A stretch of 64,000 bases of DNA from positions 21,125 through 85,124 of the forward strand of contig CAZOQA010000002.1 in NCBI GenBank assembly GCA_964581775.1, in the 5' to 3' direction. The notes below the pieces were generated by a model. The model made no database searches, was not told the DNA's origin, and saw nothing but the letters and a program-made list of their open reading frames with translations. A program made the translations under genes and the position numbers. Each line of letters begins with the position of its first letter. Position 1 is the first letter of the stretch. This stretch comes from an uncultured Thermoplasmatales archaeon (GTDB lineage: Archaea; Thermoplasmatota; SW-10-69-26). Below are positions 1 to 64,000 of this stretch, piece after piece.

Positions 1-2137
1 CCTCGTCCTCCTCGACGGCCCGGAGGAATGCGTCCTTCTCCAGCGCGCTCACGTCACCGTCCTCGACCATCTGGCGAGCTTTCGTGACGAGTCCATAGGG
101 CAGGAACGCGAACTCCCCCTCCAGCGCGCTCGTCCGAAGCTGGCCCCGAAGCTCCTCGGCCCGGTTCTCGATCACGGGCACCTGATCCTCGCGAAGGTAG
201 CCGTCCAGCGCCAGCGACCGGGCCCGCGCCTTGCGCGTGTCGAGGAAGGCCTCGCACTCGCTGGGTTGGTCCCCCATCTCCTCGAAGCCGGTCTCGAGCG
301 TCTCGAGCTCGTCTTCGAGGTTGGAGCGTTTGCGGTATCGGCGGCCTGCCGTGATCACGCCGCCGCCGAGCGCCAGCGCGATGCCGATCACGCCGAACGT
401 CATGTCCTGGTTGTCCTCTTCGAAGCGCTCGGAGATCCAGTTGGGCTCGGTGGGCGCCTCCTGCCCGACGTGGAAGGTCTGCGTGGTCGAGGCGGTCTGG
501 TTCCCGTTCGCCACCCAGAAGCGGGCGGTGATGTCCCCGTCCTCTTCGTACGTGTGGTTGAGGGTTGGGCCCTCCTGCCAGGGGGTCGTGGTGCCATCCC
601 CCCACTCGGCCCGGAACCTCGTCGCCTCCCCCAACGCACCGGGCTCTGTGGAGGAGAGGTTCACCGTCGTCTCCTCCCCCGTCTGGGGATACGCCGTCGA
701 GACCTGCACGACAGGTTTCAGGGAGGCAGCCGTCGACCCGATCACACGCAGCGTCGCATCGGTGCCCGCAACGACCATCACCCCGTCGCCGAGGGCGAAC
801 GAGAAGCGGGTGGAATCCTCGCTCCCCTGGGGCTCGAACACCTGGCTCCACAGCGGTGCCCCGGTCTCCGCGTCGAACGCGTAGGCTTGGCTATGGTCGA
901 ACCCCTTCTCGTGCGCAAGGGTGTAGAGCGTGTCGTCTGCCACGACCAGCGACCCGGAGACAAGCTCCTGATCGGTCGCCACGGACACCCGCCAGGATTC
1001 GGCGCCCGTTTCCGCGTCGAACCGGTAGACCGACTGCGCCGATGCCGCGTAGAGGGTCCCATCTGACAGGGCCGAGGCGGGACCGATGAAGCGGTCCGGC
1101 GCCGCGTCCGCGCCGCCGATTTGTCTGGCCCAGTTCACCTGGGGCTCATCCTGGAGAGGGTTGATGTACTGGAGCGTCCCGGCGATGTTGGGATACACCA
1201 CGCGGGGGGTCGCCGTGACCCGGGGGGCAAGCTTGGGGAACGCCCCGTCGTTGCCCAGCTCCTCGTTCCCGTCGCCGGTCCCCACGTCCGTTGAGTTCTT
1301 CCAGCGAATCTCGCCCGAGTCCGTCGATACCGCCCAAAGGGTGTACGTCGTCGGCACGGTGCAGGCGCTAAAGACGACTGCGGGGACGCATGCTTGGTAG
1401 GTCTCGACCGTGATCGGGTACACGAGATCCCCGCTGAAGCTGACACCGAGCGACCACGACGTCGGCTCAGGCGATCCTTCCACACCCACGCCGAGCGCCT
1501 CCCGCTCCTCCTCGGTCGTGGTGAGCATACGGTTCCAGACCGGTTCACCCGTCTCGACCTCGACCGCCCAGATCTCCGGGTCGATCCCCTGTGACGTGTC
1601 GCCGACCCCGGCGCATGCGAGCACGACGAGATCCTCGCCCACGGCGGGTGCCTGACAGAACCGGTTGTCCCCGGAAAGCGAGGCCGCCCACGCGACCTCT
1701 CCGGTGTCAAGGTCGTAGGCCTCCAACGCGCTGCGACCTGGGACGAGGAGCTGACCGTCCACGATCGCGATGCCAGTCCAGGGGGCCCCCTCGTCCTCCA
1801 GCTCCGTGAAGAGTTCGACCTGCGCGGTCTCCAGGTCCACCTCCGCGATGCCCCGGGCCTCCCTCGACTCGTGGTCGTCGCTCGGGACGACCGGGACGTA
1901 CGCGGCGCCCTCATGGATCAAAGGTTCGGCGACGACGTCGCCCCCTCCGACCCACTGGAGGTGGTGAAGAGCGCCTGGCAGCGGGACCTCGAAGGCGGTC
2001 TCGTTCAGCCCCGGGCCCGGCTCGGGTATCGTTCCCGTTCGAGCCGCATCCGACCCGGCCTGCGTCCAACCGGCTGCACCCGCCGCGGGCACCACGAGCA
2101 TCGAACCGACGATCGCGAGCGCAAGCCAGCGGCTCAC
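1..2137 (-). CDS. Surface sensor-like protein, paralog A (PQQ-like beta-propeller + PKD + single TM + conserved cytoplasmic tail); C-terminus runs off the window
   Basis: Absent from the ORF track because it leaves the window. Manual minus-strand translation from GTG at 2137 gives 712 stop-free codons. It shows a signal-like VSRWLALAIVGSMLVVPAAGAAGW, PKD-like WGDGTTTPW..HTY, TM MTFGVIGIALALGGGVITAG and tail ECEAFLDTRKARARSL. It is collinear with the two upstream paralogs. Confidence 0.8.
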   Translation of the reverse strand, partial: MSRWLALAIVGSMLVVPAAGAAGWTQAGSDAARTGTIPEPGPGLNETAFEVPLPGALHHLQWVGGGDVVAEPLIHEGAAYVPVVPSDDHESREARGIAEVDLETAQVELFTELEDEGAPWTGIAIVDGQLLVPGRSALEAYDLDTGEVAWAASLSGDNRFCQAPAVGEDLVVLACAGVGDTSQGIDPEIWAVEVETGEPVWNRMLTTTEEEREALGVGVEGSPEPTSWSLGVSFSGDLVYPITVETYQACVPAVVFSACTVPTTYTLWAVSTDSGEIRWKNSTDVGTGDGNEELGNDGAFPKLAPRVTATPRVVYPNIAGTLQYINPLQDEPQVNWARQIGGADAAPDRFIGPASALSDGTLYAASAQSVYRFDAETGAESWRVSVATDQELVSGSLVVADDTLYTLAHEKGFDHSQAYAFDAETGAPLWSQVFEPQGSEDSTRFSFALGDGVMVVAGTDATLRVIGSTAASLKPVVQVSTAYPQTGEETTVNLSSTEPGALGEATRFRAEWGDGTTTPWQEGPTLNHTYEEDGDITARFWVANGNQTASTTQTFHVGQEAPTEPNWISERFEEDNQDMTFGVIGIALALGGGVITAGRRYRKRSNLEDELETLETGFEEMGDQPSECEAFLDTRKARARSLALDGYLREDQVPVIENRAEELRGQLRTSALEGEFAFLPYGLVTKARQMVEDGDVSALEKDAFLRAVEEDE
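306..412. repeat. 107-nt tract identical to 4774..4880 (TM/tail-coding part of paralog A)
   Basis: Character-by-character comparison: agctcgtcttcgaggttggagcgtttgcgg...cgaacgtcatgtcctggtt is identical in both copies. Flanking sequence and the middle paralog are diverged. Confidence 0.9.
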
Positions 2138-4395
2138 GCCGCTCCACCTCTGGCGTCCTCCGCGAACCAGCGGTCGAGCTGGTGGCGGACCTTCTCCTTT
2201 TGCGCCTCGCTAAGCGCCTCGTCGTCCTCGAGCAGCGTCTCGAAGGCCTCCCGCTCCCAGCCGGAGATCTTGCCATCGGCGAGCATCTTCTTGAGCGACT
2301 GCACCATCCCGTAGGGCAGGAACTGGAAGCGCTCGTCGAGCAGCGAGCTCCTCAGCTCGCGTCCCAGCTCCTCGATGCGGGATTCGATCACGCCGAACTG
2401 CTCCTCGGTGAGATCCCCGTCGAGCATGAGCGACCGGGCGCGGGCCTTGCGCGTCTCGAGGAAGGCCTCGCACTCGCCGGGGTTGTCCCTCGTATCCTCG
2501 AAGCCTGCCTCCAGCGTCTCGAGCTCCTCCTGGAGGTTCGCCTGCTTGCGCTTGCGGCGGGCCACGCCGATGGCTCCCCCGGACACGGCCACGAGGATGC
2601 CGAGCACGCCGAACGTCATGTCCTGGTTGTCCTTCTCGAAACGTTCGGCGAGCCAGGTGGGTTCCGTGGGCTCGTTTTGACCGACGTGGAAGGTCTGGGT
2701 GGTCGAGGCGGTTTGGTTGGCGTCGTTTGCGACGATGAAGCGGGCGGTCTGGTCTCCGGCGTCTGCGTAGGTGTGGTTGAGGCCTGGTTCCTCCTGCCAG
2801 TCGGTCTCGTTCCCGTCACCCCAGATCGCTTTGAAACGTGTGACGGGGCCTTGGAGGCCGGCCTCTGAGCTTGAGAGGTTCACTTGGACGGGTTCGCCTG
2901 GCTCCGGGTACGTGGTCGAGAGGTCGATGCGAGGTGAAGGGGATGCCTCCGTTTGGCCGAGGACGACGAAGGTTGTGTTCATGTTGCCGTCGTCCAGGGA
3001 CTCCACGTCCGCGTAGGCGATCAGGCCCTCGACGACGCTGAACGCATTGACGCGGTTCTCCACCTTATGCGTCCAGAGCTCTTTCCCATCGGCGGTGTCG
3101 AAGGCGTAGAGTTCTTCGACGCCCTCCGTGTTGCTCGTGGAGACGTAGATCGCCCCGGGGGTGACGACGGGGTCCAACTGGAAGCGCTGACCTTCGGAGA
3201 AGTCCAGGTTGGTGCTCCACCCGTCCTCGGGGGTCGCTTGACTGACGCGGTACACCGTTTGGGCGGACGTGCCGTAGACGCTATCATCATCGAGCGCAAC
3301 CCCCGTGGCGAAGAGGCCCTCATCTTGCGCGAAATCGGCTTCTCCGATCTCCTTTTTCCATCGCTCGTCCCCTGGCCCCAAGTTCAGCCGGTACAAGTTG
3401 CTGGCCTTGACGTAGACGCTGTCCTCCGTCACCGCCGGGTTCCCTCCTGCAGCGGGAGACTGGCTCAACCCGGAGCTTGCCGGTCCAGGGGGTGTCGGTT
3501 GGGTCATGTTCCGCGGCGGGCTGGCCCAGCGCCAGTCCACCGACCCGGTCGAAGACGGCGGGCTCTTCTCGAGGGCCCATACCCAGTACCTCGCCTGCCC
3601 CATCCCGACATCGGGCGTGTTCAAACGGGCGAAGCTGGTCTCTAGGGCTTGGACAACCACTCGGGTCTGGGAGACGGCTAGCCCCACCGGGAAGAACCCG
3701 GTGTCCTTGTATTCGGGCTGTTGGGCAGGTGGGACGGTCCCGGGGTCCCAGACCCACGCCGGTTCGCCCGTCTCGGCATCGAGCTGAGCGATCATGATGT
3801 GGGGGTACAGGTAACCCCCCTGGGTCGCGGACTGGGTCAGGGTGTCGGCCTCGTCCCGCGCCAGGCAGAGGACGGTGAGGTGGCCGCCCTCCAGGCTCAT
3901 GCGCCAGCAGCTTTCCATCTCCACCCCCTGGGATGTGCTATCGGAACTGGGAGCGGTGCCTGGCCACGTCCACTCTGAGCCGCCCGGGCCGACCGGGACA
4001 GCGTGCACGCTCCCCTGGTCCGAGACGAAGAGTGTCTCACCGTCCGTGGCCATGCTCAGCCGCGCAGCGATGTCCAGGTCTTGAGCCACCGTGGTGAGCC
4101 GGCCATCGTCCAGTCGAAGGGAGTATACTTGGTAGGTGCCATCACGGTCGTCGCCGGCCTCCCGAGCCAGGAACAGGACCTGCTCCTCGAGGATTAGCGG
4201 GGGGGCTGCGGCTTCGGCTTTCATGCTCCCGTTCAGCTGCACGCGCAGCGCCACATCTGGCCACTCGGGGCCCTCCTCGGGCTGGAACCCTGTCGCGGCG
4301 GCGTCTCCGCGCGGCTGCATCCAGGAGTCCGCGGCGACCGTCGCGCTCACGGCAAGGCAAGCCAGCAGGGCCAACACGAGGAGGGAACGTCTCAT
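2134..4395 (-). CDS. Surface sensor-like protein, paralog B (PQQ-like beta-propeller + PKD + TM + conserved cytoplasmic tail)
   Basis: ORF 2134..4422. The likely start is the ATG at 4395 (MRRSLLVLALLACLAVSATVAA signal), which overlaps the upstream stop as ATGA. PKD motif WGDGNETDW..HTY, TM MTFGVLGILVAVSGGAIGVA, tail ECEAFLETRKARARSL..FQFLPYGMVQSLK. Confidence 0.85.
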   Translation of the reverse strand: MRRSLLVLALLACLAVSATVAADSWMQPRGDAAATGFQPEEGPEWPDVALRVQLNGSMKAEAAAPPLILEEQVLFLAREAGDDRDGTYQVYSLRLDDGRLTTVAQDLDIAARLSMATDGETLFVSDQGSVHAVPVGPGGSEWTWPGTAPSSDSTSQGVEMESCWRMSLEGGHLTVLCLARDEADTLTQSATQGGYLYPHIMIAQLDAETGEPAWVWDPGTVPPAQQPEYKDTGFFPVGLAVSQTRVVVQALETSFARLNTPDVGMGQARYWVWALEKSPPSSTGSVDWRWASPPRNMTQPTPPGPASSGLSQSPAAGGNPAVTEDSVYVKASNLYRLNLGPGDERWKKEIGEADFAQDEGLFATGVALDDDSVYGTSAQTVYRVSQATPEDGWSTNLDFSEGQRFQLDPVVTPGAIYVSTSNTEGVEELYAFDTADGKELWTHKVENRVNAFSVVEGLIAYADVESLDDGNMNTTFVVLGQTEASPSPRIDLSTTYPEPGEPVQVNLSSSEAGLQGPVTRFKAIWGDGNETDWQEEPGLNHTYADAGDQTARFIVANDANQTASTTQTFHVGQNEPTEPTWLAERFEKDNQDMTFGVLGILVAVSGGAIGVARRKRKQANLQEELETLEAGFEDTRDNPGECEAFLETRKARARSLMLDGDLTEEQFGVIESRIEELGRELRSSLLDERFQFLPYGMVQSLKKMLADGKISGWEREAFETLLEDDEALSEAQKEKVRHQLDRWFAEDARGGAA

Positions 4396-6932
4396 GGGCT
4401 TGCCTCCTCGTCCGTGGACCATCGCTCCAGCAGCCCCCGGACGCGCTCCTTTTGGGCCTCGTTGAGGGTCTCATCTCGGTCGAGCAGATCCTCGAGGGTG
4501 TCCCGTTCCCACCCGTTGATGCGGCCATCGCTGAGCATGCGCTTGAGGGACTGGACCATCCCGTGGGGCAGGAACTGGAACCGTTCGTCGAGCATCCCGG
4601 AGCGCAGCTTCCCTCGCAACTCTTCGGCCCGGTTCTCGATGATGCCCACCTGGTCTTCCTTCAGGCGCCCGTCGATGGCCAGGGAGCGCGCCCGGGCTTT
4701 CCGGTTGTCGAGGAACGCTTCGCATTCCGTCGGGTGGTCTTTGGTCTCTTTGAACCCTTCTTCGAGCCCCTTTAGCTCGTCTTCGAGGTTGGAGCGTTTG
4801 CGGTATCGGCGGCCTGCCGTGATCACGCCGCCGCCGAGCGCCAGCGCGATGCCGATCACGCCGAACGTCATGTCCTGGTTATCCTGTTCGAAGCGCTCCG
4901 AGAGCCACGTGGGCTCCGCAGGTTTCTCTTCCCCCACGTGGAAGGTGAGGACCTTGCTCGCGGTCTGGTTGGCCTCGTTGCCCACCTGGACCGTCGCCTC
5001 GACATCTCCCTCTTCCTCGTAGACGTGCGAGAGCGCGGGGTCCTGCTGCCAGTCCGTCACGGTCCCGTCGCCCCAATCGACCCTGTACTCCGTGACAGGA
5101 CCCTGGGCTCCGGCCTGGGACCCAGACAGGTCCACCGTCACCGGCTCCCCCGCTTTCGGATACTCTGTGGACGCCTCCACGGTCGGCGTGGGAGAGGCGG
5201 CCGTCTCCCCGATTACGTGCAGGACCCCGTCCCAGCCCCCCCACGCGAAGAAGCCATCCCCGAACGCAGGCCCTCCAGAGCGACCGCCGCTGACCCCGGC
5301 CTCGGGGATGTTCCGCCACGTCCACTCCAGGTCCCCCGTCTGAAGGTCCCGCGCGTCGATCCCGTACCCGGCTGCAGGATGCTCGCCGGAGAAGAGCATC
5401 GTTTGAACGTAGGTCCTCTCTTCGTCCGTCACCACGGTCCCCACACCATGCCCTTCGGCGCCGGGCTCGGAATCCCTCCGGACGCGCTCCCAGTACACCT
5501 CTCCCGTCGCCGCGTCGAACCGATACACGGTCTGGGTCGAGGTCCCGATCACCGTGCCCTCCCGAAGCCCCATCCCGAGCGCGCCCCGAGCTTCGAACTC
5601 GTCCGATTCCCCTGAGGGGGTCCTCCAGTTCTCCTCCCCCGTGGCGGGGTTCATCGCCATCGGATCGTCCAGGCGGATGTACACCCGCGCTGGGTCGGAC
5701 ACGGCTGCCCCGCAGCACCAGACCTGCGTCCACTCAGCCCCGGGGAGGTACCCGACCTGATCCAGGGAGACGCGGTTGTTCGTCGTGTCCGTCTCGTGCC
5801 ACTGCGTGGTCAGCGATGCCTTGTCCAGCCCCCATAGCTCGTAGCGAACGCTGCTAGCATAGCCACCCACATCGATTGGGTTGTTTGAACTGCTGGCATA
5901 GGTTTGGAGGTACACGAAGACGCGGTCTTGGCCAACCGTCAACGTGGGGTTCCCCCCGGGGAGCCTTTCCTCTTGCCCCTGAACCGGGACCGAGGGGACG
6001 TCCACGACCGGTTGCTCGTCAGCCTGTTCGGGAGGCGCCATCTGCCGAACCCATTGCTGGGTTACGTCTCCGCTTTGAAGGTCCACAGCGACGGCCCCGA
6101 AGAACCAGCGCGTGGGAAGCCACTGGTCCTCGTTCTCCGGGTTCGAGGCAGCCTCGTACGCGATGATGGGAACGTAGGCCAGACCATCCTCGAAGACCGG
6201 CTGACCGTACTGCCTCCTGAGATCGCTCTCCTCGAGGAGCCCTTCGAACGCGGCCGCCCGCCAGGCTTCAGAGCCTTCCGGGACCTCCAGGGCCACGATC
6301 TCCCTGTCGGTAGCTTGGAGGAGAAGCTGCTGATCCGGGGTGAGGAAGCCGTGACCCGAGAGAGGGAGATCCATCACGCGCTCCTTCTCCCCGGTCGAAA
6401 CGTTCAGGCGCCAAAGAGCATCCTCAGAGAGGTCCTCCCGCCAATGCTCGTTGGCCTCCGTAACCACGTACGCGGTGTCATCTTCCAAGACGGGCGTGCC
6501 GCGGACGGTGCCGGGGAATTGAACCTCGAGCGCGGTGTCGTTCGTCGCGGGTCCTTGGAAGGGGATCTCCCCGGTGCGGGCTGGATCGTAGCCCGCCTGG
6601 GTCCACGACGCCGCGATGCTCCCCGCGGCGACCAGGAGGAGCAGCGCGATCACGGCAAGGCCCGTGACCAAAGCGATCCCCCAGCGCCGAGAGCTACCCA
6701 GGCCGTGGGGGGCTCCGACGCTGTTGCTCGTACCTTCCGCCGTGCGTCTCCCTAGCAAACCTCCGGGCCTCGACGGTCGATGGGACCTCGCGAAACTTAA
6801 GCGTAGGGGTCCCGTCGGCTGCCTGGGCCGGTTCTGAGCAGATGCAGCGGACTTCTTCCACGATCTCCGGACGGCCTCCAGGGGGGTCATGTTGCTCATC
6901 CCGTCGAGTCCCAGGTTTGCGAGGGAACTCAA
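4392..6932 (-). CDS. Surface sensor-like protein, paralog C (PQQ-like beta-propeller + PKD + TM + conserved cytoplasmic tail); start uncertain
   Basis: ORF 4392..6932 has a TTG start. The first ~58 codons use rare codons (AGA, CTA, TTA, AGT, AGG) and contain a TATA-like CTTAAG. The real start may be the in-frame TTG at 6758, just before TM WGIALVTGLAVIALLLLVAAG. PKD WGDGTVTDW..HVY; tail ECEAFLDNRKARARSL. Confidence 0.8.
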   Translation of the reverse strand: MSSLANLGLDGMSNMTPLEAVRRSWKKSAASAQNRPRQPTGPLRLSFARSHRPSRPGGLLGRRTAEGTSNSVGAPHGLGSSRRWGIALVTGLAVIALLLLVAAGSIAASWTQAGYDPARTGEIPFQGPATNDTALEVQFPGTVRGTPVLEDDTAYVVTEANEHWREDLSEDALWRLNVSTGEKERVMDLPLSGHGFLTPDQQLLLQATDREIVALEVPEGSEAWRAAAFEGLLEESDLRRQYGQPVFEDGLAYVPIIAYEAASNPENEDQWLPTRWFFGAVAVDLQSGDVTQQWVRQMAPPEQADEQPVVDVPSVPVQGQEERLPGGNPTLTVGQDRVFVYLQTYASSSNNPIDVGGYASSVRYELWGLDKASLTTQWHETDTTNNRVSLDQVGYLPGAEWTQVWCCGAAVSDPARVYIRLDDPMAMNPATGEENWRTPSGESDEFEARGALGMGLREGTVIGTSTQTVYRFDAATGEVYWERVRRDSEPGAEGHGVGTVVTDEERTYVQTMLFSGEHPAAGYGIDARDLQTGDLEWTWRNIPEAGVSGGRSGGPAFGDGFFAWGGWDGVLHVIGETAASPTPTVEASTEYPKAGEPVTVDLSGSQAGAQGPVTEYRVDWGDGTVTDWQQDPALSHVYEEEGDVEATVQVGNEANQTASKVLTFHVGEEKPAEPTWLSERFEQDNQDMTFGVIGIALALGGGVITAGRRYRKRSNLEDELKGLEEGFKETKDHPTECEAFLDNRKARARSLAIDGRLKEDQVGIIENRAEELRGKLRSGMLDERFQFLPHGMVQSLKRMLSDGRINGWERDTLEDLLDRDETLNEAQKERVRGLLERWSTDEEASP
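4774..4880. repeat. 107-nt tract identical to 306..412 (TM/tail-coding part of paralog C)
   Basis: See the partner copy at 306..412. The match is 100% over 107 nt by direct reading. Confidence 0.9.
6796..6801 (-). promoter_or_regulatory. TATA-like box (CTTAAG) inside the annotated 5' end of paralog C
   Basis: Same hexamer class as boxes found 28-33 nt upstream of other start codons here. It lies about 40 nt upstream of the in-frame TTG at 6758, which follows GGAGG. Confidence 0.3.
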
Positions 6933-7120
6933 GGCTCGCTCTGCAGTGTTCTGTCAAACCCGGGATCTCACGAGAAGGAGGGAAGCGGCGGTGACCGGCT
7001 AGGGTCTTGGGTGCCGGCCGCCGCCGCTCGCGTCTCTCGTTGCCCTCCAGAGCTGGCATCCGAGTGTCGGCCTTGAAGGGTCGGTCTGGCACTCTCGAGC
7101 AAACCCGAGGCCGGCGGTCC

Positions 7121-8866
7121 CTAGGCTTCCAGCTCGTCGGCGAGGGTGGAAAGCCGATCCCGTGTGCGCTCATCCGGCTCGTGGTCCTCGAGGCCACGCG
7201 TGGCTTGCTCGTGCGCTTGCTCGGGGCGTCCTAGTTCCTTGAGCGAAAGGGCCTTCTTCCAGGCGAGGTCCGCGAGGCGGTGCCCTGCGTCTGCGGCCTG
7301 GAAGCGCTTGGCGGCTTCCCGGTACCGTTCCAGGGCCTGCTCGTGTTCACCGCGGTGGTACCGGATGTCCCCTTTCTCGTCGAGGACGAGCCCGGCTTGG
7401 TGGTCGTTTCGGATGTCCTGGGGGTCGAAGCGTTCGAGCACGTCGAGGTACAGGTTGTGGTACCCGTCCTCGATGAGGTCGAACTCCTCCAGGTCCAGGT
7501 CGCGTTCGAGCATGGCGAGCACGCGCGAGCGGTTCCCGGCTTCGAGGAGGTGGTAGAGGGCATCCAACCGGGCCTCGAGCGTGCCCTTGGTGAGGGCGTG
7601 CTCTGCGGCCTCCTCGTGCAGGCTGGCGGGGTCCTCGAGGCGCTCGTGGAAGAACGAGCCGAGCAGGCGGTGCATGCGCAGGGTTTCCCCGTCGTCGCGG
7701 AGCAGGCGTCGGCGGCGCAGCTTGACGAGGGCTCCGCCGGGGTCGCGAGGCGTGATGGCCTCGAGGTCCTCGCGCGTGAAGGGCCCGGGGAAGATGCTGG
7801 CGTGGGCGAGCACGCCCTCTTCGGCGTCGCTGAGGTGCCGGCTGACCTCGTCGAGCAGGTAGTCTTCGGTGTCCTGGTCCGGCATGCGGTCGAGCACGGT
7901 CTCTAGCGGGTCGTCGGCCTCCGTGGCGGTCTCTGCCAGAAGGTGGACCGCTAGGGGGTGACCGCCCAGGCGTCGCTGGAGGCGGTGCGCGGTCTCGGTT
8001 GTGGTGTCCAGGCCTCGTTCCCCCAGGAGGGCGTGGACCTCTTCGGGGGCAAGCCCGGTCAAGCGGACCCGGCGCGCGTGTCGGGCGGTGGGGTCGTGCG
8101 AGGGGGCTTGGCGGCCCGTGATGACGAGCTTGCCGTCGTGGACGCGGCGGATCGCGTCCGCGAGCGCGGCCTCGAGGTCCTCGTCTCGGATCTGCTCGAC
8201 GGCGTCCAGCACGGTGACGTGGGCGCCGTCGTCGAGGGCTTCGAGCAGGAGCTCGCGTTGGTCCTCGAGGGGAGCGTTGGCTTCGATGGCGTCCATCAGC
8301 CGGGTGCGGCCGTGGCGGGCGTGGAAGACGCCCAGGCGGTGGGTCAGCCAGGTGAGCGTCTCGGTCCCGCTGAAGGTGTGGAAGAACACGGGCGTCTCGT
8401 CTTGCTTGGCCCGGGCGTAAGCGGACGCGAGGCTGGTTTTCCCGATGCCTGCGATGCCTTCCACGATGACGACGGGGTCGGGCCCGTCCAGGATCTCCAG
8501 CTCGCGGTGGCGCCCGACGAAGCCCGCGGGGTCGGGGATGCGCACGCGCAAGCGGTCGATGACCGTTCGCCGTTCGGCATCGTCCCCGTCTTCTCCCACG
8601 TCGATGGCCAACCCGCGGGCGCCGATCCGCACGCGAAGATCATCCGCGACCAGGCGGTACGTTTTCACGTTCTTCCCGTCCGTGTGCTCCCACGCGGATT
8701 CGACGAGGCCGGCCTCCTGCATGCGGGCCAACCGTCGGGACACGTCCGATTCGCTTCGGGTCAAAAGCCCGCTCAACCGGCGCGGGTGGGAGGGCTCGAT
8801 GGCCAACAGGCTCAAGATGGATTGGTTGACGGGGTTGGCCAAGGCCCGGAGCACGTCCTCCTCCAT
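7121..8866 (-). CDS. wHTH - STAND/NB-ARC-like P-loop NTPase - TPR-like helical repeat protein (putative signal-transducing regulator)
   Basis: N-terminal ArsR-like wHTH (NPVNQSILSLLAIEPSHPRRLSGLL..RRLARMQEAGLVE). Arch_ATPase-like FVGRHRELEIL, Walker A GIAGIGKTSLA and Walker B-like HVTVLDAVE. The C-terminus is helical and TPR-like (YHRGEHEQALERYREAAKRF). Confidence 0.8.
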   Translation of the reverse strand: MEEDVLRALANPVNQSILSLLAIEPSHPRRLSGLLTRSESDVSRRLARMQEAGLVESAWEHTDGKNVKTYRLVADDLRVRIGARGLAIDVGEDGDDAERRTVIDRLRVRIPDPAGFVGRHRELEILDGPDPVVIVEGIAGIGKTSLASAYARAKQDETPVFFHTFSGTETLTWLTHRLGVFHARHGRTRLMDAIEANAPLEDQRELLLEALDDGAHVTVLDAVEQIRDEDLEAALADAIRRVHDGKLVITGRQAPSHDPTARHARRVRLTGLAPEEVHALLGERGLDTTTETAHRLQRRLGGHPLAVHLLAETATEADDPLETVLDRMPDQDTEDYLLDEVSRHLSDAEEGVLAHASIFPGPFTREDLEAITPRDPGGALVKLRRRRLLRDDGETLRMHRLLGSFFHERLEDPASLHEEAAEHALTKGTLEARLDALYHLLEAGNRSRVLAMLERDLDLEEFDLIEDGYHNLYLDVLERFDPQDIRNDHQAGLVLDEKGDIRYHRGEHEQALERYREAAKRFQAADAGHRLADLAWKKALSLKELGRPEQAHEQATRGLEDHEPDERTRDRLSTLADELEA

Positions 8867-8891
8867 CGCCCCTGCCAGGCCCGCGGCGCGC

Positions 8892-8897
8892 TAAATA
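8892..8897 (-). promoter_or_regulatory. TATA-like box (minus strand CCTATTTAG) for the STAND gene
   Basis: AT-rich hexamer in a GC-rich spacer. Its first T is 31 nt upstream of the ATG at 8866. Confidence 0.35.
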
Positions 8898-8925
8898 GGC
8901 TCGCCTTCGGCTGTGTGTTCCCATG

Positions 8926-9993
8926 CTATGCGAAGGGGATCAGGGCCTCGACGTAGAGCACGACGGCGACGAACGCAGCGTACGAGGCCAGGAGCGTCCA
9001 GCCTTCCCGGTGCGTGAGCTCGAAACCGGACCGCATGAACGCTATGAACAGGAGGGTGGAGGCGCCCAGCATCAGCATCAGGGGGCCAAGCCGGGCCAGG
9101 TCCACGACCGCGCTGCCGGCGACCATCACGCCGATGGGCAAGATCACGAGCACGTCGAACGTGTTCGAGCCCAGCACGTTGGCCAGGCTTGCAAGGCTGC
9201 GGTCGTTCCGGGCTGCGCTCATGCTGGCGAACGTGTCCGGCAGGCTCGTGGCGCTCGCGATCACGATCACGCCCCACACGAACGGGGACACCCCCACCTG
9301 GTTGCCCAGGTAGAGGACGCTGCGGATCAGCCCCTCCGCGGAGACGAGGACCAGCAGCAGCCCGGCCACGAGCCCGCCCCACGCCCTCCACGCTTCCACC
9401 GTTTGCCGGGGCTGGGGCGTGTGATCGCGCGTATCCTGCCATTGCAGCACGAGGTACATCGCGTACAAGACGAGGGGGAGGATGGCCAGCTCGCGCGTGA
9501 ACAAGCCTCGCAGGCCCCCGGCCCCCCCGAGGGGGTTGTACACGATGCTCAGCGCGAACACGAGCGAGAGCGCAAGGACCGCGGCCAGGTAGAACAGGCC
9601 CTCCTTGAAGACGAGGTTGCGGCTGGTTTGCATCGTGTCCGACCCGAGCACGGCGATGCCGGGGATGATGAGCACGTTCATCACGGCCGAGCCCACGATG
9701 ATGCCGATGCCCAGCTCGAACGCGTCGTGCAGGAGGGTGGCCAACAGCGTGCTGGCCAGCTCCGGGAAGCTGGACCCGATCGCGATCACGATCGAGCCTT
9801 GGACGACCGGCGGAAGCCCGTAGAGGTTCCCGATCTGCTTGCTGGCCTTCTCGAGCCTGGAGCTGCCGACCCACAAGAGGGCCGCGGACCCGATGAGGAC
9901 CGTGAGCGCGACGGCGAGGGCAAGCACTCGGCGGCGGTAGCTGGGCTTCCTGATATGCGCTGGGTTTGAGGGAAACCCGCAAACCCGACCCAT
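8926..9993 (-). CDS. Ca2+/cation antiporter (CaCA, YrbG-like Na+/Ca2+ exchanger family)
   Basis: Polytopic membrane protein with both alpha-repeat signatures (GSSFPELAST and ATSLPDTFAS). ORF 8926..10050 would overlap the tRNA, so the start is placed at the internal ATG 9993 (MGRVCGF..). Confidence 0.8.
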   Translation of the reverse strand: MGRVCGFPSNPAHIRKPSYRRRVLALAVALTVLIGSAALLWVGSSRLEKASKQIGNLYGLPPVVQGSIVIAIGSSFPELASTLLATLLHDAFELGIGIIVGSAVMNVLIIPGIAVLGSDTMQTSRNLVFKEGLFYLAAVLALSLVFALSIVYNPLGGAGGLRGLFTRELAILPLVLYAMYLVLQWQDTRDHTPQPRQTVEAWRAWGGLVAGLLLVLVSAEGLIRSVLYLGNQVGVSPFVWGVIVIASATSLPDTFASMSAARNDRSLASLANVLGSNTFDVLVILPIGVMVAGSAVVDLARLGPLMLMLGASTLLFIAFMRSGFELTHREGWTLLASYAAFVAVVLYVEALIPFA

Positions 9994-10011
9994 CGTAGAT
10001 CGAGGGGAAGA

Positions 10012-10095
10012 TGCAGGGGGCAGGATTCGAACCTGCGAAGGCCTTGCCACCGGGTCTTAAGCCCGGCCCCTTTGTCCTGGCTAGGGGACCCCTGC
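10012..10095 (-). tRNA. tRNA-Leu(UAA): tRNA-Leu (anticodon UAA), class II with long variable arm; no encoded CCA
   Basis: Hand-folded. Acceptor GCAGGGG/CCCCTGC, anticodon stem CCGGG/CCCGG with loop CUUAAGA, variable arm GGC-AAG-GCC, T arm GCAGG-TTCGAAT-CCTGC, discriminator A; 84 nt. Confidence 0.9.
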
Positions 10096-10220
10096 AGCGG
10101 TTGGAGGCAACCGTCCCGCGTAGAAGAATCCTCTGCCGACAACCGGTCCTCGTCTTGGCCCGGTGTCGGCCGGGATTCCCCCCGTTTCAGGCCCCGAGGC
10201 GAAGAGAAAGAGGGGAACGC

Positions 10221-10226
10221 TTATCA
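10221..10226 (+). promoter_or_regulatory. TATA-like box (TTATCA) for csp
   Basis: First T is 29 nt upstream of the ATG at 10250. Confidence 0.35.
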
Positions 10227-10249
10227 GGGTAGCGGCGTTGTACTGCCAC

Positions 10250-10444
10250 ATGGCCACCGGTAAGGTCAGCTTCTTCCACGATCGGAAGGGCTACGGTTTC
10301 ATCGAGACAGACGAATCGGACGACGACGTGTTCTTCCACATGGACGACATCGACGGTCCCGAACCGTCGGAAGGTCAAGAGGTCGAGTTCGAGGTGGAGC
10401 AAGCCCCTAAGGGACCCCGCGCAAAGAACATCACGTTCGTGTAG
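10250..10444 (+). CDS. csp: Cold-shock domain protein
   Basis: MATGKVSFFHDRKGYGFIE..DVFFHMDDI carries the RNP1/RNP2-like motifs KGYGFI and VFFH. The GTG-started extension 10163.. is rejected. Confidence 0.9.
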   Translation: MATGKVSFFHDRKGYGFIETDESDDDVFFHMDDIDGPEPSEGQEVEFEVEQAPKGPRAKNITFV

Positions 10445-10599
10445 CGCTGGACCCTTCGCTTGGTCCCACTCGCTTCGGGCCTGCGGCCCGATGCTCCCCT
10501 TTCTTGGCGCCTGGCGCCCCCATCTTCCCTTCGCCTCCCAGACGCATCCACGCTTCGGGGGCCGCCAGGCTTTCATAGCGAAACCAGCCTCCCCCCGCG

Positions 10600-11628
10600 A
10601 TGCGCGCCTTCGGCTTCAAAGAGCATGGCGGCCCCGACGTGCTCGAACACTTCGACGTGAAAGAACCCGACGTGGGACCCGGCGAGGTCAAGGTCAAGAC
10701 CGAAGCCGTCGCCCTCAACCACCTGGACCTGTGGGTGCGCGAAGGCTGGCCCGGGCTGGACCTGCAGCTCCCCCACACGCTGGGCACCGACACGGCCGGC
10801 GTCATCGCCGAGGTCGGCCAAGACGTGGTCGGGCTCGAGCGCGGGGACCCCGTCGTGATCAACCCCTCCCTCTGGTGCGGGTTCTGCCGCGCCTGCGAAG
10901 CCGGGGAACAGTCCCTTTGCGAGTCCTTCTCCATCCTTGGCGAGCACGTCTCCGGCACGCTCACCGAGCACGCGGTCGTGCCCGCGCGCAACGTGCTCGT
11001 GCGCCCCGGGACGCTTGACACGGTCGAGGCCGCCAGCGTGCCCCTGGTCTTCCAGACCGCCTGGCGCATGGCCAACAAGGCCAACATCCGCCCGGGAGAC
11101 ATCGTGCTGGTCCCCGGCGCAGGGGGCGGCGTGGCCACGGCCGCCATCCAGATCGCTAAGCACCTGGGCGGGCACGTGATCGCGACGACCAGCACCGACG
11201 AGAAGAAGAAACGAGCCCAGGCGATCGGCGCGGACGAGGTCGTGTTCTACACGGACGACGACTGGGGCAAGACCGTGCACGAGCTCACGAACAAGCAGGG
11301 CGTCGACGTGGTGCTCGACACGGCCGGACAAGACGTCTGGCCCGAGGCCCAGCAGTTCATGACGCCCGGCGGGTCCTTGGTGTGCTGCGGGGCCACGAGC
11401 GGGCCCGAGGTGGAGCTGGATCTGCGGTACGTGTTCTACCGGCAGTTGGAGTTCATCGGGTCCACGATGGCCAGCGCGAAGGAGTTCGACGAGGCCATGA
11501 ACCTGGTCTTCAACGGGTGGCTGGAACCCGTGGTCGACACCACGTTCCCCTTCGAGGACGCGAAGGACGCGTTCGCGTACCTGGAGGAGGGGAACCAGTT
11601 CGGCAAGGTCGTCGTCGAGATGGACTAG
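10600..11628 (+). CDS. Zn-dependent alcohol dehydrogenase / quinone oxidoreductase family (MDR) protein
   Basis: GroES-like N-terminal domain with Cys cluster CGFCRACEAGEQSLC and Rossmann motif VPGAGGGVATAAIQIAK. Confidence 0.85.
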   Translation: MRAFGFKEHGGPDVLEHFDVKEPDVGPGEVKVKTEAVALNHLDLWVREGWPGLDLQLPHTLGTDTAGVIAEVGQDVVGLERGDPVVINPSLWCGFCRACEAGEQSLCESFSILGEHVSGTLTEHAVVPARNVLVRPGTLDTVEAASVPLVFQTAWRMANKANIRPGDIVLVPGAGGGVATAAIQIAKHLGGHVIATTSTDEKKKRAQAIGADEVVFYTDDDWGKTVHELTNKQGVDVVLDTAGQDVWPEAQQFMTPGGSLVCCGATSGPEVELDLRYVFYRQLEFIGSTMASAKEFDEAMNLVFNGWLEPVVDTTFPFEDAKDAFAYLEEGNQFGKVVVEMD

Positions 11629-11924
11629 CTCGGGTTGCGCGACTTAAGCCGCTTGCTTCGGGCGCTCGCGGGCGGCGAGGGCATCTCACCGAGCTGGGCC
11701 TCGATCTCCTCTTGGCGCTCCTCAAGCGTGCGGATCTTGTCGATCAACCGCTGAGCCCGCGGGTTGTCCTCCTTCGGGCACGTCGAGCACTGCACACCGC
11801 CCAATCGGGCGCGCAACCGGTGGATCTTCACGCTGGCGCGGCGGTGCTCCCGTTCGAGCACCTCCCGCTCGTACGGGTCCTGGATGGGGTCGAGGCCGAT
11901 CAACCGCTTCAGGCGCTCCAGCAC
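11625..11924 (-). CDS. Small basic coiled-coil protein, paralog 1 (unknown function)
   Basis: 99 aa with a GTG start. It shares LxxLKxLxG..E.(E/K)VL.R.H.R and P.A.RL...I..LE..Q..IE..LGE blocks with the neighbouring 95-aa ORF. Its stop shares CTAG with the convergent adh stop. Confidence 0.6.
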   Translation of the reverse strand: MLERLKRLIGLDPIQDPYEREVLEREHRRASVKIHRLRARLGGVQCSTCPKEDNPRAQRLIDKIRTLEERQEEIEAQLGEMPSPPASARSKRLKSRNPS

Positions 11925-11950
11925 GGCGCTCGTGTGTGGGCCTCGAGCAA

Positions 11951-11956
11951 GTTAAG
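11951..11956 (-). promoter_or_regulatory. TATA-like box (minus strand CTTAAC) for the small basic protein gene 11625..11924
   Basis: First T is 31 nt upstream of the GTG at 11924. Confidence 0.35.
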
Positions 11957-11964
11957 GGTTGGCG

Positions 11965-12252
11965 TCAACGGGGTCGGCCGCGCCGGGACTGGGGGCGCTG
12001 GGTGTCCAGGTCCTCCCCGAGGCGCTTCTCGATGTCGCGCTGCTCTTTCTCCAGGTCTTGGATCTCGTGCAGAAGGCGCTTCGCGACGGGGTCCTCCTTC
12101 TTCTTGCCTCCCTTCGTGGGGCGGCTTTTCAGCTGCCGGCGTTTCTGTTGGCGTTTCTGCTCGAGGCGGGCGTGCTTGCGTCGGAGCACGTCCTTCTCGT
12201 GTTCGGAGAGCTCCTCGAACCCGAGCAGGTTCTTGAGGAAGTCCAGCACCAC
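11965..12252 (-). CDS. Small basic coiled-coil protein, paralog 2 (unknown function)
   Basis: 95 aa, Lys/Arg-rich (KRQQKRRQLKSRPTKGGKKKEDP). Alignable to the 99-aa neighbour at both ends. Confidence 0.6.
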   Translation of the reverse strand: MVLDFLKNLLGFEELSEHEKDVLRRKHARLEQKRQQKRRQLKSRPTKGGKKKEDPVAKRLLHEIQDLEKEQRDIEKRLGEDLDTQRPQSRRGRPR

Positions 12253-12298
12253 GCGTCCCGTTGAGCACGTAGGGTCCCTTGAGGCTTCCGTCCGGGCC

Positions 12299-12769
12299 CT
12301 AGCTTCCGGGCCCGCGAAGCCGCGCGGCTAGCACGCCGTTGATCACGACCTCGACCCCCTCGTCGAGCGTCTCCAGGCCGGGCAGCTTTTGCTCGACGGC
12401 GGTGGAGGGGAGCACGGCTTGCCCTTCGGAGCTTTGCACGTACGCGTCGGGCCGCTCGAAGTCCAGGGGCACGATCTCGAACGAGGGCCGGGCCAGGAAG
12501 GGTACGGGTTCTCCCTGATGGAATGTGGAGACCGTGACCTGGTCCCCGGGTTCGAGGTCCGTGTTCTCTTCCAGGGCCTGCTGGTGGAGGCCGAGGCTCG
12601 TGGTGGTCAGCTCGTCGCTGAACCCTCCAAGCAGGGTCAGGTAAGCAAAGCGCGTGGTCTCGATGGGCCACGGGAGCCCGTCCAATCGATACCCGTCGAC
12701 GGCGTCAGGATCGGAGAACCAAGCACCCAGGCGGCCCTTCCGATCGCGAGGGTCTCGGGGGAACACCAT
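12299..12769 (-). CDS. Hypothetical protein
   Basis: ORF 12299..12835. The start is placed at ATG 12769 (MVFPRDPRDRKG..) because a TATA-like CTTAAT lies 30 nt upstream. No family recognised. Confidence 0.55.
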   Translation of the reverse strand: MVFPRDPRDRKGRLGAWFSDPDAVDGYRLDGLPWPIETTRFAYLTLLGGFSDELTTTSLGLHQQALEENTDLEPGDQVTVSTFHQGEPVPFLARPSFEIVPLDFERPDAYVQSSEGQAVLPSTAVEQKLPGLETLDEGVEVVINGVLAARLRGPGS

Positions 12770-12794
12770 CGATGGTATGGTGTCACACGAGCAC

Positions 12795-12800
12795 ATTAAG
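12795..12800 (-). promoter_or_regulatory. TATA-like box (minus strand CTTAAT) for 12299..12769
   Basis: First T is 30 nt upstream of the ATG at 12769. It is divergent from the cbs promoter. Confidence 0.35.
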
Positions 12801-12868
12801 CGTTTCGGAAGAGGCACACGGGAGAACACGCACACGGGAGGACCCGAGGTCCGCCGCCCGCCGAGCGG

Positions 12869-12874
12869 TTTAAG
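12869..12874 (+). promoter_or_regulatory. TATA-like box (TTTAAG) for the cystathionine beta-synthase gene
   Basis: First T is 38 nt upstream of the ATG at 12907, which implies a short leader. Confidence 0.35.
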
Positions 12875-12906
12875 GCCCCTGCCCGGGGTGGCGCCCTGAT
12901 ACGCGT

Positions 12907-14262
12907 ATGCGCGTCCACGATAGCATCCTCGATACGCTCGGGGGCACGCCCCTGGTCCGCCTGAACCACGTCGCCCCCGAGGGCCCCACCGTGTACGCCA
13001 AGGTGGAGGCCTTCAACCCCGGAGGCAGCGTGAAGGACCGGATCGGGATCTCCATGATCGAGAAAGCCGAACAGGAGGGCGATCTGGAGCCCGGCGGTAC
13101 GATCGTGGAGGGCACCAGCGGGAACACGGGCATCGGGCTGGCCATCGCGGCCTCCCTGAAAGGCTACGACGTCGTGTTCACGATGCCCGACAAGATGGCC
13201 GTCGAGAAGGAGAAGCTGCTTCGCTCGTACGGCGCCGAGGTGATCCGCTGCCCCACGGACGTGGACCCGGACGACCCGCAAAGCTACTACAGCGTCGCCC
13301 AACGCATCGCGGACGAGGACGACAACGCCGTCTACGTGAACCAGTACTACAACGACGCCAACCCCCAAGCCCACATCGAGACCACCGGCCCCGAGATCTG
13401 GGACGACACGGACGGCCGGATCACGCACTTCGTGGCCGGCGTCGGCACCGGCGGCACCATCAGCGGCACCAGCCGCTACCTCAAGCAGCAAGACCCCAGC
13501 GTCGTCACCATCGGCGTCGACCCCCGGGGCTCGATCCTCGCCCACAAGCACGAGACCGGCCAAACGCGCCCCGACCTGGCCCAATCCTACCTCACCGAAG
13601 GCATCGGGGAAGACCTGGTCCCCTCCACCGTGTGGTTCGACGAGATCGACCACTTCGTGGAAACGCAAGACCGCGAATCCTTCGACATGGCCCGCGAGCT
13701 CGCCAAGAAGGAAGCCATCCTCTCCGGTTCCAGCGCCGGCGCCGCCATCGTGGGCGTCCGCCGCGCCCACGAGCAAGGCCTCATCGACGACGACGCCCTC
13801 GTCGTCGTGCTCCTCCCCGACACGGGCGAACGCTACCTCTCCAGCGCCTACGACACCTCCTGGCTGCGCTCGAAAGGCCTCGTCGACCCCGCCACCACCG
13901 CGGCCGGCGCCGCCGTCACGCCCATCCCCCGCGTCCCCCCCGACGCCGATCTGCCAGCGATCCTGCGCGTGGCCACCGCGCGCGAGGTCCCCGCGGTCCC
14001 CGTCATCGAGGACGACCACGTCATGGGCCTGGTCCACCTCGAAGACGTCCACACCGACCTGCTCGAGAGCATCGACGCCCGCGAACGGACCGCCGCCGAG
14101 CTCGCCAACGCAGCCCCCCCCACCGTGACCGCCTCCACGCCCATCGGGGAAGCCGCGAACACGCTCGTCAAACAGGACACCCTCATCGTCACCGACGACG
14201 GGACCCCCCACGGGCTGCTCACGCGCGAACGCGTGCTCGCCCACATGGGCCGCCTGGGATGA
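12907..14262 (+). CDS. Cystathionine beta-synthase-like PLP enzyme (CysK/CysM fold + C-terminal CBS pair)
   Basis: PLP-lysine motif NPGGSVKDR, GTSGNTGIGLA and GVGTGGTISG. The C-terminal ~130 aa look like a CBS pair. Confidence 0.85.
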   Translation: MRVHDSILDTLGGTPLVRLNHVAPEGPTVYAKVEAFNPGGSVKDRIGISMIEKAEQEGDLEPGGTIVEGTSGNTGIGLAIAASLKGYDVVFTMPDKMAVEKEKLLRSYGAEVIRCPTDVDPDDPQSYYSVAQRIADEDDNAVYVNQYYNDANPQAHIETTGPEIWDDTDGRITHFVAGVGTGGTISGTSRYLKQQDPSVVTIGVDPRGSILAHKHETGQTRPDLAQSYLTEGIGEDLVPSTVWFDEIDHFVETQDRESFDMARELAKKEAILSGSSAGAAIVGVRRAHEQGLIDDDALVVVLLPDTGERYLSSAYDTSWLRSKGLVDPATTAAGAAVTPIPRVPPDADLPAILRVATAREVPAVPVIEDDHVMGLVHLEDVHTDLLESIDARERTAAELANAAPPTVTASTPIGEAANTLVKQDTLIVTDDGTPHGLLTRERVLAHMGRLG

Positions 14263-14266
14263 CCCC

Positions 14267-15328
14267 GTGAGCCTCCCTCAGCTCGTCCTCGACGAGGTCG
14301 ACCGCCAAGGCCCCATGACGGTGGCCCGGTTCATGCAGCTGGCCCTCTACCACCCCCAGCACGGCTACTACGCCACCCAGCGACGAGCCGGCAAGGAATG
14401 GTTCACGGGTCCCACGCTGCACCCCGTCTTCGGGCACACCCTCGCCCAAGGCATCGCGCCCCTGCTCGAGCCGTGCCAAGCGCCCACGCTCGTCGACGCC
14501 GGAACCGGAAGCGGAGAGCTTGCCCGCGACGTCGCGCTCGGGCTCCACGAAACAGCGCCCAGCATCTTCGAAGACCTCCAGATCGTGCTCCTCGACGAAA
14601 GCCAAGCCGCCCTCGAACGAGCCCAAGCCACGCTCCAAGAGGCAGGCATCGGGCTCGACGCCGTGCACACGGGAACGCGACCCCCCGACGGGGTCACCGG
14701 CGTGATCCTCGCCAACGAGCTGCTCGACGCCCTTCCCACGCACCTTTGCCAAGCCACCCAGGACGGCGTCCAAGAGATCCACCTCGTCCCCGGCGACCCC
14801 ACCCTGAGCCTGGCACGCGCGCCCCCCTCCACTCGACGCCTCGAACGCCACGCCGAACGCATCGCAGGCCCCCTCGAACCCGGCCACCTCTTCGAGGTGC
14901 CCCTGGACGCCTACGACTGGACCGCCGACGCCGCCACGAAGCTCGAGAAGGGCGCGCTCGTGCTCATCGACTACGGAGCCCCCCGCCGAGCCCTGCTCGA
15001 GCGCTACCCCAACGGCACGCTGCACGCCTACCGAAACGGCCACCGCGTCGAAGAGTTCTGGTACGACCCCGGCCAGATGGACATCACCTACCGCATCCCC
15101 TTCGACGAGATCGCGAACCAAGGCGAAGACCACGGCCTCGCCACGCGAACCCTGGCCCCGCAGGGCCGCGTGCTCGACGCGCTGAGCATCCGCCAGCTCG
15201 CGCAAGAAGGCCGCGACGTGCTCGCCATCAAGAAGCTCATCGACCCCCAAGGCGCCGGCGGCACCTTCCACGTGCTCATGCAAACCAAAGACCTCCACGT
15301 CACCGACCCCTGGCCCGGCGCGACCTGA
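14267..15328 (+). CDS. SAM-dependent methyltransferase, MidA/DUF185 family
   Basis: FMQLALYHPQHGYYAT is the typical MidA N-terminus, with the SAM motif VDAGTGSGELARD. GTG start, 4 nt after the cbs stop. Confidence 0.7.
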   Translation: MSLPQLVLDEVDRQGPMTVARFMQLALYHPQHGYYATQRRAGKEWFTGPTLHPVFGHTLAQGIAPLLEPCQAPTLVDAGTGSGELARDVALGLHETAPSIFEDLQIVLLDESQAALERAQATLQEAGIGLDAVHTGTRPPDGVTGVILANELLDALPTHLCQATQDGVQEIHLVPGDPTLSLARAPPSTRRLERHAERIAGPLEPGHLFEVPLDAYDWTADAATKLEKGALVLIDYGAPRRALLERYPNGTLHAYRNGHRVEEFWYDPGQMDITYRIPFDEIANQGEDHGLATRTLAPQGRVLDALSIRQLAQEGRDVLAIKKLIDPQGAGGTFHVLMQTKDLHVTDPWPGAT

Positions 15329-15337
15329 GCGTGAACC

Positions 15338-15343
15338 TTATCG
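15338..15343 (+). promoter_or_regulatory. TATA-like box (TTATCG) for thpR-cca
   Basis: First T is 32 nt upstream of the ATG at 15370. It lies just after the midA stop. Confidence 0.3.
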
Positions 15344-15369
15344 GGCCCCGCGCGGTTCCCGCCGCACCG

Positions 15370-15921
15370 ATGCCGCGCCTGTTCATCGGCGTCCCGGCGC
15401 CCGAAGACCTGGACGCCAGCGGAGCCCGCCGCGCCGTGCAAGACCACGCGCGCGAGGTCAAGCTCGTCGACCCCGAGCACTACCACGTCACGCTGGCCTT
15501 CCTCGGCGACACGAACGAGGACAAGGTCCCCGCCGTGCGCGCCGCCCTCCAACAAGCCCTCGACGGCAAAACCCCCACCCAGGGGCAAGCCCGCGGGCTG
15601 GGAGCCTTCCCCAGCCCCAGCCGCGCAAGCGTCGTCTGGATGGGCGTCCACGACGCCCAGATGACCCCGCTCGCGACCAGCATTCGGGACGCGCTCGACG
15701 ACCAGGACATCGCCTACGACGACCGGCACGACTTCCACGCCCACCTCACGCTGGCGCGGCTGCGCGAGAAACAAGACCTCACGCCTCTTCTGGACCCGCA
15801 CGAAGCCACCGAGTTCGGGCCCTACCCCGTGGACACGGTGAACCTGTACGCCTCCACGCTCACCCCCGACGGCCCCGAGTACGAGACCCGCGAGACCCTG
15901 CGCCTGGAGGACCCCCGGTGA
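15370..15921 (+). CDS. thpR: RNA 2',3'-cyclic phosphodiesterase (2H family, ThpR/LigT)
   Basis: Two H-x-T-L motifs (HVTLAF and HLTLAR) in 183 aa. This is the real part of the chimeric ORF 14398..15921. Confidence 0.85.
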   Translation: MPRLFIGVPAPEDLDASGARRAVQDHAREVKLVDPEHYHVTLAFLGDTNEDKVPAVRAALQQALDGKTPTQGQARGLGAFPSPSRASVVWMGVHDAQMTPLATSIRDALDDQDIAYDDRHDFHAHLTLARLREKQDLTPLLDPHEATEFGPYPVDTVNLYASTLTPDGPEYETRETLRLEDPR

Positions 15922-17291
15922 CGGCCTGGCGCAAGCAAGCCCTCGAGCGCATCAAGCCCACGCCCCAGGAAGACCAAAAGACCCAACAAGACGCCACGAG
16001 CCTCGTCGAAGACGTCGAAAAGCTCCTCGACGAGGAAGGCTGGGACGGGACCCCCCGCCTGGAGGGATCCCTCGCCAAAGGCACCTACCTGCACGGGCAA
16101 GGCGATTTGGACGTGTTCGTCGCCTTCCCCCCCACCCTCGAGCGAGGCACGCTAGAGGACCGCGTGCACACCCTCAAGCGCGTGCTCGAGGACGGCCACG
16201 TCGCGTACGCCGAGCACCCCTACGCCCAAGGCACCTACCGAGGCCACGACGCCGAGATCGTCCCCTGCTACGACCTCGCCTCCCCCCGAGACCCCCGCTC
16301 CGCCGTCGACCGCACCCCCTTCCACACCGAGCACATCCAGCACGCGCTCACGGACGAACAGCGCGACGAAGTGCGCCTTCTCAAAGCCTTCCTCGAAACT
16401 GCCGCATGCTACGGAGCCAAGGAATCCGTCCGCGGCGTCTCCGGGTACCTCGCCGAGCTCATGATCCTCCACCACGGCGCCTTCCAGGACGTGCTCGCCT
16501 GGGCCACCCGCGGGTTCCCCCACCCCATCACGTTCGAAGAGCCCCCCGCTCGACGGTTCGACGCGCCCCTCGTCATCGTGGACCCCGTCGACCCCGGCCG
16601 CAACGCCGCCGCCGCCGTGCGCGCCTCCACGCTGAACAGGTTCCAGGAAGCCGCCGCCGCCTTCCGGCAAGACCCCCACGCGCGCTTCTTCCAACCCCCC
16701 GCGCCCGCTCACATGGACGCCGACACGGCGCTGGAACGCTGCCAAGCCCGCAACACGCGGGTGCTCGCGCTCACGCTGCCCCTCGACGAAGACCTCCTCG
16801 AGGACCCCGTCCACGCCCAACTCCGCCGCGCCGTCACGCTCGCCACGGACCAGCTCGAACGCGATCAGATCCCCGTGCACGCCACCGCGACGCTGCTCGA
16901 CGAGGACCCGCGCGAAGGCTGGATCCTCCTCGAAGCCCACGAGACCGCCCTCAGCGAACCGTACGTCCACCAAGGCCCCCCCGTCCACCTCGACGAGCAC
17001 GCCGCCGCCTTCCGCGAGCAATGGGACGCCTCGCCTCAAGCCGCCGGAGACGTGTACGACGAAGAAGGACGCCTGGTCGTCAAGGTCCACCGCGAGACCG
17101 ACACGCTCGCCGACATCGTGGCCCCCCACCTCGAAGAGGCCAACGCTGGCAAGATCGTGGACGAAGCCCTCGAGGACGGGACCGCCCAGGTTCACGAGGG
17201 CGACGACGCTCTCGCGAAAGCCCCCCCCGCGGCGCGGTCGGCGCTTCTCGACCGGCGACGCCCCTGGGAGCGCACCGCACCGAGCCCGTAG
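15918..17291 (+). CDS. cca: CCA-adding enzyme (archaeal class I tRNA nucleotidyltransferase)
   Basis: EGSLAKGTYLHGQGDLDVFVAF (GS..DxD) and RTPFHTEH. The GTG start overlaps the thpR stop as GTGA. Confidence 0.85.
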   Translation: MTAWRKQALERIKPTPQEDQKTQQDATSLVEDVEKLLDEEGWDGTPRLEGSLAKGTYLHGQGDLDVFVAFPPTLERGTLEDRVHTLKRVLEDGHVAYAEHPYAQGTYRGHDAEIVPCYDLASPRDPRSAVDRTPFHTEHIQHALTDEQRDEVRLLKAFLETAACYGAKESVRGVSGYLAELMILHHGAFQDVLAWATRGFPHPITFEEPPARRFDAPLVIVDPVDPGRNAAAAVRASTLNRFQEAAAAFRQDPHARFFQPPAPAHMDADTALERCQARNTRVLALTLPLDEDLLEDPVHAQLRRAVTLATDQLERDQIPVHATATLLDEDPREGWILLEAHETALSEPYVHQGPPVHLDEHAAAFREQWDASPQAAGDVYDEEGRLVVKVHRETDTLADIVAPHLEEANAGKIVDEALEDGTAQVHEGDDALAKAPPAARSALLDRRRPWERTAPSP

Positions 17292-17298
17292 CCGAGCC

Positions 17299-18129
17299 TC
17301 ACGTCTTCAAGCTCGTCCTCGTATCCCCCAGGAACAACGACCGCAGCCAGTAGCTGGCCTCGTCGATGGCGATCACGACGACGAACACGATCGCCAAGAG
17401 CACGAAGACCGCATCGTACGCGAAGAACTGCATGTACCCCCAGATGTGATACCCGATCCCACCCGCCCCGACGATGCCGATCGCGGAGGCGTGGCGGACG
17501 TTGTACTCGAACATGAAAAGGCACTGGCTGATCAGCGCGTTGGCCGCCTGAGGGAGCACCACGAAGCGCAGCACCTGGAAGCGGCTTGCCCCCAGGGCGC
17601 CCACGGCCTCCATGGGTTCCGCGTCCAGCCCCTCGAACGCCTCGTACTCAAGCTTGCCCACGAACCCGATCGTGTACACGCTGATCGCGATCACGCCGGC
17701 CAGAGCCCCCGTCCCGACCAGGATCACGAAGATCAGCGCCCAGAGGATGCTGGGGAGCACGCGGACGCCGGCCAGGATCCAGCGCGCGGGCACGTTCAGG
17801 TACCACGGGAACAGGTTCCGGCTGGCGACCAGGCTCAGCGGGATGCTCAGCGCGACGCCGACCAGGGTCCCGATGTACGCGATGTACAGGGTCTCCTGGA
17901 TGCCCCGCAGACCGACCTCCAGCACGGACGTGTCGGGCGGGATCGAGATGTCGAACAGGAAGCCCAGGTTCGACCAGGTCCCGGCGAGGCTCTCGCGGTG
18001 CAGGCCCAACGCGAAAAAGCACCAGGCCGCGATGAGGAGCACGGCAAGCCCGAGCAGGGCTCCGGTGCCCAGGCCGAGGCGTTCGAGCAGGGGCTCGGTG
18101 GCGGTCTCTTGCCGGGGTTCAACGGGCAT
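17299..18129 (-). CDS. phnE: ABC transporter permease, PhnE type
   Basis: Six-TM permease with a PhnE-like EAA region (EAFEGLDAEPMEAVGALGASRFQVLRFVVLPQA). Confidence 0.8.
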   Translation of the reverse strand: MPVEPRQETATEPLLERLGLGTGALLGLAVLLIAAWCFFALGLHRESLAGTWSNLGFLFDISIPPDTSVLEVGLRGIQETLYIAYIGTLVGVALSIPLSLVASRNLFPWYLNVPARWILAGVRVLPSILWALIFVILVGTGALAGVIAISVYTIGFVGKLEYEAFEGLDAEPMEAVGALGASRFQVLRFVVLPQAANALISQCLFMFEYNVRHASAIGIVGAGGIGYHIWGYMQFFAYDAVFVLLAIVFVVVIAIDEASYWLRSLFLGDTRTSLKT

Positions 18130-18850
18130 GGAGGTGCTTGGGGGCTTCCCGGTCCTCGTCCGTGGACTCGATGCGTTCCGAGATGCCGCCCTCGTCCAGC
18201 CGGACGAGGCGGTCGGAGATCTCCCAGGCGACGTCGAGGTTGTGCTCGACGATGACGACCGTCATGTTCGTCTCCTCTTGGAGAACGCGCAGGGAGTCGA
18301 TCACGGTCTGCGCGGTCTCGACGTCCAGCTCGGAGAGGATCTCGTCGGCGAGCAGGATCCGGGGACGCTGGACGAGGGCGCGAGCGATGGCGACGCGCCG
18401 TCGTTGACCTCCGCTTAGCTCCTTGACGCGCGAGGAGACGACCTCGTCGAGGCCGATCTTGTCGAGGGCTCGGCGTGCTTCGTGGCGGGCCTTGCGCGGG
18501 AACAGGCCCAGCGCGCTTCGCAGGGACCCGAGGCCGGATAGGGTGCCGTGGAGCACGTTGCGCAGGGCGGTCTCGTGCTCGACGAGGCCTAGGTTCTGGG
18601 GGATGTACCCGAGCTGGCCGGAGGGGGGTGCATCGGGGAGGGTGGATCCGAGCACGTTCGCGTCCCCGCCGAGGGGGGCAAGGATGCCGGCCAGCGTTTT
18701 GAGGAGCGTCGTCTTCCCGCATCCGCTGGGTCCCACGAGGCCTAGCGTCTCGCCGGCGTCGACCTCGAACGAGACCCCCTCGAGCACGGGCGACTGCTTG
18801 TACCCGACGCAGAGGCGTTCGCACGTGACGAGGGGGTCGTTCGGGGGCAT
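18119..18850 (-). CDS. phnC: ABC transporter ATP-binding protein, PhnC type
   Basis: Walker A GPSGCGKTT, signature LSGGQRRRVAIARAL and Walker B ILLADE. The start is placed at ATG 18850 (MPPNDPLV); the upstream part of ORF 18119..19135 is junk. It overlaps phnE by 11 nt. Confidence 0.85.
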   Translation of the reverse strand: MPPNDPLVTCERLCVGYKQSPVLEGVSFEVDAGETLGLVGPSGCGKTTLLKTLAGILAPLGGDANVLGSTLPDAPPSGQLGYIPQNLGLVEHETALRNVLHGTLSGLGSLRSALGLFPRKARHEARRALDKIGLDEVVSSRVKELSGGQRRRVAIARALVQRPRILLADEILSELDVETAQTVIDSLRVLQEETNMTVVIVEHNLDVAWEISDRLVRLDEGGISERIESTDEDREAPKHLHAR

Positions 18851-18855
18851 CGAGG

Positions 18856-19851
18856 TCAGGTCCAGGTCTTCTCTTCGAAGTAGTCTTGGATGCCGGGGAT
18901 GTTCTCGACGAGGTCGCCGTACCCGCCGAGGTGGCCTTCCGTGTCGACGTGCTTGATCGCGGGCGTGTTGAGCACGTCTTCGAGCACGGTTTGCCCGTCG
19001 CCGTCGTTGAGGGACAGGAGCCCGTACTTGAGCAGGGCGCGGTCCTCGAGCGGGAGGTCGGGGTTGACCATGACGGGGTGGCTGGGTACGCGGGCGAAGG
19101 TTTCGAGGACGCGGTACTCGTCGCGGTCCAGGCACCAGTCGGGTGCGTCGTCAGGCTGGCAGTACTCCTCCCAGGTTGTGTCGCGCACGAAGGCGACATC
19201 GCCGCGCTCGTCGCTGAGGCACTGGAAGGCGCCTTGGTACCCGCCGCCGACGACGGGGTCTTCGAAGTATTGCTCGCGGGCTTGCTGCAGGGCGGTGAGG
19301 TCGTCGGGGAGCTCGCTCGTGTCGATGAGCCCGTTCTCGAAGAGGTAGCCCATGGGCATGAGCGTGCCGGAGCTGCCGAGCTCGCTGGTGTGGCAGCTTC
19401 GGGCGCCTTCGAGGTCGGCCATGGTCTCGTAGGGGGAGTCGGCGTGGACCCAGGCGGCGGCGACGTAGTAGGTGCGCCCGTCGGCCTTGGCGTCGGCGGC
19501 GATGGCTTCGAGGCCGAGCTGTTGCCAGGCTACCCAGGCGGCGCCGCCGTCGAGGAACGCGGCGGTCGCGTCGCCGGTGGCGACGGCGGCGGTGGCGGCG
19601 CTTTCGTCCTGCACGGGCACGATCTCGACCTCTCGTTGGGTGGCTTCGGAGAGCTCGTCGGCGAGGGGTTGGGTGTCGTCGACGAACTGGTCGAAGTCGT
19701 CTTTGACGCTGAAGGCGAGCTTGAAGGGTTCTTCCGTGTCGCCCTCGGCCGTGTTGGCGGGGTCTTCCCCGGTGCCGGGGGCGACGCATCCAGCGATCAT
19801 GACGACGGCTCCGATCAGCGTGAAGAGCATGGTTCGGCGGTGCATTCGCAA
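18856..19851 (-). CDS. Lipoprotein substrate-binding protein of the ABC system, PhnD-superfamily with transferrin-like Fe-ligand signature
   Basis: Lipobox VVMIAGC. Blocks FLDGG, TYYVAAAWV, RSCHTSELGSSG, GGYQGAFQCLSDERGDVAFVRDTT and RVPSHPVMV match transferrin N-lobe ligand blocks (see findings). Confidence 0.8.
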   Translation of the reverse strand: MRMHRRTMLFTLIGAVVMIAGCVAPGTGEDPANTAEGDTEEPFKLAFSVKDDFDQFVDDTQPLADELSEATQREVEIVPVQDESAATAAVATGDATAAFLDGGAAWVAWQQLGLEAIAADAKADGRTYYVAAAWVHADSPYETMADLEGARSCHTSELGSSGTLMPMGYLFENGLIDTSELPDDLTALQQAREQYFEDPVVGGGYQGAFQCLSDERGDVAFVRDTTWEEYCQPDDAPDWCLDRDEYRVLETFARVPSHPVMVNPDLPLEDRALLKYGLLSLNDGDGQTVLEDVLNTPAIKHVDTEGHLGGYGDLVENIPGIQDYFEEKTWT

Positions 19852-19865
19852 CTACCTCGGGCCTT

Positions 19866-19885
19866 GTTTTAGGCGGCCCTAAAAC
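19866..19885. promoter_or_regulatory. Perfect 8-4-8 inverted repeat GTTTTAGG-cggc-CCTAAAAC overlapping the putative TATA box of the phn-like operon
   Basis: Read directly from the sequence. The right arm on the minus strand (GTTTTAGG) starts 33 nt upstream of the ATG at 19851. The left arm lies between the box and the start. Confidence 0.4.
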
Positions 19886-20016
19886 CGGAACGAGGTCGGT
19901 CCCACAAAAGCGTTGCCCCGTCAAAACCGGGTTTTGAGCTGCTCTCGCACGGGACGCCCTGGCAAGGGAACCGGGGGTGCGCGCAGGCCAGCTGGCTCGG
20001 GCCGCATCCCCTAGGG

Positions 20017-20022
20017 TTTAAG
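20017..20022 (+). promoter_or_regulatory. TATA-like box (TTTAAG) for 20046..20402
   Basis: First T is 29 nt upstream of the GTG at 20046. Confidence 0.4.
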
Positions 20023-20045
20023 CCGGACGTCGGCATGGCGCCGGC

Positions 20046-20402
20046 GTGACCCCCCAGGGCTCGACCGAGGACGAGGAGGAGATCACGCTCCCCGAGCCCG
20101 ACTTCGACGAGCAGGAGTACATGCTCGAAGAGGTCCAGAAGGGCAAGATGGCCGTCGTCAACACCGGGTACGGGATCCTCCTGGCCGCGGTCACGGTGGC
20201 GGCGCAAGCGCTCTTCGAGGTCACGCCCCGCGTCGGATGGGGCATCCTCGCGCTGGGCGGCCTGGGGTTGCCCACGCTGTACCGTCTGGTCGACGTGGAC
20301 GTCCCCGAGTGGGGGTTCAAGGAAATCGCCTCCGCGGGCATCACGCTGTTCTTCTCGTTCCTGGCCTTCTGGTACATCTTCTCCAACCCGCCCTTCGTGT
20401 GA
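20046..20402 (+). CDS. Small membrane protein (acidic N-terminus + 3 predicted TM), unknown function
   Basis: 118 aa. Hydrophobic stretches AVVNTGYGILLAAVTVAA, GWGILALGGLGLPTLY and AGITLFFSFLAFWYIF. The promoter geometry fits. Confidence 0.6.
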   Translation: MTPQGSTEDEEEITLPEPDFDEQEYMLEEVQKGKMAVVNTGYGILLAAVTVAAQALFEVTPRVGWGILALGGLGLPTLYRLVDVDVPEWGFKEIASAGITLFFSFLAFWYIFSNPPFV

Positions 20403-20452
20403 CCCGCTCGGCCGGTCGCAACCTTTTCGACCCTCCCACCGTTGCGTCTCAC

Positions 20453-22333
20453 ATGATTCAGAACGTGGCCGTGCTCGGAGCCGGCACGATGGGCGCCGGC
20501 ATCGCGCAAGCGTGCGCGCAAGCCGGGCTCGAGGTCCAGCTCCGCGACGTCGAAGAATCCTACCTTGAGACCGGCATCAAGCGGCTCCGTGAACCGCTGG
20601 AAGAGCGCGTCGAGCAAGGCAAGACCACGCGCGAAGACGTCGACGCGATCTTCGCCCGCATCAACCCGACCACCGACCTCGAGCAAGCCGTCCAGGACGC
20701 GGACCTGGTCATCGAGGCCATCCCCGAGGACCTCGAGCTCAAGCACGAGGTCTTCGAAGAGGTCGACGCGTTGGCCCCCGAGGACGCGATCCTCGCCACG
20801 AACACGTCCTCGCTTCGCGTCCAGGACATCGCCGAGGCCACCGACCGGCCCGACCGGCTCGCGGGGCTGCACTTCTTCTACCCCGCCCAGATCAACAAGC
20901 TCTTGGAGGTCGTCGTGCCCGAGGACACCTCCCGCGAGGTCCACGAGGAGCTTGTCCGCTTCGGGCACGCCATCGGGAAGGTCCTCGTCGAGACCGACGA
21001 CAGCCCCGGGTTCTGCGTGAACCGGTTCTTCGTGCCCTGGGTCAACGAAGCCGTGCGCCTGCTCGACGAGGACATCGCGGACATCGCCACCATCGACGCG
21101 GCCGCGCAACGCGCCTTCAGCGTCCCCATGGGCCCCTTCGAGCTCATGAACGAGACCGGCGTCGCCATCAGCCTGCACGCGCAACGTTCCCTGCACGAGG
21201 CCTTCGGGGCCTTCTACGAGCCCGCCGACGGGCTCGAGCGCCAGGTCGAAGAGATCGGCGAGGACTGGGAGCGGGACGGCATGCCGGACGAGGACGCCTA
21301 CGAGGCCGTGGCGCGACGGTTGAAGGCGGTCACGTTCGCCGTGGCCGCGCAGCTCGTCGACGAGGGCGTCGCCTCCGCCGTGGACACGGACAAGGGCGCC
21401 GTCGTCGGGCTCGCCTGGAAGAAAGGACCCTTCGCCCTGATGAACGAGAAAGGCCCCCAGCACGCCCTTGAGCTCGTCGAAGAGCTCAGCCAAGACTGGG
21501 GAAGCGCCCTCCCCGTGCCCGACCTGCTCGAAGAGCACGCCCAACAAGGCGAGCCCTTCGAGCTTCCCACCGTGGACGTCTCCGTGGAAGGCCCCGCAGC
21601 CATCCTGCGCATCCAGCAACCCGCCACGCGCAACGCGTTGAGCACGCGCGTGCTCGAGGACCTCGACGCCGCCATCACGCACGCCGAAGGCTCCCAAGCA
21701 CGCTGCATGGTGCTCACCGGCGAATCCACCACGTTCGTCTCCGGCGCGGACATCGCCGAGATGAAGACCAAAGACCCCGATGATGCCCGCGAGTACGCCC
21801 GACTGGGCCAACGCGTCAGCCGACGCTTCGAGCAAAGCGATCTGCCCGCCATCGCGGCCGTGAACGGGTACGCGTTCGGCGGGGGCCTCGAGATCGCGCT
21901 AGCGTGCGACGTGATCCTCGCAGCCCAGGACGCCACGCTGGGCCTGCCCGAGACCAGCCTGGGCATCCAGCCCGGGTTCGGAGGCACGCAACGGTTGCCC
22001 AAACACGTCGGGCTCCAACGCGCCAAGCAGCTCGTCTTCACCGCGGACCGCATCAGCGGGAACGACGCCGAGCGCATCGGGCTCGCGCTCAAGGCCGTCC
22101 CGCGCGCCGAGCTGCTCGACGAGGCCCAAGCCCTCGCCGGGCGCATCGCGCAGAACGCGCCCCTGGCCGTGGCGAACGCCAAGCGCTGCATCGAGGACGG
22201 CTACGAGGCCCCCCTCGAGGAAGGCCTCGAGCTCGAGCTCGAGGAAAGCTCCAAGCTCTTCGGGACCGAGGACCAGGTCGAGGGCATGGAAGCGTTCCTG
22301 GCGCGGCGCAAGCCCGAGTTCGAGGGCCGCTGA
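20453..22333 (+). CDS. Fused 3-hydroxyacyl-CoA dehydrogenase / enoyl-CoA hydratase (FadB-like, HCDH N-terminal)
   Basis: Start placed at MIQNVAVLGAGTMGAGIA (NAD Rossmann motif). The C-terminal crotonase fold shows VNGYAFGGGLEIALACD. Confidence 0.85.
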   Translation: MIQNVAVLGAGTMGAGIAQACAQAGLEVQLRDVEESYLETGIKRLREPLEERVEQGKTTREDVDAIFARINPTTDLEQAVQDADLVIEAIPEDLELKHEVFEEVDALAPEDAILATNTSSLRVQDIAEATDRPDRLAGLHFFYPAQINKLLEVVVPEDTSREVHEELVRFGHAIGKVLVETDDSPGFCVNRFFVPWVNEAVRLLDEDIADIATIDAAAQRAFSVPMGPFELMNETGVAISLHAQRSLHEAFGAFYEPADGLERQVEEIGEDWERDGMPDEDAYEAVARRLKAVTFAVAAQLVDEGVASAVDTDKGAVVGLAWKKGPFALMNEKGPQHALELVEELSQDWGSALPVPDLLEEHAQQGEPFELPTVDVSVEGPAAILRIQQPATRNALSTRVLEDLDAAITHAEGSQARCMVLTGESTTFVSGADIAEMKTKDPDDAREYARLGQRVSRRFEQSDLPAIAAVNGYAFGGGLEIALACDVILAAQDATLGLPETSLGIQPGFGGTQRLPKHVGLQRAKQLVFTADRISGNDAERIGLALKAVPRAELLDEAQALAGRIAQNAPLAVANAKRCIEDGYEAPLEEGLELELEESSKLFGTEDQVEGMEAFLARRKPEFEGR

Positions 22334-22337
22334 CGCC

Positions 22338-22733
22338 TCACGCGGGCTCGCCCACGGGCGTCGCGTAGATCAACCACGCCCAGCCCGCCACGAACACGCC
22401 CTGCGCGAGCGCGTCCAGCAAGTACACCGCACCCACCGCGTTGGCCCCGTACCCGACCACGTCCACCAGGAAGAAGGCAAGAGCCGTGCCCAAGCCCAGC
22501 CACGCGGTCTCGCCCATGTGCCGACCGCGCACTGCAGCGGCCAGGAGCGTGACGCCGATCACGAGGGCAAGCAGCGCGACCGTGCGCACCAGCCACAGCT
22601 CTTCCTTGGGGCCCGTCACGGACAAGAACCCGTCCATCCACACCAGCGGCCAGATCCCGGTCAGGGTCAGGTAGGCTCCCTGCGCCATAGGCACCGCGTC
22701 CCACTTGCGCTCGTCGTCCGCCACCGGGATCAC
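22338..22733 (-). CDS. Membrane protein (4 predicted TM), unknown function
   Basis: 131 aa. The GTG start directly abuts the stop of the PAC2-like gene. Confidence 0.55.
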   Translation of the reverse strand: MIPVADDERKWDAVPMAQGAYLTLTGIWPLVWMDGFLSVTGPKEELWLVRTVALLALVIGVTLLAAAVRGRHMGETAWLGLGTALAFFLVDVVGYGANAVGAVYLLDALAQGVFVAGWAWLIYATPVGEPA

Positions 22734-23498
22734 CTAGTGGAACATGGCCAGCTCGTCCGAGGACTCCCCGGGGGCCTGAGCGCCGGAGCCGGTCTGCTGG
22801 ACCTGGTGGGCCACGTTCTGCTTCTGGCGGCGGATCTCCTCGGCGCGCTCCTGGAGCGTGGAGGTGTCGATGCTGAAGTCGACCAGCGGCTCGAGCGCGT
22901 TGTCGATGGCGGAGCGTGCCGCGCCGGGGTCGGGCAGGCGCGGGTTGGCCCTCACGATGAGCGCGATGGCGGGCACGTCGTGGTCGTGACAGGTGGACAA
23001 CAGCGCGCCGGTGGGCCCGCCGATGGCGCCGGCGCCTTCGGCGAGGTCGATGCCGGCTTTCTGAAGCTCGCCGCGTTGCGCGTCCGTGGTGGCGACGCCG
23101 TGCACGTCTCCGAGGGTTTCCTCGTTGGCGGCGGGGGCGCCGACGAGGAAGATGGCGCGGTCGAAGGAGGGGGAGAGGTCCTCGAACACGCAGCGGGCCA
23201 GCGAGCGCGTGGCTTCGCCGGGGGTGGGGATGTCGCTTTGCAGCGTCATCACGGGTGGGTCTTGGTTGGCGTACACGCGCACGAGGTCGCGGGTGCGTCC
23301 ATCGTGGAAGCTGGCCACGGGCGGGAAGGCTTCCGAGTGGATGTTGCCGTGGTGTTCGAGGCCGAGCTGGTCGGTGATCTCGTCCACGGCGATGCTGGCG
23401 ACGAGCCCCATCCCGGGGAGGCCTTCGATGAGGGTGGGTTGGGCGGTTTCGAGGTCGGTGAGGCGTTCGAACGAGCAGCGGGGAGCGTCTTCGTGCAT
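22734..23498 (-). CDS. Proteasome assembly chaperone family protein (PAC2/COG1938-like)
   Basis: LIEGLPGMGLVASIAVDEI is the typical N-terminal PAC2 motif. About 250 aa with an acidic C-terminal tail. Confidence 0.65.
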   Translation of the reverse strand: MHEDAPRCSFERLTDLETAQPTLIEGLPGMGLVASIAVDEITDQLGLEHHGNIHSEAFPPVASFHDGRTRDLVRVYANQDPPVMTLQSDIPTPGEATRSLARCVFEDLSPSFDRAIFLVGAPAANEETLGDVHGVATTDAQRGELQKAGIDLAEGAGAIGGPTGALLSTCHDHDVPAIALIVRANPRLPDPGAARSAIDNALEPLVDFSIDTSTLQERAEEIRRQKQNVAHQVQQTGSGAQAPGESSDELAMFH

Positions 23499-23519
23499 GG
23501 TTTCGTGTCTCCGGGTGGT

Positions 23520-25211
23520 TCAAGCGGTGAGGTGGTCGAGCACCTCGTCGAGGGGTCGCGTGTTGAGCACGTGATCGGGCGTGAGCCAGGCTTTGCGGGC
23601 TTGCGCGACGCCGAGGTGCAGGTTGTCCATCTGGTCGGTGCTGTGGGCGTCGGTGTTGATGACGAGGGGTACGCGTCCGCGGACCGCGTCTTTCGCGGGG
23701 CGCCAGGGGAGGTCCAGGCGACTGGGTTGGCTGTTGATCTCGAGCGCGACGTGGTTGTGGGCGGCGGCGTCGAGGATGCGGTCGATCTCGAGCGGGTTGG
23801 GGTCGCGTTTGCCGATGCGTCGGTTGGTGGGGTGGGCGAGGATGTCGACGGGGTCTTCGTGGAGCGCGTTCACGATGCGGTCGGTGGCGTGGGGGGTCTC
23901 GTCGTGGAGGCTGGCGACGACGAGGTCGAGCGGTTCGAGCACGTCGCGGGGGAGATCAAGGCGCCCGTCGGGCGTGATGTTGGATTCGATGCCGGCGAGG
24001 ACGGTGGCGTCGGCGTCCTTGTCGGCGGTGCGGATCTCGTCGATCACGCGTGGGATCTCGTCGGGGGTGGGTCCGTCGACGACGGAGGCGGGTCCGTGGT
24101 CGGTGATCAGCACGTACTCGTGGCCGAGCCGGTCGGCTTTCTGAGCCATCTCTTGCACCGTGGAGCGGCCGTCGCTGAAGCGCGTGTGCATGTGCAGGTC
24201 GCCGCGGAGGTCCTCGCGCGTGATGAGGGGGGGCAGTTTGCCGTCCGCGGCGGCTTTGACCTCGCCGGTGTCTTCTCTGATCTCGGGCGGGACGGGGTCC
24301 ATCTCGAGGGCCTTGTACACGTCGTGCTCGGTGGCGCCGGCCAGGCGGTCCCCGGTGGGGGTGAACAGGCCGTACTCGTTGAGCTTCCAGCCGTTCTTCT
24401 GGGCGCGTTTGCGAAGCTGGATGTTGTGGTCCTTGGATCCGGTGAAGTAGACGAGCGCGGCCCCGTACGCGTCGGGGTCCACGATGCGCAGGTCGACTTG
24501 CAGCCCGTTGCTCAGGCGGATGCTGGAGCGCGTGACGCCGTGGGCGAGGATCTCGTCCACGGTGTCCATGCCGACGAAGCGGCTCATGGCGTGCTCGGGA
24601 TGGGGGGCTTGTGCGAGCAGGTCGACGTCGCCGACGGTGGCGCGTCGGCGTCGTATCGAGCCGACCGGCGTGATCGTCTCGAAGGCGCCGGTGGTCTCGA
24701 GGCGCGTGACGAGGTCTTGGACGAGCGGGAGCGCCGTGCCAAGAAGCGTGCGCTGCTGGTCGGCGCGTGCTAGGCCCAGCGAGTCGAGGATCGCGTCCTG
24801 CAGGGCGTCCCCGAAGCCTTCGACGTCCGCGATCTTGCCTTCGCGGGCGGCTTCTTCGAGGTCTTCGAGGGTTCGGATGCCCAGAGCGTCGTGGAGGCGT
24901 TTTACGCGCTTGGGTCCGATGCGGTCGACGCGCGTGAGCGCTTTCATGTCCACGGGGGTCTCGCGTTTGATCTCGTCGCGGGCTTCCAGCGAGCCGTCTT
25001 CGAGGTACGTGGTGATATCGCGCGCGATCCCGTCCCCGATGCCGGGCAGGCTGGTCAGGTCCTCTTGCTTGGCCATCTCCTCGATGGCTTCGTCGAGGGC
25101 GCTGACCTGGTTGGCGGCGCGGCGGTATGCGACGGGCTTGTAGGGGACTTCCTCCATCTCGAGCAGGTCGGCGGTCTCCTCGAGGACGGTGGCGACCTCG
25201 GCGTTCCGCAT
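23520..25211 (-). CDS. polX: Family X DNA polymerase with C-terminal PHP domain (PolX)
   Basis: HhH motifs (LPGIGDGIA, RIGPKRVKRL), palm GSIRRRRATVGDVDLL, YFTGSKDHN, and PHP histidines (DLHMHTRFSDG). Confidence 0.9.
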   Translation of the reverse strand: MRNAEVATVLEETADLLEMEEVPYKPVAYRRAANQVSALDEAIEEMAKQEDLTSLPGIGDGIARDITTYLEDGSLEARDEIKRETPVDMKALTRVDRIGPKRVKRLHDALGIRTLEDLEEAAREGKIADVEGFGDALQDAILDSLGLARADQQRTLLGTALPLVQDLVTRLETTGAFETITPVGSIRRRRATVGDVDLLAQAPHPEHAMSRFVGMDTVDEILAHGVTRSSIRLSNGLQVDLRIVDPDAYGAALVYFTGSKDHNIQLRKRAQKNGWKLNEYGLFTPTGDRLAGATEHDVYKALEMDPVPPEIREDTGEVKAAADGKLPPLITREDLRGDLHMHTRFSDGRSTVQEMAQKADRLGHEYVLITDHGPASVVDGPTPDEIPRVIDEIRTADKDADATVLAGIESNITPDGRLDLPRDVLEPLDLVVASLHDETPHATDRIVNALHEDPVDILAHPTNRRIGKRDPNPLEIDRILDAAAHNHVALEINSQPSRLDLPWRPAKDAVRGRVPLVINTDAHSTDQMDNLHLGVAQARKAWLTPDHVLNTRPLDEVLDHLTA

Positions 25212-25227
25212 GGGGATCCAGGCGGGG

Positions 25228-25800
25228 TCACGTGGACTTTTGCTCGTGCTCGCGCTGCGTGTGGGGGGTCGTGATGGTCTTCGTCAACGAGGGGGGGTCT
25301 TGCTCGTCGGCGGCGTCGGGGTTGCGGATCTTTTGACCGATGCGTTTGGCGCCGGTGGGGACCTCGGTCTTCTCGGTGCTGGTGTGCGTGTAGTTGCGGA
25401 AGACCTCCTGGTTGAGGTTGTCCGCGACGACCGCGATGTCGTCGATGCTGACCAAGCCCACGAGCTCGTCTTCCTCGTTCACGATGGGCAGGCGGTTGGG
25501 CAGGCCCGCGCCGCGCATCGAGTGCAGCACGTCGAAGATGTCCGCGTCCATCGTGACGCGGGCGGGGCTTTCCGTCATGACCTTGGAGACGTCCGTCTCG
25601 GTGTCGACGCCGTGCGCGGCGACCTCGATCGCGATGTCTCGGTCGGTGAGGATGCCGGCCAGTTTGCCGTTCATCAGGGCCACGACGCTTCCCACCTGGT
25701 GTTCGTCCATCAGGCCGGCCGCGGCCCCGATGCTGTCGTCGACGCTCACGGTGACAGGCTCGCTGGTCATGAAATGCCGCACGTTCATGGGGGAATCCAC
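25228..25800 (-). CDS. CBS-pair domain protein
   Basis: Two CBS motifs (VRHFMTSEPVTV.., VSKVMTESPARV..LPIVNEEDELVGLVSIDDI). It ends 17 nt before the polX start. Confidence 0.8.
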   Translation of the reverse strand: MDSPMNVRHFMTSEPVTVSVDDSIGAAAGLMDEHQVGSVVALMNGKLAGILTDRDIAIEVAAHGVDTETDVSKVMTESPARVTMDADIFDVLHSMRGAGLPNRLPIVNEEDELVGLVSIDDIAVVADNLNQEVFRNYTHTSTEKTEVPTGAKRIGQKIRNPDAADEQDPPSLTKTITTPHTQREHEQKST

Positions 25801-25896
25801 CTGGCCTCGTTCAAAGCCTCAGGCGTAAAGGCCTGATTGGGACAACCATCGGGCCCGGTTCCAGCCCGCCCTCGTCCCGGGCCCTTGCCCCGTCGC

Positions 25897-25902
25897 TTTA
25901 AG
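25897..25902 (+). promoter_or_regulatory. TATA-like box (TTTAAG) for the SDR gene
   Basis: First T is 29 nt upstream of the ATG at 25926. Confidence 0.4.
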
Positions 25903-25925
25903 CGGGCCAGCGCGATGGGGGCCTG

Positions 25926-26912
25926 ATGGCGTCCTACTGGACGGACCGGCGCATCTTCCTCACCGGCGGGACGGGAGCCATCGGGAGCAAGCTGACCGAG
26001 CTCATGCTGGGCTTGGGCGCGGACGTGACCGTGCTCTCCCGGGACCCCGACCGCGCCGCGCACCTGGAACGCGAGGGCGCAACGCTCGTGCAAGGCGACA
26101 TCACGGACCCGGACGCGATCCCCATCGGGGACGTGGACGTGGTCGTGCACGCGGCCGCCTGGGTCGCGTACGGCATCCCCGAGACCAAGCGCGAGCTCTT
26201 CCGCCGCACCAACGTGGACGGCACCCGGCACGTCCTCCAGGCCGCCAAGGACGCGAACGCGAACCGGTTCTGCCACGTCTCCAGCGTGGCCGCGATCGGG
26301 CCCACGCCCGCGGGCCTCTACGGGGAAGACCGCGCCCACGAACGGCGCATCCCCCTCTACCAGAGCCTCTACGCCAAGACCAAGCACGAAGCCCACGTGC
26401 ACGTGCTCGAGGAGCACGAACCCCTTCGCGCCACGCTCGTGATGCCCAGCGTCGTGCTCGGGGAAGGCACGTTCACAGAGCCGCTGCTCAGGCGCTTCGC
26501 CGACGGGCTCACCTTCGGCGTCGACGGCGACGCGCCCACGGGGTTCGTGCACGTCGAAGACACCGTAGACGGGATCCTGGCCGCCATCGAGCACGGCGAA
26601 GGCCCCTACGTGCTCAACGACCGGAACCTGACCCTGCAAGAGCTGCTCGAGCTCTTCCAACAAGCAAGCGGCGAACCCGCCCCCACCCGGACCCTCCCCC
26701 TGGGCCTCGTCAAAGCCCTCGCGCGCCTCGTCGAGACCCCCTACCGCTGGGCCGGCAAGGTCCCCCCGCTGTCCACGGAGATCCTCGACAGCCTCGAGAA
26801 ACCCCACGCCTACAGCGCCGCCCGCGCCCACGAAGAGCTCGGGTTCACCCCCTCCCTCGAAGCCCACCTCTCCCGCGACTTCGACCGCATCCTCGACCAA
26901 CAGGAACCGTAA
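25926..26912 (+). CDS. NAD-dependent epimerase/dehydratase family (extended SDR) protein
   Basis: IFLTGGTGAIGSKL glycine motif and YAKTK (YxxxK). Confidence 0.8.
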   Translation: MASYWTDRRIFLTGGTGAIGSKLTELMLGLGADVTVLSRDPDRAAHLEREGATLVQGDITDPDAIPIGDVDVVVHAAAWVAYGIPETKRELFRRTNVDGTRHVLQAAKDANANRFCHVSSVAAIGPTPAGLYGEDRAHERRIPLYQSLYAKTKHEAHVHVLEEHEPLRATLVMPSVVLGEGTFTEPLLRRFADGLTFGVDGDAPTGFVHVEDTVDGILAAIEHGEGPYVLNDRNLTLQELLELFQQASGEPAPTRTLPLGLVKALARLVETPYRWAGKVPPLSTEILDSLEKPHAYSAARAHEELGFTPSLEAHLSRDFDRILDQQEP

Positions 26913-26913
26913 G

Positions 26914-27135
26914 CTACTCCCCGCGCCGGCGCCGCTTTTGCACCCACACCACCACGAACACGCCCCCGATCGTGACCGAGAACAACAACGGGAACGCCGT
27001 ACCCGGCGCGCGAACCAACACGCCCCTCAACGCGTACGCCACGCCCACCGCCAACGCCCCCACCACGAACGTCACGCCCGCCACCCACGGATCGAACTCC
27101 ACGCCCCCCACGCGCACAACGTGCACCCCCTTCAA
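26914..27135 (-). CDS. Small two-TM membrane protein with RRRRGE tail (hypothetical)
   Basis: 73 aa. The TTG start overlaps the thiDN stop as TTGA. Third codon positions are almost all G or C. No family recognised. Confidence 0.45.
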   Translation of the reverse strand: MKGVHVVRVGGVEFDPWVAGVTFVVGALAVGVAYALRGVLVRAPGTAFPLLFSVTIGGVFVVVWVQKRRRRGE

Positions 27136-28448
27136 GCCTCAAGCGCGCCGCACAACGCCTCCAGCTTCTCCACCAACGCGCCCGGGTCCTCAGCCAGGAT
27201 GCGCACCATCGCCTCCTTGCCCACACCCCCACCATCCACGACCAGATCCGCGCCAGGATCCCGCTTCAACGCCTGCACCGTGCCCCACGACATCGTAGAC
27301 GAGACCCCCTCCGGCTCGTCCTCCCGATCGAACCGCACCCACGACAAGCCCGCCCCCTCAGCCGCCCGCAACACATCCTCCCCGAACGCCACGTTCATCG
27401 CGCACGACATACCCGGATCCACCTCCCGAGCCGCCAACACCACGCGCGCCACGTGGCTGGACGCCCCCCGCACCACCGGCCCCGGCACCGTGAACCCCCT
27501 CCCCGAGCGCGTCACGCGCCGCGACAAGCTCAACACGTCCCCCACGCCTGTCGCATCCTCGGGAGCCTGCGCCATGTTGATGCCCACCTCCGGCACCAAC
27601 CGCTCCTCGAGCACCGCCACCGCCCGCCACGCCGCCTGGCTCAACGCGGCCCCCTCCCCAGGTCCCGGCTGATGCGCGCCCAACGCATCCAACACGCCCG
27701 GGCCCGCCCCCGGCCCGTACGAGGCCTCCAGGGCTCGCTGCATGCGCGCCCGAGCCTCGCGCACCGCCCCCTCGAGCTCGTGGCCCCGAGCCAGAAGGCC
27801 CGCGATCAGGCTCGAGTACGTGCACCCGGCCCCGTGGAAGCTCCCCTCCAGGCGCGGGTAGGCGAGCTCACGCGTGTGCTCGTCCGTCACCAAGATGTCC
27901 ACGGCGTCCTCCGTACCAAGGTGCCCGCCCTTGGCCAACACCGCCTTCCAGCCCCGCTCGAGCAGGTCCCCCGCAGCCTCGCGGGCCTCGTCCAAGGTTC
28001 CTACGGTCTGCCCGGTGAGCTGCTCCAGCTCGAGCACGTTGGGCGTGGCAAGCGTGGTCACCTCAGCCAGCCTGGCCAGAGCCTCCGCGAGGCTGCCCTC
28101 CATGAGGGCATCCCCGCTCGTGGCCACCATCACCGGGTCCACGACCACCGGCACCTGTTCGCCCTCGAGGGCCAAAGCGACGGCTTCCACGATCTCGGCG
28201 CTGTGAAGCATCCCGGTCTTCACGGCTTGCACGTCAAGGTCCTCGAAGACGGCGTGGATCTGCGCGGTGACGGCGTCGGCCGGGAGCGGGTCGACGCGTT
28301 CGACGCCTTGCGTGTGCTGGCTGGTCACGCTCGTGATCGCGGTGGCGCCGTGCACGCCCGTGGCTGCGAACGCTTTCAAGTCCGCTTGGATGCCGGCGCC
28401 GCCGCCGGAGTCGGAGCCTGCGATGGAGAGGACCGTTGGGGGCCGCAT
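27132..28448 (-). CDS. thiDN: Bifunctional HMP/HMP-P kinase + thiamine-phosphate synthase (ThiD-ThiN fusion)
   Basis: ThiD N-terminus VLSIAGSDSGGGAGIQADLK and GGH..GAGCT. The C-terminal ~170 aa are ThiN-like (INMAQAP..SHVARVVL). Confidence 0.85.
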   Translation of the reverse strand: MRPPTVLSIAGSDSGGGAGIQADLKAFAATGVHGATAITSVTSQHTQGVERVDPLPADAVTAQIHAVFEDLDVQAVKTGMLHSAEIVEAVALALEGEQVPVVVDPVMVATSGDALMEGSLAEALARLAEVTTLATPNVLELEQLTGQTVGTLDEAREAAGDLLERGWKAVLAKGGHLGTEDAVDILVTDEHTRELAYPRLEGSFHGAGCTYSSLIAGLLARGHELEGAVREARARMQRALEASYGPGAGPGVLDALGAHQPGPGEGAALSQAAWRAVAVLEERLVPEVGINMAQAPEDATGVGDVLSLSRRVTRSGRGFTVPGPVVRGASSHVARVVLAAREVDPGMSCAMNVAFGEDVLRAAEGAGLSWVRFDREDEPEGVSSTMSWGTVQALKRDPGADLVVDGGGVGKEAMVRILAEDPGALVEKLEALCGALEA

Positions 28449-28558
28449 GCGGGCCAGGATGCCGTCTTCTTGGCCTTAATTGCCACGGCGTGGAGAAAGG
28501 AAGACGGGGCCGGGTGGCCCCGTGGGGATGCCATCCGGGGTTTAGGGGGACGCGGGGG

Positions 28559-28978
28559 TCAGGCCTCGATGCCGGTCTCGAGCGCGGGCTCGGCGTCGCT
28601 GGCCTTGTAGTGCTGCTCGAGGACGTCCACGAACCAGGCTTGCACGTCGTCGAAGTGCTCGGTGTGGAAGTGTTGGGGGGTGTGCTTGTAGCAGCGGATC
28701 TCCCACTGGGCAAGCGGGTGGTCGACGGTGCGCACGGCCTGGATTTGACCGATCAGGGTGGCGCCCTCGTCGTCCACGGTGAACACGCGCGCCACGCTGA
28801 CGCGCAGCTCACCGTTCACGACGAGCCCGGGCGTCTGGTGCGTCTCGACGTACAGGCCCTCGTCGGGCTCGCCCTCGGGGAGCGTGGGAAGCTGCGTGGC
28901 AAGCCGCTTGACGGTAGGGTGCTCAAGCGCCTTGGCACGGAGCGCATCGGCCTTGGCGGAAGCGTCGTGGCCGGGCAT
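28559..28978 (-). CDS. Hypothetical protein
   Basis: 139-aa ORF with normal-looking composition. No family recognised. Confidence 0.5.
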   Translation of the reverse strand: MPGHDASAKADALRAKALEHPTVKRLATQLPTLPEGEPDEGLYVETHQTPGLVVNGELRVSVARVFTVDDEGATLIGQIQAVRTVDHPLAQWEIRCYKHTPQHFHTEHFDDVQAWFVDVLEQHYKASDAEPALETGIEA

Positions 28979-29161
28979 GGGTCAGGGTTCTCGCGGGGTA
29001 TAAGAAGCCTTCACGAACAAGCGTTCCCCATCCCCTAGCACGTGTCTTCGCCGCGGCCCCTGCTGGCAAGGCATGAGGGGAGAAGAAGGGGGCCGGGCCG
29101 GTGGGGCCCGGCCGGGTGGAGGCCGGCCGCTTGGATGGCTCAAGCGGGCCGGTTCGACCGC

Positions 29162-30601
29162 TTAGGGCACGTAGTGCGCGATCTCGACGGTGGTCTGGCC
29201 CTGCGTGAGCAGGCTTTGCTCCGCGAAGGTGACCTCGATGGTGCCGTCGCTGAAGCGCTCTTGGTCCACCTCGTCGCTCGAGGAGAACGCGCCGCCCAGG
29301 AACGCGGCCTCCTGCTGGATGTGCGCGATCTCGCCCAGGGGCCCCGTCACGGTCAGCTCCCGGTCGAAGCTTGCGCTTTCCTGGCTGGCGTACACGGCGA
29401 GGCCCACCATGCCGCCGGTCAGGTTGGCCTGCTGGGTTCGGGCCTCGTTTTGCGCGTGCTCGAACGTGACCTCGACCTGGTCGATCTCGAGCTGTTCGGC
29501 CGCGGCCTCGCTCGCGTCGTCGGCGAGCGCGACCAGGACGGCGTCCTCGTCGCCCTGCACGTCCTCCACGAACACGACGGCGGTTTTCTGCTTGAGCTCG
29601 AGCGCTTGCACGTCCATGGCTTGCGCGCGCTGGGTCTGGTTGTCCTCGGCGGCGCGCTCGCCTTCCAGGGTCACGATGTGCTGGACCGTGTGGTTGTCGT
29701 CGTAGACGAGCACGTCGGCCTCGGTGCCAGGTGCCACGGCCAGCACGAGCTGTTGCGAGTCGTTTGCGTTGACCCTGTAGGCTTCCTGCTCGTGCGCGTT
29801 CGCGACGACCTCGACGTCCTCCAGCGGGTCCTCGTCCTCGCTGGGCGCCTCGGGGGCCTCTCGCACGTACTCGTGTTGCACGAGCAGCAGCTCGCCCTCG
29901 AACGCGTCCGCCGTGGCCTCGACGTGGTAGGTGCCAGCGGTGAGCTTGTCGGGGTCGAACACGGTGGTGGCGTCGGCCAGGCGCGCGCCGGCGGTCTCGT
30001 TGGCGCTGGCGTCCTCGATCACGTGCACGGGGCCCTCCTCGGTGGCGAGGCTGGCGTCGAGGCCCTCGTACACGCCGTCGGCTTCGAGGCGGGCGGTGGC
30101 GGGCTGCGGGTCGATGCGCAGCGCGAGCTCTTCCTCGAGGGCGCCTTCGTCTTGTTCTGCGACGACCTGCTGGGTCTTTTCGACCTGGATCTCCTTGATG
30201 GAGGGTGCGTCGTCCTCGGCGTCCTCCTCTGCGAACTGGATGGCGAGCTCGGCGTTCGTGGTCTCCGTCACGAAGAGGACCCAGGCGCCTTCCTGGTCCG
30301 CGATCAGCTCAAGCGTGTCGTTTGCTTCGAGCTCGAACGCCCCGAAGAACGCGTCGTCGGGATCGTACACGGCGAAGGAGGCTTGAGGCGATCGGTCCGC
30401 TTCCCCGTCCTCGAGGGCCAGCTGGACGCGCTGGTCCTCCGCGAGCTCGATCTCGTAGGCTTGGTTCTCGTCCGTGGCCGTGCCCACGGTCGCGTACTCT
30501 TCACCGGTCGCCGTCGAGGCGACGAGGAACCCGGTCACGAGCGCGAGCGCGACCAGGACCGCGATGCCGGTCCGGCGGGCGTTCGGTTCGAAGGGTGTCA
30601 T
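29162..30601 (-). CDS. Membrane-anchored/secreted highly acidic protein, paralog 1 (unknown function)
   Basis: N-terminal anchor GIAVLVALALVTGFLVA followed by ~450 aa rich in Asp/Glu. Same length and order of blocks as the upstream neighbour. Confidence 0.7.
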   Translation of the reverse strand: MTPFEPNARRTGIAVLVALALVTGFLVASTATGEEYATVGTATDENQAYEIELAEDQRVQLALEDGEADRSPQASFAVYDPDDAFFGAFELEANDTLELIADQEGAWVLFVTETTNAELAIQFAEEDAEDDAPSIKEIQVEKTQQVVAEQDEGALEEELALRIDPQPATARLEADGVYEGLDASLATEEGPVHVIEDASANETAGARLADATTVFDPDKLTAGTYHVEATADAFEGELLLVQHEYVREAPEAPSEDEDPLEDVEVVANAHEQEAYRVNANDSQQLVLAVAPGTEADVLVYDDNHTVQHIVTLEGERAAEDNQTQRAQAMDVQALELKQKTAVVFVEDVQGDEDAVLVALADDASEAAAEQLEIDQVEVTFEHAQNEARTQQANLTGGMVGLAVYASQESASFDRELTVTGPLGEIAHIQQEAAFLGGAFSSSDEVDQERFSDGTIEVTFAEQSLLTQGQTTVEIAHYVP

Positions 30602-30671
30602 CGGGTGGTCACCGTGCGGGCCACCCCCCGGGGCCTTAAAGGACAGTTTGGCGACGTCCTTGAAACGACCC

Positions 30672-32117
30672 TCAACCGGCCTCGTACGGCTCGTAGTACG
30701 AGAGGGTCACCTCGACGGTCGCGTCCACACTGTACTCCTCCTCGACCTGGATCGTGAAGGCGCCGCCCGTGAAGTGCTCCTGGTTCGTGGCCGTCTCCCG
30801 CTCGAGGGGCTCCCCGGCCAGGGTCGTCCCCTCTTGCTGCACGTACACCAGGCCCAGCGGACCGTGCACGCGCACCGTGTTCTGGCCTTGGGAGGTTGCG
30901 TCCGTGTCCACGGTCACGCCGACGAGCCCGCCGGGGATGCGCGTCTGGACCTCGTGCTCTTCGCTCGTGGACACGGCGCCCCCGTCGAGCGTGACGCGGG
31001 CCTGGCTTACGCTCGCGTCAGGGGCGGGTTCGGCGGTGCGCAGGCCGGGCAAGAGCACGTGCACCTTCTCATCCTCGCCGCTGACCTGGTCGAGGTAGAT
31101 CGTGTGCGTCGAGTGGGGGTGCACGTGCAGGGCTCGCGCGTCGAAGGGCTCCTCGTCCTCGCTGAACTCCCAGTTGTACCCTTCGGCCTCGTTGAGCCCC
31201 AGCACGGTGCGCGCGTGGTCGCGCTCGTCGTAGACGACGAGCGTGGCGGTCGCGTCGGCGGCCGCGGCGAGCACGATGCGGCCTGCGCGTTGCGCGTCGA
31301 CGTGCACGGCCTCGCCTTGGCTTAGGGACGCGACGGGGATGCCTTTGTCGTGGAGGCTGCTTGGTGCGTCCTCGGCGATCCAGGGGGCCTCCATCGAGCG
31401 GACGTACGTAGCGTGCACGAGGCGGATCTCTCCGCTGAAGCCCTCGGCGCGCGCGGTGACGTGGTAGGGCCCCGGCTCGATGGCGTCCACGCTTGCGCGC
31501 GTTTCGGGCAGGGTGAGCAGCTCGGGGGTCCCGTTCCAGGAGGCGGGTCCCGTCTCGAAGACGGGCCCGTTGCGCGTTTCGATGCGGGCCTCGAACGCGT
31601 TGGCCTCCCCGGTGGCGTCGAGGTGCACGAGCCCGGGTTTGCGGTCGAGCTGCACGATCGCGTCGTCTTCTAGGGGGCCCTCGTCGTGTTCGAGGATGAC
31701 GCGCTCGTGCGTTTGGACGGGGAGCGACCGGACGCGGTCCATGGAGGCTTGGCTTTCGGGCTCGATGTTGATGTCGATGGGCGCGGGGGGGCCGGTGGTC
31801 CGCATGAGCACCCAGGCGCCGTCCTCTTCGATGGGGAAGCGCGCCGTGTCCCCGGGGGCCAGCTCGGGGTGCGCGACGAGCGTGTCGTTCTGGTCGAAGA
31901 CGGCGTAGCGCACGGTGACCTCGTCGGGGCCGAGCACGGTGAGCGTTTCACCTTGTTGCAGCGTGACCTCGAACGCGTCCGCGCCGGGGCCCAGCGTGGC
32001 CAGGGCGGGTCCTGCGTCGTCGCTGAGGCTTGCGTCGGCGATCGTGAACCCGGTCGCCAGCCCGGCTAGGGCCAGAAGGGCGAGCCCGATCGTGTTCGAG
32101 GGGTTGCTGGGGCTCAT
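30672..32117 (-). CDS. Membrane-anchored/secreted acidic protein, paralog 2 (unknown function)
   Basis: N-terminal anchor IGLALLALAGLATGFTIA. Shared blocks with paralog 1 include EDGAWVL, GTYHVEA/GPYHVTA, E..LLLVQHEYVRE/EIRLVHATYVRS and a terminal TVE..YY/HYVP. Confidence 0.7.
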   Translation of the reverse strand: MSPSNPSNTIGLALLALAGLATGFTIADASLSDDAGPALATLGPGADAFEVTLQQGETLTVLGPDEVTVRYAVFDQNDTLVAHPELAPGDTARFPIEEDGAWVLMRTTGPPAPIDINIEPESQASMDRVRSLPVQTHERVILEHDEGPLEDDAIVQLDRKPGLVHLDATGEANAFEARIETRNGPVFETGPASWNGTPELLTLPETRASVDAIEPGPYHVTARAEGFSGEIRLVHATYVRSMEAPWIAEDAPSSLHDKGIPVASLSQGEAVHVDAQRAGRIVLAAAADATATLVVYDERDHARTVLGLNEAEGYNWEFSEDEEPFDARALHVHPHSTHTIYLDQVSGEDEKVHVLLPGLRTAEPAPDASVSQARVTLDGGAVSTSEEHEVQTRIPGGLVGVTVDTDATSQGQNTVRVHGPLGLVYVQQEGTTLAGEPLERETATNQEHFTGGAFTIQVEEEYSVDATVEVTLSYYEPYEAG

Positions 32118-32187
32118 CCTTGCGGGGAGGCATGGGGCTTGTCCCCTGTAGCTTTAGCCTAGCCTTCGTCGAAACGTCGTGGGGGGC

Positions 32188-33018
32188 TTAGGCGTACACG
32201 TGGCCTTCGACCTGGGCGCCGTCGAACTCGCCCGGCAGGAGCTTGTCGGGGTCGAGCACGGCGCCGGTGGTGGCGTACGCGCTGATGACGGCGTCCAACG
32301 CGTCGCCGCCGCCGTCGCGGAGCACGTTGCTGAGCACGCCTTGCGCGCGGATGGTGAGCGTGCCGGACCCTTGCAGGTTCTTGAGGATGCGGGTGCGGGC
32401 GGCGCGGTGCTCTTGCGTGGTGCCTTTGTAGCTGACCTTGTGCCCTTGCGCGCGCATGGTGCTTCCCGGGCAGACCTCCAGGACCCAGGGTTTGCCTTCC
32501 TCGGGCTCCATCATGGGTAACACGCAGATCTCTTCGTCCTGGACGAGGGGGCTTAGAAGGTCCGCGATGCCGTGGTAGGTCTGCTTGTACATGCGAAGGT
32601 TGTACGGGGAGAAGGGCGTGTCGTTGACCTCGTCGGTTTCGCGCTTGAGCTCGGCTCCGGGCGAGGCGCGTTGGCAGGCCATGCGGAAGGCGTCCGCGTC
32701 TTGGTGGCGCTTGGAGAAGTTGACGACGAAGTCGTGCCAGTTGTCCTCGTCGACGAGCGTGGCGGGCAGCCCGAAGGGGAAGTCGAGCCCGATGGCGCAG
32801 GATTCCTGCTCGGCGATCCAGTCCCGGAGCGCGTCGAGGAAGGGCTCCCGCTGCGTCGAGGAGTTGGGCAGGGAGGAGCCGGTGCGGCAGTTGTCGATCT
32901 TCAGGGAGCCGCTCTCGAGGGCGCCGGATGCGATCCAGCTGTTGTTCCCGGCGGAGCGTCCCCCGCTGAAGTCGATGCCATGCACCATCTCCGGCGGCTG
33001 GGGAGGTTGGTCGGTCAT
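32188..33018 (-). CDS. DUF429-like (RNase H-fold) protein
   Basis: N-terminal GIDFSG and C-terminal DALDAVISAY, as in DUF429. The assignment is from memory of the family motifs. Confidence 0.5.
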   Translation of the reverse strand: MTDQPPQPPEMVHGIDFSGGRSAGNNSWIASGALESGSLKIDNCRTGSSLPNSSTQREPFLDALRDWIAEQESCAIGLDFPFGLPATLVDEDNWHDFVVNFSKRHQDADAFRMACQRASPGAELKRETDEVNDTPFSPYNLRMYKQTYHGIADLLSPLVQDEEICVLPMMEPEEGKPWVLEVCPGSTMRAQGHKVSYKGTTQEHRAARTRILKNLQGSGTLTIRAQGVLSNVLRDGGGDALDAVISAYATTGAVLDPDKLLPGEFDGAQVEGHVYA

Positions 33019-33183
33019 GTAGACGAATCCATACTTAAAGGAGCTCCAACAGAAAAAGGCATGGGCCCCACCCTCGTCGTTTTGACGACCCGTTCAGGGG
33101 GTCAGTGTCGCTGGTCCTCGTCGCCGAGACGAGATGCTGCGCGGGGGAACGGTCTTGGGGGAGAAGATGCTGCCCCGTCTTGG

Positions 33184-33861
33184 ATGCGGACCCGTTGCCT
33201 GGCCCTGGCGCTTGCGCTGCTTGCCGTCCCGGCAGCCGGCTGCCTGCAGCAGACAGGACCGGGGTCCTCCGAGACGGTCCAGGATGACTTCGAGACGGGC
33301 ATCGACGCGTGGAACCCGCGAGCCGACGTGCCCGAGGATCCCAACCGCGAGGACCAAGACGTCGCCTGGGACATCGTGCCCTCCGATGAGGTGGCGCGAA
33401 GCGGGGACTGGAGCGTGGCCTTCCAGCTGGATGGCCTCCAGGACGACGGGACCATCTGGCTCGAGCGCCCCTTCCAGATCGAGGCCGACCAAGCCTACCG
33501 GGCCAACGTCTCCCTGTGGGCGCACAGCGAGAACGAGAGCTTCAACCAGCGGGCCCACCTCGTCATGCACGTCGGGCACGAGGCCCCCGAGGCAGAGGAG
33601 GACTTCCCCGCACCCGGGGAGGCCACCAACGCCTCCAGCCAGGCCCCCACCGGCGGGCTTCGGCTTCCCCTCGACCGGGCCCAGGGATGGAGCGAGTACA
33701 CGTTCGAGTGGCCCGTGCCCCCCGCGGAGGAGCGCGAGGACCGCGCCCTCTACGTCGCGTTCGGCATCTCAGCGGTCTGGGAGACCGAGCTCGAGTACCA
33801 CGTGGACGACCTCAAGATCACGCTCACGCGCATGCCCGCGGACGAGCCCAGCGAGGCCTGA
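33184..33861 (+). CDS. Lipoprotein with CBM/galactose-binding-like beta-sandwich domain (unknown function)
   Basis: Start placed at MRTRCLALALALLAVPAAGC (lipobox). FETGIDAW..GDWSVAF..YRANVSLWA resembles CBM4/9-type jelly rolls. Confidence 0.6.
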   Translation: MRTRCLALALALLAVPAAGCLQQTGPGSSETVQDDFETGIDAWNPRADVPEDPNREDQDVAWDIVPSDEVARSGDWSVAFQLDGLQDDGTIWLERPFQIEADQAYRANVSLWAHSENESFNQRAHLVMHVGHEAPEAEEDFPAPGEATNASSQAPTGGLRLPLDRAQGWSEYTFEWPVPPAEEREDRALYVAFGISAVWETELEYHVDDLKITLTRMPADEPSEA

Positions 33862-33990
33862 CCCACGCTAGCCTGACACGTCCCCCGGGGCGAAAGGTTT
33901 AGAGGGAAGACCGCGCGATGGGAGCGGTGCCTGTGCCCTACCCAGCCGGGCGCCAGAGGCCATAACGCGCGTGCGCGCGGAGCTGCTCCC

Positions 33991-36858
33991 ATGACGAAGC
34001 TCGTGATCGTCGAGTCCCCCGCGAAGGTCGAGACCATCCGAAAGTTCCTGCCCGACGGGTACAAGGTCGACAGCAGCGTGGGCCACGTCCGCGACCTCCC
34101 CGAGGGCGCCAAGCAGGTCCCCAGCCGCTACCAGGACGAGGACTGGGCCGACCTCGCCGTGAACGTCGAGGACGACTTCGAACCCATCTACGTGACCATC
34201 CCCGGCAAGCAGAAGGTCCTCAAGCGGCTCAAGGACGAGATCGACGACGCCGAGATCCTCTACCTGGCCACGGACGAGGACCGGGAAGGCGAATCCATCA
34301 GCTGGCACCTCGCCCAGGTGCTCGACCCGGAGATCCCCGTGCAACGCATGGTCTTCAACGAGATCACCAAGGAGGCCATCGAGCACGCCCTCGAGGAGCC
34401 CCGCGACATCGACATGGACCTCGTCGAGGCCCAGGAAGCCCGCCGCATCCTCGACCGCTTGTACGGGTACACCCTCTCCCCCCTTCTCTGGAGGAAGATC
34501 GGGTCCGGGCTCTCCGCCGGCCGCGTGCAATCCCCCGCCGTGCGCCTGGTCGTGATGCGCGAGCGCGAACGCCGCGCCTTCAAGAGCGCAGAGTACTGGG
34601 ACCTGGCCGCCCTGCTCTCCCAGGAAGCCACACGGTTCGACGCGACCCTCTCCGAGCTGGACGGGACCCGCGTCGCCACCGGCGCCGACTTCGACGAGAA
34701 CACCGGCGAGCTCGTCCCCGACGCGGACGTCGTGCTCGTCGACGAGGACACCGCCCACGACCTCGTCGACCGCCTCGACGAGGCCCCCTGGACCGTGACC
34801 AGCGTCGAGGAACGCCACCGCCAATCCACCCCCCCCGCCCCGTTCAAGACGAGCACCCTCCAACAGGTCGCCAACTCCCGGCTCAGCCTGAGCCCCGGGG
34901 ACACGATGAGCATCGCACAGGACCTCTACGAGGACGGGCACATCACGTACATGCGAACCGACTCCACCGCGCTCAGCCAGGAAGGGCTCAACGGCGCACG
35001 CGAGGCCGTCAAGCGCGAATGGGGCCCCGACCTCGTCCCCTCCGACCCCCGCACGTACGAGGAGGAGACCGGCGAGGACGCGCAGGAAGCCCACGAGGCC
35101 ATCCGCCCCGCCGGGGCCACGTTCACCCCGCCCGAAGACGCAGGCCTCACCGGGCGCCACAAGAAGCTCTACGACCTCATCTACCGGCGCACGCTGGCCA
35201 GCCAGATGCCCAACGAGCGCTACACCAGCACCACCGCCCTCATCGACGCCGAACCCGCGGACCCCGACGAGCCCGACACGGCCCGCTTCAAGGCCACCGG
35301 GAAGAAGGTCGACTTCCGCGGCTACCGCCTGGCCTGGCCCACCCGCGGAGACGGGCCGACCGAGCTGCCGCCCCTCGAGGAGGGCGACACGGTCCAGCTC
35401 GAGGATCTGGAAGCCAAAGGCCACCAGACGCAACCCCCCAGCCGGTTCACCGAAGCCAGCCTCGTGGAAGCCCTCGAGGACGAGGGCATCGGACGCCCCA
35501 GCACGTACGCGGACATCATCTCCCGCATCCAGGAGAAGGACTACGTCAAAAAGCATGGCCGAGCCCTCGTGCCCACCCTCACCGCGTTCGCCGTCACCGG
35601 GTTCCTCGAAGAGCACTTCCCGCGCCTGGTCGACCTCGAGTTCACCGCGAACATGGAGGAGACCCTCGACGACATCGCCGCCGGCCGCGCCGAGAGCACC
35701 CCCTACCTCGAGGAGTTCTTCCTGGGCACGGACGGTCTCAAAGCCCAGGTCGACGAGAAGAACGATACCGTCGAAGGCGCGGAGGCGCGCCAGATCCGGT
35801 TCGAGGATCTCCCCTACACGGTGAAGGTCGGACGCTACGGTCCCTACGTCGAACACGAGGACGACGACGGCGAGATCGTGCGCGCGAACCTCCCCGACGA
35901 TCTCACCCCCGACGAGATCGACGAGGATCTGCTCGAGCGCCTGATCCGACAAGAGATCGAAGGCCCCGACGCGCTCGGCCAAGACCCCGACACGGGCGAG
36001 GACATCTTCCTGCTCACCGGACGCTACGGCCCCTACGTCCAACGTGGCGCCACCGAGGAGGTCGACGGGAAACCCGACCGCGCCTCCCTGCCCGAGGGCA
36101 TGACGATGGACGAGGTCACGCTCGAGGACGCCCTGTGGCTTCTCTCGCTGCCCCAGCCCATCGGAGAGCACCCCGACGGCGGCCAGGTCCTCATCGGGAT
36201 CGGCCGCTACGGGCCCTACGTGTGCCACGACCCCGAGGACGGCGACCGCGTCTACGCGAACGTGGACGACTACACCCAGCTCAAGGAGATCCCCCTCGAC
36301 GACGCCATCGAGCGTATCCGCAAGAAGAAAAACCGCACCCGGAAAGGCGTCATCCGAGAGATGGGGGAGCACCCTGAGACGGGGAGCACCATCGAGCTAC
36401 GCGGCGGTCGCTACGGGCCCTACTTCAAGCACCAGGGCACCAACAAGAGCCTCCCCGACGACCTGGACGTCGAAGAGGCGACGCTCGAAGACGCGGTCTT
36501 CCTCGTGGAGCTGCCCGAGGAGCTTGGCGAACATCCCGGCGGAGGCACCCTGCTCAAAGACCTGGGCCGCTATGGCCCGTACATCGCGCGCGAGGACGAC
36601 GACGGGGACCGGACCTTCGAGAGCCTGACAGGCTACCAGGACCTCCGCGAGGCCGACCTCGAGGACGCGCTTTTCCTCTTCTCCCTCCCGCAGACGCTGG
36701 GCGAGCACCCCGAAGAAGGCTCCCTCGCCGTCAAGCAAAGCCGAGAAGGCCCCTACCTGGCCCACGAGATCGACGGCGAGGACCACAAGCAGGTCCGAGG
36801 CCTCCCCCTTCGGAGCTTGCGCGAGCTGGACCTCAAGGACGCGCTGGCCCACCTTTGA
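33991..36858 (+). CDS. topA: DNA topoisomerase I (type IA, bacterial TopA-like) with six C-terminal GRYGPY repeats
   Basis: TOPRIM domain LVIVESPAKV..GHVRDLP and active-site region ITYMRTDS. C-terminal repeats: GRYGPYVEH, GRYGPYVQR, GRYGPYVCH, GRYGPYFKH, GRYGPYIAR, EGPYLAH. Confidence 0.95.
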   Translation: MTKLVIVESPAKVETIRKFLPDGYKVDSSVGHVRDLPEGAKQVPSRYQDEDWADLAVNVEDDFEPIYVTIPGKQKVLKRLKDEIDDAEILYLATDEDREGESISWHLAQVLDPEIPVQRMVFNEITKEAIEHALEEPRDIDMDLVEAQEARRILDRLYGYTLSPLLWRKIGSGLSAGRVQSPAVRLVVMRERERRAFKSAEYWDLAALLSQEATRFDATLSELDGTRVATGADFDENTGELVPDADVVLVDEDTAHDLVDRLDEAPWTVTSVEERHRQSTPPAPFKTSTLQQVANSRLSLSPGDTMSIAQDLYEDGHITYMRTDSTALSQEGLNGAREAVKREWGPDLVPSDPRTYEEETGEDAQEAHEAIRPAGATFTPPEDAGLTGRHKKLYDLIYRRTLASQMPNERYTSTTALIDAEPADPDEPDTARFKATGKKVDFRGYRLAWPTRGDGPTELPPLEEGDTVQLEDLEAKGHQTQPPSRFTEASLVEALEDEGIGRPSTYADIISRIQEKDYVKKHGRALVPTLTAFAVTGFLEEHFPRLVDLEFTANMEETLDDIAAGRAESTPYLEEFFLGTDGLKAQVDEKNDTVEGAEARQIRFEDLPYTVKVGRYGPYVEHEDDDGEIVRANLPDDLTPDEIDEDLLERLIRQEIEGPDALGQDPDTGEDIFLLTGRYGPYVQRGATEEVDGKPDRASLPEGMTMDEVTLEDALWLLSLPQPIGEHPDGGQVLIGIGRYGPYVCHDPEDGDRVYANVDDYTQLKEIPLDDAIERIRKKKNRTRKGVIREMGEHPETGSTIELRGGRYGPYFKHQGTNKSLPDDLDVEEATLEDAVFLVELPEELGEHPGGGTLLKDLGRYGPYIAREDDDGDRTFESLTGYQDLREADLEDALFLFSLPQTLGEHPEEGSLAVKQSREGPYLAHEIDGEDHKQVRGLPLRSLRELDLKDALAHL

Positions 36859-36945
36859 CCGCGACTCCAGCCAGGACCCCGAGCCTTCCCCGAGCACGAC
36901 GGGGACCGACGCAGCCTTTGAGTACCCCTTCCCCTTGCCAGGCCC

Positions 36946-37374
36946 GTGGCCTCCACGAGCCCCCTCACGCTTGCCACGGACGGCGCCTCCCGGGGCAACC
37001 CCGGCCCCGCCGCGATCGCGTACGCGCTCTTCGACGAGCACGACGAGCGGTTGAACCAAGACGCGGCGACCATCGGGGCGGCCACGAACAACGAGGCCGA
37101 GTACGAGGCCCTGCTGGCCGGGCTCGAAGCCGCCGCGAAGGTCACCGCCGGCCCCCTCGTCCACCTGTCCGATAGCCAGCTGGTCGTCCGCCAACTGAAC
37201 GGAGAGTACAAGATCCGCGCGGACCGGCTGGCCCGCAAGGCCCGCAAGGCCCGCCGCCTAGCCGACCGCTTCGAGCGCGTCGAACACCGCCACGTGCCCC
37301 GCAGACATCCACGCATCGATGCCGTCGATGAGCTAGCCAACCAAGCCCTCGACCGTCAAGAAGACGAGGAATAA
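36946..37374 (+). CDS. rnhA: Ribonuclease HI (type 1 RNase H)
   Basis: DEDD residues lie in TDGASRGNPG, NNEAEYEAL, SDSQL and IDAVDELAN. GTG start. Confidence 0.8.
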   Translation: MASTSPLTLATDGASRGNPGPAAIAYALFDEHDERLNQDAATIGAATNNEAEYEALLAGLEAAAKVTAGPLVHLSDSQLVVRQLNGEYKIRADRLARKARKARRLADRFERVEHRHVPRRHPRIDAVDELANQALDRQEDEE

Positions 37375-37431
37375 GTGGCCTGGCGGACAAACGGTACGCT
37401 CTCATGAAGGAAGGACTCACCTCCCCCCCAC

Positions 37432-37440
37432 TTTTATAAA
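37432..37440 (+). promoter_or_regulatory. TATA box-like TTTTATAAA for the histidine kinase gene
   Basis: Strongest AT-rich element in the window, 50 nt upstream of the ATG at 37490. GGAGG at 37482..37486 suggests a leadered, SD-dependent start. Confidence 0.4.
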
Positions 37441-37489
37441 CGCGCCCAGGAGAGCACTCCTACCCGCCGGCAAGGGCCCCAGGAGGTCA

Positions 37490-39211
37490 ATGACCCACCC
37501 CGACTCCCACGCCAGGCCGCTCAACACCATGCACCGAGCCCTCCTCCGCCTCCGAAGATCAGACGACGACCCCCCACCCAGCTTCCCCCCCGGAACCCTC
37601 CCCGCCAGCCTCCGCCTCACCGTCACCCTGGCCAGCCTCTCCACCGGCCTCCTCGTCTTCCCCCCTCTGCTCCGATCCCCCCTCGCCATCGGGACCGCCG
37701 CCCTCGCCCTGGCTTACTCCACCGCCACCCTCCTCATCCCCCACGCCAAGGAAGCCACCCTCGAGCACCCCCCCGCGACCACGACCCTCGACGCCCTCCT
37801 CATCGCAGCATGGATCCACGCCACCGGCGGCGCAGCCTCCCCCTACTACGTGCTCTGGCTCATCGCCATCGCGTTCGTCGCCATCCGCTTTACCCCCAAA
37901 CACACCACGCTCGCCTGCCTGGGCTACCTCGCCCTCCACAGCCTCCTCGCGACGCTCTCCGGGCACCTTCTCACCCCCACCTTCCTCACCCAAGCCGCGC
38001 TCCTCGCCGCCACCGCCTTCTCCTTCACGCAACTCAACCCAGCCTGGGAAACCCCCACCCCCCACGACCCCGACGCCACCCCCCTCGGCCCCGACGAATG
38101 GCGCGCCCTCCTCGACGACGCCCCCGAAGTCCTCATGATGCTCGACGCCGACGGCGCCATCCGCTACACCAACCTCGCCGCCACCGACGACGCCCTCGAC
38201 GCCCTCCAAGGCCAACCCGCCACCGACTGGCTCCCCGAACGCTCCCACGACCGCTTCCACCAAGCCCTCCACGAAGTCACCCAGCAACGCGAACCCGCCA
38301 CCCTCGAGATCGAAAGCCGCCGCCCCGACGGGACCCCCAGCTGGTACCTGCTCCGCCTGGCCCCCGTCGAAGACGACGCCCGCACCCTCGGCGCCTCCCT
38401 CGTCTGCATCGACATCACGCACCTCCGCCAAGCCGAACAAGACCTCGAAGCCAACCACCGCGAACTCGAACGCTCCCACGACCTCCTCAGCACGTACATG
38501 CGCCTGACCGCACACGACCTCCAAGAGCCCCTCGCCGACGTCACCCGCTACGCCCAGATGCTCGAAGACCAAAACCCCGACCACCTCCCCGACGAACACG
38601 CCGAAGCAAGCCGCTTCGCCATCCAAGGAGCCAAACGCATCATGCAACTCATCGACGCGCTTGGCCGGCTTACCAAGCTCACCACCCGCTCCCTACGGCC
38701 CGAACCCACGCCCGGGCACCGCCTCGCCCAACAAGCCCTCCACGAGGTCCAACACCTCCACGAAGACGCCCCCGAACGCGTCCAGATCGACGACCAGATC
38801 CCCCCCCTCCACGCGGACGCCGAATCCATCCGCGAGACCCTGCGCGAGATCCTCGACAACGCCATCCGCTACGCAGACGACGCCACCGTCCACGTCCACG
38901 GAGAACACGACGGCCACACCGCCCTGCTCTACGTCGACGACGACGGCCCCGGCATCCAGGAAGCCTACCGCGAACGCGTGCAAGAACCCTTCCGCCGCCT
39001 CCACGGATGGCACCAAGAACCCGGCACCGGCATCGGGCTCGCCTACGCCAAAGAAGCCATCCGACGCAACCACGGGACCCTCACCATCCAAGAAAGCCCC
39101 CAAGGCGGAACACGCATCCGCCTGGAACTCCCCGCGCCCGCACGCACCCCAGAAAGCACCCCCGCCGGCACGCTCACACGGTACGACAGCGACGAACCCG
39201 CCCTCGCCTAG
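37490..39211 (+). CDS. Membrane sensor histidine kinase (multi-TM N-terminus, PAS, HisKA, HATPase_c)
   Basis: H-box LTAHDLQEPLA, N-box LDNAIRY, G1 DDDGPGI and G2 GTGIGLA. The membrane module carries the ATGGAASPYYVLW motif. Confidence 0.9.
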   Translation: MTHPDSHARPLNTMHRALLRLRRSDDDPPPSFPPGTLPASLRLTVTLASLSTGLLVFPPLLRSPLAIGTAALALAYSTATLLIPHAKEATLEHPPATTTLDALLIAAWIHATGGAASPYYVLWLIAIAFVAIRFTPKHTTLACLGYLALHSLLATLSGHLLTPTFLTQAALLAATAFSFTQLNPAWETPTPHDPDATPLGPDEWRALLDDAPEVLMMLDADGAIRYTNLAATDDALDALQGQPATDWLPERSHDRFHQALHEVTQQREPATLEIESRRPDGTPSWYLLRLAPVEDDARTLGASLVCIDITHLRQAEQDLEANHRELERSHDLLSTYMRLTAHDLQEPLADVTRYAQMLEDQNPDHLPDEHAEASRFAIQGAKRIMQLIDALGRLTKLTTRSLRPEPTPGHRLAQQALHEVQHLHEDAPERVQIDDQIPPLHADAESIRETLREILDNAIRYADDATVHVHGEHDGHTALLYVDDDGPGIQEAYRERVQEPFRRLHGWHQEPGTGIGLAYAKEAIRRNHGTLTIQESPQGGTRIRLELPAPARTPESTPAGTLTRYDSDEPALA

Positions 39212-39240
39212 CCCAGAAGACCCAGGACCTGGACCAGCGC

Positions 39241-39246
39241 TTAAAT
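39241..39246 (+). promoter_or_regulatory. TATA-like box (TTAAAT) for the response regulator gene
   Basis: First T is 30 nt upstream of the ATG at 39271. Confidence 0.35.
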
Positions 39247-39270
39247 ACCGGGTGCGGGCGGACCCCCCCC

Positions 39271-39687
39271 ATGGCCTCTGCTACCGGAGACCCGCTCAAA
39301 GACCTCGACGTGCTCATCCTCGACGACGCCGCCACCGTGCGAAGCAAAGTCCGCTCCGTGCTCGAAGAGCTCTCCATCCCCAGCGACAAGATCCGCGAAG
39401 CCGAGACCGCACGCGAAGGCCTCGACGCCGTCGAACAAGCCCCCCCCGATCTGCTCCTGCTCGACCTCGTCCTCCCCGACATCCCCGGCGAAGAAGTAGG
39501 AAGCGTCCTCCTCGACAAGCTCCCCGACACGCAGATCGTGCCCCTCACAGCGCTCGACACCAACGACCGACGCGTCCGACGCCTGATCTCCAACGGCGCC
39601 TTCGACGTGCTCCAGAAACCCATCCGCCGCCACGCCGTCGAAGAGCTCTTCGCCACCCTCCGCCGCGAAGACCCCACGCCCCCCTAA
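39271..39687 (+). CDS. Single-domain response regulator (CheY-like receiver)
   Basis: VLILDDA, the phospho-acceptor region LLLLDLVLPD, PLTA and QKP. This is the real part of ORF 37810..39687. Confidence 0.85.
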   Translation: MASATGDPLKDLDVLILDDAATVRSKVRSVLEELSIPSDKIREAETAREGLDAVEQAPPDLLLLDLVLPDIPGEEVGSVLLDKLPDTQIVPLTALDTNDRRVRRLISNGAFDVLQKPIRRHAVEELFATLRREDPTPP

Positions 39688-40794
39688 TCACGCCTCGTAC
39701 CACGTCTCAAGCCCATCCGCCCGCCCGCTCTTGCGACCCGAGGCCTCCCGGAACGAGGACGCCAACGCGCCCCCCGCCAACCCCAAGCCCTCCAGCTCCA
39801 ACTGCTCGCGCCACACCTCCCGACACTCGCACCCCACCCGATCGAACACTCCCGCATCCCCCGTCTTCTTGTGAGCATCGATCGCGCGCAACACCCCCTC
39901 ATCGCACACGCCGCAATTGTGCGCCCCCCGTGGCTGGCCCCCCGCGACCACGTCGCTGTGCGTTTGCACCTGCGCGAACCCCGAGACCCGGTCCAACACC
40001 TCCACCACGCTCCACAACCACGGCGGCGAATACTCGCCTGCGTCGAACAGCTCCTCCACGAGCGTGTTCTTGTGCACGCTCACCGGGTTGAAGCTCATCG
40101 CCTCCAACGCCGGCGACCCCGACACGCGGCGAGCCGTCGCCACCGCCTCCTCGATCGCCTCACGCTCCGTCAAGAACGGCGGCTTCACCAGCACGTAGCA
40201 CTTCAGAAGCGTATCGAACCCACGGGCCACCTCGGACGCCTGGTGGAAATCCTCGATCGTGAACTCGTTGTTCACGCTGAACTCCAACACCTCCGGCGTC
40301 GACGCCTCCATCCCGATGCCCAACGCGAACTGACACCCCTCCGGCAACCGGTCCCGGAGATCGCTCAACCGTTCCTCGGTCACATGATGCGCCTGGGCCT
40401 CCGACTGGAAGCGAACGACCTGCTCGGGGACCAGGTCCAGGATGCGTTGCTGCGCCTCGACGGGCACCTCGGTGCCGTCCAGGAAGCTGCCGCTCGTGTA
40501 GAGCTTGATCACGGTGTGATCCGCGAACTGGGCGAGCGCCGTCTCGAACTGGCGCACGAGGTGGTCCGCGGTGATGTTCTTGACGAACGAGTCGTTGACG
40601 TACCCGCACATCGAGCACCCGCCCCGGATGGCCCACGTGCACCCGCGGGTGCGTAGGATCACCGTGAGGGCGCGGTGAGCTTCTCCGTCGATGACCTCTT
40701 CCTCGCTCCAGACGCGGCTGGGCGCGTTGGGGTCGTCGTCGCGCTGGTCGAGCTTGCGGGCGTCGCGTACGGCTTGGTTGAGGGCGTCAAACAC
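39688..40794 (-). CDS. raSEA: Archaeosine biosynthesis radical SAM protein RaSEA (TIGR01210-like)
   Basis: LRTRGCTWAIRGGCSMCGYV cluster motif. It is operonic with arcS through an 8-nt overlap. Confidence 0.8.
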   Translation of the reverse strand: MFDALNQAVRDARKLDQRDDDPNAPSRVWSEEEVIDGEAHRALTVILRTRGCTWAIRGGCSMCGYVNDSFVKNITADHLVRQFETALAQFADHTVIKLYTSGSFLDGTEVPVEAQQRILDLVPEQVVRFQSEAQAHHVTEERLSDLRDRLPEGCQFALGIGMEASTPEVLEFSVNNEFTIEDFHQASEVARGFDTLLKCYVLVKPPFLTEREAIEEAVATARRVSGSPALEAMSFNPVSVHKNTLVEELFDAGEYSPPWLWSVVEVLDRVSGFAQVQTHSDVVAGGQPRGAHNCGVCDEGVLRAIDAHKKTGDAGVFDRVGCECREVWREQLELEGLGLAGGALASSFREASGRKSGRADGLETWYEA

Positions 40795-42595
40795 GGTGGC
40801 GCACCTCCGCGCAGGCGCCTTGGTTGAGCGCTTCGATCTCTTCCCCGTGGGAGGTGGCGCGTCCGACGGCGCGCAGCTCGCCTTCGTGGTGGATGAGCAC
40901 CTCGTCCTCGGCGCGGATCTCGTGGCTTGCGGCCTTGACGCCGGGCGCGAACACGGTTCCTTTGGGGTGGAAGTCGTCGATCTCGATGTTGTATGCGTCG
41001 GTGGCTTCGAACAGGCGTTCGCCGCCGTCGGCGGTGAGCGTGAGGGCGCCTCGTTCGGGTTTGAGCATGAGAAGCTGCGTGTCGCCGTGCATGAGCTTGA
41101 GGTAGGGGTAGCGGCCGCGGATCTCGGTGTCGCGGGCGAGGGGTTGGCTGACGCCGGGGCCGAACTGCCAGTCGATGCGGGCTCGCATGTGGTCGAGGAA
41201 GAGCTCGTCTCGTGGGGTGGGTTCGAGCCCGCGGGTGGCGTCGCGGACGGCGTCTTGTAGGCGGTCGGTGGCGCTGGAGTCGGTGGGGCGTTCGCCGGGG
41301 TTGACGGTGCGTTCTGCGTCGAGGATCCCGTCGAGGAGGGTGGCTTCGTCGGGGGGGAGGTGCAGGATGGCGTGGTCGTAGCTGCCGTTCTTCCAGAGGG
41401 TGCGGAAGGCGTCTTGGATGATGCGTTGTTCTTGGGGGCTCCAGTCGCCGGTGACGGGCACGTCGTAGTGCGCGGCGGGGTAGGCGAGTTCGAGCTCTTC
41501 GGGGACGGCGCCGAGGGGGCTTGTGAGGCTGGCGACGTGGGCGCGGCCGTGGGCGGGGTTCTCGATGCTGGGGCGGATGCGTTGGTGCGTGGGGCTTTGT
41601 TGGTAGGGTTTGGTGGCGGAGCAGGGGAGCACGATGAGCACGTTCGCGCTTGGGGGGGGCGTGTATCGGTCGCGAAGGCGGGTTAGCCAGCGTTGGATCT
41701 CGGGCCGTTGGAGGGTCTGGTCGCTGAGCACGGGGAGGCCACGTTCTCGGGCGGTGGGGGTGCGTTGTTCGAAGAAGGGGGCGTGGTCGGCGTCGTAGCG
41801 TCGGTACGTGGCGACGTGCTCGGGCGCGGTGCGGCTTCGTTGTTCGACGAGTTCGCGGAGCGTGCCTTGCTGGGTGGCGTGGCGGATGCGTTGGGCTTCG
41901 GTGGTGGCGGCGGTGCGGTTGTGGTGGATGAGCTTGTCTTGGGGCAGGGGCCCGTGCGTGTCGTGGCAGGCGGGGCAGGGGCAGGGGGCGTCGTCGAGGG
42001 TCTGGTTGGGGAGGGGGCCTTCGGGGGTGAGGTAGCGTTGGTTGAGCGCGGCGAGGAGAGGGGTGACCCCGTCGAAGAGGTCGATGCCGGCCATGGCGGC
42101 GAGGGCCATCTGGTCGGGTCGTCCGATGCCGGGCGTGTAGAGGATCGCGTTGGGGCCGGCGTTCTTGCGGGCGGTGGTGAGGAAGCGGGCCAGGTGCCAG
42201 GGGTCGTCGGCGATGCGTCGCGCGGTGGGGGTGATAAGGAGCCCGTCGTGGGGGGTGATGTTGTGGGGGTCGTGCACGATGCGGACGGGTCCGTGGTTTG
42301 CTTGTTCGTCGGCGGCGTCGTGGAGGGCGTCGTCGAGGGTGGCGGGGTAGACGAGGGTGCGGGGGATGGAGAAGGGGTCTTCGTCGTCGTCTTGGTGGGG
42401 GTCCATGCGGGTGCCGTGGTAGGTGACAGTGGGGATGGTTTCGTGGGGGGTGGGTCCGATGCAGGCGCGTGCGGTGTCGGGGGCGGGGTGGCGGGGGGTG
42501 TGGGCGTGGAGCACGGCCGGGAGGTCGACGGTGCCCCTGGGGGTCTCCCAGGTGGCCCGTCGGGCCCCTTGGTCCCGGCTCGTGATGTCCAACAT
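40787..42595 (-). CDS. arcS: Archaeosine synthase alpha subunit ArcS (TGT-like + DUF5591 + PUA)
   Basis: Start placed at MLDITSRD (ATG 42595). Zn motif CPCPACH, DUF5591 motif LPCSATKPY, and a PUA-like C-terminus. The upstream 216 codons of ORF 40787..43243 are Arg/Pro junk. Confidence 0.8.
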   Translation of the reverse strand: MLDITSRDQGARRATWETPRGTVDLPAVLHAHTPRHPAPDTARACIGPTPHETIPTVTYHGTRMDPHQDDDEDPFSIPRTLVYPATLDDALHDAADEQANHGPVRIVHDPHNITPHDGLLITPTARRIADDPWHLARFLTTARKNAGPNAILYTPGIGRPDQMALAAMAGIDLFDGVTPLLAALNQRYLTPEGPLPNQTLDDAPCPCPACHDTHGPLPQDKLIHHNRTAATTEAQRIRHATQQGTLRELVEQRSRTAPEHVATYRRYDADHAPFFEQRTPTARERGLPVLSDQTLQRPEIQRWLTRLRDRYTPPPSANVLIVLPCSATKPYQQSPTHQRIRPSIENPAHGRAHVASLTSPLGAVPEELELAYPAAHYDVPVTGDWSPQEQRIIQDAFRTLWKNGSYDHAILHLPPDEATLLDGILDAERTVNPGERPTDSSATDRLQDAVRDATRGLEPTPRDELFLDHMRARIDWQFGPGVSQPLARDTEIRGRYPYLKLMHGDTQLLMLKPERGALTLTADGGERLFEATDAYNIEIDDFHPKGTVFAPGVKAASHEIRAEDEVLIHHEGELRAVGRATSHGEEIEALNQGACAEVRHRV

Positions 42596-42651
42596 CAGGT
42601 CTTGGGAGCCCCTTCCCCTTGAAGAGGGTTGTCCTGGGGGCTTGGGTGGGG

Positions 42652-43155
42652 TCAGGCGGGCGCGTCGTGCAGGATCTCGTCGAGGGCGTCGAGCAGGTCG
42701 CTCGTGACGGCGTCGTCGAGGGGGGGTTGCGTCTCGATGAGGCCGCTTTTGTGGATGCGAAGCGTGCCTTTGCTGGCTTCGACGAGGATGGACCGGGGCG
42801 CGGGGTCGTGGGTGGGGTCGTGGTCCTCGAAGGGGATCTCGTCCCCGTCGGGGGGGTTCACGGTGTGCAGGCGCAGGTCGTTTCGTTTGTGCACGGTCTC
42901 GGCCAGGCGCCGCATCGCGTCGTCGTCGAGGCTGATCCCGGTGGCGGGGCCGGGCGTGTCCGCGGGGGCCAGCTCGAGGCGTCCTTGGTCCGTGCGCACG
43001 AGCTCGTAGAGGGCGTGGTCTTGGTGCGCGCCGGTGATGCGGTCGGCGGCGGCGCGCGTGGCCAGGTACCCGAGCCCGAGCAGGATCAGCAGGATCACGA
43101 TGGGGAGCACGGGCGGGTCCCCTGCGGGTTGAAGCAGCCCGTGAGCGCCCATCAT
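42652..43155 (-). CDS. Membrane-anchored hypothetical protein
   Basis: Real part of ORF 42652..44544. MMGAHGLLQPAGDPPVLPIVILLILLGLGYLA is a TM, followed by a ~130-aa soluble domain. TTGAAG lies 30 nt upstream of the start. Confidence 0.55.
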   Translation of the reverse strand: MMGAHGLLQPAGDPPVLPIVILLILLGLGYLATRAAADRITGAHQDHALYELVRTDQGRLELAPADTPGPATGISLDDDAMRRLAETVHKRNDLRLHTVNPPDGDEIPFEDHDPTHDPAPRSILVEASKGTLRIHKSGLIETQPPLDDAVTSDLLDALDEILHDAPA

Positions 43156-43269
43156 GGGTGCCGTGAACGCGTCGTGGGTCTTCAACGTAGCGACGAGGAC
43201 CCTCGGCTCGGTCGAGGGGGTGAGAGGGTAAAAGTAGGGGCACTGCGCTCTTCGTTCGAGGCTTGGAAG

Positions 43270-44652
43270 ATGAAGGAGGGAGCCCTGGTAGGGTCCTGGA
43301 TCCTCGTGATCGTCATCGCGGGAGCGATCGGCGCGAGCACCGGGACCGGCGCGGACGCGGGCCCGAGCATGCACACCGACCCTGACGCGGGGACGCTTCC
43401 CGGCACCCTCGTCATCGGGTTCGAGGACAGCCTCCCGGCGGACATCGGCCCCTGGATCGAAGCCCGAGAGGGCACCGTGGAGATCACGAACCCCACGCCC
43501 TCCTTCGTGCAAGCCTCGTTCGCCGACGACGCGGACCTCGATGCGATCCGGCACGAGATCCACCAGCGCGAAGACGTCGCGTACGTCGAGCCCGCCTACG
43601 AGGTGTTCCTCGACGAGCCCCTCGACGAGACCACGGACGCCCTCCAGGCGGACGCGGACCCCGAAGGACCCGACGATCCCCTCTACCCGGACCAGTGGGG
43701 CTTCCCCGCCATCCAGGCCCCCGAGGCCTGGAACACGACCCGCGGCGACGCGGACGTGCGCGTGGCCGTGCTCGACACCGGCATCGACGGGGACCACCCC
43801 GATTTGAAGGACAACCTCTGCGGGCCCCACGCGTCCTTCATCAACGACCCCGACCCCCTCCAGGACGCCGGCGGACACGGCACGCACGTCGCCGGGACCA
43901 TCGCCGCCGTCACCGACAACGGGATCGGCGTGGCAGGCGCCAGCGACGCGTGCCTGATGTCCGTGCGCGTGCTCGGCGCCGGAGCCAGCTCCGCAGGCAT
44001 CGCGGACGCGATCGCGTTCGCCGCGGACCACGAAGCAGACGTGATCAGCATGAGCTTCCGCACCGGACCCAGCAACGCGATCAGCAGCGCGCTCTCCCAC
44101 GCCTACATGGACAACGACGTGCTCATCATCAAATCCGCCGGGAACCAGGGATGCTTCGGGGCCGCTTCGCCCTTGACGGGGACGACCACGTGGCCTGCAC
44201 CCGAGGACGAGGTCATGCCCGTGGCTGCCCTGGCCCCCTCCGACGGCGAGCACACCGCCGGGTACTCCAGCTGCGGGCCGAACGTCGAGATCGCCGCGCC
44301 CGGAAGCGGCGTGCTCAGCACGACCCCCCACGAGGGGTACGGCACCAAGTCCGGGACCTCCATGGCCGCCCCCCACACGAGCGGCACGGCCGCGCTCGTG
44401 CGAAGCACCAACCCCGGTCTGTCCGCGTTCGAGACGCGCTGCGTGCTCACCTTGACCGCGGAGACGACGGCCGAGAGCGGGGCCCTCGGTCAGGGTGTCC
44501 CCGGGTGGAACCCCTGGACGGGGTGGGGGCGCGTGAACGCTCACGAGGCGGTCACGCTGGCCGGGTCCATCGACTCGCCCGAGGCCTCCCTGCCGAGCCC
44601 GCCCGCGGGGTGCCTTCTCCCGCCCACGATGAACCCGCTCAACAACGCGTGA
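43270..44652 (+). CDS. Secreted subtilisin-like serine protease (peptidase S8) with inhibitor-I9-like propeptide
   Basis: Catalytic triad motifs VLDTGID, HGTHVAGT and GTSMAAPH. N-terminal anchor/signal WILVIVIAGAIGA. Confidence 0.9.
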   Translation: MKEGALVGSWILVIVIAGAIGASTGTGADAGPSMHTDPDAGTLPGTLVIGFEDSLPADIGPWIEAREGTVEITNPTPSFVQASFADDADLDAIRHEIHQREDVAYVEPAYEVFLDEPLDETTDALQADADPEGPDDPLYPDQWGFPAIQAPEAWNTTRGDADVRVAVLDTGIDGDHPDLKDNLCGPHASFINDPDPLQDAGGHGTHVAGTIAAVTDNGIGVAGASDACLMSVRVLGAGASSAGIADAIAFAADHEADVISMSFRTGPSNAISSALSHAYMDNDVLIIKSAGNQGCFGAASPLTGTTTWPAPEDEVMPVAALAPSDGEHTAGYSSCGPNVEIAAPGSGVLSTTPHEGYGTKSGTSMAAPHTSGTAALVRSTNPGLSAFETRCVLTLTAETTAESGALGQGVPGWNPWTGWGRVNAHEAVTLAGSIDSPEASLPSPPAGCLLPPTMNPLNNA

Positions 44653-44664
44653 CGCGCCGGGCGC

Positions 44665-46641
44665 TTAGGGGTCCTCCTCGAGCAGGGCGCGGGCCAACTG
44701 GCCCCGGTCCAGGATCGTGTCGTCGTCGGCCAGGGCTAGGTTCGCGTCTTGCTCCTTCTCGAGGATGATGTCCGCCATGCGCTCGTCGATCGTGCCCGGC
44801 GTGACGAAGAACTCGACTTGAACGGGCTCGGATTGCCCGATGCGGTGCACCCGGTCGATCGCCTGCCGGTGCACGGCCGCCGTCCAGCCCAGGTGCGCGA
44901 AGATCACCCACCGGGCGCCTGTGAAGTTCAACCCGATGCCGCCGGCCTCTGTCTGCGCAAGGAGCAAGCTGGGCCCATCGGGGTCCCCCAGCCGGCGGCT
45001 GATCCGCTCACGCTTGCGCGGGGGCGTGTCCCCGTCGATCCGTGCGCTTGCCTCGGGGAAGGCGTCCTCGAGCTCGTCCAGCGCGTCCAGGTAGTGCGCG
45101 TACACGACGACGCGTTCGCCCGCGTCGAGCAGCTCGCGGATGCGCTCTTCGAGCACGCTGTGGCGGTGCTCGAGCAGCGTTTGCCGGAGCTTGTGGATCT
45201 GCGCGAAGATCTTCACCTCGCTGTCGGCGCTGGCCATCACGCGTCGCGCGTGGCGGGCCAGCTCGTCGTACGCGTCCCGCTGGTCGTCCTCGAGCTCGTG
45301 GCGTCGGATCGTGATGGTGCGCTCGGGCAGGTCGTCGAGCACCTCCTCCTTGCGTCGTCGGAGAACGACGTGGCGCGTGGCGTCCTGCAGGAGGTCCGCG
45401 GTGGCTTGCCGGACCTCGGGGTGCTTGGTCAGCATGGCTCGGTCGCTCATCCAGGTCTCGCGGAAGCTGGCCGCGTCGGGCCATCGGTCTTCGCCGATGT
45501 GCAAGAGCAGCTCATTGTAGTCCTCGAGCCCGTTCACGATGGGGGTGCCTGTGAGCAGGAGGCGGTGCCGTTGGGGGAGGTCCTTGACGAGTTCGGCGCG
45601 CTGCGTGTCGGGGTTGCGGACCTTGTGGGCTTCGTCGAGGACGAGGATGGGTCGCGTGGCGGCGTCCGTGTCGCGCCAGTCGCGGTAGCGGAGGGAGGCG
45701 TACGTGGTCACGCGGAAGCGGGCTGCGTCGTTATCGTCCACGTCGCGTCCGTGCCAGAGCGCGGCCGGTTCCCCGGTGAAGCGCTGGATCTCGGAGGCCC
45801 AGTTGTGGAGGACGTTCGCGGGGCATACGACCAGGGCGCGCTGGTCGGCCAGGAGGACCGCGGCGATGGTCTCGACGGTCTTTCCTAGGCCCATCGCGTC
45901 GGCGAGGATGGCATTGAGGTTCGTCCCCAGAAGGAAGCTGACGCCTTCTCGCTGGTAGTCGCGAAGCGTGCCTTGGAACCCGGGGATGCGGGAGGGCAGC
46001 TCGGTGGCGGGGCGCTCGTCCTTGTACCGGTCCGAGATCTCGTGAAGCTCGAGCAGGAACTCGCGCGCCCGCCAGGTGTCCTCGTCGGGGACCCCGCGCA
46101 AAAGCTGGCTGACCTCTTGCTTGACCGGGTCCGGGTGCTCTTCTTCGCCCTCGGGCTCGGTGAACCGTTCCAGCGCGCGGCGCAGGTAGCGTTTGTCAGC
46201 TTCGACCCGGTGCTCGTGCGAGGGGTTCTCGGCGGCGAACGTGCCCAGGTCCGCCAGGGCGCGCTTGAGGATCGCTTCAGGGTCCTCGTCGCGCCGGGCC
46301 AGGTCCACGACGTCCTCCGGGTCCAGGGGTCGAACGTCCTCGTAGCGGGTCGTCTGGTCCTCGACGTCCGCCAGGGAGGGTTGCCCTTGGGCCGGCACGA
46401 GGGCCCCGCCCATCATGCCAAGCGCGGTCTCGAGCTCGCTGAGGCCCTCCCTGGGGATGCGGGCTTTGACGGTCGCGGCTGTGGGTTCAAGCTCGAGCGG
46501 GGCCCCCAGGGAGCGCAGCTGTCGCCACGTGGCCTTGCGGTCCGCGCGAGGATCGGCAAGATCCAGGACCAGCTCGTCGTCCTCGACCACGTACTCGACG
46601 TCCACGCTGGCCGGGCACCAGGCGCCGCGTACTTCAACCAT
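44665..46641 (-). CDS. SWI2/SNF2-family ATPase (archaeal Rad54-like)
   Basis: LRDYQREGV, LADAMGLGKT, VLDEAHKVRN, LLLTGTPIVN, GGIGLNFT and QAIDRVHRIGQ. Start placed at MVEVRG (ATG 46641). Confidence 0.9.
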   Translation of the reverse strand: MVEVRGAWCPASVDVEYVVEDDELVLDLADPRADRKATWRQLRSLGAPLELEPTAATVKARIPREGLSELETALGMMGGALVPAQGQPSLADVEDQTTRYEDVRPLDPEDVVDLARRDEDPEAILKRALADLGTFAAENPSHEHRVEADKRYLRRALERFTEPEGEEEHPDPVKQEVSQLLRGVPDEDTWRAREFLLELHEISDRYKDERPATELPSRIPGFQGTLRDYQREGVSFLLGTNLNAILADAMGLGKTVETIAAVLLADQRALVVCPANVLHNWASEIQRFTGEPAALWHGRDVDDNDAARFRVTTYASLRYRDWRDTDAATRPILVLDEAHKVRNPDTQRAELVKDLPQRHRLLLTGTPIVNGLEDYNELLLHIGEDRWPDAASFRETWMSDRAMLTKHPEVRQATADLLQDATRHVVLRRRKEEVLDDLPERTITIRRHELEDDQRDAYDELARHARRVMASADSEVKIFAQIHKLRQTLLEHRHSVLEERIRELLDAGERVVVYAHYLDALDELEDAFPEASARIDGDTPPRKRERISRRLGDPDGPSLLLAQTEAGGIGLNFTGARWVIFAHLGWTAAVHRQAIDRVHRIGQSEPVQVEFFVTPGTIDERMADIILEKEQDANLALADDDTILDRGQLARALLEEDP

Positions 46642-46741
46642 GCCCACGGGGGAGGCGTTTTGGTGGGGGAGGCCTCTTCGGCGTGCGCAGGCGGGGGGGC
46701 CTTGCGGTGCCTTGCCCCCCGCCGTGTTGGAGGTTGAAGGG

Positions 46742-47296
46742 ATGAGACGAAAGCTGTTCGCGGCCGCGTTGAGCTTGAGCATGATCGTTGCCCTGGCCCC
46801 GGGCCTGGCGGCCTCAGACGCCTCGGGAGAGACGGTGGGCCTGCTGGTCACGGACGAGGGCATCCAGGAGGTCACGGAGGCCCAAGCAGAGGCGTTGCAG
46901 GCCACCGAGCAGGCCCAGTCCTCGCAGTGCGGCGGGCTGGCACCCGTCGAGACGTATTGCCACGCCGGGGACCTGGAGCGACAAGCCTTCGCCTTGCTGG
47001 TCCTCTGCGAAGCAGGCGACCGCTACACGGGCACGATCGAGGTCCGCCTTCACCAAGAGGGCGAGGACTTCCAGTGGAAGTGCACCGTGGTGAACGGGCA
47101 GTTCCAGGGCAACGAGCGCATCGGGCCCACGCCGGACGCGGGCGAGACGTTCATGCATGAGACGTACTCGTACGTGCCCCAGGACGCGGACGCCCTCGGC
47201 GAAGCCGGGTCCCCCATCTGGGGCCTCTTCGACGGGGACCCGGACGGGACGCCCGGAGGCGTCGGCGAGTGGGGTGGGTACGTCGAGACCTGGTGA
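46742..47296 (+). CDS. Small secreted four-Cys protein (unknown function)
   Basis: Signal MRRKLFAAALSLSMIVALAPGLAA with GGAGGT 6 nt upstream of the ATG. This is the real part of ORF 46415..47296. Confidence 0.6.
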   Translation: MRRKLFAAALSLSMIVALAPGLAASDASGETVGLLVTDEGIQEVTEAQAEALQATEQAQSSQCGGLAPVETYCHAGDLERQAFALLVLCEAGDRYTGTIEVRLHQEGEDFQWKCTVVNGQFQGNERIGPTPDAGETFMHETYSYVPQDADALGEAGSPIWGLFDGDPDGTPGGVGEWGGYVETW

Positions 47297-47416
47297 CCCG
47301 CATCGCGCGGCACCGCAAGCCCGCGCCCCCCAACCAACCCAGGGCCCGCGGGACCCCGTCGCCCCCGGGCGTCCCGGGAGAAACTACGTGAACCCCCAGC
47401 CGGTTGCCCCTCATCG

Positions 47417-49054
47417 ATGCGGAGGCAATCGTGGATCCTGCTCGCCGGCGCAAGCCTCCTGGTCCTCCTTGCCGGGTGCCTGGGAGCGCTGGACAGCGTC
47501 GACGAGGACGGGTTGAGGGACGACGAGGACGCGACCGTGGCCTGGCACGAGGCCGCGCTCCCCCACGGGGATGAGCATGACCACGCCAACCGCTCCCACC
47601 ACGAGGGCCTCACCACGCCCAACTTCCACGTCCGCGGCTACAACCCGCTTTTCAGCCCCTTCTACGACGCCCCCGCCGGCTCGTACTTCTGCGGGGACGC
47701 GATGACCACCGAGGACGACCGGCGCCTGGCCGTCGTCGAGAGCCGAAGCCAGGTCGGGTTCGCCATCGCCGACGTCACCGACCCGGACGACCCCCGATGG
47801 CTGGGCGAGCTCGTGCTCCCCAGCACACACGTCTACGACCTTGCCGTGGCCCCCGACGGCGAGCACGTGATCCTCGCCACGAGCAACCTGCACAACGACG
47901 CGCAACCCGACCTGCCCGACCCCACGCTCCCCTTCGGCCCCGACGCTGAACGACAGGCCGCGGAGAGCCCCGTCTGGATCTCCCCCTGCAACGACGAGCC
48001 CGTGCCCCTCACCGGGGACGCGCTCCAACACGAGATCCCGCGCCCCATGAGCGCGCTGCTTGTCTCCATCGAGGACCCCGAGGAACCCCAGATCCTCGAA
48101 CAACAACCCCTCGTCGGGAACGGGCACAGCGTGTTCATCGACCGCTTCGACGGCGAGGACTGGGTCATGATCACCACCAGCCGCACCCCCAGCCCCCAAA
48201 GCCCCCCCGTGGTCAGCCACAACGCCGTCAGCGCGTACGAGTTCTTCCGCCTGCAAGAAGCCCCCCACGGGGCCACGATGGAACGCGTCACCACGTACTC
48301 CCCCCCGCCCGACGAGAACGCTCTCGAAGAAAGGCCCCTGGGCCCGCGCGGGCACGACGGGTGGATGAACATCCACCCCGCCACCGGGGACCTGACCGCG
48401 TACCTCGCCGGCGGCGAACGGTTCACGATCCTCGACATGAGCACCCCCCGCGCGCCCCAGGAGCTCAGCCGCTGGAGCCCCCAAGGCCCCGGAACCGCCG
48501 CCGAGACCGGGCTCTTGCACAGCGCCTGGGCCCCCGACGAGCTCTGGAACGACCGGCACTTCACCCTCATCGGCCCCGAGCACCACGAACGCCCCGGGCC
48601 CTACCCAACCGGCCTGATCTGGGCGCTCGACACGACCGACCCCACGGACCCCCAGCTCGTGGCCGGATGGACCCTGCCCGCGCCCGTCGAATGGAACGGG
48701 ACCTACATGTTCAGCAACCACTACTTCACGGGTCACAACCAGACCCTGTACGTCTCCCAATACCACGGGGGCCTCTGGGCCGTGGACATGGCGCCCCTCC
48801 AGCAGGATCCCGACGCGTCGGACGGGCTCATCCACCTGGACTCCATCGGCGCGTTCATCCCCGATCGCGAGCCGCCGCAAGAACCCGCCGTCGAGCAACG
48901 CTGGGCCCCCACGCTCGAGGAAGCCCTCGCCATGCCGGACGGGACCGTGGTCACGTTCGACGGGAACGCCGGCCTCTACGTGGTCGACTTCGACGAGGAC
49001 GCCCCCATGCCCGCCCCCGAACCCTGGCCCGTGCACGACCCCACCGCCAGCTAG
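47417..49054 (+). CDS. Lipoprotein with LVIVD-like beta-propeller repeats, paralog 1
   Basis: Lipobox LLAGC and His-rich WHEAALPHGDEHDHANRSHHEG. Repeated GF/L-x-I/L-x-D-x-(S/T)-x-P-x-x-P units (FAIADVTDPDDP, LLVSIEDPEEP, FTILDMSTPRAP, WALDTTDPTDP). Confidence 0.7.
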   Translation: MRRQSWILLAGASLLVLLAGCLGALDSVDEDGLRDDEDATVAWHEAALPHGDEHDHANRSHHEGLTTPNFHVRGYNPLFSPFYDAPAGSYFCGDAMTTEDDRRLAVVESRSQVGFAIADVTDPDDPRWLGELVLPSTHVYDLAVAPDGEHVILATSNLHNDAQPDLPDPTLPFGPDAERQAAESPVWISPCNDEPVPLTGDALQHEIPRPMSALLVSIEDPEEPQILEQQPLVGNGHSVFIDRFDGEDWVMITTSRTPSPQSPPVVSHNAVSAYEFFRLQEAPHGATMERVTTYSPPPDENALEERPLGPRGHDGWMNIHPATGDLTAYLAGGERFTILDMSTPRAPQELSRWSPQGPGTAAETGLLHSAWAPDELWNDRHFTLIGPEHHERPGPYPTGLIWALDTTDPTDPQLVAGWTLPAPVEWNGTYMFSNHYFTGHNQTLYVSQYHGGLWAVDMAPLQQDPDASDGLIHLDSIGAFIPDREPPQEPAVEQRWAPTLEEALAMPDGTVVTFDGNAGLYVVDFDEDAPMPAPEPWPVHDPTAS

Positions 49055-49084
49055 GACGACCGCCCTGCGCGCATTCCCCAACAC

Positions 49085-49090
49085 TTATCC
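49085..49090 (+). promoter_or_regulatory. TATA-like box (TTATCC) for the FKBP-like lipoprotein gene
   Basis: First T is 31 nt upstream of the ATG at 49116. Confidence 0.3.
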
Positions 49091-49115
49091 AAGCTGGACT
49101 CAAGGGGGGTCTCGC

Positions 49116-50399
49116 ATGCTACCCGCCCGAGTGAACATCGTGCTCGCAGCCTCCCTGCTGCTCCTCGTCGCCGGGTGCGCCCAAGTCGACGACGGGGCAG
49201 ACGGCGAGCACGTGGCCGCGATGACGATGAGCCCCGGCACCAACGCTTCCACGCTGTTCCTCGCCGAAGAAACGGACATGGACCCCGCCAACGTGGACGT
49301 CACCGTCGACGAACCCGACGGGCTCGACGTGTCGCTCTCCGACCGGTTGCAAGCCAACGACAACGGGACCCTCGCCGGGTGGGTCACCGTCGACGCAGCC
49401 TCCGACGCGGACGAAGGACAACACGCGGTCACCATCGAGCTCGACGACGGGGAAGACCCCCAAGAGCACCAGCTCACCGTGACCGTGGAGGAACCCGAAG
49501 AGCCCTTCGAACAGGGCGAGAACGCGCAACTCCGGTTCTCCGCCATCACGCAAGATGCGGAGCTCGCCTTCACAAACAACGAGACCGTCGCGAACGCGCC
49601 GCTGGCCGAAGCCGACGGGTACCGGGACCCCCAATCGTTCCAAGCCTTCGGCCCCATCCCGCTTAACCCGCAAGGCCAACTGCCCCAACCCATGATCCAA
49701 GCCGTCATCGGGGCCGGCGTCAACCACACGGTCGACGCGGACGTGCCCGAAGCCTTCGGTCCCGAGTTCCAGGAGCAACGCCAACCCCGCGAGGAGACCC
49801 TCGACCGGGACACGCAAGTCCCCACCACGATCGAGGTGCCCCGCGCGCAAGCCGAGACCCTTCTCCCCCCCGACCCCGAAGAAGGGGACGAGGTCGAGCT
49901 GCCCGTCACCGGCGACCAAGACCACCCGCTCCCCTACGAGATCACGGAGCTCAGCGAGGAACAGGTCGCCTTCGAGATCGCGCTCCAGCAAGGCGACACC
50001 GTCACGGTCCACGAACCCTGGCCGGATGCCTCCGAGGTCACCGAGGTGGGCGAGAACGACACCATCATCCGCACCACGCCCCCCGACGAGGAAGGAGCAA
50101 CCCTCACCTGGAACGAAGACTGGGGCGAAACCACCGAGGTCGCCGAGGTCAACGAGACCCAAATCGTGCTCCGCCACTCCCCCGACGTCGGCACCACGTA
50201 CACACAAACCAACCCCCAGACCGGGCAATCCACGCAGATCGAGATCGTGGACGTCACCGAGGACGAGATCGTCACCGAGCAAGAGAACCCGCACCCCCTC
50301 GCCGGAGAGACGCTCACGTTCATCATCACGCCCGAACAGCGCGCCGAACCCCCCCAACAACCCGGACAACCCGGGCAAGGCGGCCAAGGACAACCCTGA
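49116..50399 (+). CDS. Lipoprotein with SlyD/FKBP-like peptidyl-prolyl isomerase region and Gln/Gly/Pro tail
   Basis: Lipobox LVAGC. AVIGAGVNHTVDADVPEAFG and the C-terminal NPHPLAGETLTFIITPE resemble the FKBP core (NHPLAGK-L-F signature), split by a long insert. Ends in PPQQPGQPGQGGQGQP. Confidence 0.55.
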   Translation: MLPARVNIVLAASLLLLVAGCAQVDDGADGEHVAAMTMSPGTNASTLFLAEETDMDPANVDVTVDEPDGLDVSLSDRLQANDNGTLAGWVTVDAASDADEGQHAVTIELDDGEDPQEHQLTVTVEEPEEPFEQGENAQLRFSAITQDAELAFTNNETVANAPLAEADGYRDPQSFQAFGPIPLNPQGQLPQPMIQAVIGAGVNHTVDADVPEAFGPEFQEQRQPREETLDRDTQVPTTIEVPRAQAETLLPPDPEEGDEVELPVTGDQDHPLPYEITELSEEQVAFEIALQQGDTVTVHEPWPDASEVTEVGENDTIIRTTPPDEEGATLTWNEDWGETTEVAEVNETQIVLRHSPDVGTTYTQTNPQTGQSTQIEIVDVTEDEIVTEQENPHPLAGETLTFIITPEQRAEPPQQPGQPGQGGQGQP

Positions 50400-50470
50400 C
50401 CCCTCGGTACCGCGCGTGACCCTCCGGGGCAGGGACACCTACAAAAGGCCCCAGCCCCACTCGGCCCAGG

Positions 50471-52054
50471 ATGCGCGCCGCGTGGACCCTGCTCGCCCTC
50501 GCCCTTGTCCTCCTGGCAGGGTGCCTTGCCCTCCAGAACGACCCCGAACCCGCCCGCACCGACGCTGCCCCCGAGGCCCCTGCCTGGCACGAAGCCGCCC
50601 TCGCCCACGGGGACGACCACGACCACGCCGACCCCGCCCACCACGAAGGCCTCACCACGCCCAACTTCCACACCCTCGGACACGACCCCCTCGTCACGGA
50701 ACGCTTCGGCGCCTCCCCCGGCGGGTCCGCCTGCGCCAGCGTCGACGGCGACGACGATGAACGCATCGGCGCCCAGAAAGCCGGCGACAACCGCGGAGTC
50801 GTCCTCACCTCCCTCGACGACCCCGCCCACCCCGAGTACCTGGGCGAGTTCTACCTCACCGGCACGTACGTGTACGACGTCGCCGTCGTCCCCGACGGCG
50901 AACACATCGCGCTCGTCACCACGCAACCCCACCCCCCACCCGACGACGAGAACCCCCTCCCCCTCGACCCCCTCACCCCCACCGACTCCCCCACGCTCGA
51001 ATGGGAAAGCCCCTGCACCGACAGGCCCCTCGACCTCACCGCCCAAACCACCGACCCCCTCCCCCGACCCGTCAGCCTCATCCTCGTCGACGTCTCCGAC
51101 CCCGCCCAGCCCGCCATCGCCGACCAACGCCCCCTCACCGGCCTCGGCCACAGCGTGCACTCCACCACCGCCGACGGACGCACCTGGGTGCTCGCCGTCA
51201 CCGACACGCTCGCCCCCAACACGCGCCACTTCCACTTCCACGAACTCACCACGATCGCCGACCAAGCCACGCTCGCCCCCCTCTCCGTGTACTCCGCCAA
51301 CACCGCGCCCGACCACCTCGACTACCTCACCGGCCACTCCGACGGCTGGATCGAAGAACACCCCCTCACCGGCCAACCCCTCGCCTACCTCGCCGCCGGG
51401 CCCGCCTTCGAGATCGTGGACCTCACCACCCCCCACGCGCCCGAACGCATCGCATGGTGGTCCGACATCGGCCCCGACAGCGAAGGCGACCACGTCTTCC
51501 ACTCCGTCAACACCCACTGGGACCCAGACGCCCAACGCCACTACGCCATCGTAGGCCCCGAAGCCGGAGACCGACCCGCCACCGGCCCCAGCGGCGTCGT
51601 CTGGGTTCTCGACACCACCGACCCCACCCAACCCGAACCCACCGCCGCCTGGACCCTCCCCACCGACGTCGAATGGGACGACCGCCTCCAGTTCAGCAAC
51701 CACTACATGACCGTCGCGAACGACACCCTCTTCGTCTCCACCTACCACGGAGGCATCTGGGCCGTCTCCCTCGACGGCATCCACAACGGCACCCCCGACG
51801 ACCCTGCCCTGCTCGACAGCCTCGGCGTGTACCTGCCCACCAGCGACGACGCCGTGCACCCCCGCCAAGGCTGGCGACCCTGGACCCCCACCGTGCAAGA
51901 CGTCTACACCCTCGACGACGACACCCTCGTCACGTTCGACGCCAACAGCGGCGTCCACACCTTCACCTTCGACACCGACGCCCCCATGCCCACCCCCGAA
52001 CCCTGGCCCATCCAACCACCCCCCAACGTGGACGCACCCCCCACCCCCCGCTGA
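50471..52054 (+). CDS. Lipoprotein with LVIVD-like beta-propeller repeats, paralog 2
   Basis: Lipobox LLAGC and WHEAALAHGDDHDHADPAHHEGLTTPNFH. Collinear with 47417..49054 (YVYDVAVVPDGEH, LILVDVSDPAQP, FEIVDLTTPHAP, VLDTTDPTQP). Confidence 0.7.
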   Translation: MRAAWTLLALALVLLAGCLALQNDPEPARTDAAPEAPAWHEAALAHGDDHDHADPAHHEGLTTPNFHTLGHDPLVTERFGASPGGSACASVDGDDDERIGAQKAGDNRGVVLTSLDDPAHPEYLGEFYLTGTYVYDVAVVPDGEHIALVTTQPHPPPDDENPLPLDPLTPTDSPTLEWESPCTDRPLDLTAQTTDPLPRPVSLILVDVSDPAQPAIADQRPLTGLGHSVHSTTADGRTWVLAVTDTLAPNTRHFHFHELTTIADQATLAPLSVYSANTAPDHLDYLTGHSDGWIEEHPLTGQPLAYLAAGPAFEIVDLTTPHAPERIAWWSDIGPDSEGDHVFHSVNTHWDPDAQRHYAIVGPEAGDRPATGPSGVVWVLDTTDPTQPEPTAAWTLPTDVEWDDRLQFSNHYMTVANDTLFVSTYHGGIWAVSLDGIHNGTPDDPALLDSLGVYLPTSDDAVHPRQGWRPWTPTVQDVYTLDDDTLVTFDANSGVHTFTFDTDAPMPTPEPWPIQPPPNVDAPPTPR

Positions 52055-52115
52055 CGCCCCGCTCGAGGGCGGGATTTTTCACCCCGCAGCCCACTCCTCG
52101 TCTCGGAGGCTTGAC

Positions 52116-53024
52116 GTGAGGCTGACCTGGACCGCTCTACCCATCCTGCTAGGGACCCTAGCGCTGGTTGCGACCGTGGCCGCCGCGAACACCACGACCG
52201 AGGACCCCATCGGCGAGATCCAGGATCCCACGGGTCTGGCCTGTGCGAGCATCAGCCAGGACGTGGCTTGCCACGTGCTCTCCGCCAGCGGCACGGGCAA
52301 CGCCAGCAACGAAGCCTCCTGGTGCGGGTTGGGCGGGTACAGCCTGCCCGTGGCGTGCATCGCTCTGTCGGGCACGGGGGATGCCACGAACCGCGCCTCG
52401 GTCTGGTGCGGGTACGGGTTCACGGGTGCTGGCGTCGCGTGCATCGCGGTCACCGGCACGGGGGATGCGTCGAACGAGGCGGGGCCCTGCGGGTCGCGCG
52501 ATGGGGATTTGGTGGGCGTCGGTGTGGGGTGCGTCGCGGTGAGCGGGACGGGGGATGCAGAGAACCGCGCGGGTGCGTGCGGGTTCGTGACGGATGGCGT
52601 CGCGGTGGGGTGCATCGCGGTCAGCGGGACGGGTGATGCGTCGAACGGTGCCGAGGGGTGTGGCGTCGCGGGCGGCGTGTTCGTGGGGTCTGGGGGCCTT
52701 GGCGTGGGGTGCGTTGCGGTGAGCGGGACGGGGGATGCGTCGAACGAGGCGGAGGGGTGCGCGGGGGGCGGGCTGGGTGTGGGCGTGGGGTGCTTGGCGG
52801 TGAGCGTGTTGGGGGATGCTAGCAACGGGGCGGCTTCGTGCGGGGAGGGTCGGATCGGGGCGGGCGCTGGGTGCGTTGCGGTGAGCGGGATGGGGGATGC
52901 GTCGGGCGCTGTCGCGGTCAGCGGCACGGGGCATGCTGAGGGGGAGGTGGCGTTGAGCGGGTGCCAGGTGGGCCGGCAGGCGGGTGTGGGGGCGGCGTGT
53001 TGGAGCGGCGGGGTGTTGGGCTAA
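52116..53024 (+). CDS. Secreted Cys/Gly-rich repeat protein (about 8 units of C-[IV]-A-V-S-G-T-G-D-A-S-N-x-A-x-x-C)
   Basis: GTG start 6 nt after GGAGG. Signal ALPILLGTLALVATVAA. 18 Cys. No family recognised. Confidence 0.7.
   Translation: MRLTWTALPILLGTLALVATVAAANTTTEDPIGEIQDPTGLACASISQDVACHVLSASGTGNASNEASWCGLGGYSLPVACIALSGTGDATNRASVWCGYGFTGAGVACIAVTGTGDASNEAGPCGSRDGDLVGVGVGCVAVSGTGDAENRAGACGFVTDGVAVGCIAVSGTGDASNGAEGCGVAGGVFVGSGGLGVGCVAVSGTGDASNEAEGCAGGGLGVGVGCLAVSVLGDASNGAASCGEGRIGAGAGCVAVSGMGDASGAVAVSGTGHAEGEVALSGCQVGRQAGVGAACWSGGVLG
52269..52964 (+). repeat. In-frame tandem coding repeats, period 27-33 codons
   Basis: Unit-initial Cys at residues 52, 81, 109, 139, 166, 199, 226 and 253. 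The second Cys lies 16 residues later in five central units. Confidence 0.75.
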
Positions 53025-53036
53025 GGCTCGGGGGCG

Positions 53037-53666
53037 TTAGCCGGGTCGTGTCCCGTGTACATGCAGGGTCCCGTGTTGGGCTTTCCAGTCGGCGGTGGCG
53101 TCGTGGTCGACGCGGATGCGTTGGGTTCGGACGTCGTGGAAGCGGGCTTGTTCGAGGGCGTGTTGCCATTCGGTTTCGGCGAGGCGGTGCATGGGGACGC
53201 CGGTGTCGTCGGGCCATCCGTGGCTTGCGGGGTTTTCTTCGTAGTAGTCGATGAGCGCGTGCAGGGTGCCGCCGGGTTTGATCACGCGGTGGGCTTCTTG
53301 GAGGGCGGCGTCGAGGCGGGGGGCGTAGTAGAGGGCTTCCATGCTGAAGGCGATGTCGAAGCGTTCGGGGGGGAAGGGGAGCGCGTCGAAGGTGGCTTTC
53401 GCGTACCCGGCGCGGGGCGTGGCGTGGGCGCGTTGGAGCATGGTGGGGGCGATGTCGATGCCGATCGCGGTGGCGCCGCGGTGGGCGGCGGCGTGGGTGG
53501 CCCACCCGTTCCCGCAGCCGAGGTCCAAGAAGCGTGCACCTTCGAGGCGCAGCGTCTCGAGCACGGGGCCTCCGGTGAGGGCGTGCCGGGTTTGCATGCC
53601 TTCGTCGCGGCCTTGTTTGGCCCACGCGTCGAACACGCGGGCGGTGTCTTTGACGCGGTCGGGCAT
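53037..53666 (-). CDS. Class I SAM-dependent methyltransferase
   Basis: Motif I FLDLGCGNGWAT and post-I GIDIAP. Confidence 0.75.
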   Translation of the reverse strand: MPDRVKDTARVFDAWAKQGRDEGMQTRHALTGGPVLETLRLEGARFLDLGCGNGWATHAAAHRGATAIGIDIAPTMLQRAHATPRAGYAKATFDALPFPPERFDIAFSMEALYYAPRLDAALQEAHRVIKPGGTLHALIDYYEENPASHGWPDDTGVPMHRLAETEWQHALEQARFHDVRTQRIRVDHDATADWKAQHGTLHVHGTRPG

Positions 53667-53691
53667 GCGTCGTCGTCCTCGGAGAAGGATC

Positions 53692-54141
53692 TCAGGCGTC
53701 GTCGTGTTCGTCGTGGCGTAGCGCGTCCACGGCGGAGGCGATATCGTCGAAGCGGCGCAGATCGTCGGGGCCGACGAGCACGATCTCGTCCTGGATCGTG
53801 CCTTCTTGGCGCAGGCCCACGTGGAGCACGTGGTGTCGCTTGGTGGAGTAGGCGCGTTGCACGTACGCGGCGGGGCCCATCTGGCTGGTCACGCGGGAGC
53901 GGAGCCCGGGGGGGAGATCCTCGCTGAGGGCGCGTGAGGGGGCGCGGGTCCGGGCGAGCTCGTCGATGGCTTGGTGGATGCTTCGAAGGCTTTCTTGGGA
54001 GCGCTTCTCCCATCCGGTCTCTTTGTACACGGCGCCGGGTTTGGCGTCCTCGCCGAGCCGCTTTTGCTCCTCTTGGCTGAGTTTGCGTCGGCGGATGCGG
54101 GAGGGTGCGTCGTCGTTGTTTGCGTTCTCGGGGTCCGTCAT
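53692..54141 (-). CDS. Hypothetical protein with basic N-terminus (partner of the vWA gene)
   Basis: Real part of ORF 53692..54990 (MTDPENANNDDAPSRIRRRKLSQEEQKRLG..). The ATG overlaps the vWA stop as ATGA. Confidence 0.55.
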   Translation of the reverse strand: MTDPENANNDDAPSRIRRRKLSQEEQKRLGEDAKPGAVYKETGWEKRSQESLRSIHQAIDELARTRAPSRALSEDLPPGLRSRVTSQMGPAAYVQRAYSTKRHHVLHVGLRQEGTIQDEIVLVGPDDLRRFDDIASAVDALRHDEHDDA

Positions 54142-54980
54142 GGTGATCCTTCCACGGCTTCGATCACGACCTCGAACTCGTGCGGGTCGTCGTCTTGGAC
54201 GTTGAACCCGGCTTGCTCGGGCGGCGTCCACGTGGCGCGTGTCTGGGCGAGCTCCGCGAGCGCGTCGAAGACGGGTTCGGCGCGTTGCGCGACGAGCCCG
54301 CCGGTCCATCGGCAGGCTTCGCGCGTGGCTTCGCCGGCGTCGGGTGCGATCATGGAGAGCATGGTGCCCGCGCGCAGGAGGGGCCCGGCGGTGTCGAGGG
54401 GTTCCTCGATGCGGGGGTCCTCGTCCGTGATGACGACGATGGCTCGGGGCCCGGGCCCGGTGTCCTCGAGCAGCGTGAGGGCTTGGTGGAGCCCTTGGTC
54501 GAGGTCGAAGGTGCCTCGGGGTTCGATCTTGAGGATGGAGGCTCCGGAGACCTCGTCTGGGGCTCGAAGGGGCACGGCGTTGCGGGTGTCTCCGCCTTGC
54601 AGGATCAGCCCGGCCTCCTGCGTGAACGAGCGCCCGTTGAGGAGCAGCGCGTCCACGAGGGTGGCGGCTTCGCTGTACCGGGAGGGGGACCCTTTCCCCA
54701 TGGTGAGGGAGGCGTCCACGACGATCACGAGGCTTAGCGGGCCCTCGCGCGCGCCGGGGGGCACGTGCAGGGTGACCTCGGTCCCGGATTCGACCCGGCC
54801 GGGGTCGGGGTGGACATCCTCGACCAGCGCGTCCGGCCATCCGGGCAAACAGACGCGTTCGCCCTTGGAGACCGTGTACCCGACGAGGTGGCCTGCGAGC
54901 GTGGAACCGAGCCCTGGGGGGACCCGTTGCACGTCGCCGGGATCGAACAACAGCGAGACATGTTCGGCCCGCGGGGCCAT
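54138..54980 (-). CDS. von Willebrand factor type A (vWA) domain protein
   Basis: MIDAS-like LVIVVDASLTMG after an ~85-aa N-terminal beta-rich region. Later AIVVITDED. Confidence 0.7.
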   Translation of the reverse strand: MAPRAEHVSLLFDPGDVQRVPPGLGSTLAGHLVGYTVSKGERVCLPGWPDALVEDVHPDPGRVESGTEVTLHVPPGAREGPLSLVIVVDASLTMGKGSPSRYSEAATLVDALLLNGRSFTQEAGLILQGGDTRNAVPLRAPDEVSGASILKIEPRGTFDLDQGLHQALTLLEDTGPGPRAIVVITDEDPRIEEPLDTAGPLLRAGTMLSMIAPDAGEATREACRWTGGLVAQRAEPVFDALAELAQTRATWTPPEQAGFNVQDDDPHEFEVVIEAVEGSP

Positions 54981-55003
54981 CGTCGCCCAAGGGAGGTCTC
55001 TGG

Positions 55004-55010
55004 GTATAAG
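55004..55010 (-). promoter_or_regulatory. TATA-like box (minus strand CTTATAC) for the vWA gene pair
   Basis: First T is 29 nt upstream of the ATG at 54980. Confidence 0.35.
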
Positions 55011-55014
55011 CTTG

Positions 55015-55665
55015 TTACGGTGGTTCCTCCCTGGGTTCGGACCCCCCGGAGGGGGGCCCTTCGGGCGGCTTTCGCCGGGTGATCTCGACGCGGTGGAGCG
55101 TCTCGAAGCGCCCCACGTCTTCTCGCGTGACGGGGTCCCAGGTTAGCCCGTTCTCGTGGGCGCGCTCTTCGAGCTCGTCGAGGGGTTGCAGGCTGCTGGC
55201 GAGCATCACGGCGTGCCCCTCGGGGGCAAGAAGCTCCCCGATCTCGTCCAGGGCGCGTTTGGCGATCTGGGCTCCGTCCTTGCCGCCGTCGACGGCTCGC
55301 TCGCTCAAGGGGGCCTCGTCGGCGTCGGGGCGCGAGGGCAGGTAGGGCGGGTTCACGGTGATGACGTCGAAGGGCGCGTCCAGGCCCGCGGCCAGGTCCA
55401 TGCAGGCCACGTCCAGCCAGAGGTCGTTGCGCAGCGCGTTCTCGTGCGCGATCCGGCAGGCTTGCGGGTTCACGTCCGTGGCGACCGCGGCTCCGGCTTG
55501 TTGGGCCAGCACGAGCGCGGCGAGCCCGGTCCCGGTGCACATGTCCAGGCAGGCCATGCCGGGCTTGGCTTCCAGGCCATCGGCCAGGAGCACGCTGTCG
55601 GCGTTCGGTTCGTACACGGCTTCGTCCCACGCGATGGTCAACTCGAAGAGTTCTGTGCTAGGCAT
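55015..55665 (-). CDS. HemK-related N5-glutamine methyltransferase (Mtq2/PrmC-like)
   Basis: DMCTGTGLAA and the catalytic NPPY. Start placed at MPSTELFE (ATG 55665), overlapping the ksgA end by 8 nt. Confidence 0.75.
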   Translation of the reverse strand: MPSTELFELTIAWDEAVYEPNADSVLLADGLEAKPGMACLDMCTGTGLAALVLAQQAGAAVATDVNPQACRIAHENALRNDLWLDVACMDLAAGLDAPFDVITVNPPYLPSRPDADEAPLSERAVDGGKDGAQIAKRALDEIGELLAPEGHAVMLASSLQPLDELEERAHENGLTWDPVTREDVGRFETLHRVEITRRKPPEGPPSGGSEPREEPP

Positions 55666-56416
55666 GGTCGTCCTCCTGAGCGGCGTGCACGGCGTCGGCC
55701 AGCTCGATCCACTGGGGAAGCGTGAGCTTGGCCGGTCGCTGGGTCCCCAGGCCTTGGTCCTTGAGGACGCGGCGGGCGTGGGGGATGCCGCGAAGGGACG
55801 ATCGCAGCATCTTCCTTCTGTGCTGGAAGGCGGTGTCGATGAGACGGGCAAGGAGCGCTTCGTCTTGGACCGGGTCGCGGGGCTTGGGGACCAGGCGCAC
55901 CACGGCGCTGTCGACCTCGGGCGGGGGCGTGAAGGCGCCGGGGGGGATCGAGAAGAGCGTCTCGGCGTCGGCTTCGAGGGCGACCTTCACGGTCAACCGG
56001 GAGGCGTGCTTGGTGCCAAGCGGAGCGGCCAGCCGGTCGGCGAACTCCTGTTGCACCGTGATCACGGCGACGTCGAAGGTGTGCTCGATGAGCTGGAACA
56101 CGATGGGGGAGGAGGCTTGGTAGGGGAGGTTGGAGACGAGCTTGTCGAACGCGGGCCAGGGTTGCTCGAGCGCGTCGCCTCGGATCAGCGTCAACCGGTC
56201 GTCGGGGTCCTCGACGCGCGTGGGCAGCTTGTCGGCGAGGTGCTCGTCGATCTCGATCGCGGTCACGTTCGCGCCTGCGTCGATGAGGTGCTGGGTCAGG
56301 TGTCCGCGCCCGGGCCCGATCTCGAGCACGCGGTCCCCGACGGCGATGCGGGCGGCGTCCACGATGCGGGAGAGGTGGTTCGGGTCGGTCAAGAAGTGCT
56401 GCCCGAGGCGCGTCAT
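55658..56416 (-). CDS. ksgA: 16S rRNA (adenine1518/1519-N6)-dimethyltransferase KsgA/Dim1
   Basis: RLGQHFLTD, VLEIGPGRGHLT and SNLPYQ. Confidence 0.9.
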   Translation of the reverse strand: MTRLGQHFLTDPNHLSRIVDAARIAVGDRVLEIGPGRGHLTQHLIDAGANVTAIEIDEHLADKLPTRVEDPDDRLTLIRGDALEQPWPAFDKLVSNLPYQASSPIVFQLIEHTFDVAVITVQQEFADRLAAPLGTKHASRLTVKVALEADAETLFSIPPGAFTPPPEVDSAVVRLVPKPRDPVQDEALLARLIDTAFQHRRKMLRSSLRGIPHARRVLKDQGLGTQRPAKLTLPQWIELADAVHAAQEDDHA

Positions 56417-56445
56417 GGTTCGCCGTGGCCTTGCCCCTGGGCGCG

Positions 56446-57009
56446 TCAGCGTCGCTCGTCCCGGGGTCGGCGCGTGTACACGTGGTACTTCTCGTTCTCG
56501 TCGCGGATCTCCTTCTCGATCCGCTTCGCGATGATCTTGCTGGGCTTGTGCAGGCTGGGTACGCGCTCTTCGAGGTCCTCGAAGTCCTCGAAGGGCTCCT
56601 TGCGTCGCTCCTCGAGCACGGCTTTCATCAGCTTCTTGCCCAGGCCGGGGAGAAGCTCGAGCGAGTGCATGCGCGTGCTGATGGGCCCGCCCTCGTTGTA
56701 CACCTGCATGAAGCGGTCCGGGTCGTTCTCGACGATCTCTTCGAGCACGAAGGAGAGCTCGTTCTGCGCGTTGTGCGTCATCTCGTCGAGGCTCACGCGC
56801 CCGCGGACGCGGTCGATCTTGTCCCGCTTGTCCGAGTCCTTGCCCACGTACACGCGGTCGCCCACGAGCATGTTCGCCCCCTCCTGGGGGATCAGCTCGA
56901 ACAGGACGAAGTCGTCTTCTCCGACGGCGTACGCGACGGGGCCCCGGCGGTCTCTCTCGTCTGGACGACCGCTGGGCAAGTAGTCGAGGATGTATGCGTA
57001 CTCCTCCAT
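56446..57009 (-). CDS. DUF655 RNA-binding protein (COG1491)
   Basis: AYILDYLPSGRPDE N-terminus plus a C-terminal HhH-like LELLPGLGKKLM. It sits in the conserved position between rpoF and ksgA. Confidence 0.8.
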   Translation of the reverse strand: MEEYAYILDYLPSGRPDERDRRGPVAYAVGEDDFVLFELIPQEGANMLVGDRVYVGKDSDKRDKIDRVRGRVSLDEMTHNAQNELSFVLEEIVENDPDRFMQVYNEGGPISTRMHSLELLPGLGKKLMKAVLEERRKEPFEDFEDLEERVPSLHKPSKIIAKRIEKEIRDENEKYHVYTRRPRDERR

Positions 57010-57024
57010 GACCGGGCCCTCAGT

Positions 57025-57372
57025 TCAGCGGTAATCGTCCACGATGCTCATAATCGTGTCGGCATGCTCTTCCGTGAACTCTTGCCGGTCCTCGGAGAAG
57101 ATCGTCTCCAGCTCCTTCGGGGACAGGGGGAAGACGTCCGCGATCTTCACGGCTTGCTTGAGGGAGACCCGGTCGAGCTCGCTGAGCTCCTCGATCATCT
57201 CCTTGGCGTCCTCCGCGTTGCCCATGCGGTCGAACGCTTTCGCGTGCTCCAGGGAGAGCCGTTGCTCGTAGGAGAGCTCGCCTCGCTCGGCGCGTTCGCG
57301 CTCGATGAGGTGGTGGACCTCGGGAAGGCTTAGGATCTCCGCGTCGGCTAGCTCGTCAACCACGAGGCTCAC
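57025..57372 (-). CDS. rpoF: DNA-directed RNA polymerase subunit Rpo4 (RpoF)
   Basis: 115-aa acidic helical protein immediately downstream of rpl21e, overlapping it by 4 nt. This is the canonical archaeal gene order. Confidence 0.7.
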   Translation of the reverse strand: MSLVVDELADAEILSLPEVHHLIERERAERGELSYEQRLSLEHAKAFDRMGNAEDAKEMIEELSELDRVSLKQAVKIADVFPLSPKELETIFSEDRQEFTEEHADTIMSIVDDYR

Positions 57373-57659
57373 TCCTGCAGGATCAGGTGCTCGGGACGCA
57401 CGACGAGCGTCTTCGTCTTGCCCCCGTCCTTGAACCTCACCAGGAACGCGTCGCCTTGTTCCCCGGTGACGGTGCCGGTGACCCCGTTGAAGCGGGGGTG
57501 CGGCATCCCGCTGTGCACGGCGCTGTTGATGCGAACGCTCACGATGTCCCCCTCCACGAACTGGCGGAGGCTGTGCGTGACGGGCGGGTTGCCCTTATCT
57601 CGCGCGTCCTTCTTGAGGGACTTGCGCGTGCGGTTGCGGGAGCCTTTCGAGCGTTTCAT
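57369..57659 (-). CDS. rpl21e: 50S ribosomal protein L21e
   Basis: MKRSKGSRNRTRKSLKK..GDIVSVRINSAVHSGMPHPRFNGVTGTV is a typical L21e SH3-like core. Confidence 0.9.
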   Translation of the reverse strand: MKRSKGSRNRTRKSLKKDARDKGNPPVTHSLRQFVEGDIVSVRINSAVHSGMPHPRFNGVTGTVTGEQGDAFLVRFKDGGKTKTLVVRPEHLILQE

Positions 57660-57663
57660 GGGA

Positions 57664-58932
57664 TCACTCCGGGGGCGGGTGGGCGTGTTCGTCGTCGAGG
57701 CCGTCGGGGCCTTCCACGCGGACCACGTCCAAGGCCCGGCACGTGGCCGGGGTCCCGACCGCGTCGGCCAGGGAGGGCTCGGTGCGTCCCTCGTCCCCGC
57801 TTACAAGCTCTTTGACGTACAGGCCCGCGTCGCCCTCGATGAGCACGCGCGCGGAGCGCTCGTCGTCGCTTGCTGAGCGGAGGTGGCATCGGGCCACGGT
57901 CCGTCGTCGGACCTTGTCGGCTCGACGATGCGACACCCGGTGAGGTGTACGCTGAGCCACCTCGGTACCTTCGAGCATACGACAAGCCTTCTTAAGCGTT
58001 TCCGTGGGGACGGGATCGTCGAACGCGACGGTCGCTTCGTACGTTTTCCGGGAGCGCGCGTTCTTCACGGTGGCCACCGTGTCCTTCCCCACGAACCCGA
58101 GAGGGCCCACGTCGACGGCGGCCTCGCCGGCCTCGTTGATCCGCTCGCGCACCGCGTCCAGGTCGAGGCTTCGCTTGGTGGGCTGGGTCAGCTCGAGCAC
58201 GAAGGGACGGCCCGTGCCGAGCATGAGCGCGTCCACGTCCTCGCGACCGGACCCGTGGAACGTGGCCTCCTCTGCGAGCGCGGCCTGCTTGGCGGGCCCG
58301 GCCACGAGCTCCTCCACGCTCATCAGGTAGGTGCGTCCGCTGCCCTGGCAGGCGGTGCAGCCGGTGCCGCGGCAGCGGCGACAGGGCCACCGGGTTTGCG
58401 GGATCCCGCGAGCGTGTTTCCGGTAGCGGCCGTACACGAACAAGGGCTTGATGTCCAGGTCGACGTGGTGGAAGGTCGTGTCCAGGATCGCGGCCACGTC
58501 GGGGGCCTCGAGTTCCACCGTCCAGTCCTCGTGTCGAGTCTCCAGGCGCTTGCCGATCTCGCGGTTGAGCTCGGTCCCGATGGGTTCGGTCTCTTCGGCG
58601 CCGATGGCCTCGAAGAGGCCCTCCTCGCGGGCCTCGATGTCGGGGTCCACGCGCGTGCCCACCAGGAACGTCTCAAACTCGAGGCGCTCCAGGTCGTGCT
58701 CGACGGCCTCGTAGAGGGTCTCGATCTTGCCCATCAGGCCCTCGCACACGTAGCACGCCTCGGGCTCGTTGAGGGGTAGATCCCAGGCCTGGGCGAGCCG
58801 TTGGCCCCGCTCGTCGTTCCCGTAGCCGTGGTCGACGCGGGCGAAGCAGCGGCCCAGGCAGTGCTCGCACAGCTCGAAGGAGGCTGCGTGCTCGGCGGTG
58901 TCCTCGAGCAAGGGGTCGAGCAGGTCGCTCAC
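57664..58932 (-). CDS. pus10: tRNA pseudouridine(54/55) synthase Pus10
   Basis: Zn motifs CEHCLGRC and CYVCEG, a THUMP region and the catalytic block GSGREDVDALMLGTGRPFVLE. The track ORF extends to 59031. I prefer the in-frame GTG at 58932, which removes the overlap with the upstream protease gene. It also carries CRRCRGTGCTACQGSG. Confidence 0.8.
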   Translation of the reverse strand: MSDLLDPLLEDTAEHAASFELCEHCLGRCFARVDHGYGNDERGQRLAQAWDLPLNEPEACYVCEGLMGKIETLYEAVEHDLERLEFETFLVGTRVDPDIEAREEGLFEAIGAEETEPIGTELNREIGKRLETRHEDWTVELEAPDVAAILDTTFHHVDLDIKPLFVYGRYRKHARGIPQTRWPCRRCRGTGCTACQGSGRTYLMSVEELVAGPAKQAALAEEATFHGSGREDVDALMLGTGRPFVLELTQPTKRSLDLDAVRERINEAGEAAVDVGPLGFVGKDTVATVKNARSRKTYEATVAFDDPVPTETLKKACRMLEGTEVAQRTPHRVSHRRADKVRRRTVARCHLRSASDDERSARVLIEGDAGLYVKELVSGDEGRTEPSLADAVGTPATCRALDVVRVEGPDGLDDEHAHPPPE

Positions 58933-58994
58933 GCGTGGCCCCAGGAGGTCCGGGTACTTGGCCCCACCGCCCGGCCCTCTCGTGCGTACCGGTG

Positions 58995-59945
58995 TCAGGG
59001 GGCTGCGGGCGTGGGCGGCTCCGGCTCGCACAGGGTCCCGACGGGGTCGGGGGCTTCGATCGCGGAGACGTCGTCGCCTTCGACGAGCTCCAGGTCGAGC
59101 CCGGTGGCCCCCTCAAGCGCGTCCAGGGCGACGTCGAAGCGGGTGCCGCCGAGCTGCTCGGCGATGAACGCGCCCCCGATGGGATCGTTCGTGAGCTGCC
59201 GGCCCCAGGCGAGGATGCCAAGCGCTTCCCCGCTGTCTGTGAGCACGCCGCTTCCGCTGTCCCCGCCGCCGCCCGTCGTGTTGGCCCACCACGTCTGCGA
59301 CCCCCAGGAGACGGAGGGGCCATCGCGGCAGCGGTTCTGATGCTCTTGCCAGGTCACCCAGCCCCACCCGTAGTGGAAGACCCCCTCCGGCGCGTCGGTC
59401 GCGATGCCCGTGGGTCCGCCCCACCCGGGCATGCTCGGGTCCACGTCGTCGTGGTGGTCCTCGTCGATCTCGATGAGGGCCGCGTCGAGGTTCCACCCGG
59501 GCCAGTGCTCCACGACGGTGCCGAAGGGCTCCCACTGGCCGGCGGCGGCCACGAGCGTGCCCTCCATCACGGAGACGCGTTGCCCGACGTGGTCGGTGCA
59601 GTGCGCGGCCGTGGTCAGGTAGAGGCCTCCCGTCTGGTCTTCCACGACGAACGCGGCCGTGCAGTAGTGGCTGCCAGCCTGGATCCACGCGCCGGGACGG
59701 ATCCCGTCCGGGATGCTGGGCGCGGCGGTCTCCATGTAGGGGACCCAGTACCCGTGGCTGGTGGGAAGCGGGTCTGCCCCGTCCCCGAGAGCAAGCGTCG
59801 TGAGATCCTCGTTCGCGCTGGCGGCCTCGGGCGTCGCCTCGCCCATCGGATCGTCCAAGCCGGTGACCGTTGAAACGGCCAGGAATGCGATCAGAACCGC
59901 TAAGAACCCATATAGTGCCCCGCGTGGGGCGGCCCTCCCAAGCAT
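58995..59945 (-). CDS. Membrane-anchored chymotrypsin-fold serine protease (S1, alpha-lytic-like)
   Basis: TAAHC (His), NLDAALIE (Asp) and GGGDSGSGV (Ser). N-terminal anchor LYGFLAVLIAFLAV. This is the real part of ORF 58995..60404. Confidence 0.75.
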   Translation of the reverse strand: MLGRAAPRGALYGFLAVLIAFLAVSTVTGLDDPMGEATPEAASANEDLTTLALGDGADPLPTSHGYWVPYMETAAPSIPDGIRPGAWIQAGSHYCTAAFVVEDQTGGLYLTTAAHCTDHVGQRVSVMEGTLVAAAGQWEPFGTVVEHWPGWNLDAALIEIDEDHHDDVDPSMPGWGGPTGIATDAPEGVFHYGWGWVTWQEHQNRCRDGPSVSWGSQTWWANTTGGGGDSGSGVLTDSGEALGILAWGRQLTNDPIGGAFIAEQLGGTRFDVALDALEGATGLDLELVEGDDVSAIEAPDPVGTLCEPEPPTPAAP

Positions 59946-60014
59946 GCACCCTGGAACGTTCAAGGGGTTTTTCTCTCTTCCGGACGCGGCGAGGGGTTTC
60001 GCCGGGGGCAAGGT

Positions 60015-60020
60015 GTAAAC
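60015..60020 (+). promoter_or_regulatory. TATA-like box (GTAAAC) for acyP
   Basis: First T is 28 nt upstream of the ATG at 60044. Confidence 0.3.
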
Positions 60021-60043
60021 CGCGCCGAGCGGTTCCCCTCCTG

Positions 60044-60328
60044 ATGCCGACCAAGCACGTGTTCGTCTCCGGCAAGGTGCAGGGCGTCTACTTCCGAGCC
60101 ACGACGCAGAAGACCGCTCGCGAGCTCGGCGTCGACGGATGGGTCCGGAACCTGCCGGACGGTCGCGTCGAGGCAGCCTTCGAGGGCGACGAGGAGGCCC
60201 TGGACGCGATGATCGAGTACTGCCACGAGGGGCCCCAAGCGGCCCGCGTGGAGGACGTCGATGTCGAGGATGCGCCCGGTATGGGTCCGTTCGACGGGTT
60301 CGAGGTCGAACCCACGCCCTCCTCCTGA
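60044..60328 (+). CDS. acyP: Acylphosphatase
   Basis: VSGKVQGVYFRATT and GWVRNLPDGRVEA signatures. 94 aa. Confidence 0.85.
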   Translation: MPTKHVFVSGKVQGVYFRATTQKTARELGVDGWVRNLPDGRVEAAFEGDEEALDAMIEYCHEGPQAARVEDVDVEDAPGMGPFDGFEVEPTPSS

Positions 60329-60401
60329 CGCCCCCTTCGCCCCCGCGCTTCGTCGAGCCTCGATACCCCGTTTGATGCTCAAAGAACCCATCCAGACCCC
60401 T

Positions 60402-60407
60402 CATAAG
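60402..60407 (+). promoter_or_regulatory. TATA-like box (CATAAG) for the beta-helix gene
   Basis: First T is 28 nt upstream of the ATG at 60431. Confidence 0.3.
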
Positions 60408-60430
60408 GGGATGGCAGAACGTACCATGCG

Positions 60431-61969
60431 ATGCGTGGGAGAACCCTCGCCGCCACCGGCGCGTTGGCCCTGCTCGTGACCGTCGCCGCCCTCGGCATCG
60501 CCACGCTTGGAGCCCCCCTCGAGGAGGACCCCTCCACCCCGCAAGCCCCCCAAGCCCACGTCCAGGGCTCCGAGCCCGCGCACGAGCACGAGCACGATCA
60601 CGCGCACGGGCTCCAAACCGAACACGCGGTCGCCCACCAGCCCCGGCACGAGGAGCCCTTCCCCCATCGCGAGACCGAGGGCGACCTCCCCACGCGAGCC
60701 GAGGCCAGCGAGCTGCCCCACCAATACAAGCGCTTCATCGTCCACGGCGACGAAGGCCTCGACGAGATGCGCGCCGAGGACCGCATCAGCGGCCAAGGCA
60801 CGCCCGAGGACCCCTACGTGATCGACCGGTTCCGCGTCACCGAGCGCCTCGAGATCAAGGACACCACCAAGCCCCTCGTCATCGAGAACAGCTACATCGA
60901 AGGCCAGCTCGTGCTCAACTTCCTGGGCTCCGACGTCCACGTGCACCACAACCACATCGAAGACTTGCGCGTCAACGAAAACGTCGAACGCCACGAGCGC
61001 GCCACAAGCGGCCTCATCGAACACAACGAGATCCCGTACGTGGGCCAACTGCGGCACTTCTCCGGCACGTTCGCCTACAACGACGTCGGCCCCAAACCCG
61101 GCGACGTCATCCAAGAGTACCTCTCCGATGCAGGCCCCGCCATCCTCCCCGACCGCGTCACGTTCCTGCTCGACGGGTACCACCTCGCGCACGTGCACAA
61201 CAACACGATCGACGGCCACATGGAGGTCAAGCTGCACGGGCACTACCACGCCAGCTGCCAAGCCTGCCTGCCCCACGACCACGCCGACCCAGAAGGCTTC
61301 CCCGACGGCAACGAACCCCACGAGACCCTGGACCCGCGAAGCCACCACAGCGACCGACACCACACCATCGACCTCGAGAACAACACGTTCACCGCGGAGC
61401 ACGCCTCCACCGCGCTGCGCGTCCACGACACCGACCACGCCGCCGACGACCGCACCGCGAACAGCGAACCCAACGCGTACCTCGAAGACCGCCACCACCA
61501 CAGCCAGTACGTGCGCATCGCGCACAACACGATCCAGGGCGGCTCCACGCTCTTCGACGTCGTCAACGCCGACGACGAACGCCACCACAACATGACCCAA
61601 GACGCCACCATCCACCTCAACGCCAACCACGTCATGCTCGAGCAACCCCGCCGCATCCCCGGCATCGTGCCCGCGTACGAGATCCACACCGCCGAGCACG
61701 TCACGCTCGACGCTCGCCAGAACGCGTACACGTTCCAAGACCGGGAAGGCCCCCTCCCCGACGGGACCCGCTGGATCGTGGAAGGCGAACCCGCCGAAAC
61801 GACCGGGTTCCTGCTCGACCGGTTGAACGCCACGCACGCCTCCATCGAAGCCACCAACGGGGACGGCGCCGACTACGGCGTCACGCTCAGCCACGTCCCC
61901 GACACCAACCGCATCCAGCTCCTCGACAACGACTTCCAAGCCGACAAGGAGGACCGCCATGAACGCTGA
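60431..61969 (+). CDS. Secreted histidine-rich right-handed parallel beta-helix (PbH1/NosD-like) repeat protein
   Basis: Signal/anchor ALALLVTVAALGIA. Repeated x-N-x-I/F turns (HNHIEDL, EHNEI, VHNNTIDG, LENNTF, AHNTIQGG, LNANHV). His clusters HEHEHDHAHG and HGHYHASCQACLPHDH. Confidence 0.6.
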   Translation: MRGRTLAATGALALLVTVAALGIATLGAPLEEDPSTPQAPQAHVQGSEPAHEHEHDHAHGLQTEHAVAHQPRHEEPFPHRETEGDLPTRAEASELPHQYKRFIVHGDEGLDEMRAEDRISGQGTPEDPYVIDRFRVTERLEIKDTTKPLVIENSYIEGQLVLNFLGSDVHVHHNHIEDLRVNENVERHERATSGLIEHNEIPYVGQLRHFSGTFAYNDVGPKPGDVIQEYLSDAGPAILPDRVTFLLDGYHLAHVHNNTIDGHMEVKLHGHYHASCQACLPHDHADPEGFPDGNEPHETLDPRSHHSDRHHTIDLENNTFTAEHASTALRVHDTDHAADDRTANSEPNAYLEDRHHHSQYVRIAHNTIQGGSTLFDVVNADDERHHNMTQDATIHLNANHVMLEQPRRIPGIVPAYEIHTAEHVTLDARQNAYTFQDREGPLPDGTRWIVEGEPAETTGFLLDRLNATHASIEATNGDGADYGVTLSHVPDTNRIQLLDNDFQADKEDRHER

Positions 61970-62840
61970 CCGACACGCCCTCACCCTGCTCGCGCTCGCC
62001 AGCCTGCTCCTCGCCGCGCCTGCAGGCCTCGCGCAGACCCTCGACGAGCAAGCCCAAGCCGCCGCCGGGCACGCTTCCAGCCTGGCCGAGGACGCCAGCG
62101 AAGACCCCGACGGCTTCACCGAGAACGCCACGGATCCCGCCTGGCACGCCGAGCACGCCAACTGGACCCACCGCTGGAGCTGCGAGACCGCGACCGCCGC
62201 CGACGAAGACGCCGGCGAAGCCCTCTCCAAAGCCACCGGGTGCCCCCAACCCGAGAACGCGCAAGCCGGCAACCAGGAAGAGGAGGACGACGAAGAGCAA
62301 CGACCCCGCGCGGACGCGGAAGAGGCCGAGCAAGCCGAGACCGCCTTCCTGGACCTGCTCGCCGCGATCGACGAATACCAACAAGACACGCAAGAGGACC
62401 CCGAAGAGGCGCCCGAGCACACGCTCACGCTGCTCAACCGGACCCTCACCGTGCTCGAGCGCCTGATCGACCCCCCGCGGATCCTCGCCTCAAGCCTCGC
62501 GGACGCCGGCGCGGGGGCCCTCGACGCGGTCCAAGCCGCCCAAGCCCCCCTCCAAGACGCCGGCGAAGCCGCCGCGAGCCTCCCCCTGGCCCTCGCCGAC
62601 ACCCTCGCCGCGGCCGGGAACCACGCAGCCGACGCCACGCACCACGCCGCCTCGGGCCTCGGCGACGCAGCCACGACCGCGATCGACCAAGCCAAAGACA
62701 CCCTCGACGCGGTCCGGGACGCCGTGCTCCCCTCCGAGGACCCCGCTCACGCGCCCACCGAACAGGCCCCCCAAGGCGTCGATCGAGCCCTCGAGACCGA
62801 CCCCCTGCTCGAACCGCTCGACCGCATCCAGCACCCCTAA
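61959..62840 (+). CDS. Secreted acidic Ala-rich helical protein (unknown function)
   Basis: Signal LTLLALASLLLAAPAGLA. It overlaps the beta-helix gene by 11 nt. Low-complexity Ala/Asp/Glu-rich sequence. Confidence 0.55.
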   Translation: MNADRHALTLLALASLLLAAPAGLAQTLDEQAQAAAGHASSLAEDASEDPDGFTENATDPAWHAEHANWTHRWSCETATAADEDAGEALSKATGCPQPENAQAGNQEEEDDEEQRPRADAEEAEQAETAFLDLLAAIDEYQQDTQEDPEEAPEHTLTLLNRTLTVLERLIDPPRILASSLADAGAGALDAVQAAQAPLQDAGEAAASLPLALADTLAAAGNHAADATHHAASGLGDAATTAIDQAKDTLDAVRDAVLPSEDPAHAPTEQAPQGVDRALETDPLLEPLDRIQHP

Positions 62841-62892
62841 CCGCGCGCTCCCCGGGCAACCCTCAACCCTCCCCCCGCCACCCCCAACGGCG

Positions 62893-63909
62893 ATGGTGGA
62901 CCTCGACCACGTCCAGCCCGGCGACACGGTGCACGCCCAGCTCTCCGTGCAAGAGACCCAAGGCATCAAACCCTACGCCGACGGCCACCTCCTCACGCTG
63001 CTGCTCGGCAACGCCACCGGGAAGATCCCCGCCAAGCTCTGGCTCGGCCCCGACGCCGAACGCGCCCGAACCCTCTCCAACCGGTACCAACCCGGCGCCG
63101 TGCTGCACATCCACGCGAACGCGACCGAATACCGCGGCCGCGTCGAGCTCTCCCTGCAAGAACCCCCCGCCCTCGTCGACCCCGACACCATCGACGAAGC
63201 CGCCTTCATCCCCGGCCCCCGCGAACACCTCGGCGTCCTCCTGCGCCGCACCACCGCCCGCGCCCGACGCATCCACGACCCCTCCCTCAAGGCCCTCGCC
63301 CTCGCCGTCTGGACCGACGAAGCCTTCCAAGACGACATCACGCAAGCCCCCGCCACCATGAAGAACCAGCGCGCCCACCGAGGAGGCCTCCTCGAACGAA
63401 CAGCCGCCCTCCTCACCCTCGCCGACGCCACCCACGACGCCTACCCCCGCCTCGACCCGGACATCCTCGCCACGGCCATCCTCCTGCACCCCCTCGGCGT
63501 GCTCGACGAACACCGCGTCACGACCAGCATCCAGATCACGGACCCGGGACGCCTGCTGGGCCCCACGCTCCTCACGGACGCGCGCATCCAGAACCTCTCC
63601 CCGGAGAACCCCCCCGACGAAGAACGCCTCCTGCGGGTCCGGCATGCGATGCTCGCCCTGACCGCCTCCCGAGGCTCCAACACGGTCCAACCACGCACCC
63701 CGGAAGCCATCGCGCTGGCCCAGATCGACCAGCTCGATGCTCGCCTGGCCCGCACGCTGGAAGCCGCGCAACGCATGGAGGACGAAGGCCTCGCAGACGG
63801 ATGGGCTCGGGAGGTGCGCCAGTACCTGGACCTTCAAGCGCGAAGACCCCCCAGCCACGACGCCCAGGAACCCGACCCAGACGAGGACACCAACCCCCCT
63901 GCCACGTAG
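62893..63909 (+). CDS. OB-fold + HD-superfamily protein (YhaM/COG3481-like), with degenerate HD motif
   Basis: N-terminal OB-like region (GHLLTLLLGNATGKIPAKLW..VELSLQE). HRGGLLERT and ILLHPLGV occupy the positions of the canonical GGLLEH and LLHDIGK. Confidence 0.6.
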   Translation: MVDLDHVQPGDTVHAQLSVQETQGIKPYADGHLLTLLLGNATGKIPAKLWLGPDAERARTLSNRYQPGAVLHIHANATEYRGRVELSLQEPPALVDPDTIDEAAFIPGPREHLGVLLRRTTARARRIHDPSLKALALAVWTDEAFQDDITQAPATMKNQRAHRGGLLERTAALLTLADATHDAYPRLDPDILATAILLHPLGVLDEHRVTTSIQITDPGRLLGPTLLTDARIQNLSPENPPDEERLLRVRHAMLALTASRGSNTVQPRTPEAIALAQIDQLDARLARTLEAAQRMEDEGLADGWAREVRQYLDLQARRPPSHDAQEPDPDEDTNPPAT

Positions 63910-64000
63910 CCCCCGCAAGGCACCAAACGGTCCCTACGAGGGCTACGCGTCCCTACAAGGGTGCGTGTTCACCCCGCAGCGTGGAGCCGGGTCGTTCAAG

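What the first reader, a model, noticed from the sequence alone, without database searches (positions are those of the whole stretch)
1..8866. Three translationally coupled surface-protein paralogs directly downstream of a wHTH-STAND-TPR gene: candidate surface-to-transcription signalling array
Three consecutive minus-strand genes share one architecture: signal/anchor, PQQ-like beta-propeller, PKD domain, single TM and a ~140-aa cytoplasmic tail. Their junctions are overlapping stop/start tetranucleotides: ATGA at 4392-4395 and GTGA at 2134-2137. The extracellular propeller parts are strongly diverged between paralogs. The PKD, TM and tail are well conserved. This is the pattern expected for diversified sensors feeding a common intracellular partner. 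The only gene upstream on the same strand encodes a wHTH + P-loop STAND + TPR-like protein. That protein has a DNA-binding output and a repeat domain suited to binding a peptide tail. Archaea lack ECF sigma/anti-sigma systems, so such a module could be an undescribed route for envelope signalling. The functional link is my inference.
Basis: partly seen in the sequence, partly recalled or inferred. Interest (0 to 1): 0.7.

Follow-up and report, generated by a model that had tools for sequence, protein, structure and literature searches.

The report
Archaeal surface-protein paralog array beside STAND regulator
Three back-to-back genes of an uncultured archaeon encode membrane-anchored surface proteins with fast-diverging outer domains and a conserved, previously undescribed inner tail, but elsewhere the tail family sat next to this kind of regulator gene only in close relatives, so a direct surface-to-gene signalling link is unproven.

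Summary
Three minus-strand genes (A 1-2137, B 2134-4395, C 4392-6758) encode signal peptide, PQQ_2-type beta-propeller, PKD, one TM and a ~140-aa cytoplasmic tail. They are joined by ATGA and GTGA overlaps. Propellers are 27-29 % identical; PKD-TM and tail are 58-65 %.

The tail matches no Pfam, NCBIfam or PDB family. It defines 299 protein clusters, almost all with this same architecture. AlphaFold gives a confident six-helix domain with no structural match.

The upstream gene (7121-8866) belongs to the described PH0952 clade of archaeal wHTH-NOD-TPR STAND transcription factors (Foldseek E 2.8e-18 to 6MFV).

Linkage is clade-limited. All four loci with STAND proteins at least 57 % identical (window included) carry tail genes downstream, despite rearrangements. 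None of five loci with STAND homologs at 46 % or less does. Five informative tail-family loci elsewhere have housekeeping neighbours and no STAND.

So the tail's general partner is not this STAND. The regulator is at best a local transcriptional controller of the array, across a 362-nt gap. Part of the C-terminal conservation comes from gene conversion (a 107-nt identical tract between A and C).

Tail-TPR signalling was not tested and is unlikely.

The parts
1..2137 (-). Paralog A. GTG start at 2135-2137; the last ~25 codons run off the window. Signal peptide, PQQ_2 propeller, PKD, TM, tail (tail = 2-343).
   Evidence: Translation. Pfam PQQ_2 1.4e-15, PKD_4 2.6e-5. Hydropathy. tblastn of tail and PKD.
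2134..4395 (-). Paralog B, 753 aa. ATG at 4393-4395 overlaps the stop of C (ATGA); its own TGA stop overlaps the GTG start of A (GTGA). Tail is about 2137-2559.
4392..6758 (-). Paralog C, 788 aa from TTG 6758. The ORF is open to 6932 and an alternative start is GTG 6653. Tail 4395-4811; PKD+TM 4812-5210.
   Evidence: The gene call on Logan contig L001 places the start 363 nt after the STAND stop. Database entry P0030 starts at 6653.
306..412 (-). 107-nt tract in A that is base-for-base identical to 4774-4880 in C (juxtamembrane, TM and start of tail). A gene-conversion tract.
   Evidence: Longest common substring. Third-position identity is 1.00 here against 0.35-0.6 in neighbouring stretches.
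4774..4880 (-). Partner copy in C of the 107-nt gene-conversion tract.
6759..7120 (-). 362-nt intergenic region between the STAND stop and the start of C. It contains the only AT-rich octamer (TTAAGTTT, 6793-6800, 43 nt before the TTG) and GGAGG next to the start. It is poorly conserved with the orthologous spacers (370 nt in L002, 880 nt in L017). Probably holds the array's own promoter (inference).
7121..8866 (-). PH0952-clade STAND transcription factor, 581 aa. ArsR-like wHTH (about 1-75), beta linker, NOD with Walker A GIAGIGKTS (about 115-330), WHD/arm, and TPR sensor (about 410-581).
   Evidence: Pfam and NCBIfam. AF2 pLDDT 85. Foldseek 6MFV E 2.8e-18, TMq 0.58 over 481 columns. Description of PH0952.

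Best explanation
The three genes are tandem duplicates of a lineage-specific family of type I membrane surface proteins of high-GC Thermoplasmatota-like archaea.

Each protein is exported by an N-terminal signal peptide. It displays a cofactor-less BamB/PQQ_2-type beta-propeller on a PKD stalk, which carries a conserved N-Q-T sequon. It crosses the membrane once and ends in a conserved six-helix cytoplasmic domain, about 140 aa long, that no library describes.

The ectodomains diverge fast. Positional orthologs are only 31-33 % identical, while the neighbouring STAND protein is 57-62 % identical. They presumably bind different external ligands or surfaces.

The PKD-TM-tail module stays uniform for two reasons: purifying selection, and repeated gene conversion between paralogs. 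The tail most likely docks every family member to one shared cytoplasmic partner, or to itself (inferred). It is modular, because an unrelated giant surface protein carries three copies in tandem.

The genes are co-transcribed and translationally coupled through 4-nt overlaps (inferred from sequence; the same overlap is present in L002 and L011).

The upstream gene is a PH0952-type STAND transcription factor, an ADP/ATP switch with a TPR sensor and an N-terminal wHTH. In this clade only, it is a conserved neighbour. It most likely acts as the local transcriptional regulator of the array, working on the 362-nt spacer in response to an unknown cytoplasmic inducer (inferred). It is not the general partner of the tail.
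For: - Architecture and topology.
- Family size and uniform architecture: 299 clusters at E<=1e-3 and 183 at E<=1e-10. Nearly all are 700-800 aa with the tail at the very C-terminus.
- Tail as an independent domain: invariant R70, L81-P82, L93, D95, E102 and W131 across 21 diverse members. AF2 pLDDT 87, pTM 0.72, six helices. Three tandem copies behind the TM of the 2844-aa protein P0172.
- No known relative: Pfam and NCBIfam give only sub-threshold TerB or SHOCT-like hits. The PDB sequence profile finds nothing. Foldseek against PDB and BFVD gives no hit below E 0.3.
- Tandem arrays recur in L002, L005, L007 and L011 (two genes each) and in L006 with an intervening gene. 4-nt overlaps occur in L002 and L011.
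- Fast ectodomain, slow tail.
- Gene conversion: a 107-nt identical tract, patchy third-position identity, and a mosaic in which the tail of A is 76 % identical to the tail of L002_g1 while their propellers are 28 % identical.
- Purifying selection: stretches with 85 % amino-acid identity but only 35 % third-position identity.
- STAND identity.
- Clade-limited linkage: 4 of 4 loci at >=57 % identity, with varying order and upstream flanks, against 0 of 5 at <=46 %. No STAND in L005-L014.
Against: - No expression, binding or localisation data exist; the organism is uncultured.
- The regulator-target relation rests only on conserved adjacency in four fairly close loci. The spacer is long (362-880 nt) and poorly conserved, with no clear shared operator. 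Adjacency could therefore be inherited by descent.
- The survey of tail-family loci is small: 10 genome loci, of which 5 are informative upstream. It was found through one PKD peptide pattern, so it is not an unbiased census.
- The cytoplasmic location of the tail is inferred from the positive-inside rule only.
- The function of the ectodomain is unknown.
Confidence: 0.5

Rival explanations
1. The conserved tails, or their conserved C-terminal W-F-A-R-D-A-G peptide, bind the TPR sensor of the STAND factor. Ligand binding outside then releases or activates the factor. This would be a trans-envelope route analogous to idle MalK tethering the STAND regulator MalT at the membrane.
For: - STAND and tail genes are linked in 4 of 4 close-clade loci despite rearrangements.
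- The tail has a family-wide conserved extreme C-terminal motif and a conserved helical domain suitable for protein binding.
- There is precedent: MalK anchors MalT at the membrane and blocks its activation, with the NBD and sensor domains involved (PMC10427625; PMC6468293).
Against: - The tail is conserved in 299 clusters, but STAND adjacency is absent from all five informative loci outside the close clade.
- STAND homologs at 39-46 % identity sit beside unrelated genes: OsmC, amino-acid catabolism genes and a Kelch/fn3 protein.
- No interaction could be computed.
- TPR sensors of characterised relatives such as MalT bind small inducers.
Confidence: 0.1
2. There is no functional link. The STAND gene and the array are neighbours by descent in one genus- or family-level clade. 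The STAND factor regulates other loci, or only itself.
For: - A 362-880-nt poorly conserved spacer, with no shared operator beyond one 9-mer.
- Linkage is lost at <=46 % identity.
- Both families otherwise lie in unrelated housekeeping contexts.
Against: Adjacency survives changes of the upstream flank (Na/Ca exchanger in the window, DUF2299 and a small ORF in L002). It also survives changes in which paralog comes first (C-type in the window, L002 and L017; B-type in L024), changes of copy number (1-3), and insertion of a 146-aa gene. This pattern is more typical of selected linkage.
Confidence: 0.27
3. The array is a variable surface coat. The paralogs are alternative or combinable envelope proteins whose exposed propellers diversify under pressure from viruses or predators. 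Gene conversion shuffles modules, and the tail anchors them to a sub-membrane lattice or cytoskeleton. The role would be structural rather than signalling.
For: - Ectodomain orthologs are only 31-33 % identical while the tail is 57-64 % and STAND 57-62 %.
- Recent gene conversion and mosaic genes.
- Multiple dispersed loci per genome: three loci in MAG DATDQL01.
- A conserved N-glycosylation sequon.
- Beta-propeller + PKD is a known composition of archaeal surface-layer proteins (Jing et al. 2002, cited in PMC2447325).
Against: - The conversion tracts seen are in the conserved 3' module, not in the variable propeller. They homogenise rather than diversify.
- No evidence of phase-variation elements.
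- No dN/dS test was done.
- The tail has no detectable similarity to cytoskeletal or ESCRT binders.
Confidence: 0.13

Closest known systems
PH0952 of Pyrococcus horikoshii and its clade of archaeal STAND transcription factors (PDB 6MFV; PMC6468293)
   Same: Same domain order as the window's 7121-8866 gene: N-terminal ArsR-like wHTH effector, NOD (NBD-HD-WHD), TPR-like arm, TPR sensor. Best structural match: E 2.8e-18, TMq 0.58, 481 columns, 23 % identity. The inducer and targets of PH0952 are also unknown.
   Different: The window protein is shorter (581 aa, whereas the crystallised PH0952 fragment that lacks the DNA-binding domain is already 641 residues). It comes from a different phylum-level lineage. 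The paper does not report a neighbourhood with surface-protein genes.
MalT / MalK control of the E. coli maltose regulon
   Same: A STAND ATPase with a TPR-type sensor acts as a transcription factor. A membrane-associated protein (MalK) tethers and inhibits it (PMC10427625).
   Different: - MalT has a C-terminal LuxR-type HTH, not an N-terminal wHTH.
- The NCBIfam MalT model scores 42.9 bits against a cut-off of 537.
- MalK is an ABC ATPase, not a single-pass receptor tail.
- No interaction is shown here.
Archaeal surface-layer and cell-surface proteins built of beta-propeller and PKD domains (Methanosarcina; Jing et al., Structure 2002, pmid 12377130, cited in PMC2447325)
   Same: A secreted beta-propeller followed by PKD domain(s) on the archaeal cell surface. 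Multi-copy gene families.
   Different: The propeller here is of the PQQ_2/BamB type. Whether it is related to the YVTN type was not tested. The protein has a C-terminal TM plus a conserved 140-aa cytoplasmic domain, which that literature does not describe.
BamB / PQQ_2 beta-propellers
   Same: Pfam PQQ_2 scores above the gathering threshold in all three paralogs (43-58 bits against 27.6).
   Different: - The BamB equivalog models score 16-47 bits against cut-offs of 285-423.
- The PQQ-dehydrogenase models score 30-35 bits against 480.
- Archaea have no outer membrane.
- The shared feature is therefore a fold, not a function.
TerB / SHOCT-like helical modules
   Same: The second half of the tail (L-x-x-M-L-x-D-G-R-[IV]-x-x-x-E-R-x-x-F) gives weak hits: TerB in 5 of 21 members (best E 0.003), and SHOCT or DUF1707 in one member each.
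   Different: All hits are below the curated cut-offs (17 bits against 24.4). The PDB offers no structural support. The first three helices match nothing.

Membership tests
PH0952-clade STAND transcription factors | N-terminal ArsR-like winged-helix DNA-binding domain | tested here: met
   NCBIfam HTH_metalloreg E 2.5e-6 for residues 4-73. Pfam HTH_5, PadR and MarR_2 give weak hits. The AF2 model shows helices 2-51 followed by a beta-hairpin at 55-72. All sequence hits are below the curated cut-offs, so the assignment is at fold and superfamily level.
PH0952-clade STAND transcription factors | NOD (P-loop NBD + HD + WHD) followed by an arm and a TPR sensor | tested here: met
   Walker A GIAGIGKTS. 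AAA_16, NB-ARC and TPR_12 hits. Foldseek 6MFV E 2.8e-18, TMq 0.58 over 481 columns; the next hits are CED-4, Avs3, Apaf-like and NLR proteins.
PH0952-clade STAND transcription factors | ADP/ATP-driven oligomerisation and DNA binding | not testable with these tools
   Needs biochemistry.
MalT family (NF003420) | Score above the equivalog cut-off and a C-terminal LuxR-type HTH | tested here: not met
   42.9 bits against a cut-off of 537. The HTH is N-terminal and ArsR-like, and the C-terminus is TPR.
Antiviral STAND (Avs) and other defence NLR-like systems | Match to defence STAND models, with a nuclease, protease or other killing effector | tested here: not met
   PADLOC gives only a Csa3 wHTH hit (E 8e-7, residues 3-79) and no Avs model. 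The effector is a DNA-binding domain.
PQQ-dependent dehydrogenases | Score above the TIGR03075 cut-off (full eight-bladed quinoprotein with cofactor site) | tested here: not met
   30-35 bits against a cut-off of 480.
BamB (outer-membrane assembly factor) | Score above the TIGR03300 / NF008351 cut-offs | tested here: not met
   16-47 bits against 285-423. Only the generic PQQ_2 repeat model passes.
PKD domain (PF18911 / PF00801) | Score above the Pfam gathering threshold | tested here: met
   PKD_4 scores 28.3 (B) and 31.4 (C) against 27. PKD scores 29.7 (C) against 23.5. A scores 24.6, just below. The WGDG motif is conserved family-wide.
TerB / SHOCT (candidate identity of the tail) | Score above the Pfam gathering threshold | tested here: not met
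   TerB scores 17.4 bits against 24.4 and is hit by 5 of 21 members at E<0.1. SHOCT and DUF1707 are each hit by one member.
Anti-sigma-factor-like trans-envelope signalling (ECF/ZAS) | A zf-HC2 or other anti-sigma domain in the cytoplasmic part, with a partner sigma factor | tested here: not met
   zf-HC2 appears only as a sub-threshold hit in 2 of 21 tails (best E 0.0024). Archaea use TBP and TFB rather than sigma factors (established knowledge).
The new 'tail' family itself (PQQ-PKD-TM-tail proteins) | C-terminal six-helix domain of about 135 aa after a single TM, with invariant R70, L81-P82, L93, D95, E102 and W131 | tested here: met
   A, B and C score 130-185 bits against the 21-member profile. 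The residues are present in the alignments.

The most novel reading that the evidence does not exclude
In this clade, the conserved six-helix tail, or its C-terminal W-F-A-R-D-A-G peptide, docks onto the TPR sensor of the PH0952-type STAND factor. Ligand binding by any of the diversified propellers would then release or activate a transcription factor at the membrane. This would be the first receptor-to-STAND trans-envelope signalling route in archaea. It would also be the first identified input for the PH0952 clade.
Probability: 0.1. Interest if true: 0.75.

Novelty: new variant of a known kind. Interest (0 to 1): 0.35.

Why it matters
Three points make this worth recording.

1. The 140-aa cytoplasmic domain is absent from Pfam, NCBIfam and the PDB. 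Yet it is conserved in about 300 protein clusters and folds confidently. It is a clean target for defining a new domain family, and for asking what the inside of an archaeal surface receptor connects to.

2. The inducer and regulon of the PH0952 clade of archaeal STAND transcription factors are unknown. A clade in which such a factor is stably linked to one operon gives a concrete candidate target to test.

3. The array is a compact example of modular evolution. Ectodomains diverge fast, while gene conversion keeps the anchoring module uniform.

None of this yet shows a new signalling principle.

Tried and rejected
- Word-index protein searches (search for homologous proteins). The tail alone returned nothing. 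A 14-member PKD-TM-tail profile returned only two fragments. The exhaustive HMMER search nevertheless found 299 clusters. The earlier 'no homologs' result was therefore a tool artefact and not rarity.
- Exact-sequence look-ups of B and of database entry P0030 found nothing. The parent contig beyond the left edge, downstream of A, could not be retrieved.
I had to seed with the PKD peptide FRA[DE]WGDG, which biases the locus sample. The metagenome scan gave only two short contigs.
- Identity of the tail. TerB, SHOCT and zf-HC2 were considered and rejected as sub-threshold. An internal duplication of the two three-helix halves was rejected (hhalign probability 4.7 %). YlaN, CdvB and TetR-like structural hits were rejected (E > 1). 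No viral structural relatives were found.
- Defence-system reading of the STAND gene: rejected.
- A haloarchaeal origin, suggested by the 67 % GC content, was rejected. Relatives are Thermoplasmatota or 'Methanobacteriota' MAGs.
- Search for a shared operator in the three STAND-to-array spacers. Only the 9-mer CGGGTTTGA is shared, at different positions. That is too weak to call.
- Search for another conserved neighbour of tail genes. All-against-all comparison of neighbours found only the STAND gene (close clade) and a small ORF of about 80 aa in three loci.
- Co-folding the tail with the TPR region was not attempted. The structure tool reports no PAE or interface score, so the result could not have been judged.

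Full report
**1. What is in the sequence**

The window is about 67 % G+C. Its left end carries four long minus-strand genes.
- A: 1-2137, starting at GTG 2137, with its 3' end off the window.
- B: 2134-4395.
- C: 4392-6758.
- A 581-aa gene at 7121-8866.

On the minus strand, 4392-4395 reads ATGA (stop of C, start of B). Likewise 2134-2137 reads GTGA (stop of B, start of A). Each junction has a GGAGG-like motif a few bases upstream.

The start of C is uncertain. The ORF is open to 6932. A gene call on an identical 4.1-kb Logan contig uses TTG 6758. A database entry (P0030) starts at GTG 6653. Only 6758 keeps the positively charged 'RRW' stretch ahead of the hydrophobic core, so I use it. That leaves a 362-nt gap after the STAND stop codon.

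Beyond the STAND gene, on the same strand, lie a Na/Ca-exchanger gene and tRNA-Leu(TAA) at 10010-10096. The STAND gene is therefore the nearest upstream same-strand gene but not the only one.

**2. The three paralogs**

- Domains: Pfam finds PQQ_2 (E 4e-11 to 1e-15, above the cut-off) and PKD_4 or PKD in all three.
- Not enzymes or BamB: the NCBIfam BamB and PQQ-dehydrogenase models score far below their cut-offs. The propeller is thus a generic BamB-like fold and not a quinoprotein.
- Topology: hydropathy shows one N-terminal signal-like segment and one C-proximal TM followed by RR(K/Y)RK. This places the last 139-140 aa in the cytoplasm by the positive-inside rule.
- Identity: propellers 27-29 %, PKD+TM 60-65 %, tails 58-65 %.

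**3. Why the C-terminal part is conserved**

Two processes are visible.
- Selection. Some stretches, such as ECEAFLD.RKARARSL, are 85 % identical in protein but only 35 % identical at third codon positions.
- Gene conversion. Other stretches are identical at every base. A 306-412 and C 4774-4880 share a 107-nt perfect tract. Further patches show elevated third-position identity between A/B and B/C.

Mosaicism extends across genomes. The tail of A is 76 % identical to the tail of the first gene in locus L002, while their propellers are 28 % identical.

**4. The tail is a real, undescribed domain**

- Libraries: the tail matches nothing above threshold in Pfam or NCBIfam. The only recurrent weak hit is TerB, in 5 of 21 members (best E 0.003).
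- Family size: an exhaustive HMMER search of 1.84 billion representatives with the three window tails found 299 clusters at E<=1e-3 and 183 at E<=1e-10. Nearly all are 700-800 aa with the tail at the extreme C-terminus.
- Shared architecture: the sequences I read share signal peptide, propeller, PKD (WGDG, N-Q-T), TM and tail.
- Conservation: across 21 diverse tails, R70, L81-P82, L93, D95, E102 and W131 are invariant. A W-[FY]-A-R-D-A-G motif closes the protein.
- Structure: AlphaFold2 on this alignment gives pLDDT 87 and pTM 0.72, with six helices.
- No structural relative: Foldseek finds nothing below E 2 in the PDB or below E 0.3 in BFVD. A PDB sequence-profile search is empty.
- Modularity: one 2844-aa low-GC protein with a quite different repeat ectodomain carries three tandem tail domains behind its TM (P0172).

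**5. The upstream gene**

Sequence searches show an ArsR-like HTH, AAA_16/NB-ARC and TPR_12. The MalT model gives E 1.7e-11 but scores far below its cut-off.

An AlphaFold2 model from 27 homologs (pLDDT 85) matches 6MFV best, with E 2.8e-18 and TMq 0.58 over 481 columns. 6MFV is the P. horikoshii STAND protein PH0952. The next matches are CED-4, Avs3, Apaf-like and NLR proteins.

[quoted passage not shown] Its clade lies between MalT and APAF1 and is conserved in several archaeal phyla (PMC6468293). The wHTH-STAND-TPR architecture is therefore known, although its inducer and targets are not. PADLOC finds no defence-type STAND model.

**6. Is the STAND gene linked to the tail family?**

I compared neighbourhoods from both sides.

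Starting from STAND homologs:
- 68 % identity (L024): a 146-aa secreted protein, then a B-type tail gene downstream.
- 62 % (L002): two tail genes with a 4-nt overlap, after a 370-nt gap.
- 57 % (L017): a C-type tail gene after 880 nt.
- 46-39 % (L003, L004, L018, L019, L021): no tail gene. Neighbours include OsmC, phosphoglycerate dehydrogenase, amino-acid catabolism genes and a 1277-aa Kelch/fn3 surface protein without the tail.

Starting from the tail family, a scan of one genome per GTDB species gave ten loci. Eight carry tail genes, and four of those carry two. None has a match to a profile of the STAND family.

Five of these loci have enough upstream sequence to be informative (L006, L007, L008, L009, L011). 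Their neighbours are a thiolase, a Na/H exchanger, RNase J, polyprenyl synthetase, a class I tRNA synthetase, a deaminase and an AbiEii-like protein. One MAG holds three separate tail loci.

An all-against-all comparison of neighbours found no other conserved partner, apart from a small ORF of about 80 aa in three loci.

**7. Reading the linkage**

That criterion is met. The tail's general partner, if there is one, cannot be this STAND protein.

Within the close clade, however, the pair stays together while several things change:
- the upstream flank differs;
- the first paralog differs (C-type or B-type);
- copy number varies from 1 to 3;
- an extra gene is inserted in one locus.

This is more than I would expect from inertia alone. 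The commonest reason for such a pattern is a local regulator beside its target operon.

The spacer is long and poorly conserved. It holds one AT-rich octamer 43 nt before the start of C (6793-6800), where a TATA-like element could sit. The three spacers share only the 9-mer CGGGTTTGA, at different positions. I regard regulator-target as plausible but unproven.

**8. The proposed tail-TPR contact**

A STAND transcription factor held at the membrane by a membrane-associated protein has precedent. Idle MalK anchors MalT and blocks its activation (PMC10427625). The idea is therefore not far-fetched. The conserved C-terminal peptide of the tail is also the kind of ligand that repeat domains bind.

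Nothing here tests it. The structure tool gives no interface score, so co-folding would have been uninterpretable. The distribution data argue against a general relationship. I put this reading at about 10 %.

**9. What the proteins probably do**

A beta-propeller followed by PKD is a known composition of archaeal cell-surface and S-layer proteins (Jing et al. 2002, cited in PMC2447325).

The new elements are the single-pass anchor with a conserved cytoplasmic domain, and the marked rate difference between modules. Positional orthologs of C are 31-33 % identical in the propeller, 57-64 % in the tail, and 57-62 % in the adjacent STAND protein.

I favour diversified ligand- or surface-binding ectodomains on a common anchoring and adaptor module. 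Whether the tail signals, oligomerises or tethers remains open.

**10. Context and limits**

The rest of the window is ordinary chromosome: CCA-adding enzyme, topoisomerase I, PolX, a FadB-like enzyme, a PAS histidine kinase, a subtilase and an SNF2 helicase.

The main limits are these:
- The locus sample is small and was seeded with a single pattern.
- Many contigs are short.
- There are no expression data.
- The sequence downstream of A is missing.

**Verdict**

In novelty terms this is a new variant of a known kind, built around a new cytoplasmic domain family. Interest is moderate.

Noticed in passing
window 306-412 and 4774-4880: A 107-nt tract is identical base for base between paralogs A and C, which are otherwise about 65 % identical in DNA. 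It indicates a recent gene-conversion event covering the juxtamembrane region, the TM and the start of the tail.
   Followed up: yes
window 10010-10096 (-): tRNA-Leu (anticodon TAA) overlaps the 5' end of the longest ORF of the Na/Ca-exchanger gene (8926-10050). The real start of that gene must lie further downstream; the Logan contig calls a 355-aa product.
   Followed up: partly
P0172 (database protein, 2844 aa; no locus): A low-GC giant surface protein with dozens of Ig-like repeats, one TM and three tandem copies of the tail domain. It ends in a CxxC...CxxC zinc-ribbon-like motif. It shows that the tail is a portable cytoplasmic module used outside the PQQ-PKD family.
   Followed up: partly
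L002 1489-1746; L017 104-343; L008 about 2720-2973: A conserved ORF of about 80 aa (36-39 % identity, no Pfam hit) lies directly upstream of the STAND gene in two close-clade loci. In a locus without STAND it lies directly upstream of the tail gene. The window has no clear copy; the best tblastn hit is E 0.003 at 40444-40527.
   Followed up: partly
L024 2335-2775; L002 9172-10040: A 146-aa secreted or lipoprotein-like gene lies between the STAND gene and the tail gene in L024. Two homologs lie just after the array in L002. It may belong to the cluster. In the window, the equivalent position downstream of A is off the left edge.
   Followed up: partly
window 6954-6962 (-); also L002 and L017 spacers: The 9-mer CGGGTTTGA occurs in all three STAND-to-array spacers (0.07 expected in shuffles) and three times in the window (0.52 expected). 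In L017 it is part of an imperfect palindrome, GGGTTTGAG-N9-CTCAAGCCC, just upstream of an AT-rich AATTTATG. It could be an operator half-site or chance.
   Followed up: partly
L019 11835-15668: A STAND homolog at 39 % identity is followed on the same strand by a 1277-aa Kelch/fn3 surface protein that lacks the tail domain. This may hint that PH0952-clade genes sit next to surface-protein genes more often than chance, or it may be coincidence.
   Followed up: no
tails of A, B and C and family alignments A2 and A5: Two family-wide features. An extreme C-terminal motif W-[FY]-A-R-D-A-G lies within about 10 residues of the stop codon. An N-glycosylation sequon N-Q-T is conserved in the PKD domain (A N546, B N560, C N597).
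   Followed up: partly
window 37490-39211 (+): A PAS-domain histidine kinase (PAS_4 and HATPase_c). The organism therefore has conventional sensor kinases as well.
   Followed up: no
L003 12543-13007; L018 6925-7365: Two loci with STAND homologs at 45-46 % identity both have an OsmC-family gene within 1 kb downstream. This may be the conserved neighbour of that sub-clade.
   Followed up: no

Follow-up and report, generated by a model that had tools for sequence, protein, structure and literature searches.

The window analysed here, a stretch of 64,000 nucleotides from an uncultured Thermoplasmatales archaeon, carries three genes on its minus strand (17299..19845) which encode a self-contained binding-protein-dependent ABC importer. 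The features predicted for this operon are the following:

18856..19845, minus strand: gene of a single-lobe transferrin-family substrate-binding lipoprotein, 329 aa from ATG
19786..19845, minus strand: signal peptide with twin Arg (MHRRTMLF) and lipobox IAGC, located by translation and codon check
19786-19788, minus strand: codon of the predicted lipid-anchor Cys20 in the lipobox IAGC
18119..18850, minus strand: ABC ATPase, PhnC-like, 243 aa (Pfam ABC_tran, 112 bits)
17299..18129, minus strand: ABC permease, PhnE-type, 276 aa (BPD_transp_1)

The stop codon of the binding protein (SBP) gene is separated from the ATG of the ATPase gene by 5 nt, and the ATPase and permease genes overlap by 11 nt, exactly the wiring described in a first-pass annotation of this DNA. 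That annotation had also typed both transport components correctly. The permease scored 232.9 bits against PhnE TIGR01097, above the NCBIfam cut-off of 216.7, and the best NCBIfam match of the ATPase was PhnC TIGR02315 with 178.6 bits, below the cut-off of 266.1. This score makes the permease a PhnE equivalog, so that an oxyanion substrate is still compatible with the importer. The presence of a single permease gene implies a homodimer. The gene order SBP-ATPase-permease was observed in 70 of 77 loci. Five loci at first seemed devoid of PhnC/E partners; one of them, L003, has the order ATPase-permease-SBP, and the remaining four form a low-GC bacterial group without such partners.

An alternative TTG start at 19851 would extend the first gene to an open reading frame of 331 aa (18856..19851, minus strand), whereas the database copy of the protein (P0001), of 329 aa, uses the ATG at 19845. 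The N-terminus MHRRTMLFTLIGAVVMIAGC bears the lipobox Cys. The lipobox signal noticed earlier is thus present, and its Gly19 and Cys20 are at least 90% conserved among 68 relatives. The AF2 model of the protein (pLDDT 91.4) represents an open state, with the highest TM-scores in Foldseek obtained against apo or open structures.

Profile searches of the protein against Pfam, which the first-pass annotation had proposed as a check, revealed a match to Transferrin (PF00405) with 73.3 bits (E 2.7e-20, cut-off 20.3) and a higher one, its best in Pfam, to Phosphonate-bd (PF12974) with 128 bits (E 4.9e-37). PF12974 is a broad model which also covers binders of arsenite, arsenate, sterol and other ligands. 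The 60 best phmmer matches in the PDB were all transferrins, with E-values down to 3.6e-27. Comparison by hhalign of the family with the human transferrin N-lobe (a query sequence 100% identical to residues 1-331 of PDB chain 3ve1_B) gave a probability of 99.7, an E-value of 1.6e-26 and 36% identity over 181 columns, against an E-value of 6e-9 for E. coli PhnD. The sequence match to transferrin is far beyond chance and the family lies much nearer to transferrin than to E. coli PhnD, which upholds the claimed transferrin homology. Best Foldseek matches were PtxB, AioX, ArrX and HtxB, and apo-PtxB ranked marginally above the transferrin lobes; with E-values of ~1e-17 for PtxB and ~4e-16 for transferrin lobes, the fold search cannot separate a PtxB-like from a transferrin-like protein. 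A phmmer search of 1.84 billion representatives returned only 454 proteins at E <= 1e-3, and those identified by name among the listed matches were archaeal mono- and bilobal forms, eukaryotic transferrin-like proteins and a few basal-grade SBPs. Judged by its sequence, the binding protein genuinely belongs to the transferrin family, as a form with a single lobe.

The putative iron-site residues are given in the numbering of the 329-aa protein, with their counterparts in human transferrin:

19549..19551, minus strand: Asp99 codon, equivalent to Fe ligand Asp63 (HMMER, hhalign, MAFFT); Asp in 59 of 68 relatives
19465..19467, minus strand: Tyr127 codon, equivalent to Fe ligand Tyr95 (HMMER, hhalign, MAFFT); invariant in 68 of 68
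19375..19395, minus strand: start of the predicted anion-site helix, C151-H-T153-S-E-L-G157 (HMMER, hhalign, MAFFT)
19237..19239, minus strand: Tyr203 codon, equivalent to Fe ligand Tyr188 (HMMER, hhalign, MAFFT); Tyr in 67 of 68
19219-19221, minus strand: Cys209 codon, equivalent to Cys194 (HMMER, hhalign); Cys in 66 of 68
19078..19080, minus strand: His256 codon, equivalent to Fe ligand His249 (HMMER, hhalign, MAFFT); invariant in 68 of 68

Five sequence blocks had been aligned by eye with the serotransferrin N-lobe, and all of them reappeared in the HMMER alignment to ovotransferrin and in the hhalign comparison with the human N-lobe, except for the register of a Tyr. The RTYY block does contain a Tyr ligand, but this is the second Tyr, invariant in all 68 relatives, whereas the first is variable. 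The four Fe(III) ligands proposed on this basis, Asp99, Tyr127, Tyr203 and His256, align with Asp63, Tyr95, Tyr188 and His249. The proposed Thr and Cys pair was likewise recovered: Cys151 matches Cys118 and Thr153 matches Thr120, a carbonate ligand in transferrin (HMMER, hhalign), and Cys151 and Cys209, a predicted disulfide pair kept in 66 of 68 relatives, align with the pair Cys118-Cys194. The position of Arg124, rightly described as not Arg, is occupied by the non-basic Gly157; it is Lys in 57 of 68 relatives. The window protein keeps Thr153, and the helix begins at residue 158 in the AF2 model. In a MAFFT alignment, 78 of 85 sampled prokaryotic relatives showed the pattern D-Y-C-T-K-Y-C-H at these positions, human transferrin lobes D-Y-C-T-R-Y-C-H and E. 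coli PhnD G-Y-D-T-S-H-A-D.

The transport partners and the best Pfam match raise the question whether the protein binds an oxyanion, either one of phosphorus (phosphonate, phosphite or hypophosphite) or another such as arsenate or selenate, with Tyr, His and Thr acting as hydrogen-bond donors. Phosphonate-bd outscores Transferrin, the permease exceeds the PhnE cut-off beside a PhnC-like ATPase, the best structural matches are oxyanion binders of the PtxB, AioX, ArrX and HtxB type, and Tyr127 and Thr153 are also kept in E. coli PhnD. However, the protein falls far below the NCBIfam PhnD model TIGR03431 (61.3 versus 261.1 bits) and below the cut-off of TIGR01098 (86.5 versus 112.05 bits), and a tblastn search with E. 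coli PhnD found none of the family genes at E < 1e-5. The ligand residues of E. coli PhnD we take to be Tyr93, Ser127-Thr128-Ser129, His157 and Asp205. Equivalents of the Tyr and Thr are kept in the window protein, but the positions of His157 and Asp205 hold Tyr and His, as in the transferrin set. Furthermore, C-P lyase genes were found near none of 89 related loci, and gene context links the family with heme and iron genes and with FEA1. We consider an oxyanion cargo improbable.

The absence of C-P lyase genes holds for the 64-kb window and the 89 related loci, in which tblastn with E. coli queries detected no PhnG, PhnH, PhnI, PhnJ or PhnM gene. A nearby phosphonate pathway was rejected, as C-P lyase genes were missing and matches to PhnK/PhnL represented generic ABC ATPases. 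An FbpA-type identity was rejected as well, with no SBP_bac-type Pfam or NCBIfam match at E <= 1. Bacterial members of the family adjoin genes of a FecCD permease, an ATPase, a Peripla_BP_2 protein, a PNPOx-like protein and a heme oxygenase; the member found in Hoyosella is preceded by ArsR and FUR-family genes. One locus of marine group IIb encodes a bilobal family member with its ABC genes and, immediately upstream of these, an FEA1-related lipoprotein. Most archaeal neighbourhoods are without iron genes. The prediction that routine annotation would name such proteins phosphonate binders was accurate, as relatives bear JGI names of phosphate/phosphonate binding proteins, and Tully 2019 (PMC6336850) counts phosphonate transport among the core traits of marine group II.

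Another hard metal or metal-anion complex, such as Mn(III), Al(III), Ti(IV), vanadium, or Zn in one sub-clade, is an unlikely cargo on the present evidence. The Tyr/Tyr/Asp/His site of transferrins does not bind iron alone, and in the sub-clade concerned Asp is replaced by Ser and Lys by Thr or Ala, both changing together. The Hoyosella member belongs to this Ser-type sub-clade, and its preceding ArsR and FUR-family pair resembles the actinobacterial SmtB-Zur arrangement. Against a different metal stand the complete set of transferrin ligands, conserved in 78 of 85 relatives, and the neighbouring heme oxygenase and FEA1 genes, which point specifically to iron.

Two palindromes were identified upstream of the operon:

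19866..19885, no strand: perfect palindrome GTTTTAGG-N4-CCTAAAAC, centred ~30 nt upstream of the ATG
19921..19937, no strand: TCAAAACC-N-GGTTTTGA, likewise a perfect palindrome, within the divergent intergenic region that holds the first

The first is the window copy of a family-wide motif, TTAGG-N4-CCTAA, and its sole match in the 64 kb. The motif occurred 108 times in 1.23 Mb of fetched loci. In 101 of these cases a transferrin-like SBP gene follows within 300 nt; of the remaining seven copies, four precede an FEA1-like gene in the near-identical loci L098 and L099. TTAGG-N4-CCTAA is probably an operator which overlaps the promoter region and controls expression. We take it to resemble the consensus of the DtxR/IdeR iron box, from which it differs in spacing. 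Among the ten window ORFs scanned, no metal regulator was found. The second palindrome was absent from the other fetched loci and was found only in the window and in a Logan contig with the same sequence (L001/L091).

The window protein is a derived variant, as most relatives carry Lys at the position of the transferrin Arg. Since it has Gly in place of the basic anion-binding residue, its anion binding is probably weaker or different. In the nearest sequenced relative (L003) the second Tyr is lost, the position of Tyr203 being Asn, and together with the missing basic residue of the window protein this suggests that the sub-lineage may be changing function. That the window copy is already a decaying or neofunctionalised variant no longer carrying metal is very unlikely, although there are parallels in transferrin relatives which do not bind iron and in archaeal bilobal forms with degenerate sites, several of which lack most ligands. 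The window protein has kept its four predicted metal ligands, its Thr and each of the four Cys residues invariant in the family, the operon is compact and complete, the candidate operator of the family is kept upstream, and the AF2 model is confident.

We favour ferric iron as the cargo: the window protein would be a membrane-anchored, single-lobe transferrin relative and its importer most likely an iron-uptake system. The ligand, the direction of transport and the regulation we infer; for ferric iron as the ligand, gene context and the conserved operator provide independent though circumstantial support. According to this explanation, the binding protein would be lipid-anchored via Cys20 on the outer face of the archaeal membrane. 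The open two-domain protein would take up Fe(III) in its interdomain cleft by Asp99, Tyr127, Tyr203 and His256, while Thr153 and the N-terminal end of the helix after it would hold a synergistic oxyanion, carbonate by analogy. The closed protein might then dock onto the PhnE-type permease homodimer, and ATP hydrolysis by the PhnC-like ATPase would open the binding protein and translocate the iron. Expression would be governed by the palindromic TTAGG-N4-CCTAA operator. We assign a probability of about 0.6 to this explanation as a whole, comprising the importer, the Fe(III) mechanism and the control by the operator.

The window protein is no rarity: its family is very large, with members in at least 411 species genomes, the majority of them from marine group II and other Thermoplasmatota. 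All 120 relatives listed carry a precomputed PF00405 domain, and the transferrin domain is already flagged in Pfam, UniProt and NCBI names. Our literature search found no description of prokaryotic or archaeal transferrins or of this family, which may nevertheless have been described elsewhere. Bilobal archaeal forms of ~700 aa exist, for example the 704-aa protein of L070, but the window protein, with a single lobe of 329 aa, does not have the bilobal architecture (~680 aa). Monolobal transferrins are known in ascidians, and the bilobal form is typical rather than defining. In a rough neighbour-joining tree with Kimura distances and moderate bootstrap values, which does not settle the direction of transfer, the family was the nearest prokaryotic neighbour of eukaryotic transferrins. 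The idea of an intermediate between PhnD and transferrins agrees with this tree. PMC7676907, summarising McQuaid 2018, attributes a common PhnD-like origin to phytotransferrin and transferrin.

One can speculate, at somewhat less than even odds, that the family represents the stem or nearest surviving sister of all eukaryotic transferrins. The iron-carbonate site (Asp/Tyr/Tyr/His with Thr and a basic residue), the disulfide and the lobe duplication would then have existed already in ABC-coupled archaeal lipoproteins, a copy of which then reached an early holozoan by transfer or exchange. In the same tentative proposal, the ‘phosphonate transport’ of marine group II would be high-affinity iron uptake under a metal-responsive TTAGG-N4-CCTAA operator, in some lineages beside an FEA1-related lipoprotein. 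Transferrin is usually described as an animal, at most a eukaryotic, protein, and here its iron-site residues occur in a large family of archaeal and bacterial proteins that is still plugged into an ABC importer. If the family binds iron, it offers a testable intermediate between a nutrient-binding protein and a circulating iron carrier, and simple single-lobe transferrins, some of them salt-adapted, for biochemical and biotechnological study. A ‘phosphonate’ transporter of highly abundant surface-ocean archaea would also have to be re-labelled, and iron and phosphorus ecology would be read differently from metagenomes.

The eukaryotic transferrins (serotransferrin, ovotransferrin, lactoferrin and melanotransferrin) share with the window protein the lobe-sized two-domain fold, the Asp/Tyr/Tyr/His positions, the carbonate-binding Thr at the same helix start, the Cys118-Cys194 pair and the motifs SCHT and GAFxCL..GDVAF, at 22-25% identity in Foldseek and the 36% obtained over the 181 hhalign columns. 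In contrast, the window protein has one lobe instead of two, far fewer disulfides, an archaeal host and Gly where they have Arg124 and most of its relatives Lys; it is predicted to be lipid-anchored and ABC-coupled, whereas eukaryotic transferrins use receptor-mediated endocytosis. PhnD, PtxB, HtxB and AioX belong to the same SBP fold class (Foldseek E ~1e-17, TM up to 0.82 on target), have the same sort of partner ATPase and permease, and have in common with the window protein the hinge-strand Tyr and the helix-start Thr. However, identity is only 14-18%, the window protein remains under their NCBIfam cut-offs, and unlike the PhnD family it has the transferrin disulfide residues and no phosphonate catabolism genes of the C-P lyase set nearby in the 64-kb window and the 89 loci.

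FbpA, FutA and IdiA, the ‘bacterial transferrins’, are periplasmic or surface Fe(III) binders with Tyr ligands and a synergistic anion. The job proposed here is the same, namely Fe(III) binding and delivery to a BPD_transp_1-type permease, but they constitute a different SBP family whose likeness to transferrin is convergent or very remote, as opposed to the direct homology found for the window protein. Phytotransferrin ISIP2a/FEA1 (PF07692), a protein family of iron uptake, is connected with the family by the FEA1-related lipoprotein gene behind the same palindrome beside the marine group IIb member. The window protein had no PF07692 match and the window no FEA1-like gene; the protein belongs to the transferrin branch and not to the phytotransferrin branch. 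The nearest eukaryotic sequences are the multi-lobe transferrin-like proteins of unicellular holozoans (Chromosphaera, Creolimax, Amoebidium, Ichthyophonus, Sphaeroforma and Corallochytrium). These are eukaryotic proteins of two to five or more lobes without an ABC partner, yet each lobe scored 130-200 bits against the archaeal family profile, and most lobes carry Lys at the position of Arg124, as does the archaeal family.

The substrate-binding protein of the window's ABC operon is a true single-lobe member of the transferrin family that serves an importer of the PhnC/PhnE type. In Pfam it scored 73.3 bits with Transferrin, above the cut-off of 20.3, and 128 bits with Phosphonate-bd. A sequence search of all solved structures returned transferrins for all of the best 60 matches (60/60), headed by ovotransferrin (E 3.6e-27). 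A profile of 68 relatives matched the N-lobe of human transferrin, represented by a sequence 100% identical to PDB, with a probability of 99.7 and E 1.6e-26; over the 181 aligned columns identity was 36%. The corresponding values for E. coli PhnD were only E 6e-9 and 17% identity. The homology proposed from by-eye alignment in the first-pass annotation is borne out by these searches. Among 1.84 billion cluster representatives, a single-sequence search found only 454 proteins at E <= 1e-3, and those identified by name comprised archaeal forms with one or two lobes, transferrin-like proteins of eukaryotes and a few substrate-binding proteins (SBPs) belonging to a basal grade. The AlphaFold model was confident (pLDDT 91.4), and its fold comparison did not separate the PtxB-type from the transferrin family: apo-PtxB was matched with E 1.5e-17 and 18% identity, transferrin N-lobes with E 3.6e-16 and 22-25% identity over longer alignments. 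Such near-equal scores are what an intermediate would give.

The operon consists of three closely packed genes, in the order binding protein, ATPase, permease:

18856..19845, minus strand: transferrin-like binding protein gene, 329 aa counted from the ATG; with a TTG upstream as the start, 331 aa
18119..18850, minus strand: ABC ATPase gene, starting 5 nt past the stop of the binding protein gene
17299..18129, minus strand: ABC permease gene, overlapping the ATPase gene by 11 nt

Both the 5-nt gap and the 11-nt overlap noted earlier were recovered. The N-terminus of the binding protein, MHRRTMLFTLIGAVVMIAGC, is a twin-arginine-like signal that ends in the lipobox already noticed by eye, the Gly-Cys of which is at least 90% conserved in the 68 relatives. 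The protein is strongly acidic (63 Asp+Glu vs 19 Lys+Arg), in keeping with salt adaptation of the organism. The PhnC/PhnE-type wiring holds in full for the permease, which scored 232.9 bits against a cut-off of 216.7 for the NCBI PhnE equivalog; the ATPase is PhnC-like, although its score lies under the NCBIfam PhnC cut-off. The binding protein itself falls far under the NCBIfam cut-offs of both PhnD and TIGR01098. The gene order is retained in 70 of the 77 loci with sufficient sequence, one apparent exception being L003, the nearest sequenced relative (ATPase, permease, binding protein).

The window sequence is archaeal. A gene for an archaeal-type CCA-adding enzyme adjoins the operon, and the nearest genomes are Thermoplasmata/Thermoplasmatales MAGs with 62-65% identity. 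Positions 10600-17291 are syntenic with 2195-8982 of L003, a Thermoplasmata MAG from soda-lake sediment, the common neighbours being the CCA-adding enzyme, a quinone-oxidoreductase-like gene and a small EREVL-motif protein. Elsewhere in the window, ARAGORN and Rfam agree on one tRNA gene:

10010-10096, minus strand: tRNA-Leu

A tRNA-Ala called by ARAGORN inside an ORF at 37181-37267(-), unconfirmed by Rfam at the gathering threshold, is probably a false positive. Three successive genes at 47417-52054(+) encode proteins of 545, 427 and 527 aa, each beginning with a signal peptide that terminates in LLAGC or LVAGC; this points to a cluster of lipoprotein genes. The 581-aa product of 7121-8866(-) gave weak, below-cut-off matches to a PadR-like HTH, an NB-ARC/AAA_16 NTPase domain and TPR repeats, a STAND-like architecture.

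HMMER, hhalign and MAFFT agreed in placing D99, Y127, C151, T153, G157, Y203, C209 and H256 of the binding protein at Asp63, Tyr95, Cys118, Thr120, Arg124, Tyr188, Cys194 and His249 of human transferrin, respectively. All four Fe(III) ligand residues and the cysteine pair claimed earlier are thus aligned at transferrin positions by three tools, and the residue said not to be Arg at the Arg124 position is Gly157. Of the by-eye blocks, the one for Tyr95 did contain the equivalent tyrosine, but its register was off by one, the invariant residue being the second tyrosine of the pair. Over these eight positions the proteins read as follows:

D-Y-C-T-K-Y-C-H: 78 of 85 prokaryotic relatives from genomes
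D-Y-C-T-R-Y-C-H: both lobes of human transferrin
G-Y-D-T-S-H-A-D: E. coli PhnD
D-Y-C-T-G-Y-C-H: window protein
D-Y-C-T-G-N-C-H: L003, nearest relative
D-Y-A-T-G-Y-L-H: Nitrosopumilus protein, basal grade
D-Y-S-T-G-Y-R-H: Heimdallarchaeota protein, basal grade

At the discriminating ligand positions E. coli PhnD has residues of its own, whereas the family carries those of transferrin. As judged from these alignments, a typical family member has the residues of a complete transferrin iron-plus-anion site with Lys replacing Arg. The basic residue is lost in the window protein and the second tyrosine as well in L003, and the hypersaline sub-lineage formed by both is a derived variant of the family. 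One main rival reading takes the window protein for a drifting variant: the change at the Arg124 position would suit it, and the four retained ligands and the cysteine pair speak against it.

Another main rival, an oxyanion as the ligand, would accord with the PhnE-type permease and the Phosphonate-bd match. Queries with E. coli PhnG, H, I, J and M found no match in the window or in 89 related loci. Three gene contexts bear on the same question. In a low-GC (37-40%) marine bacterial group (L060, L072, L074, L078) the transferrin-like gene occurs without PhnC/E partners, and in L060 (33-4996) the genes directly ahead of it encode a FecCD permease, an ABC ATPase, one Peripla_BP_2 and one PNPOx-like protein, and a heme oxygenase. 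The operon of Hoyosella rhizosphaerae (L087) lies directly after genes for ArsR and a FUR-family regulator. In the near-identical marine group IIb loci L098 and L099, a lipoprotein gene at 7904-9127(-) immediately precedes the genes for a bilobal family member, an ATPase and a permease. The lipoprotein, named 'FEA1-related lipoprotein' by NCBI, matches Pfam Fea1 (PF07692) with 70 bits, and its 917 homologues come largely from marine metagenomes. Phytotransferrins are the FEA1/ISIP2a family (PMC7676907). These five indirect lines, namely the site residues, the missing C-P lyase genes and the three contexts, point to iron or a metal. Of the functions considered for the window protein, Fe(III) uptake has the best support, with a probability that we put at roughly 0.6; the remaining main rival is another hard metal. 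L098 and L099 also hold an additional single-lobe copy on the opposite strand, and a conserved, Pfam-less protein of ~305 aa is encoded downstream of the transferrin-like gene in the L060-type group.

The divergent intergenic region upstream of the operon contains two perfect palindromes:

19866-19885: GTTTTAGG-N4-CCTAAAAC, centred ~30 nt upstream of the ATG
19921-19937: TCAAAACC-N-GGTTTTGA

The core of the first, TTAGG-N4-CCTAA, has a single copy in the 64-kb window and 108 copies in the 1.23 Mb that the related loci add up to; 101 of these lie at most 300 nt upstream of a transferrin-like SBP gene, spread over 70 loci (e.g. L092 1541-1556, L095, L082). Of the remaining seven, four precede the FEA1-like gene and two precede the ATPase gene, each number taking L098 and L099 together since copies were counted in both, and one is in L004. 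The FEA1-like gene stands behind two copies, at 9143 and 9187. Two copies also occur in 23 of 61 distinct upstream regions, most commonly 44 nt apart. Conservation at the flanks is limited to a T preceding the core and an A following it, together with a G behind the first arm; six loci have the variant TTTCGG-N4-CCGAAA. The palindrome is a candidate operator, nearly exclusive to regions upstream of transferrin-like SBP genes, and its placement is good evidence for a dedicated regulator common to transferrin-like and FEA1-like genes. Its arms presumably match the DtxR/IdeR iron-box pentamers (TTAGGTTAGCCTAACCTAA), with different spacing, and one locus reads TTAGGTTAGCCTAA. By analogy, we hypothesise that the palindrome is tied to an iron-dependent repressor. 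The second palindrome was found neither in other loci nor elsewhere in the window, its only other carrier being the Logan contig with the same sequence (L001/L091).

A sub-clade comprising the Hoyosella copy (L087 9066-12486) and haloarchaeal copies (L006, L069, L088) has Ser for Asp63 jointly with Thr or Ala for Lys and is marked by LSGGP and DLTGAGM motifs. The TTAGG-N4-CCTAA palindrome is absent from these four loci, and a PadR-like gene follows one haloarchaeal copy. The sub-clade, Hoyosella copy included, may have a different ligand.

The family occurs in at least 411 species-level genomes; among those listed, most hosts belong to Thermoplasmatota, Poseidoniales (marine group II) included, alongside a few Halobacteria and some bacteria. 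As had been anticipated for routine annotation, relatives are named 'ABC-type phosphate/phosphonate transport system substrate-binding protein' in databases; other names are 'PhnD/SsuA/transferrin family substrate-binding protein', 'melanoma-associated antigen p97' and a truncated UniRef name beginning 'Transfe…', and automatic annotation already reports the transferrin domain. 'The transport of phosphonates' listed in the marine group II core genome (Tully 2019, PMC6336850) is plausibly the importer of this family. The literature searched yielded no account of the family, nor of the operator, bilobal forms or FEA1 partner that go with it.

A PhnD-like origin of transferrin was proposed earlier (as summarised in PMC7676907). 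In a rough neighbour-joining tree of 207 lobes, with multi-lobe proteins split and E. coli PhnD as root, a basal grade between PhnD and the transferrin-like groups consists of prokaryotic SBPs without the transferrin disulfide, most of which retain Tyr, Thr, Tyr and His at the site positions (P0153 of Heimdallarchaeota, P0159 of Nitrosopumilus and ~25 more). The prokaryotic family (62 lobes) has a bootstrap of 40%, or 59% with up to two strays allowed; its sister clade with all identified eukaryotic lobes (117 lobes) has 73%, or 89% with up to three, and both jointly have 78%. This topology, rough as the tree is, agrees with the suggested intermediate between PhnD and transferrin; overall, the initial observation was confirmed and its interpretation supported.

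A Poseidoniales MAG (L070 7983-10097) encodes a 704-aa lipoprotein with two complete D-Y-C-T-K-Y-C-H lobes, followed by ATPase and permease. Marine group II has several clusters of 660-711-aa bilobal lipoproteins (P0121, P0123, P0125, P0137), encoded ahead of this same pair of ABC genes, one cluster having 123 members, and in some of the bilobal clusters one or both sites are degenerate. A second lobe was thus gained, and an iron site lost from one of the two, independently of eukaryotic transferrins. Transferrin-like proteins with 4 to 7 lobes were also seen in the siphonous green algae Bryopsis and Caulerpa. The data are consistent with this family standing closest to eukaryotic transferrins among prokaryotic proteins, and would be compatible with transfer in either direction. 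The nearest eukaryotic proteins, from ichthyosporeans and Corallochytrium (P0122, P0124, P0126, P0130, P0133, P0142, P0146, P0152), have up to at least five lobes and 1894 aa, and most of these lobes carry Lys at the Arg124 position, as in the archaeal family.
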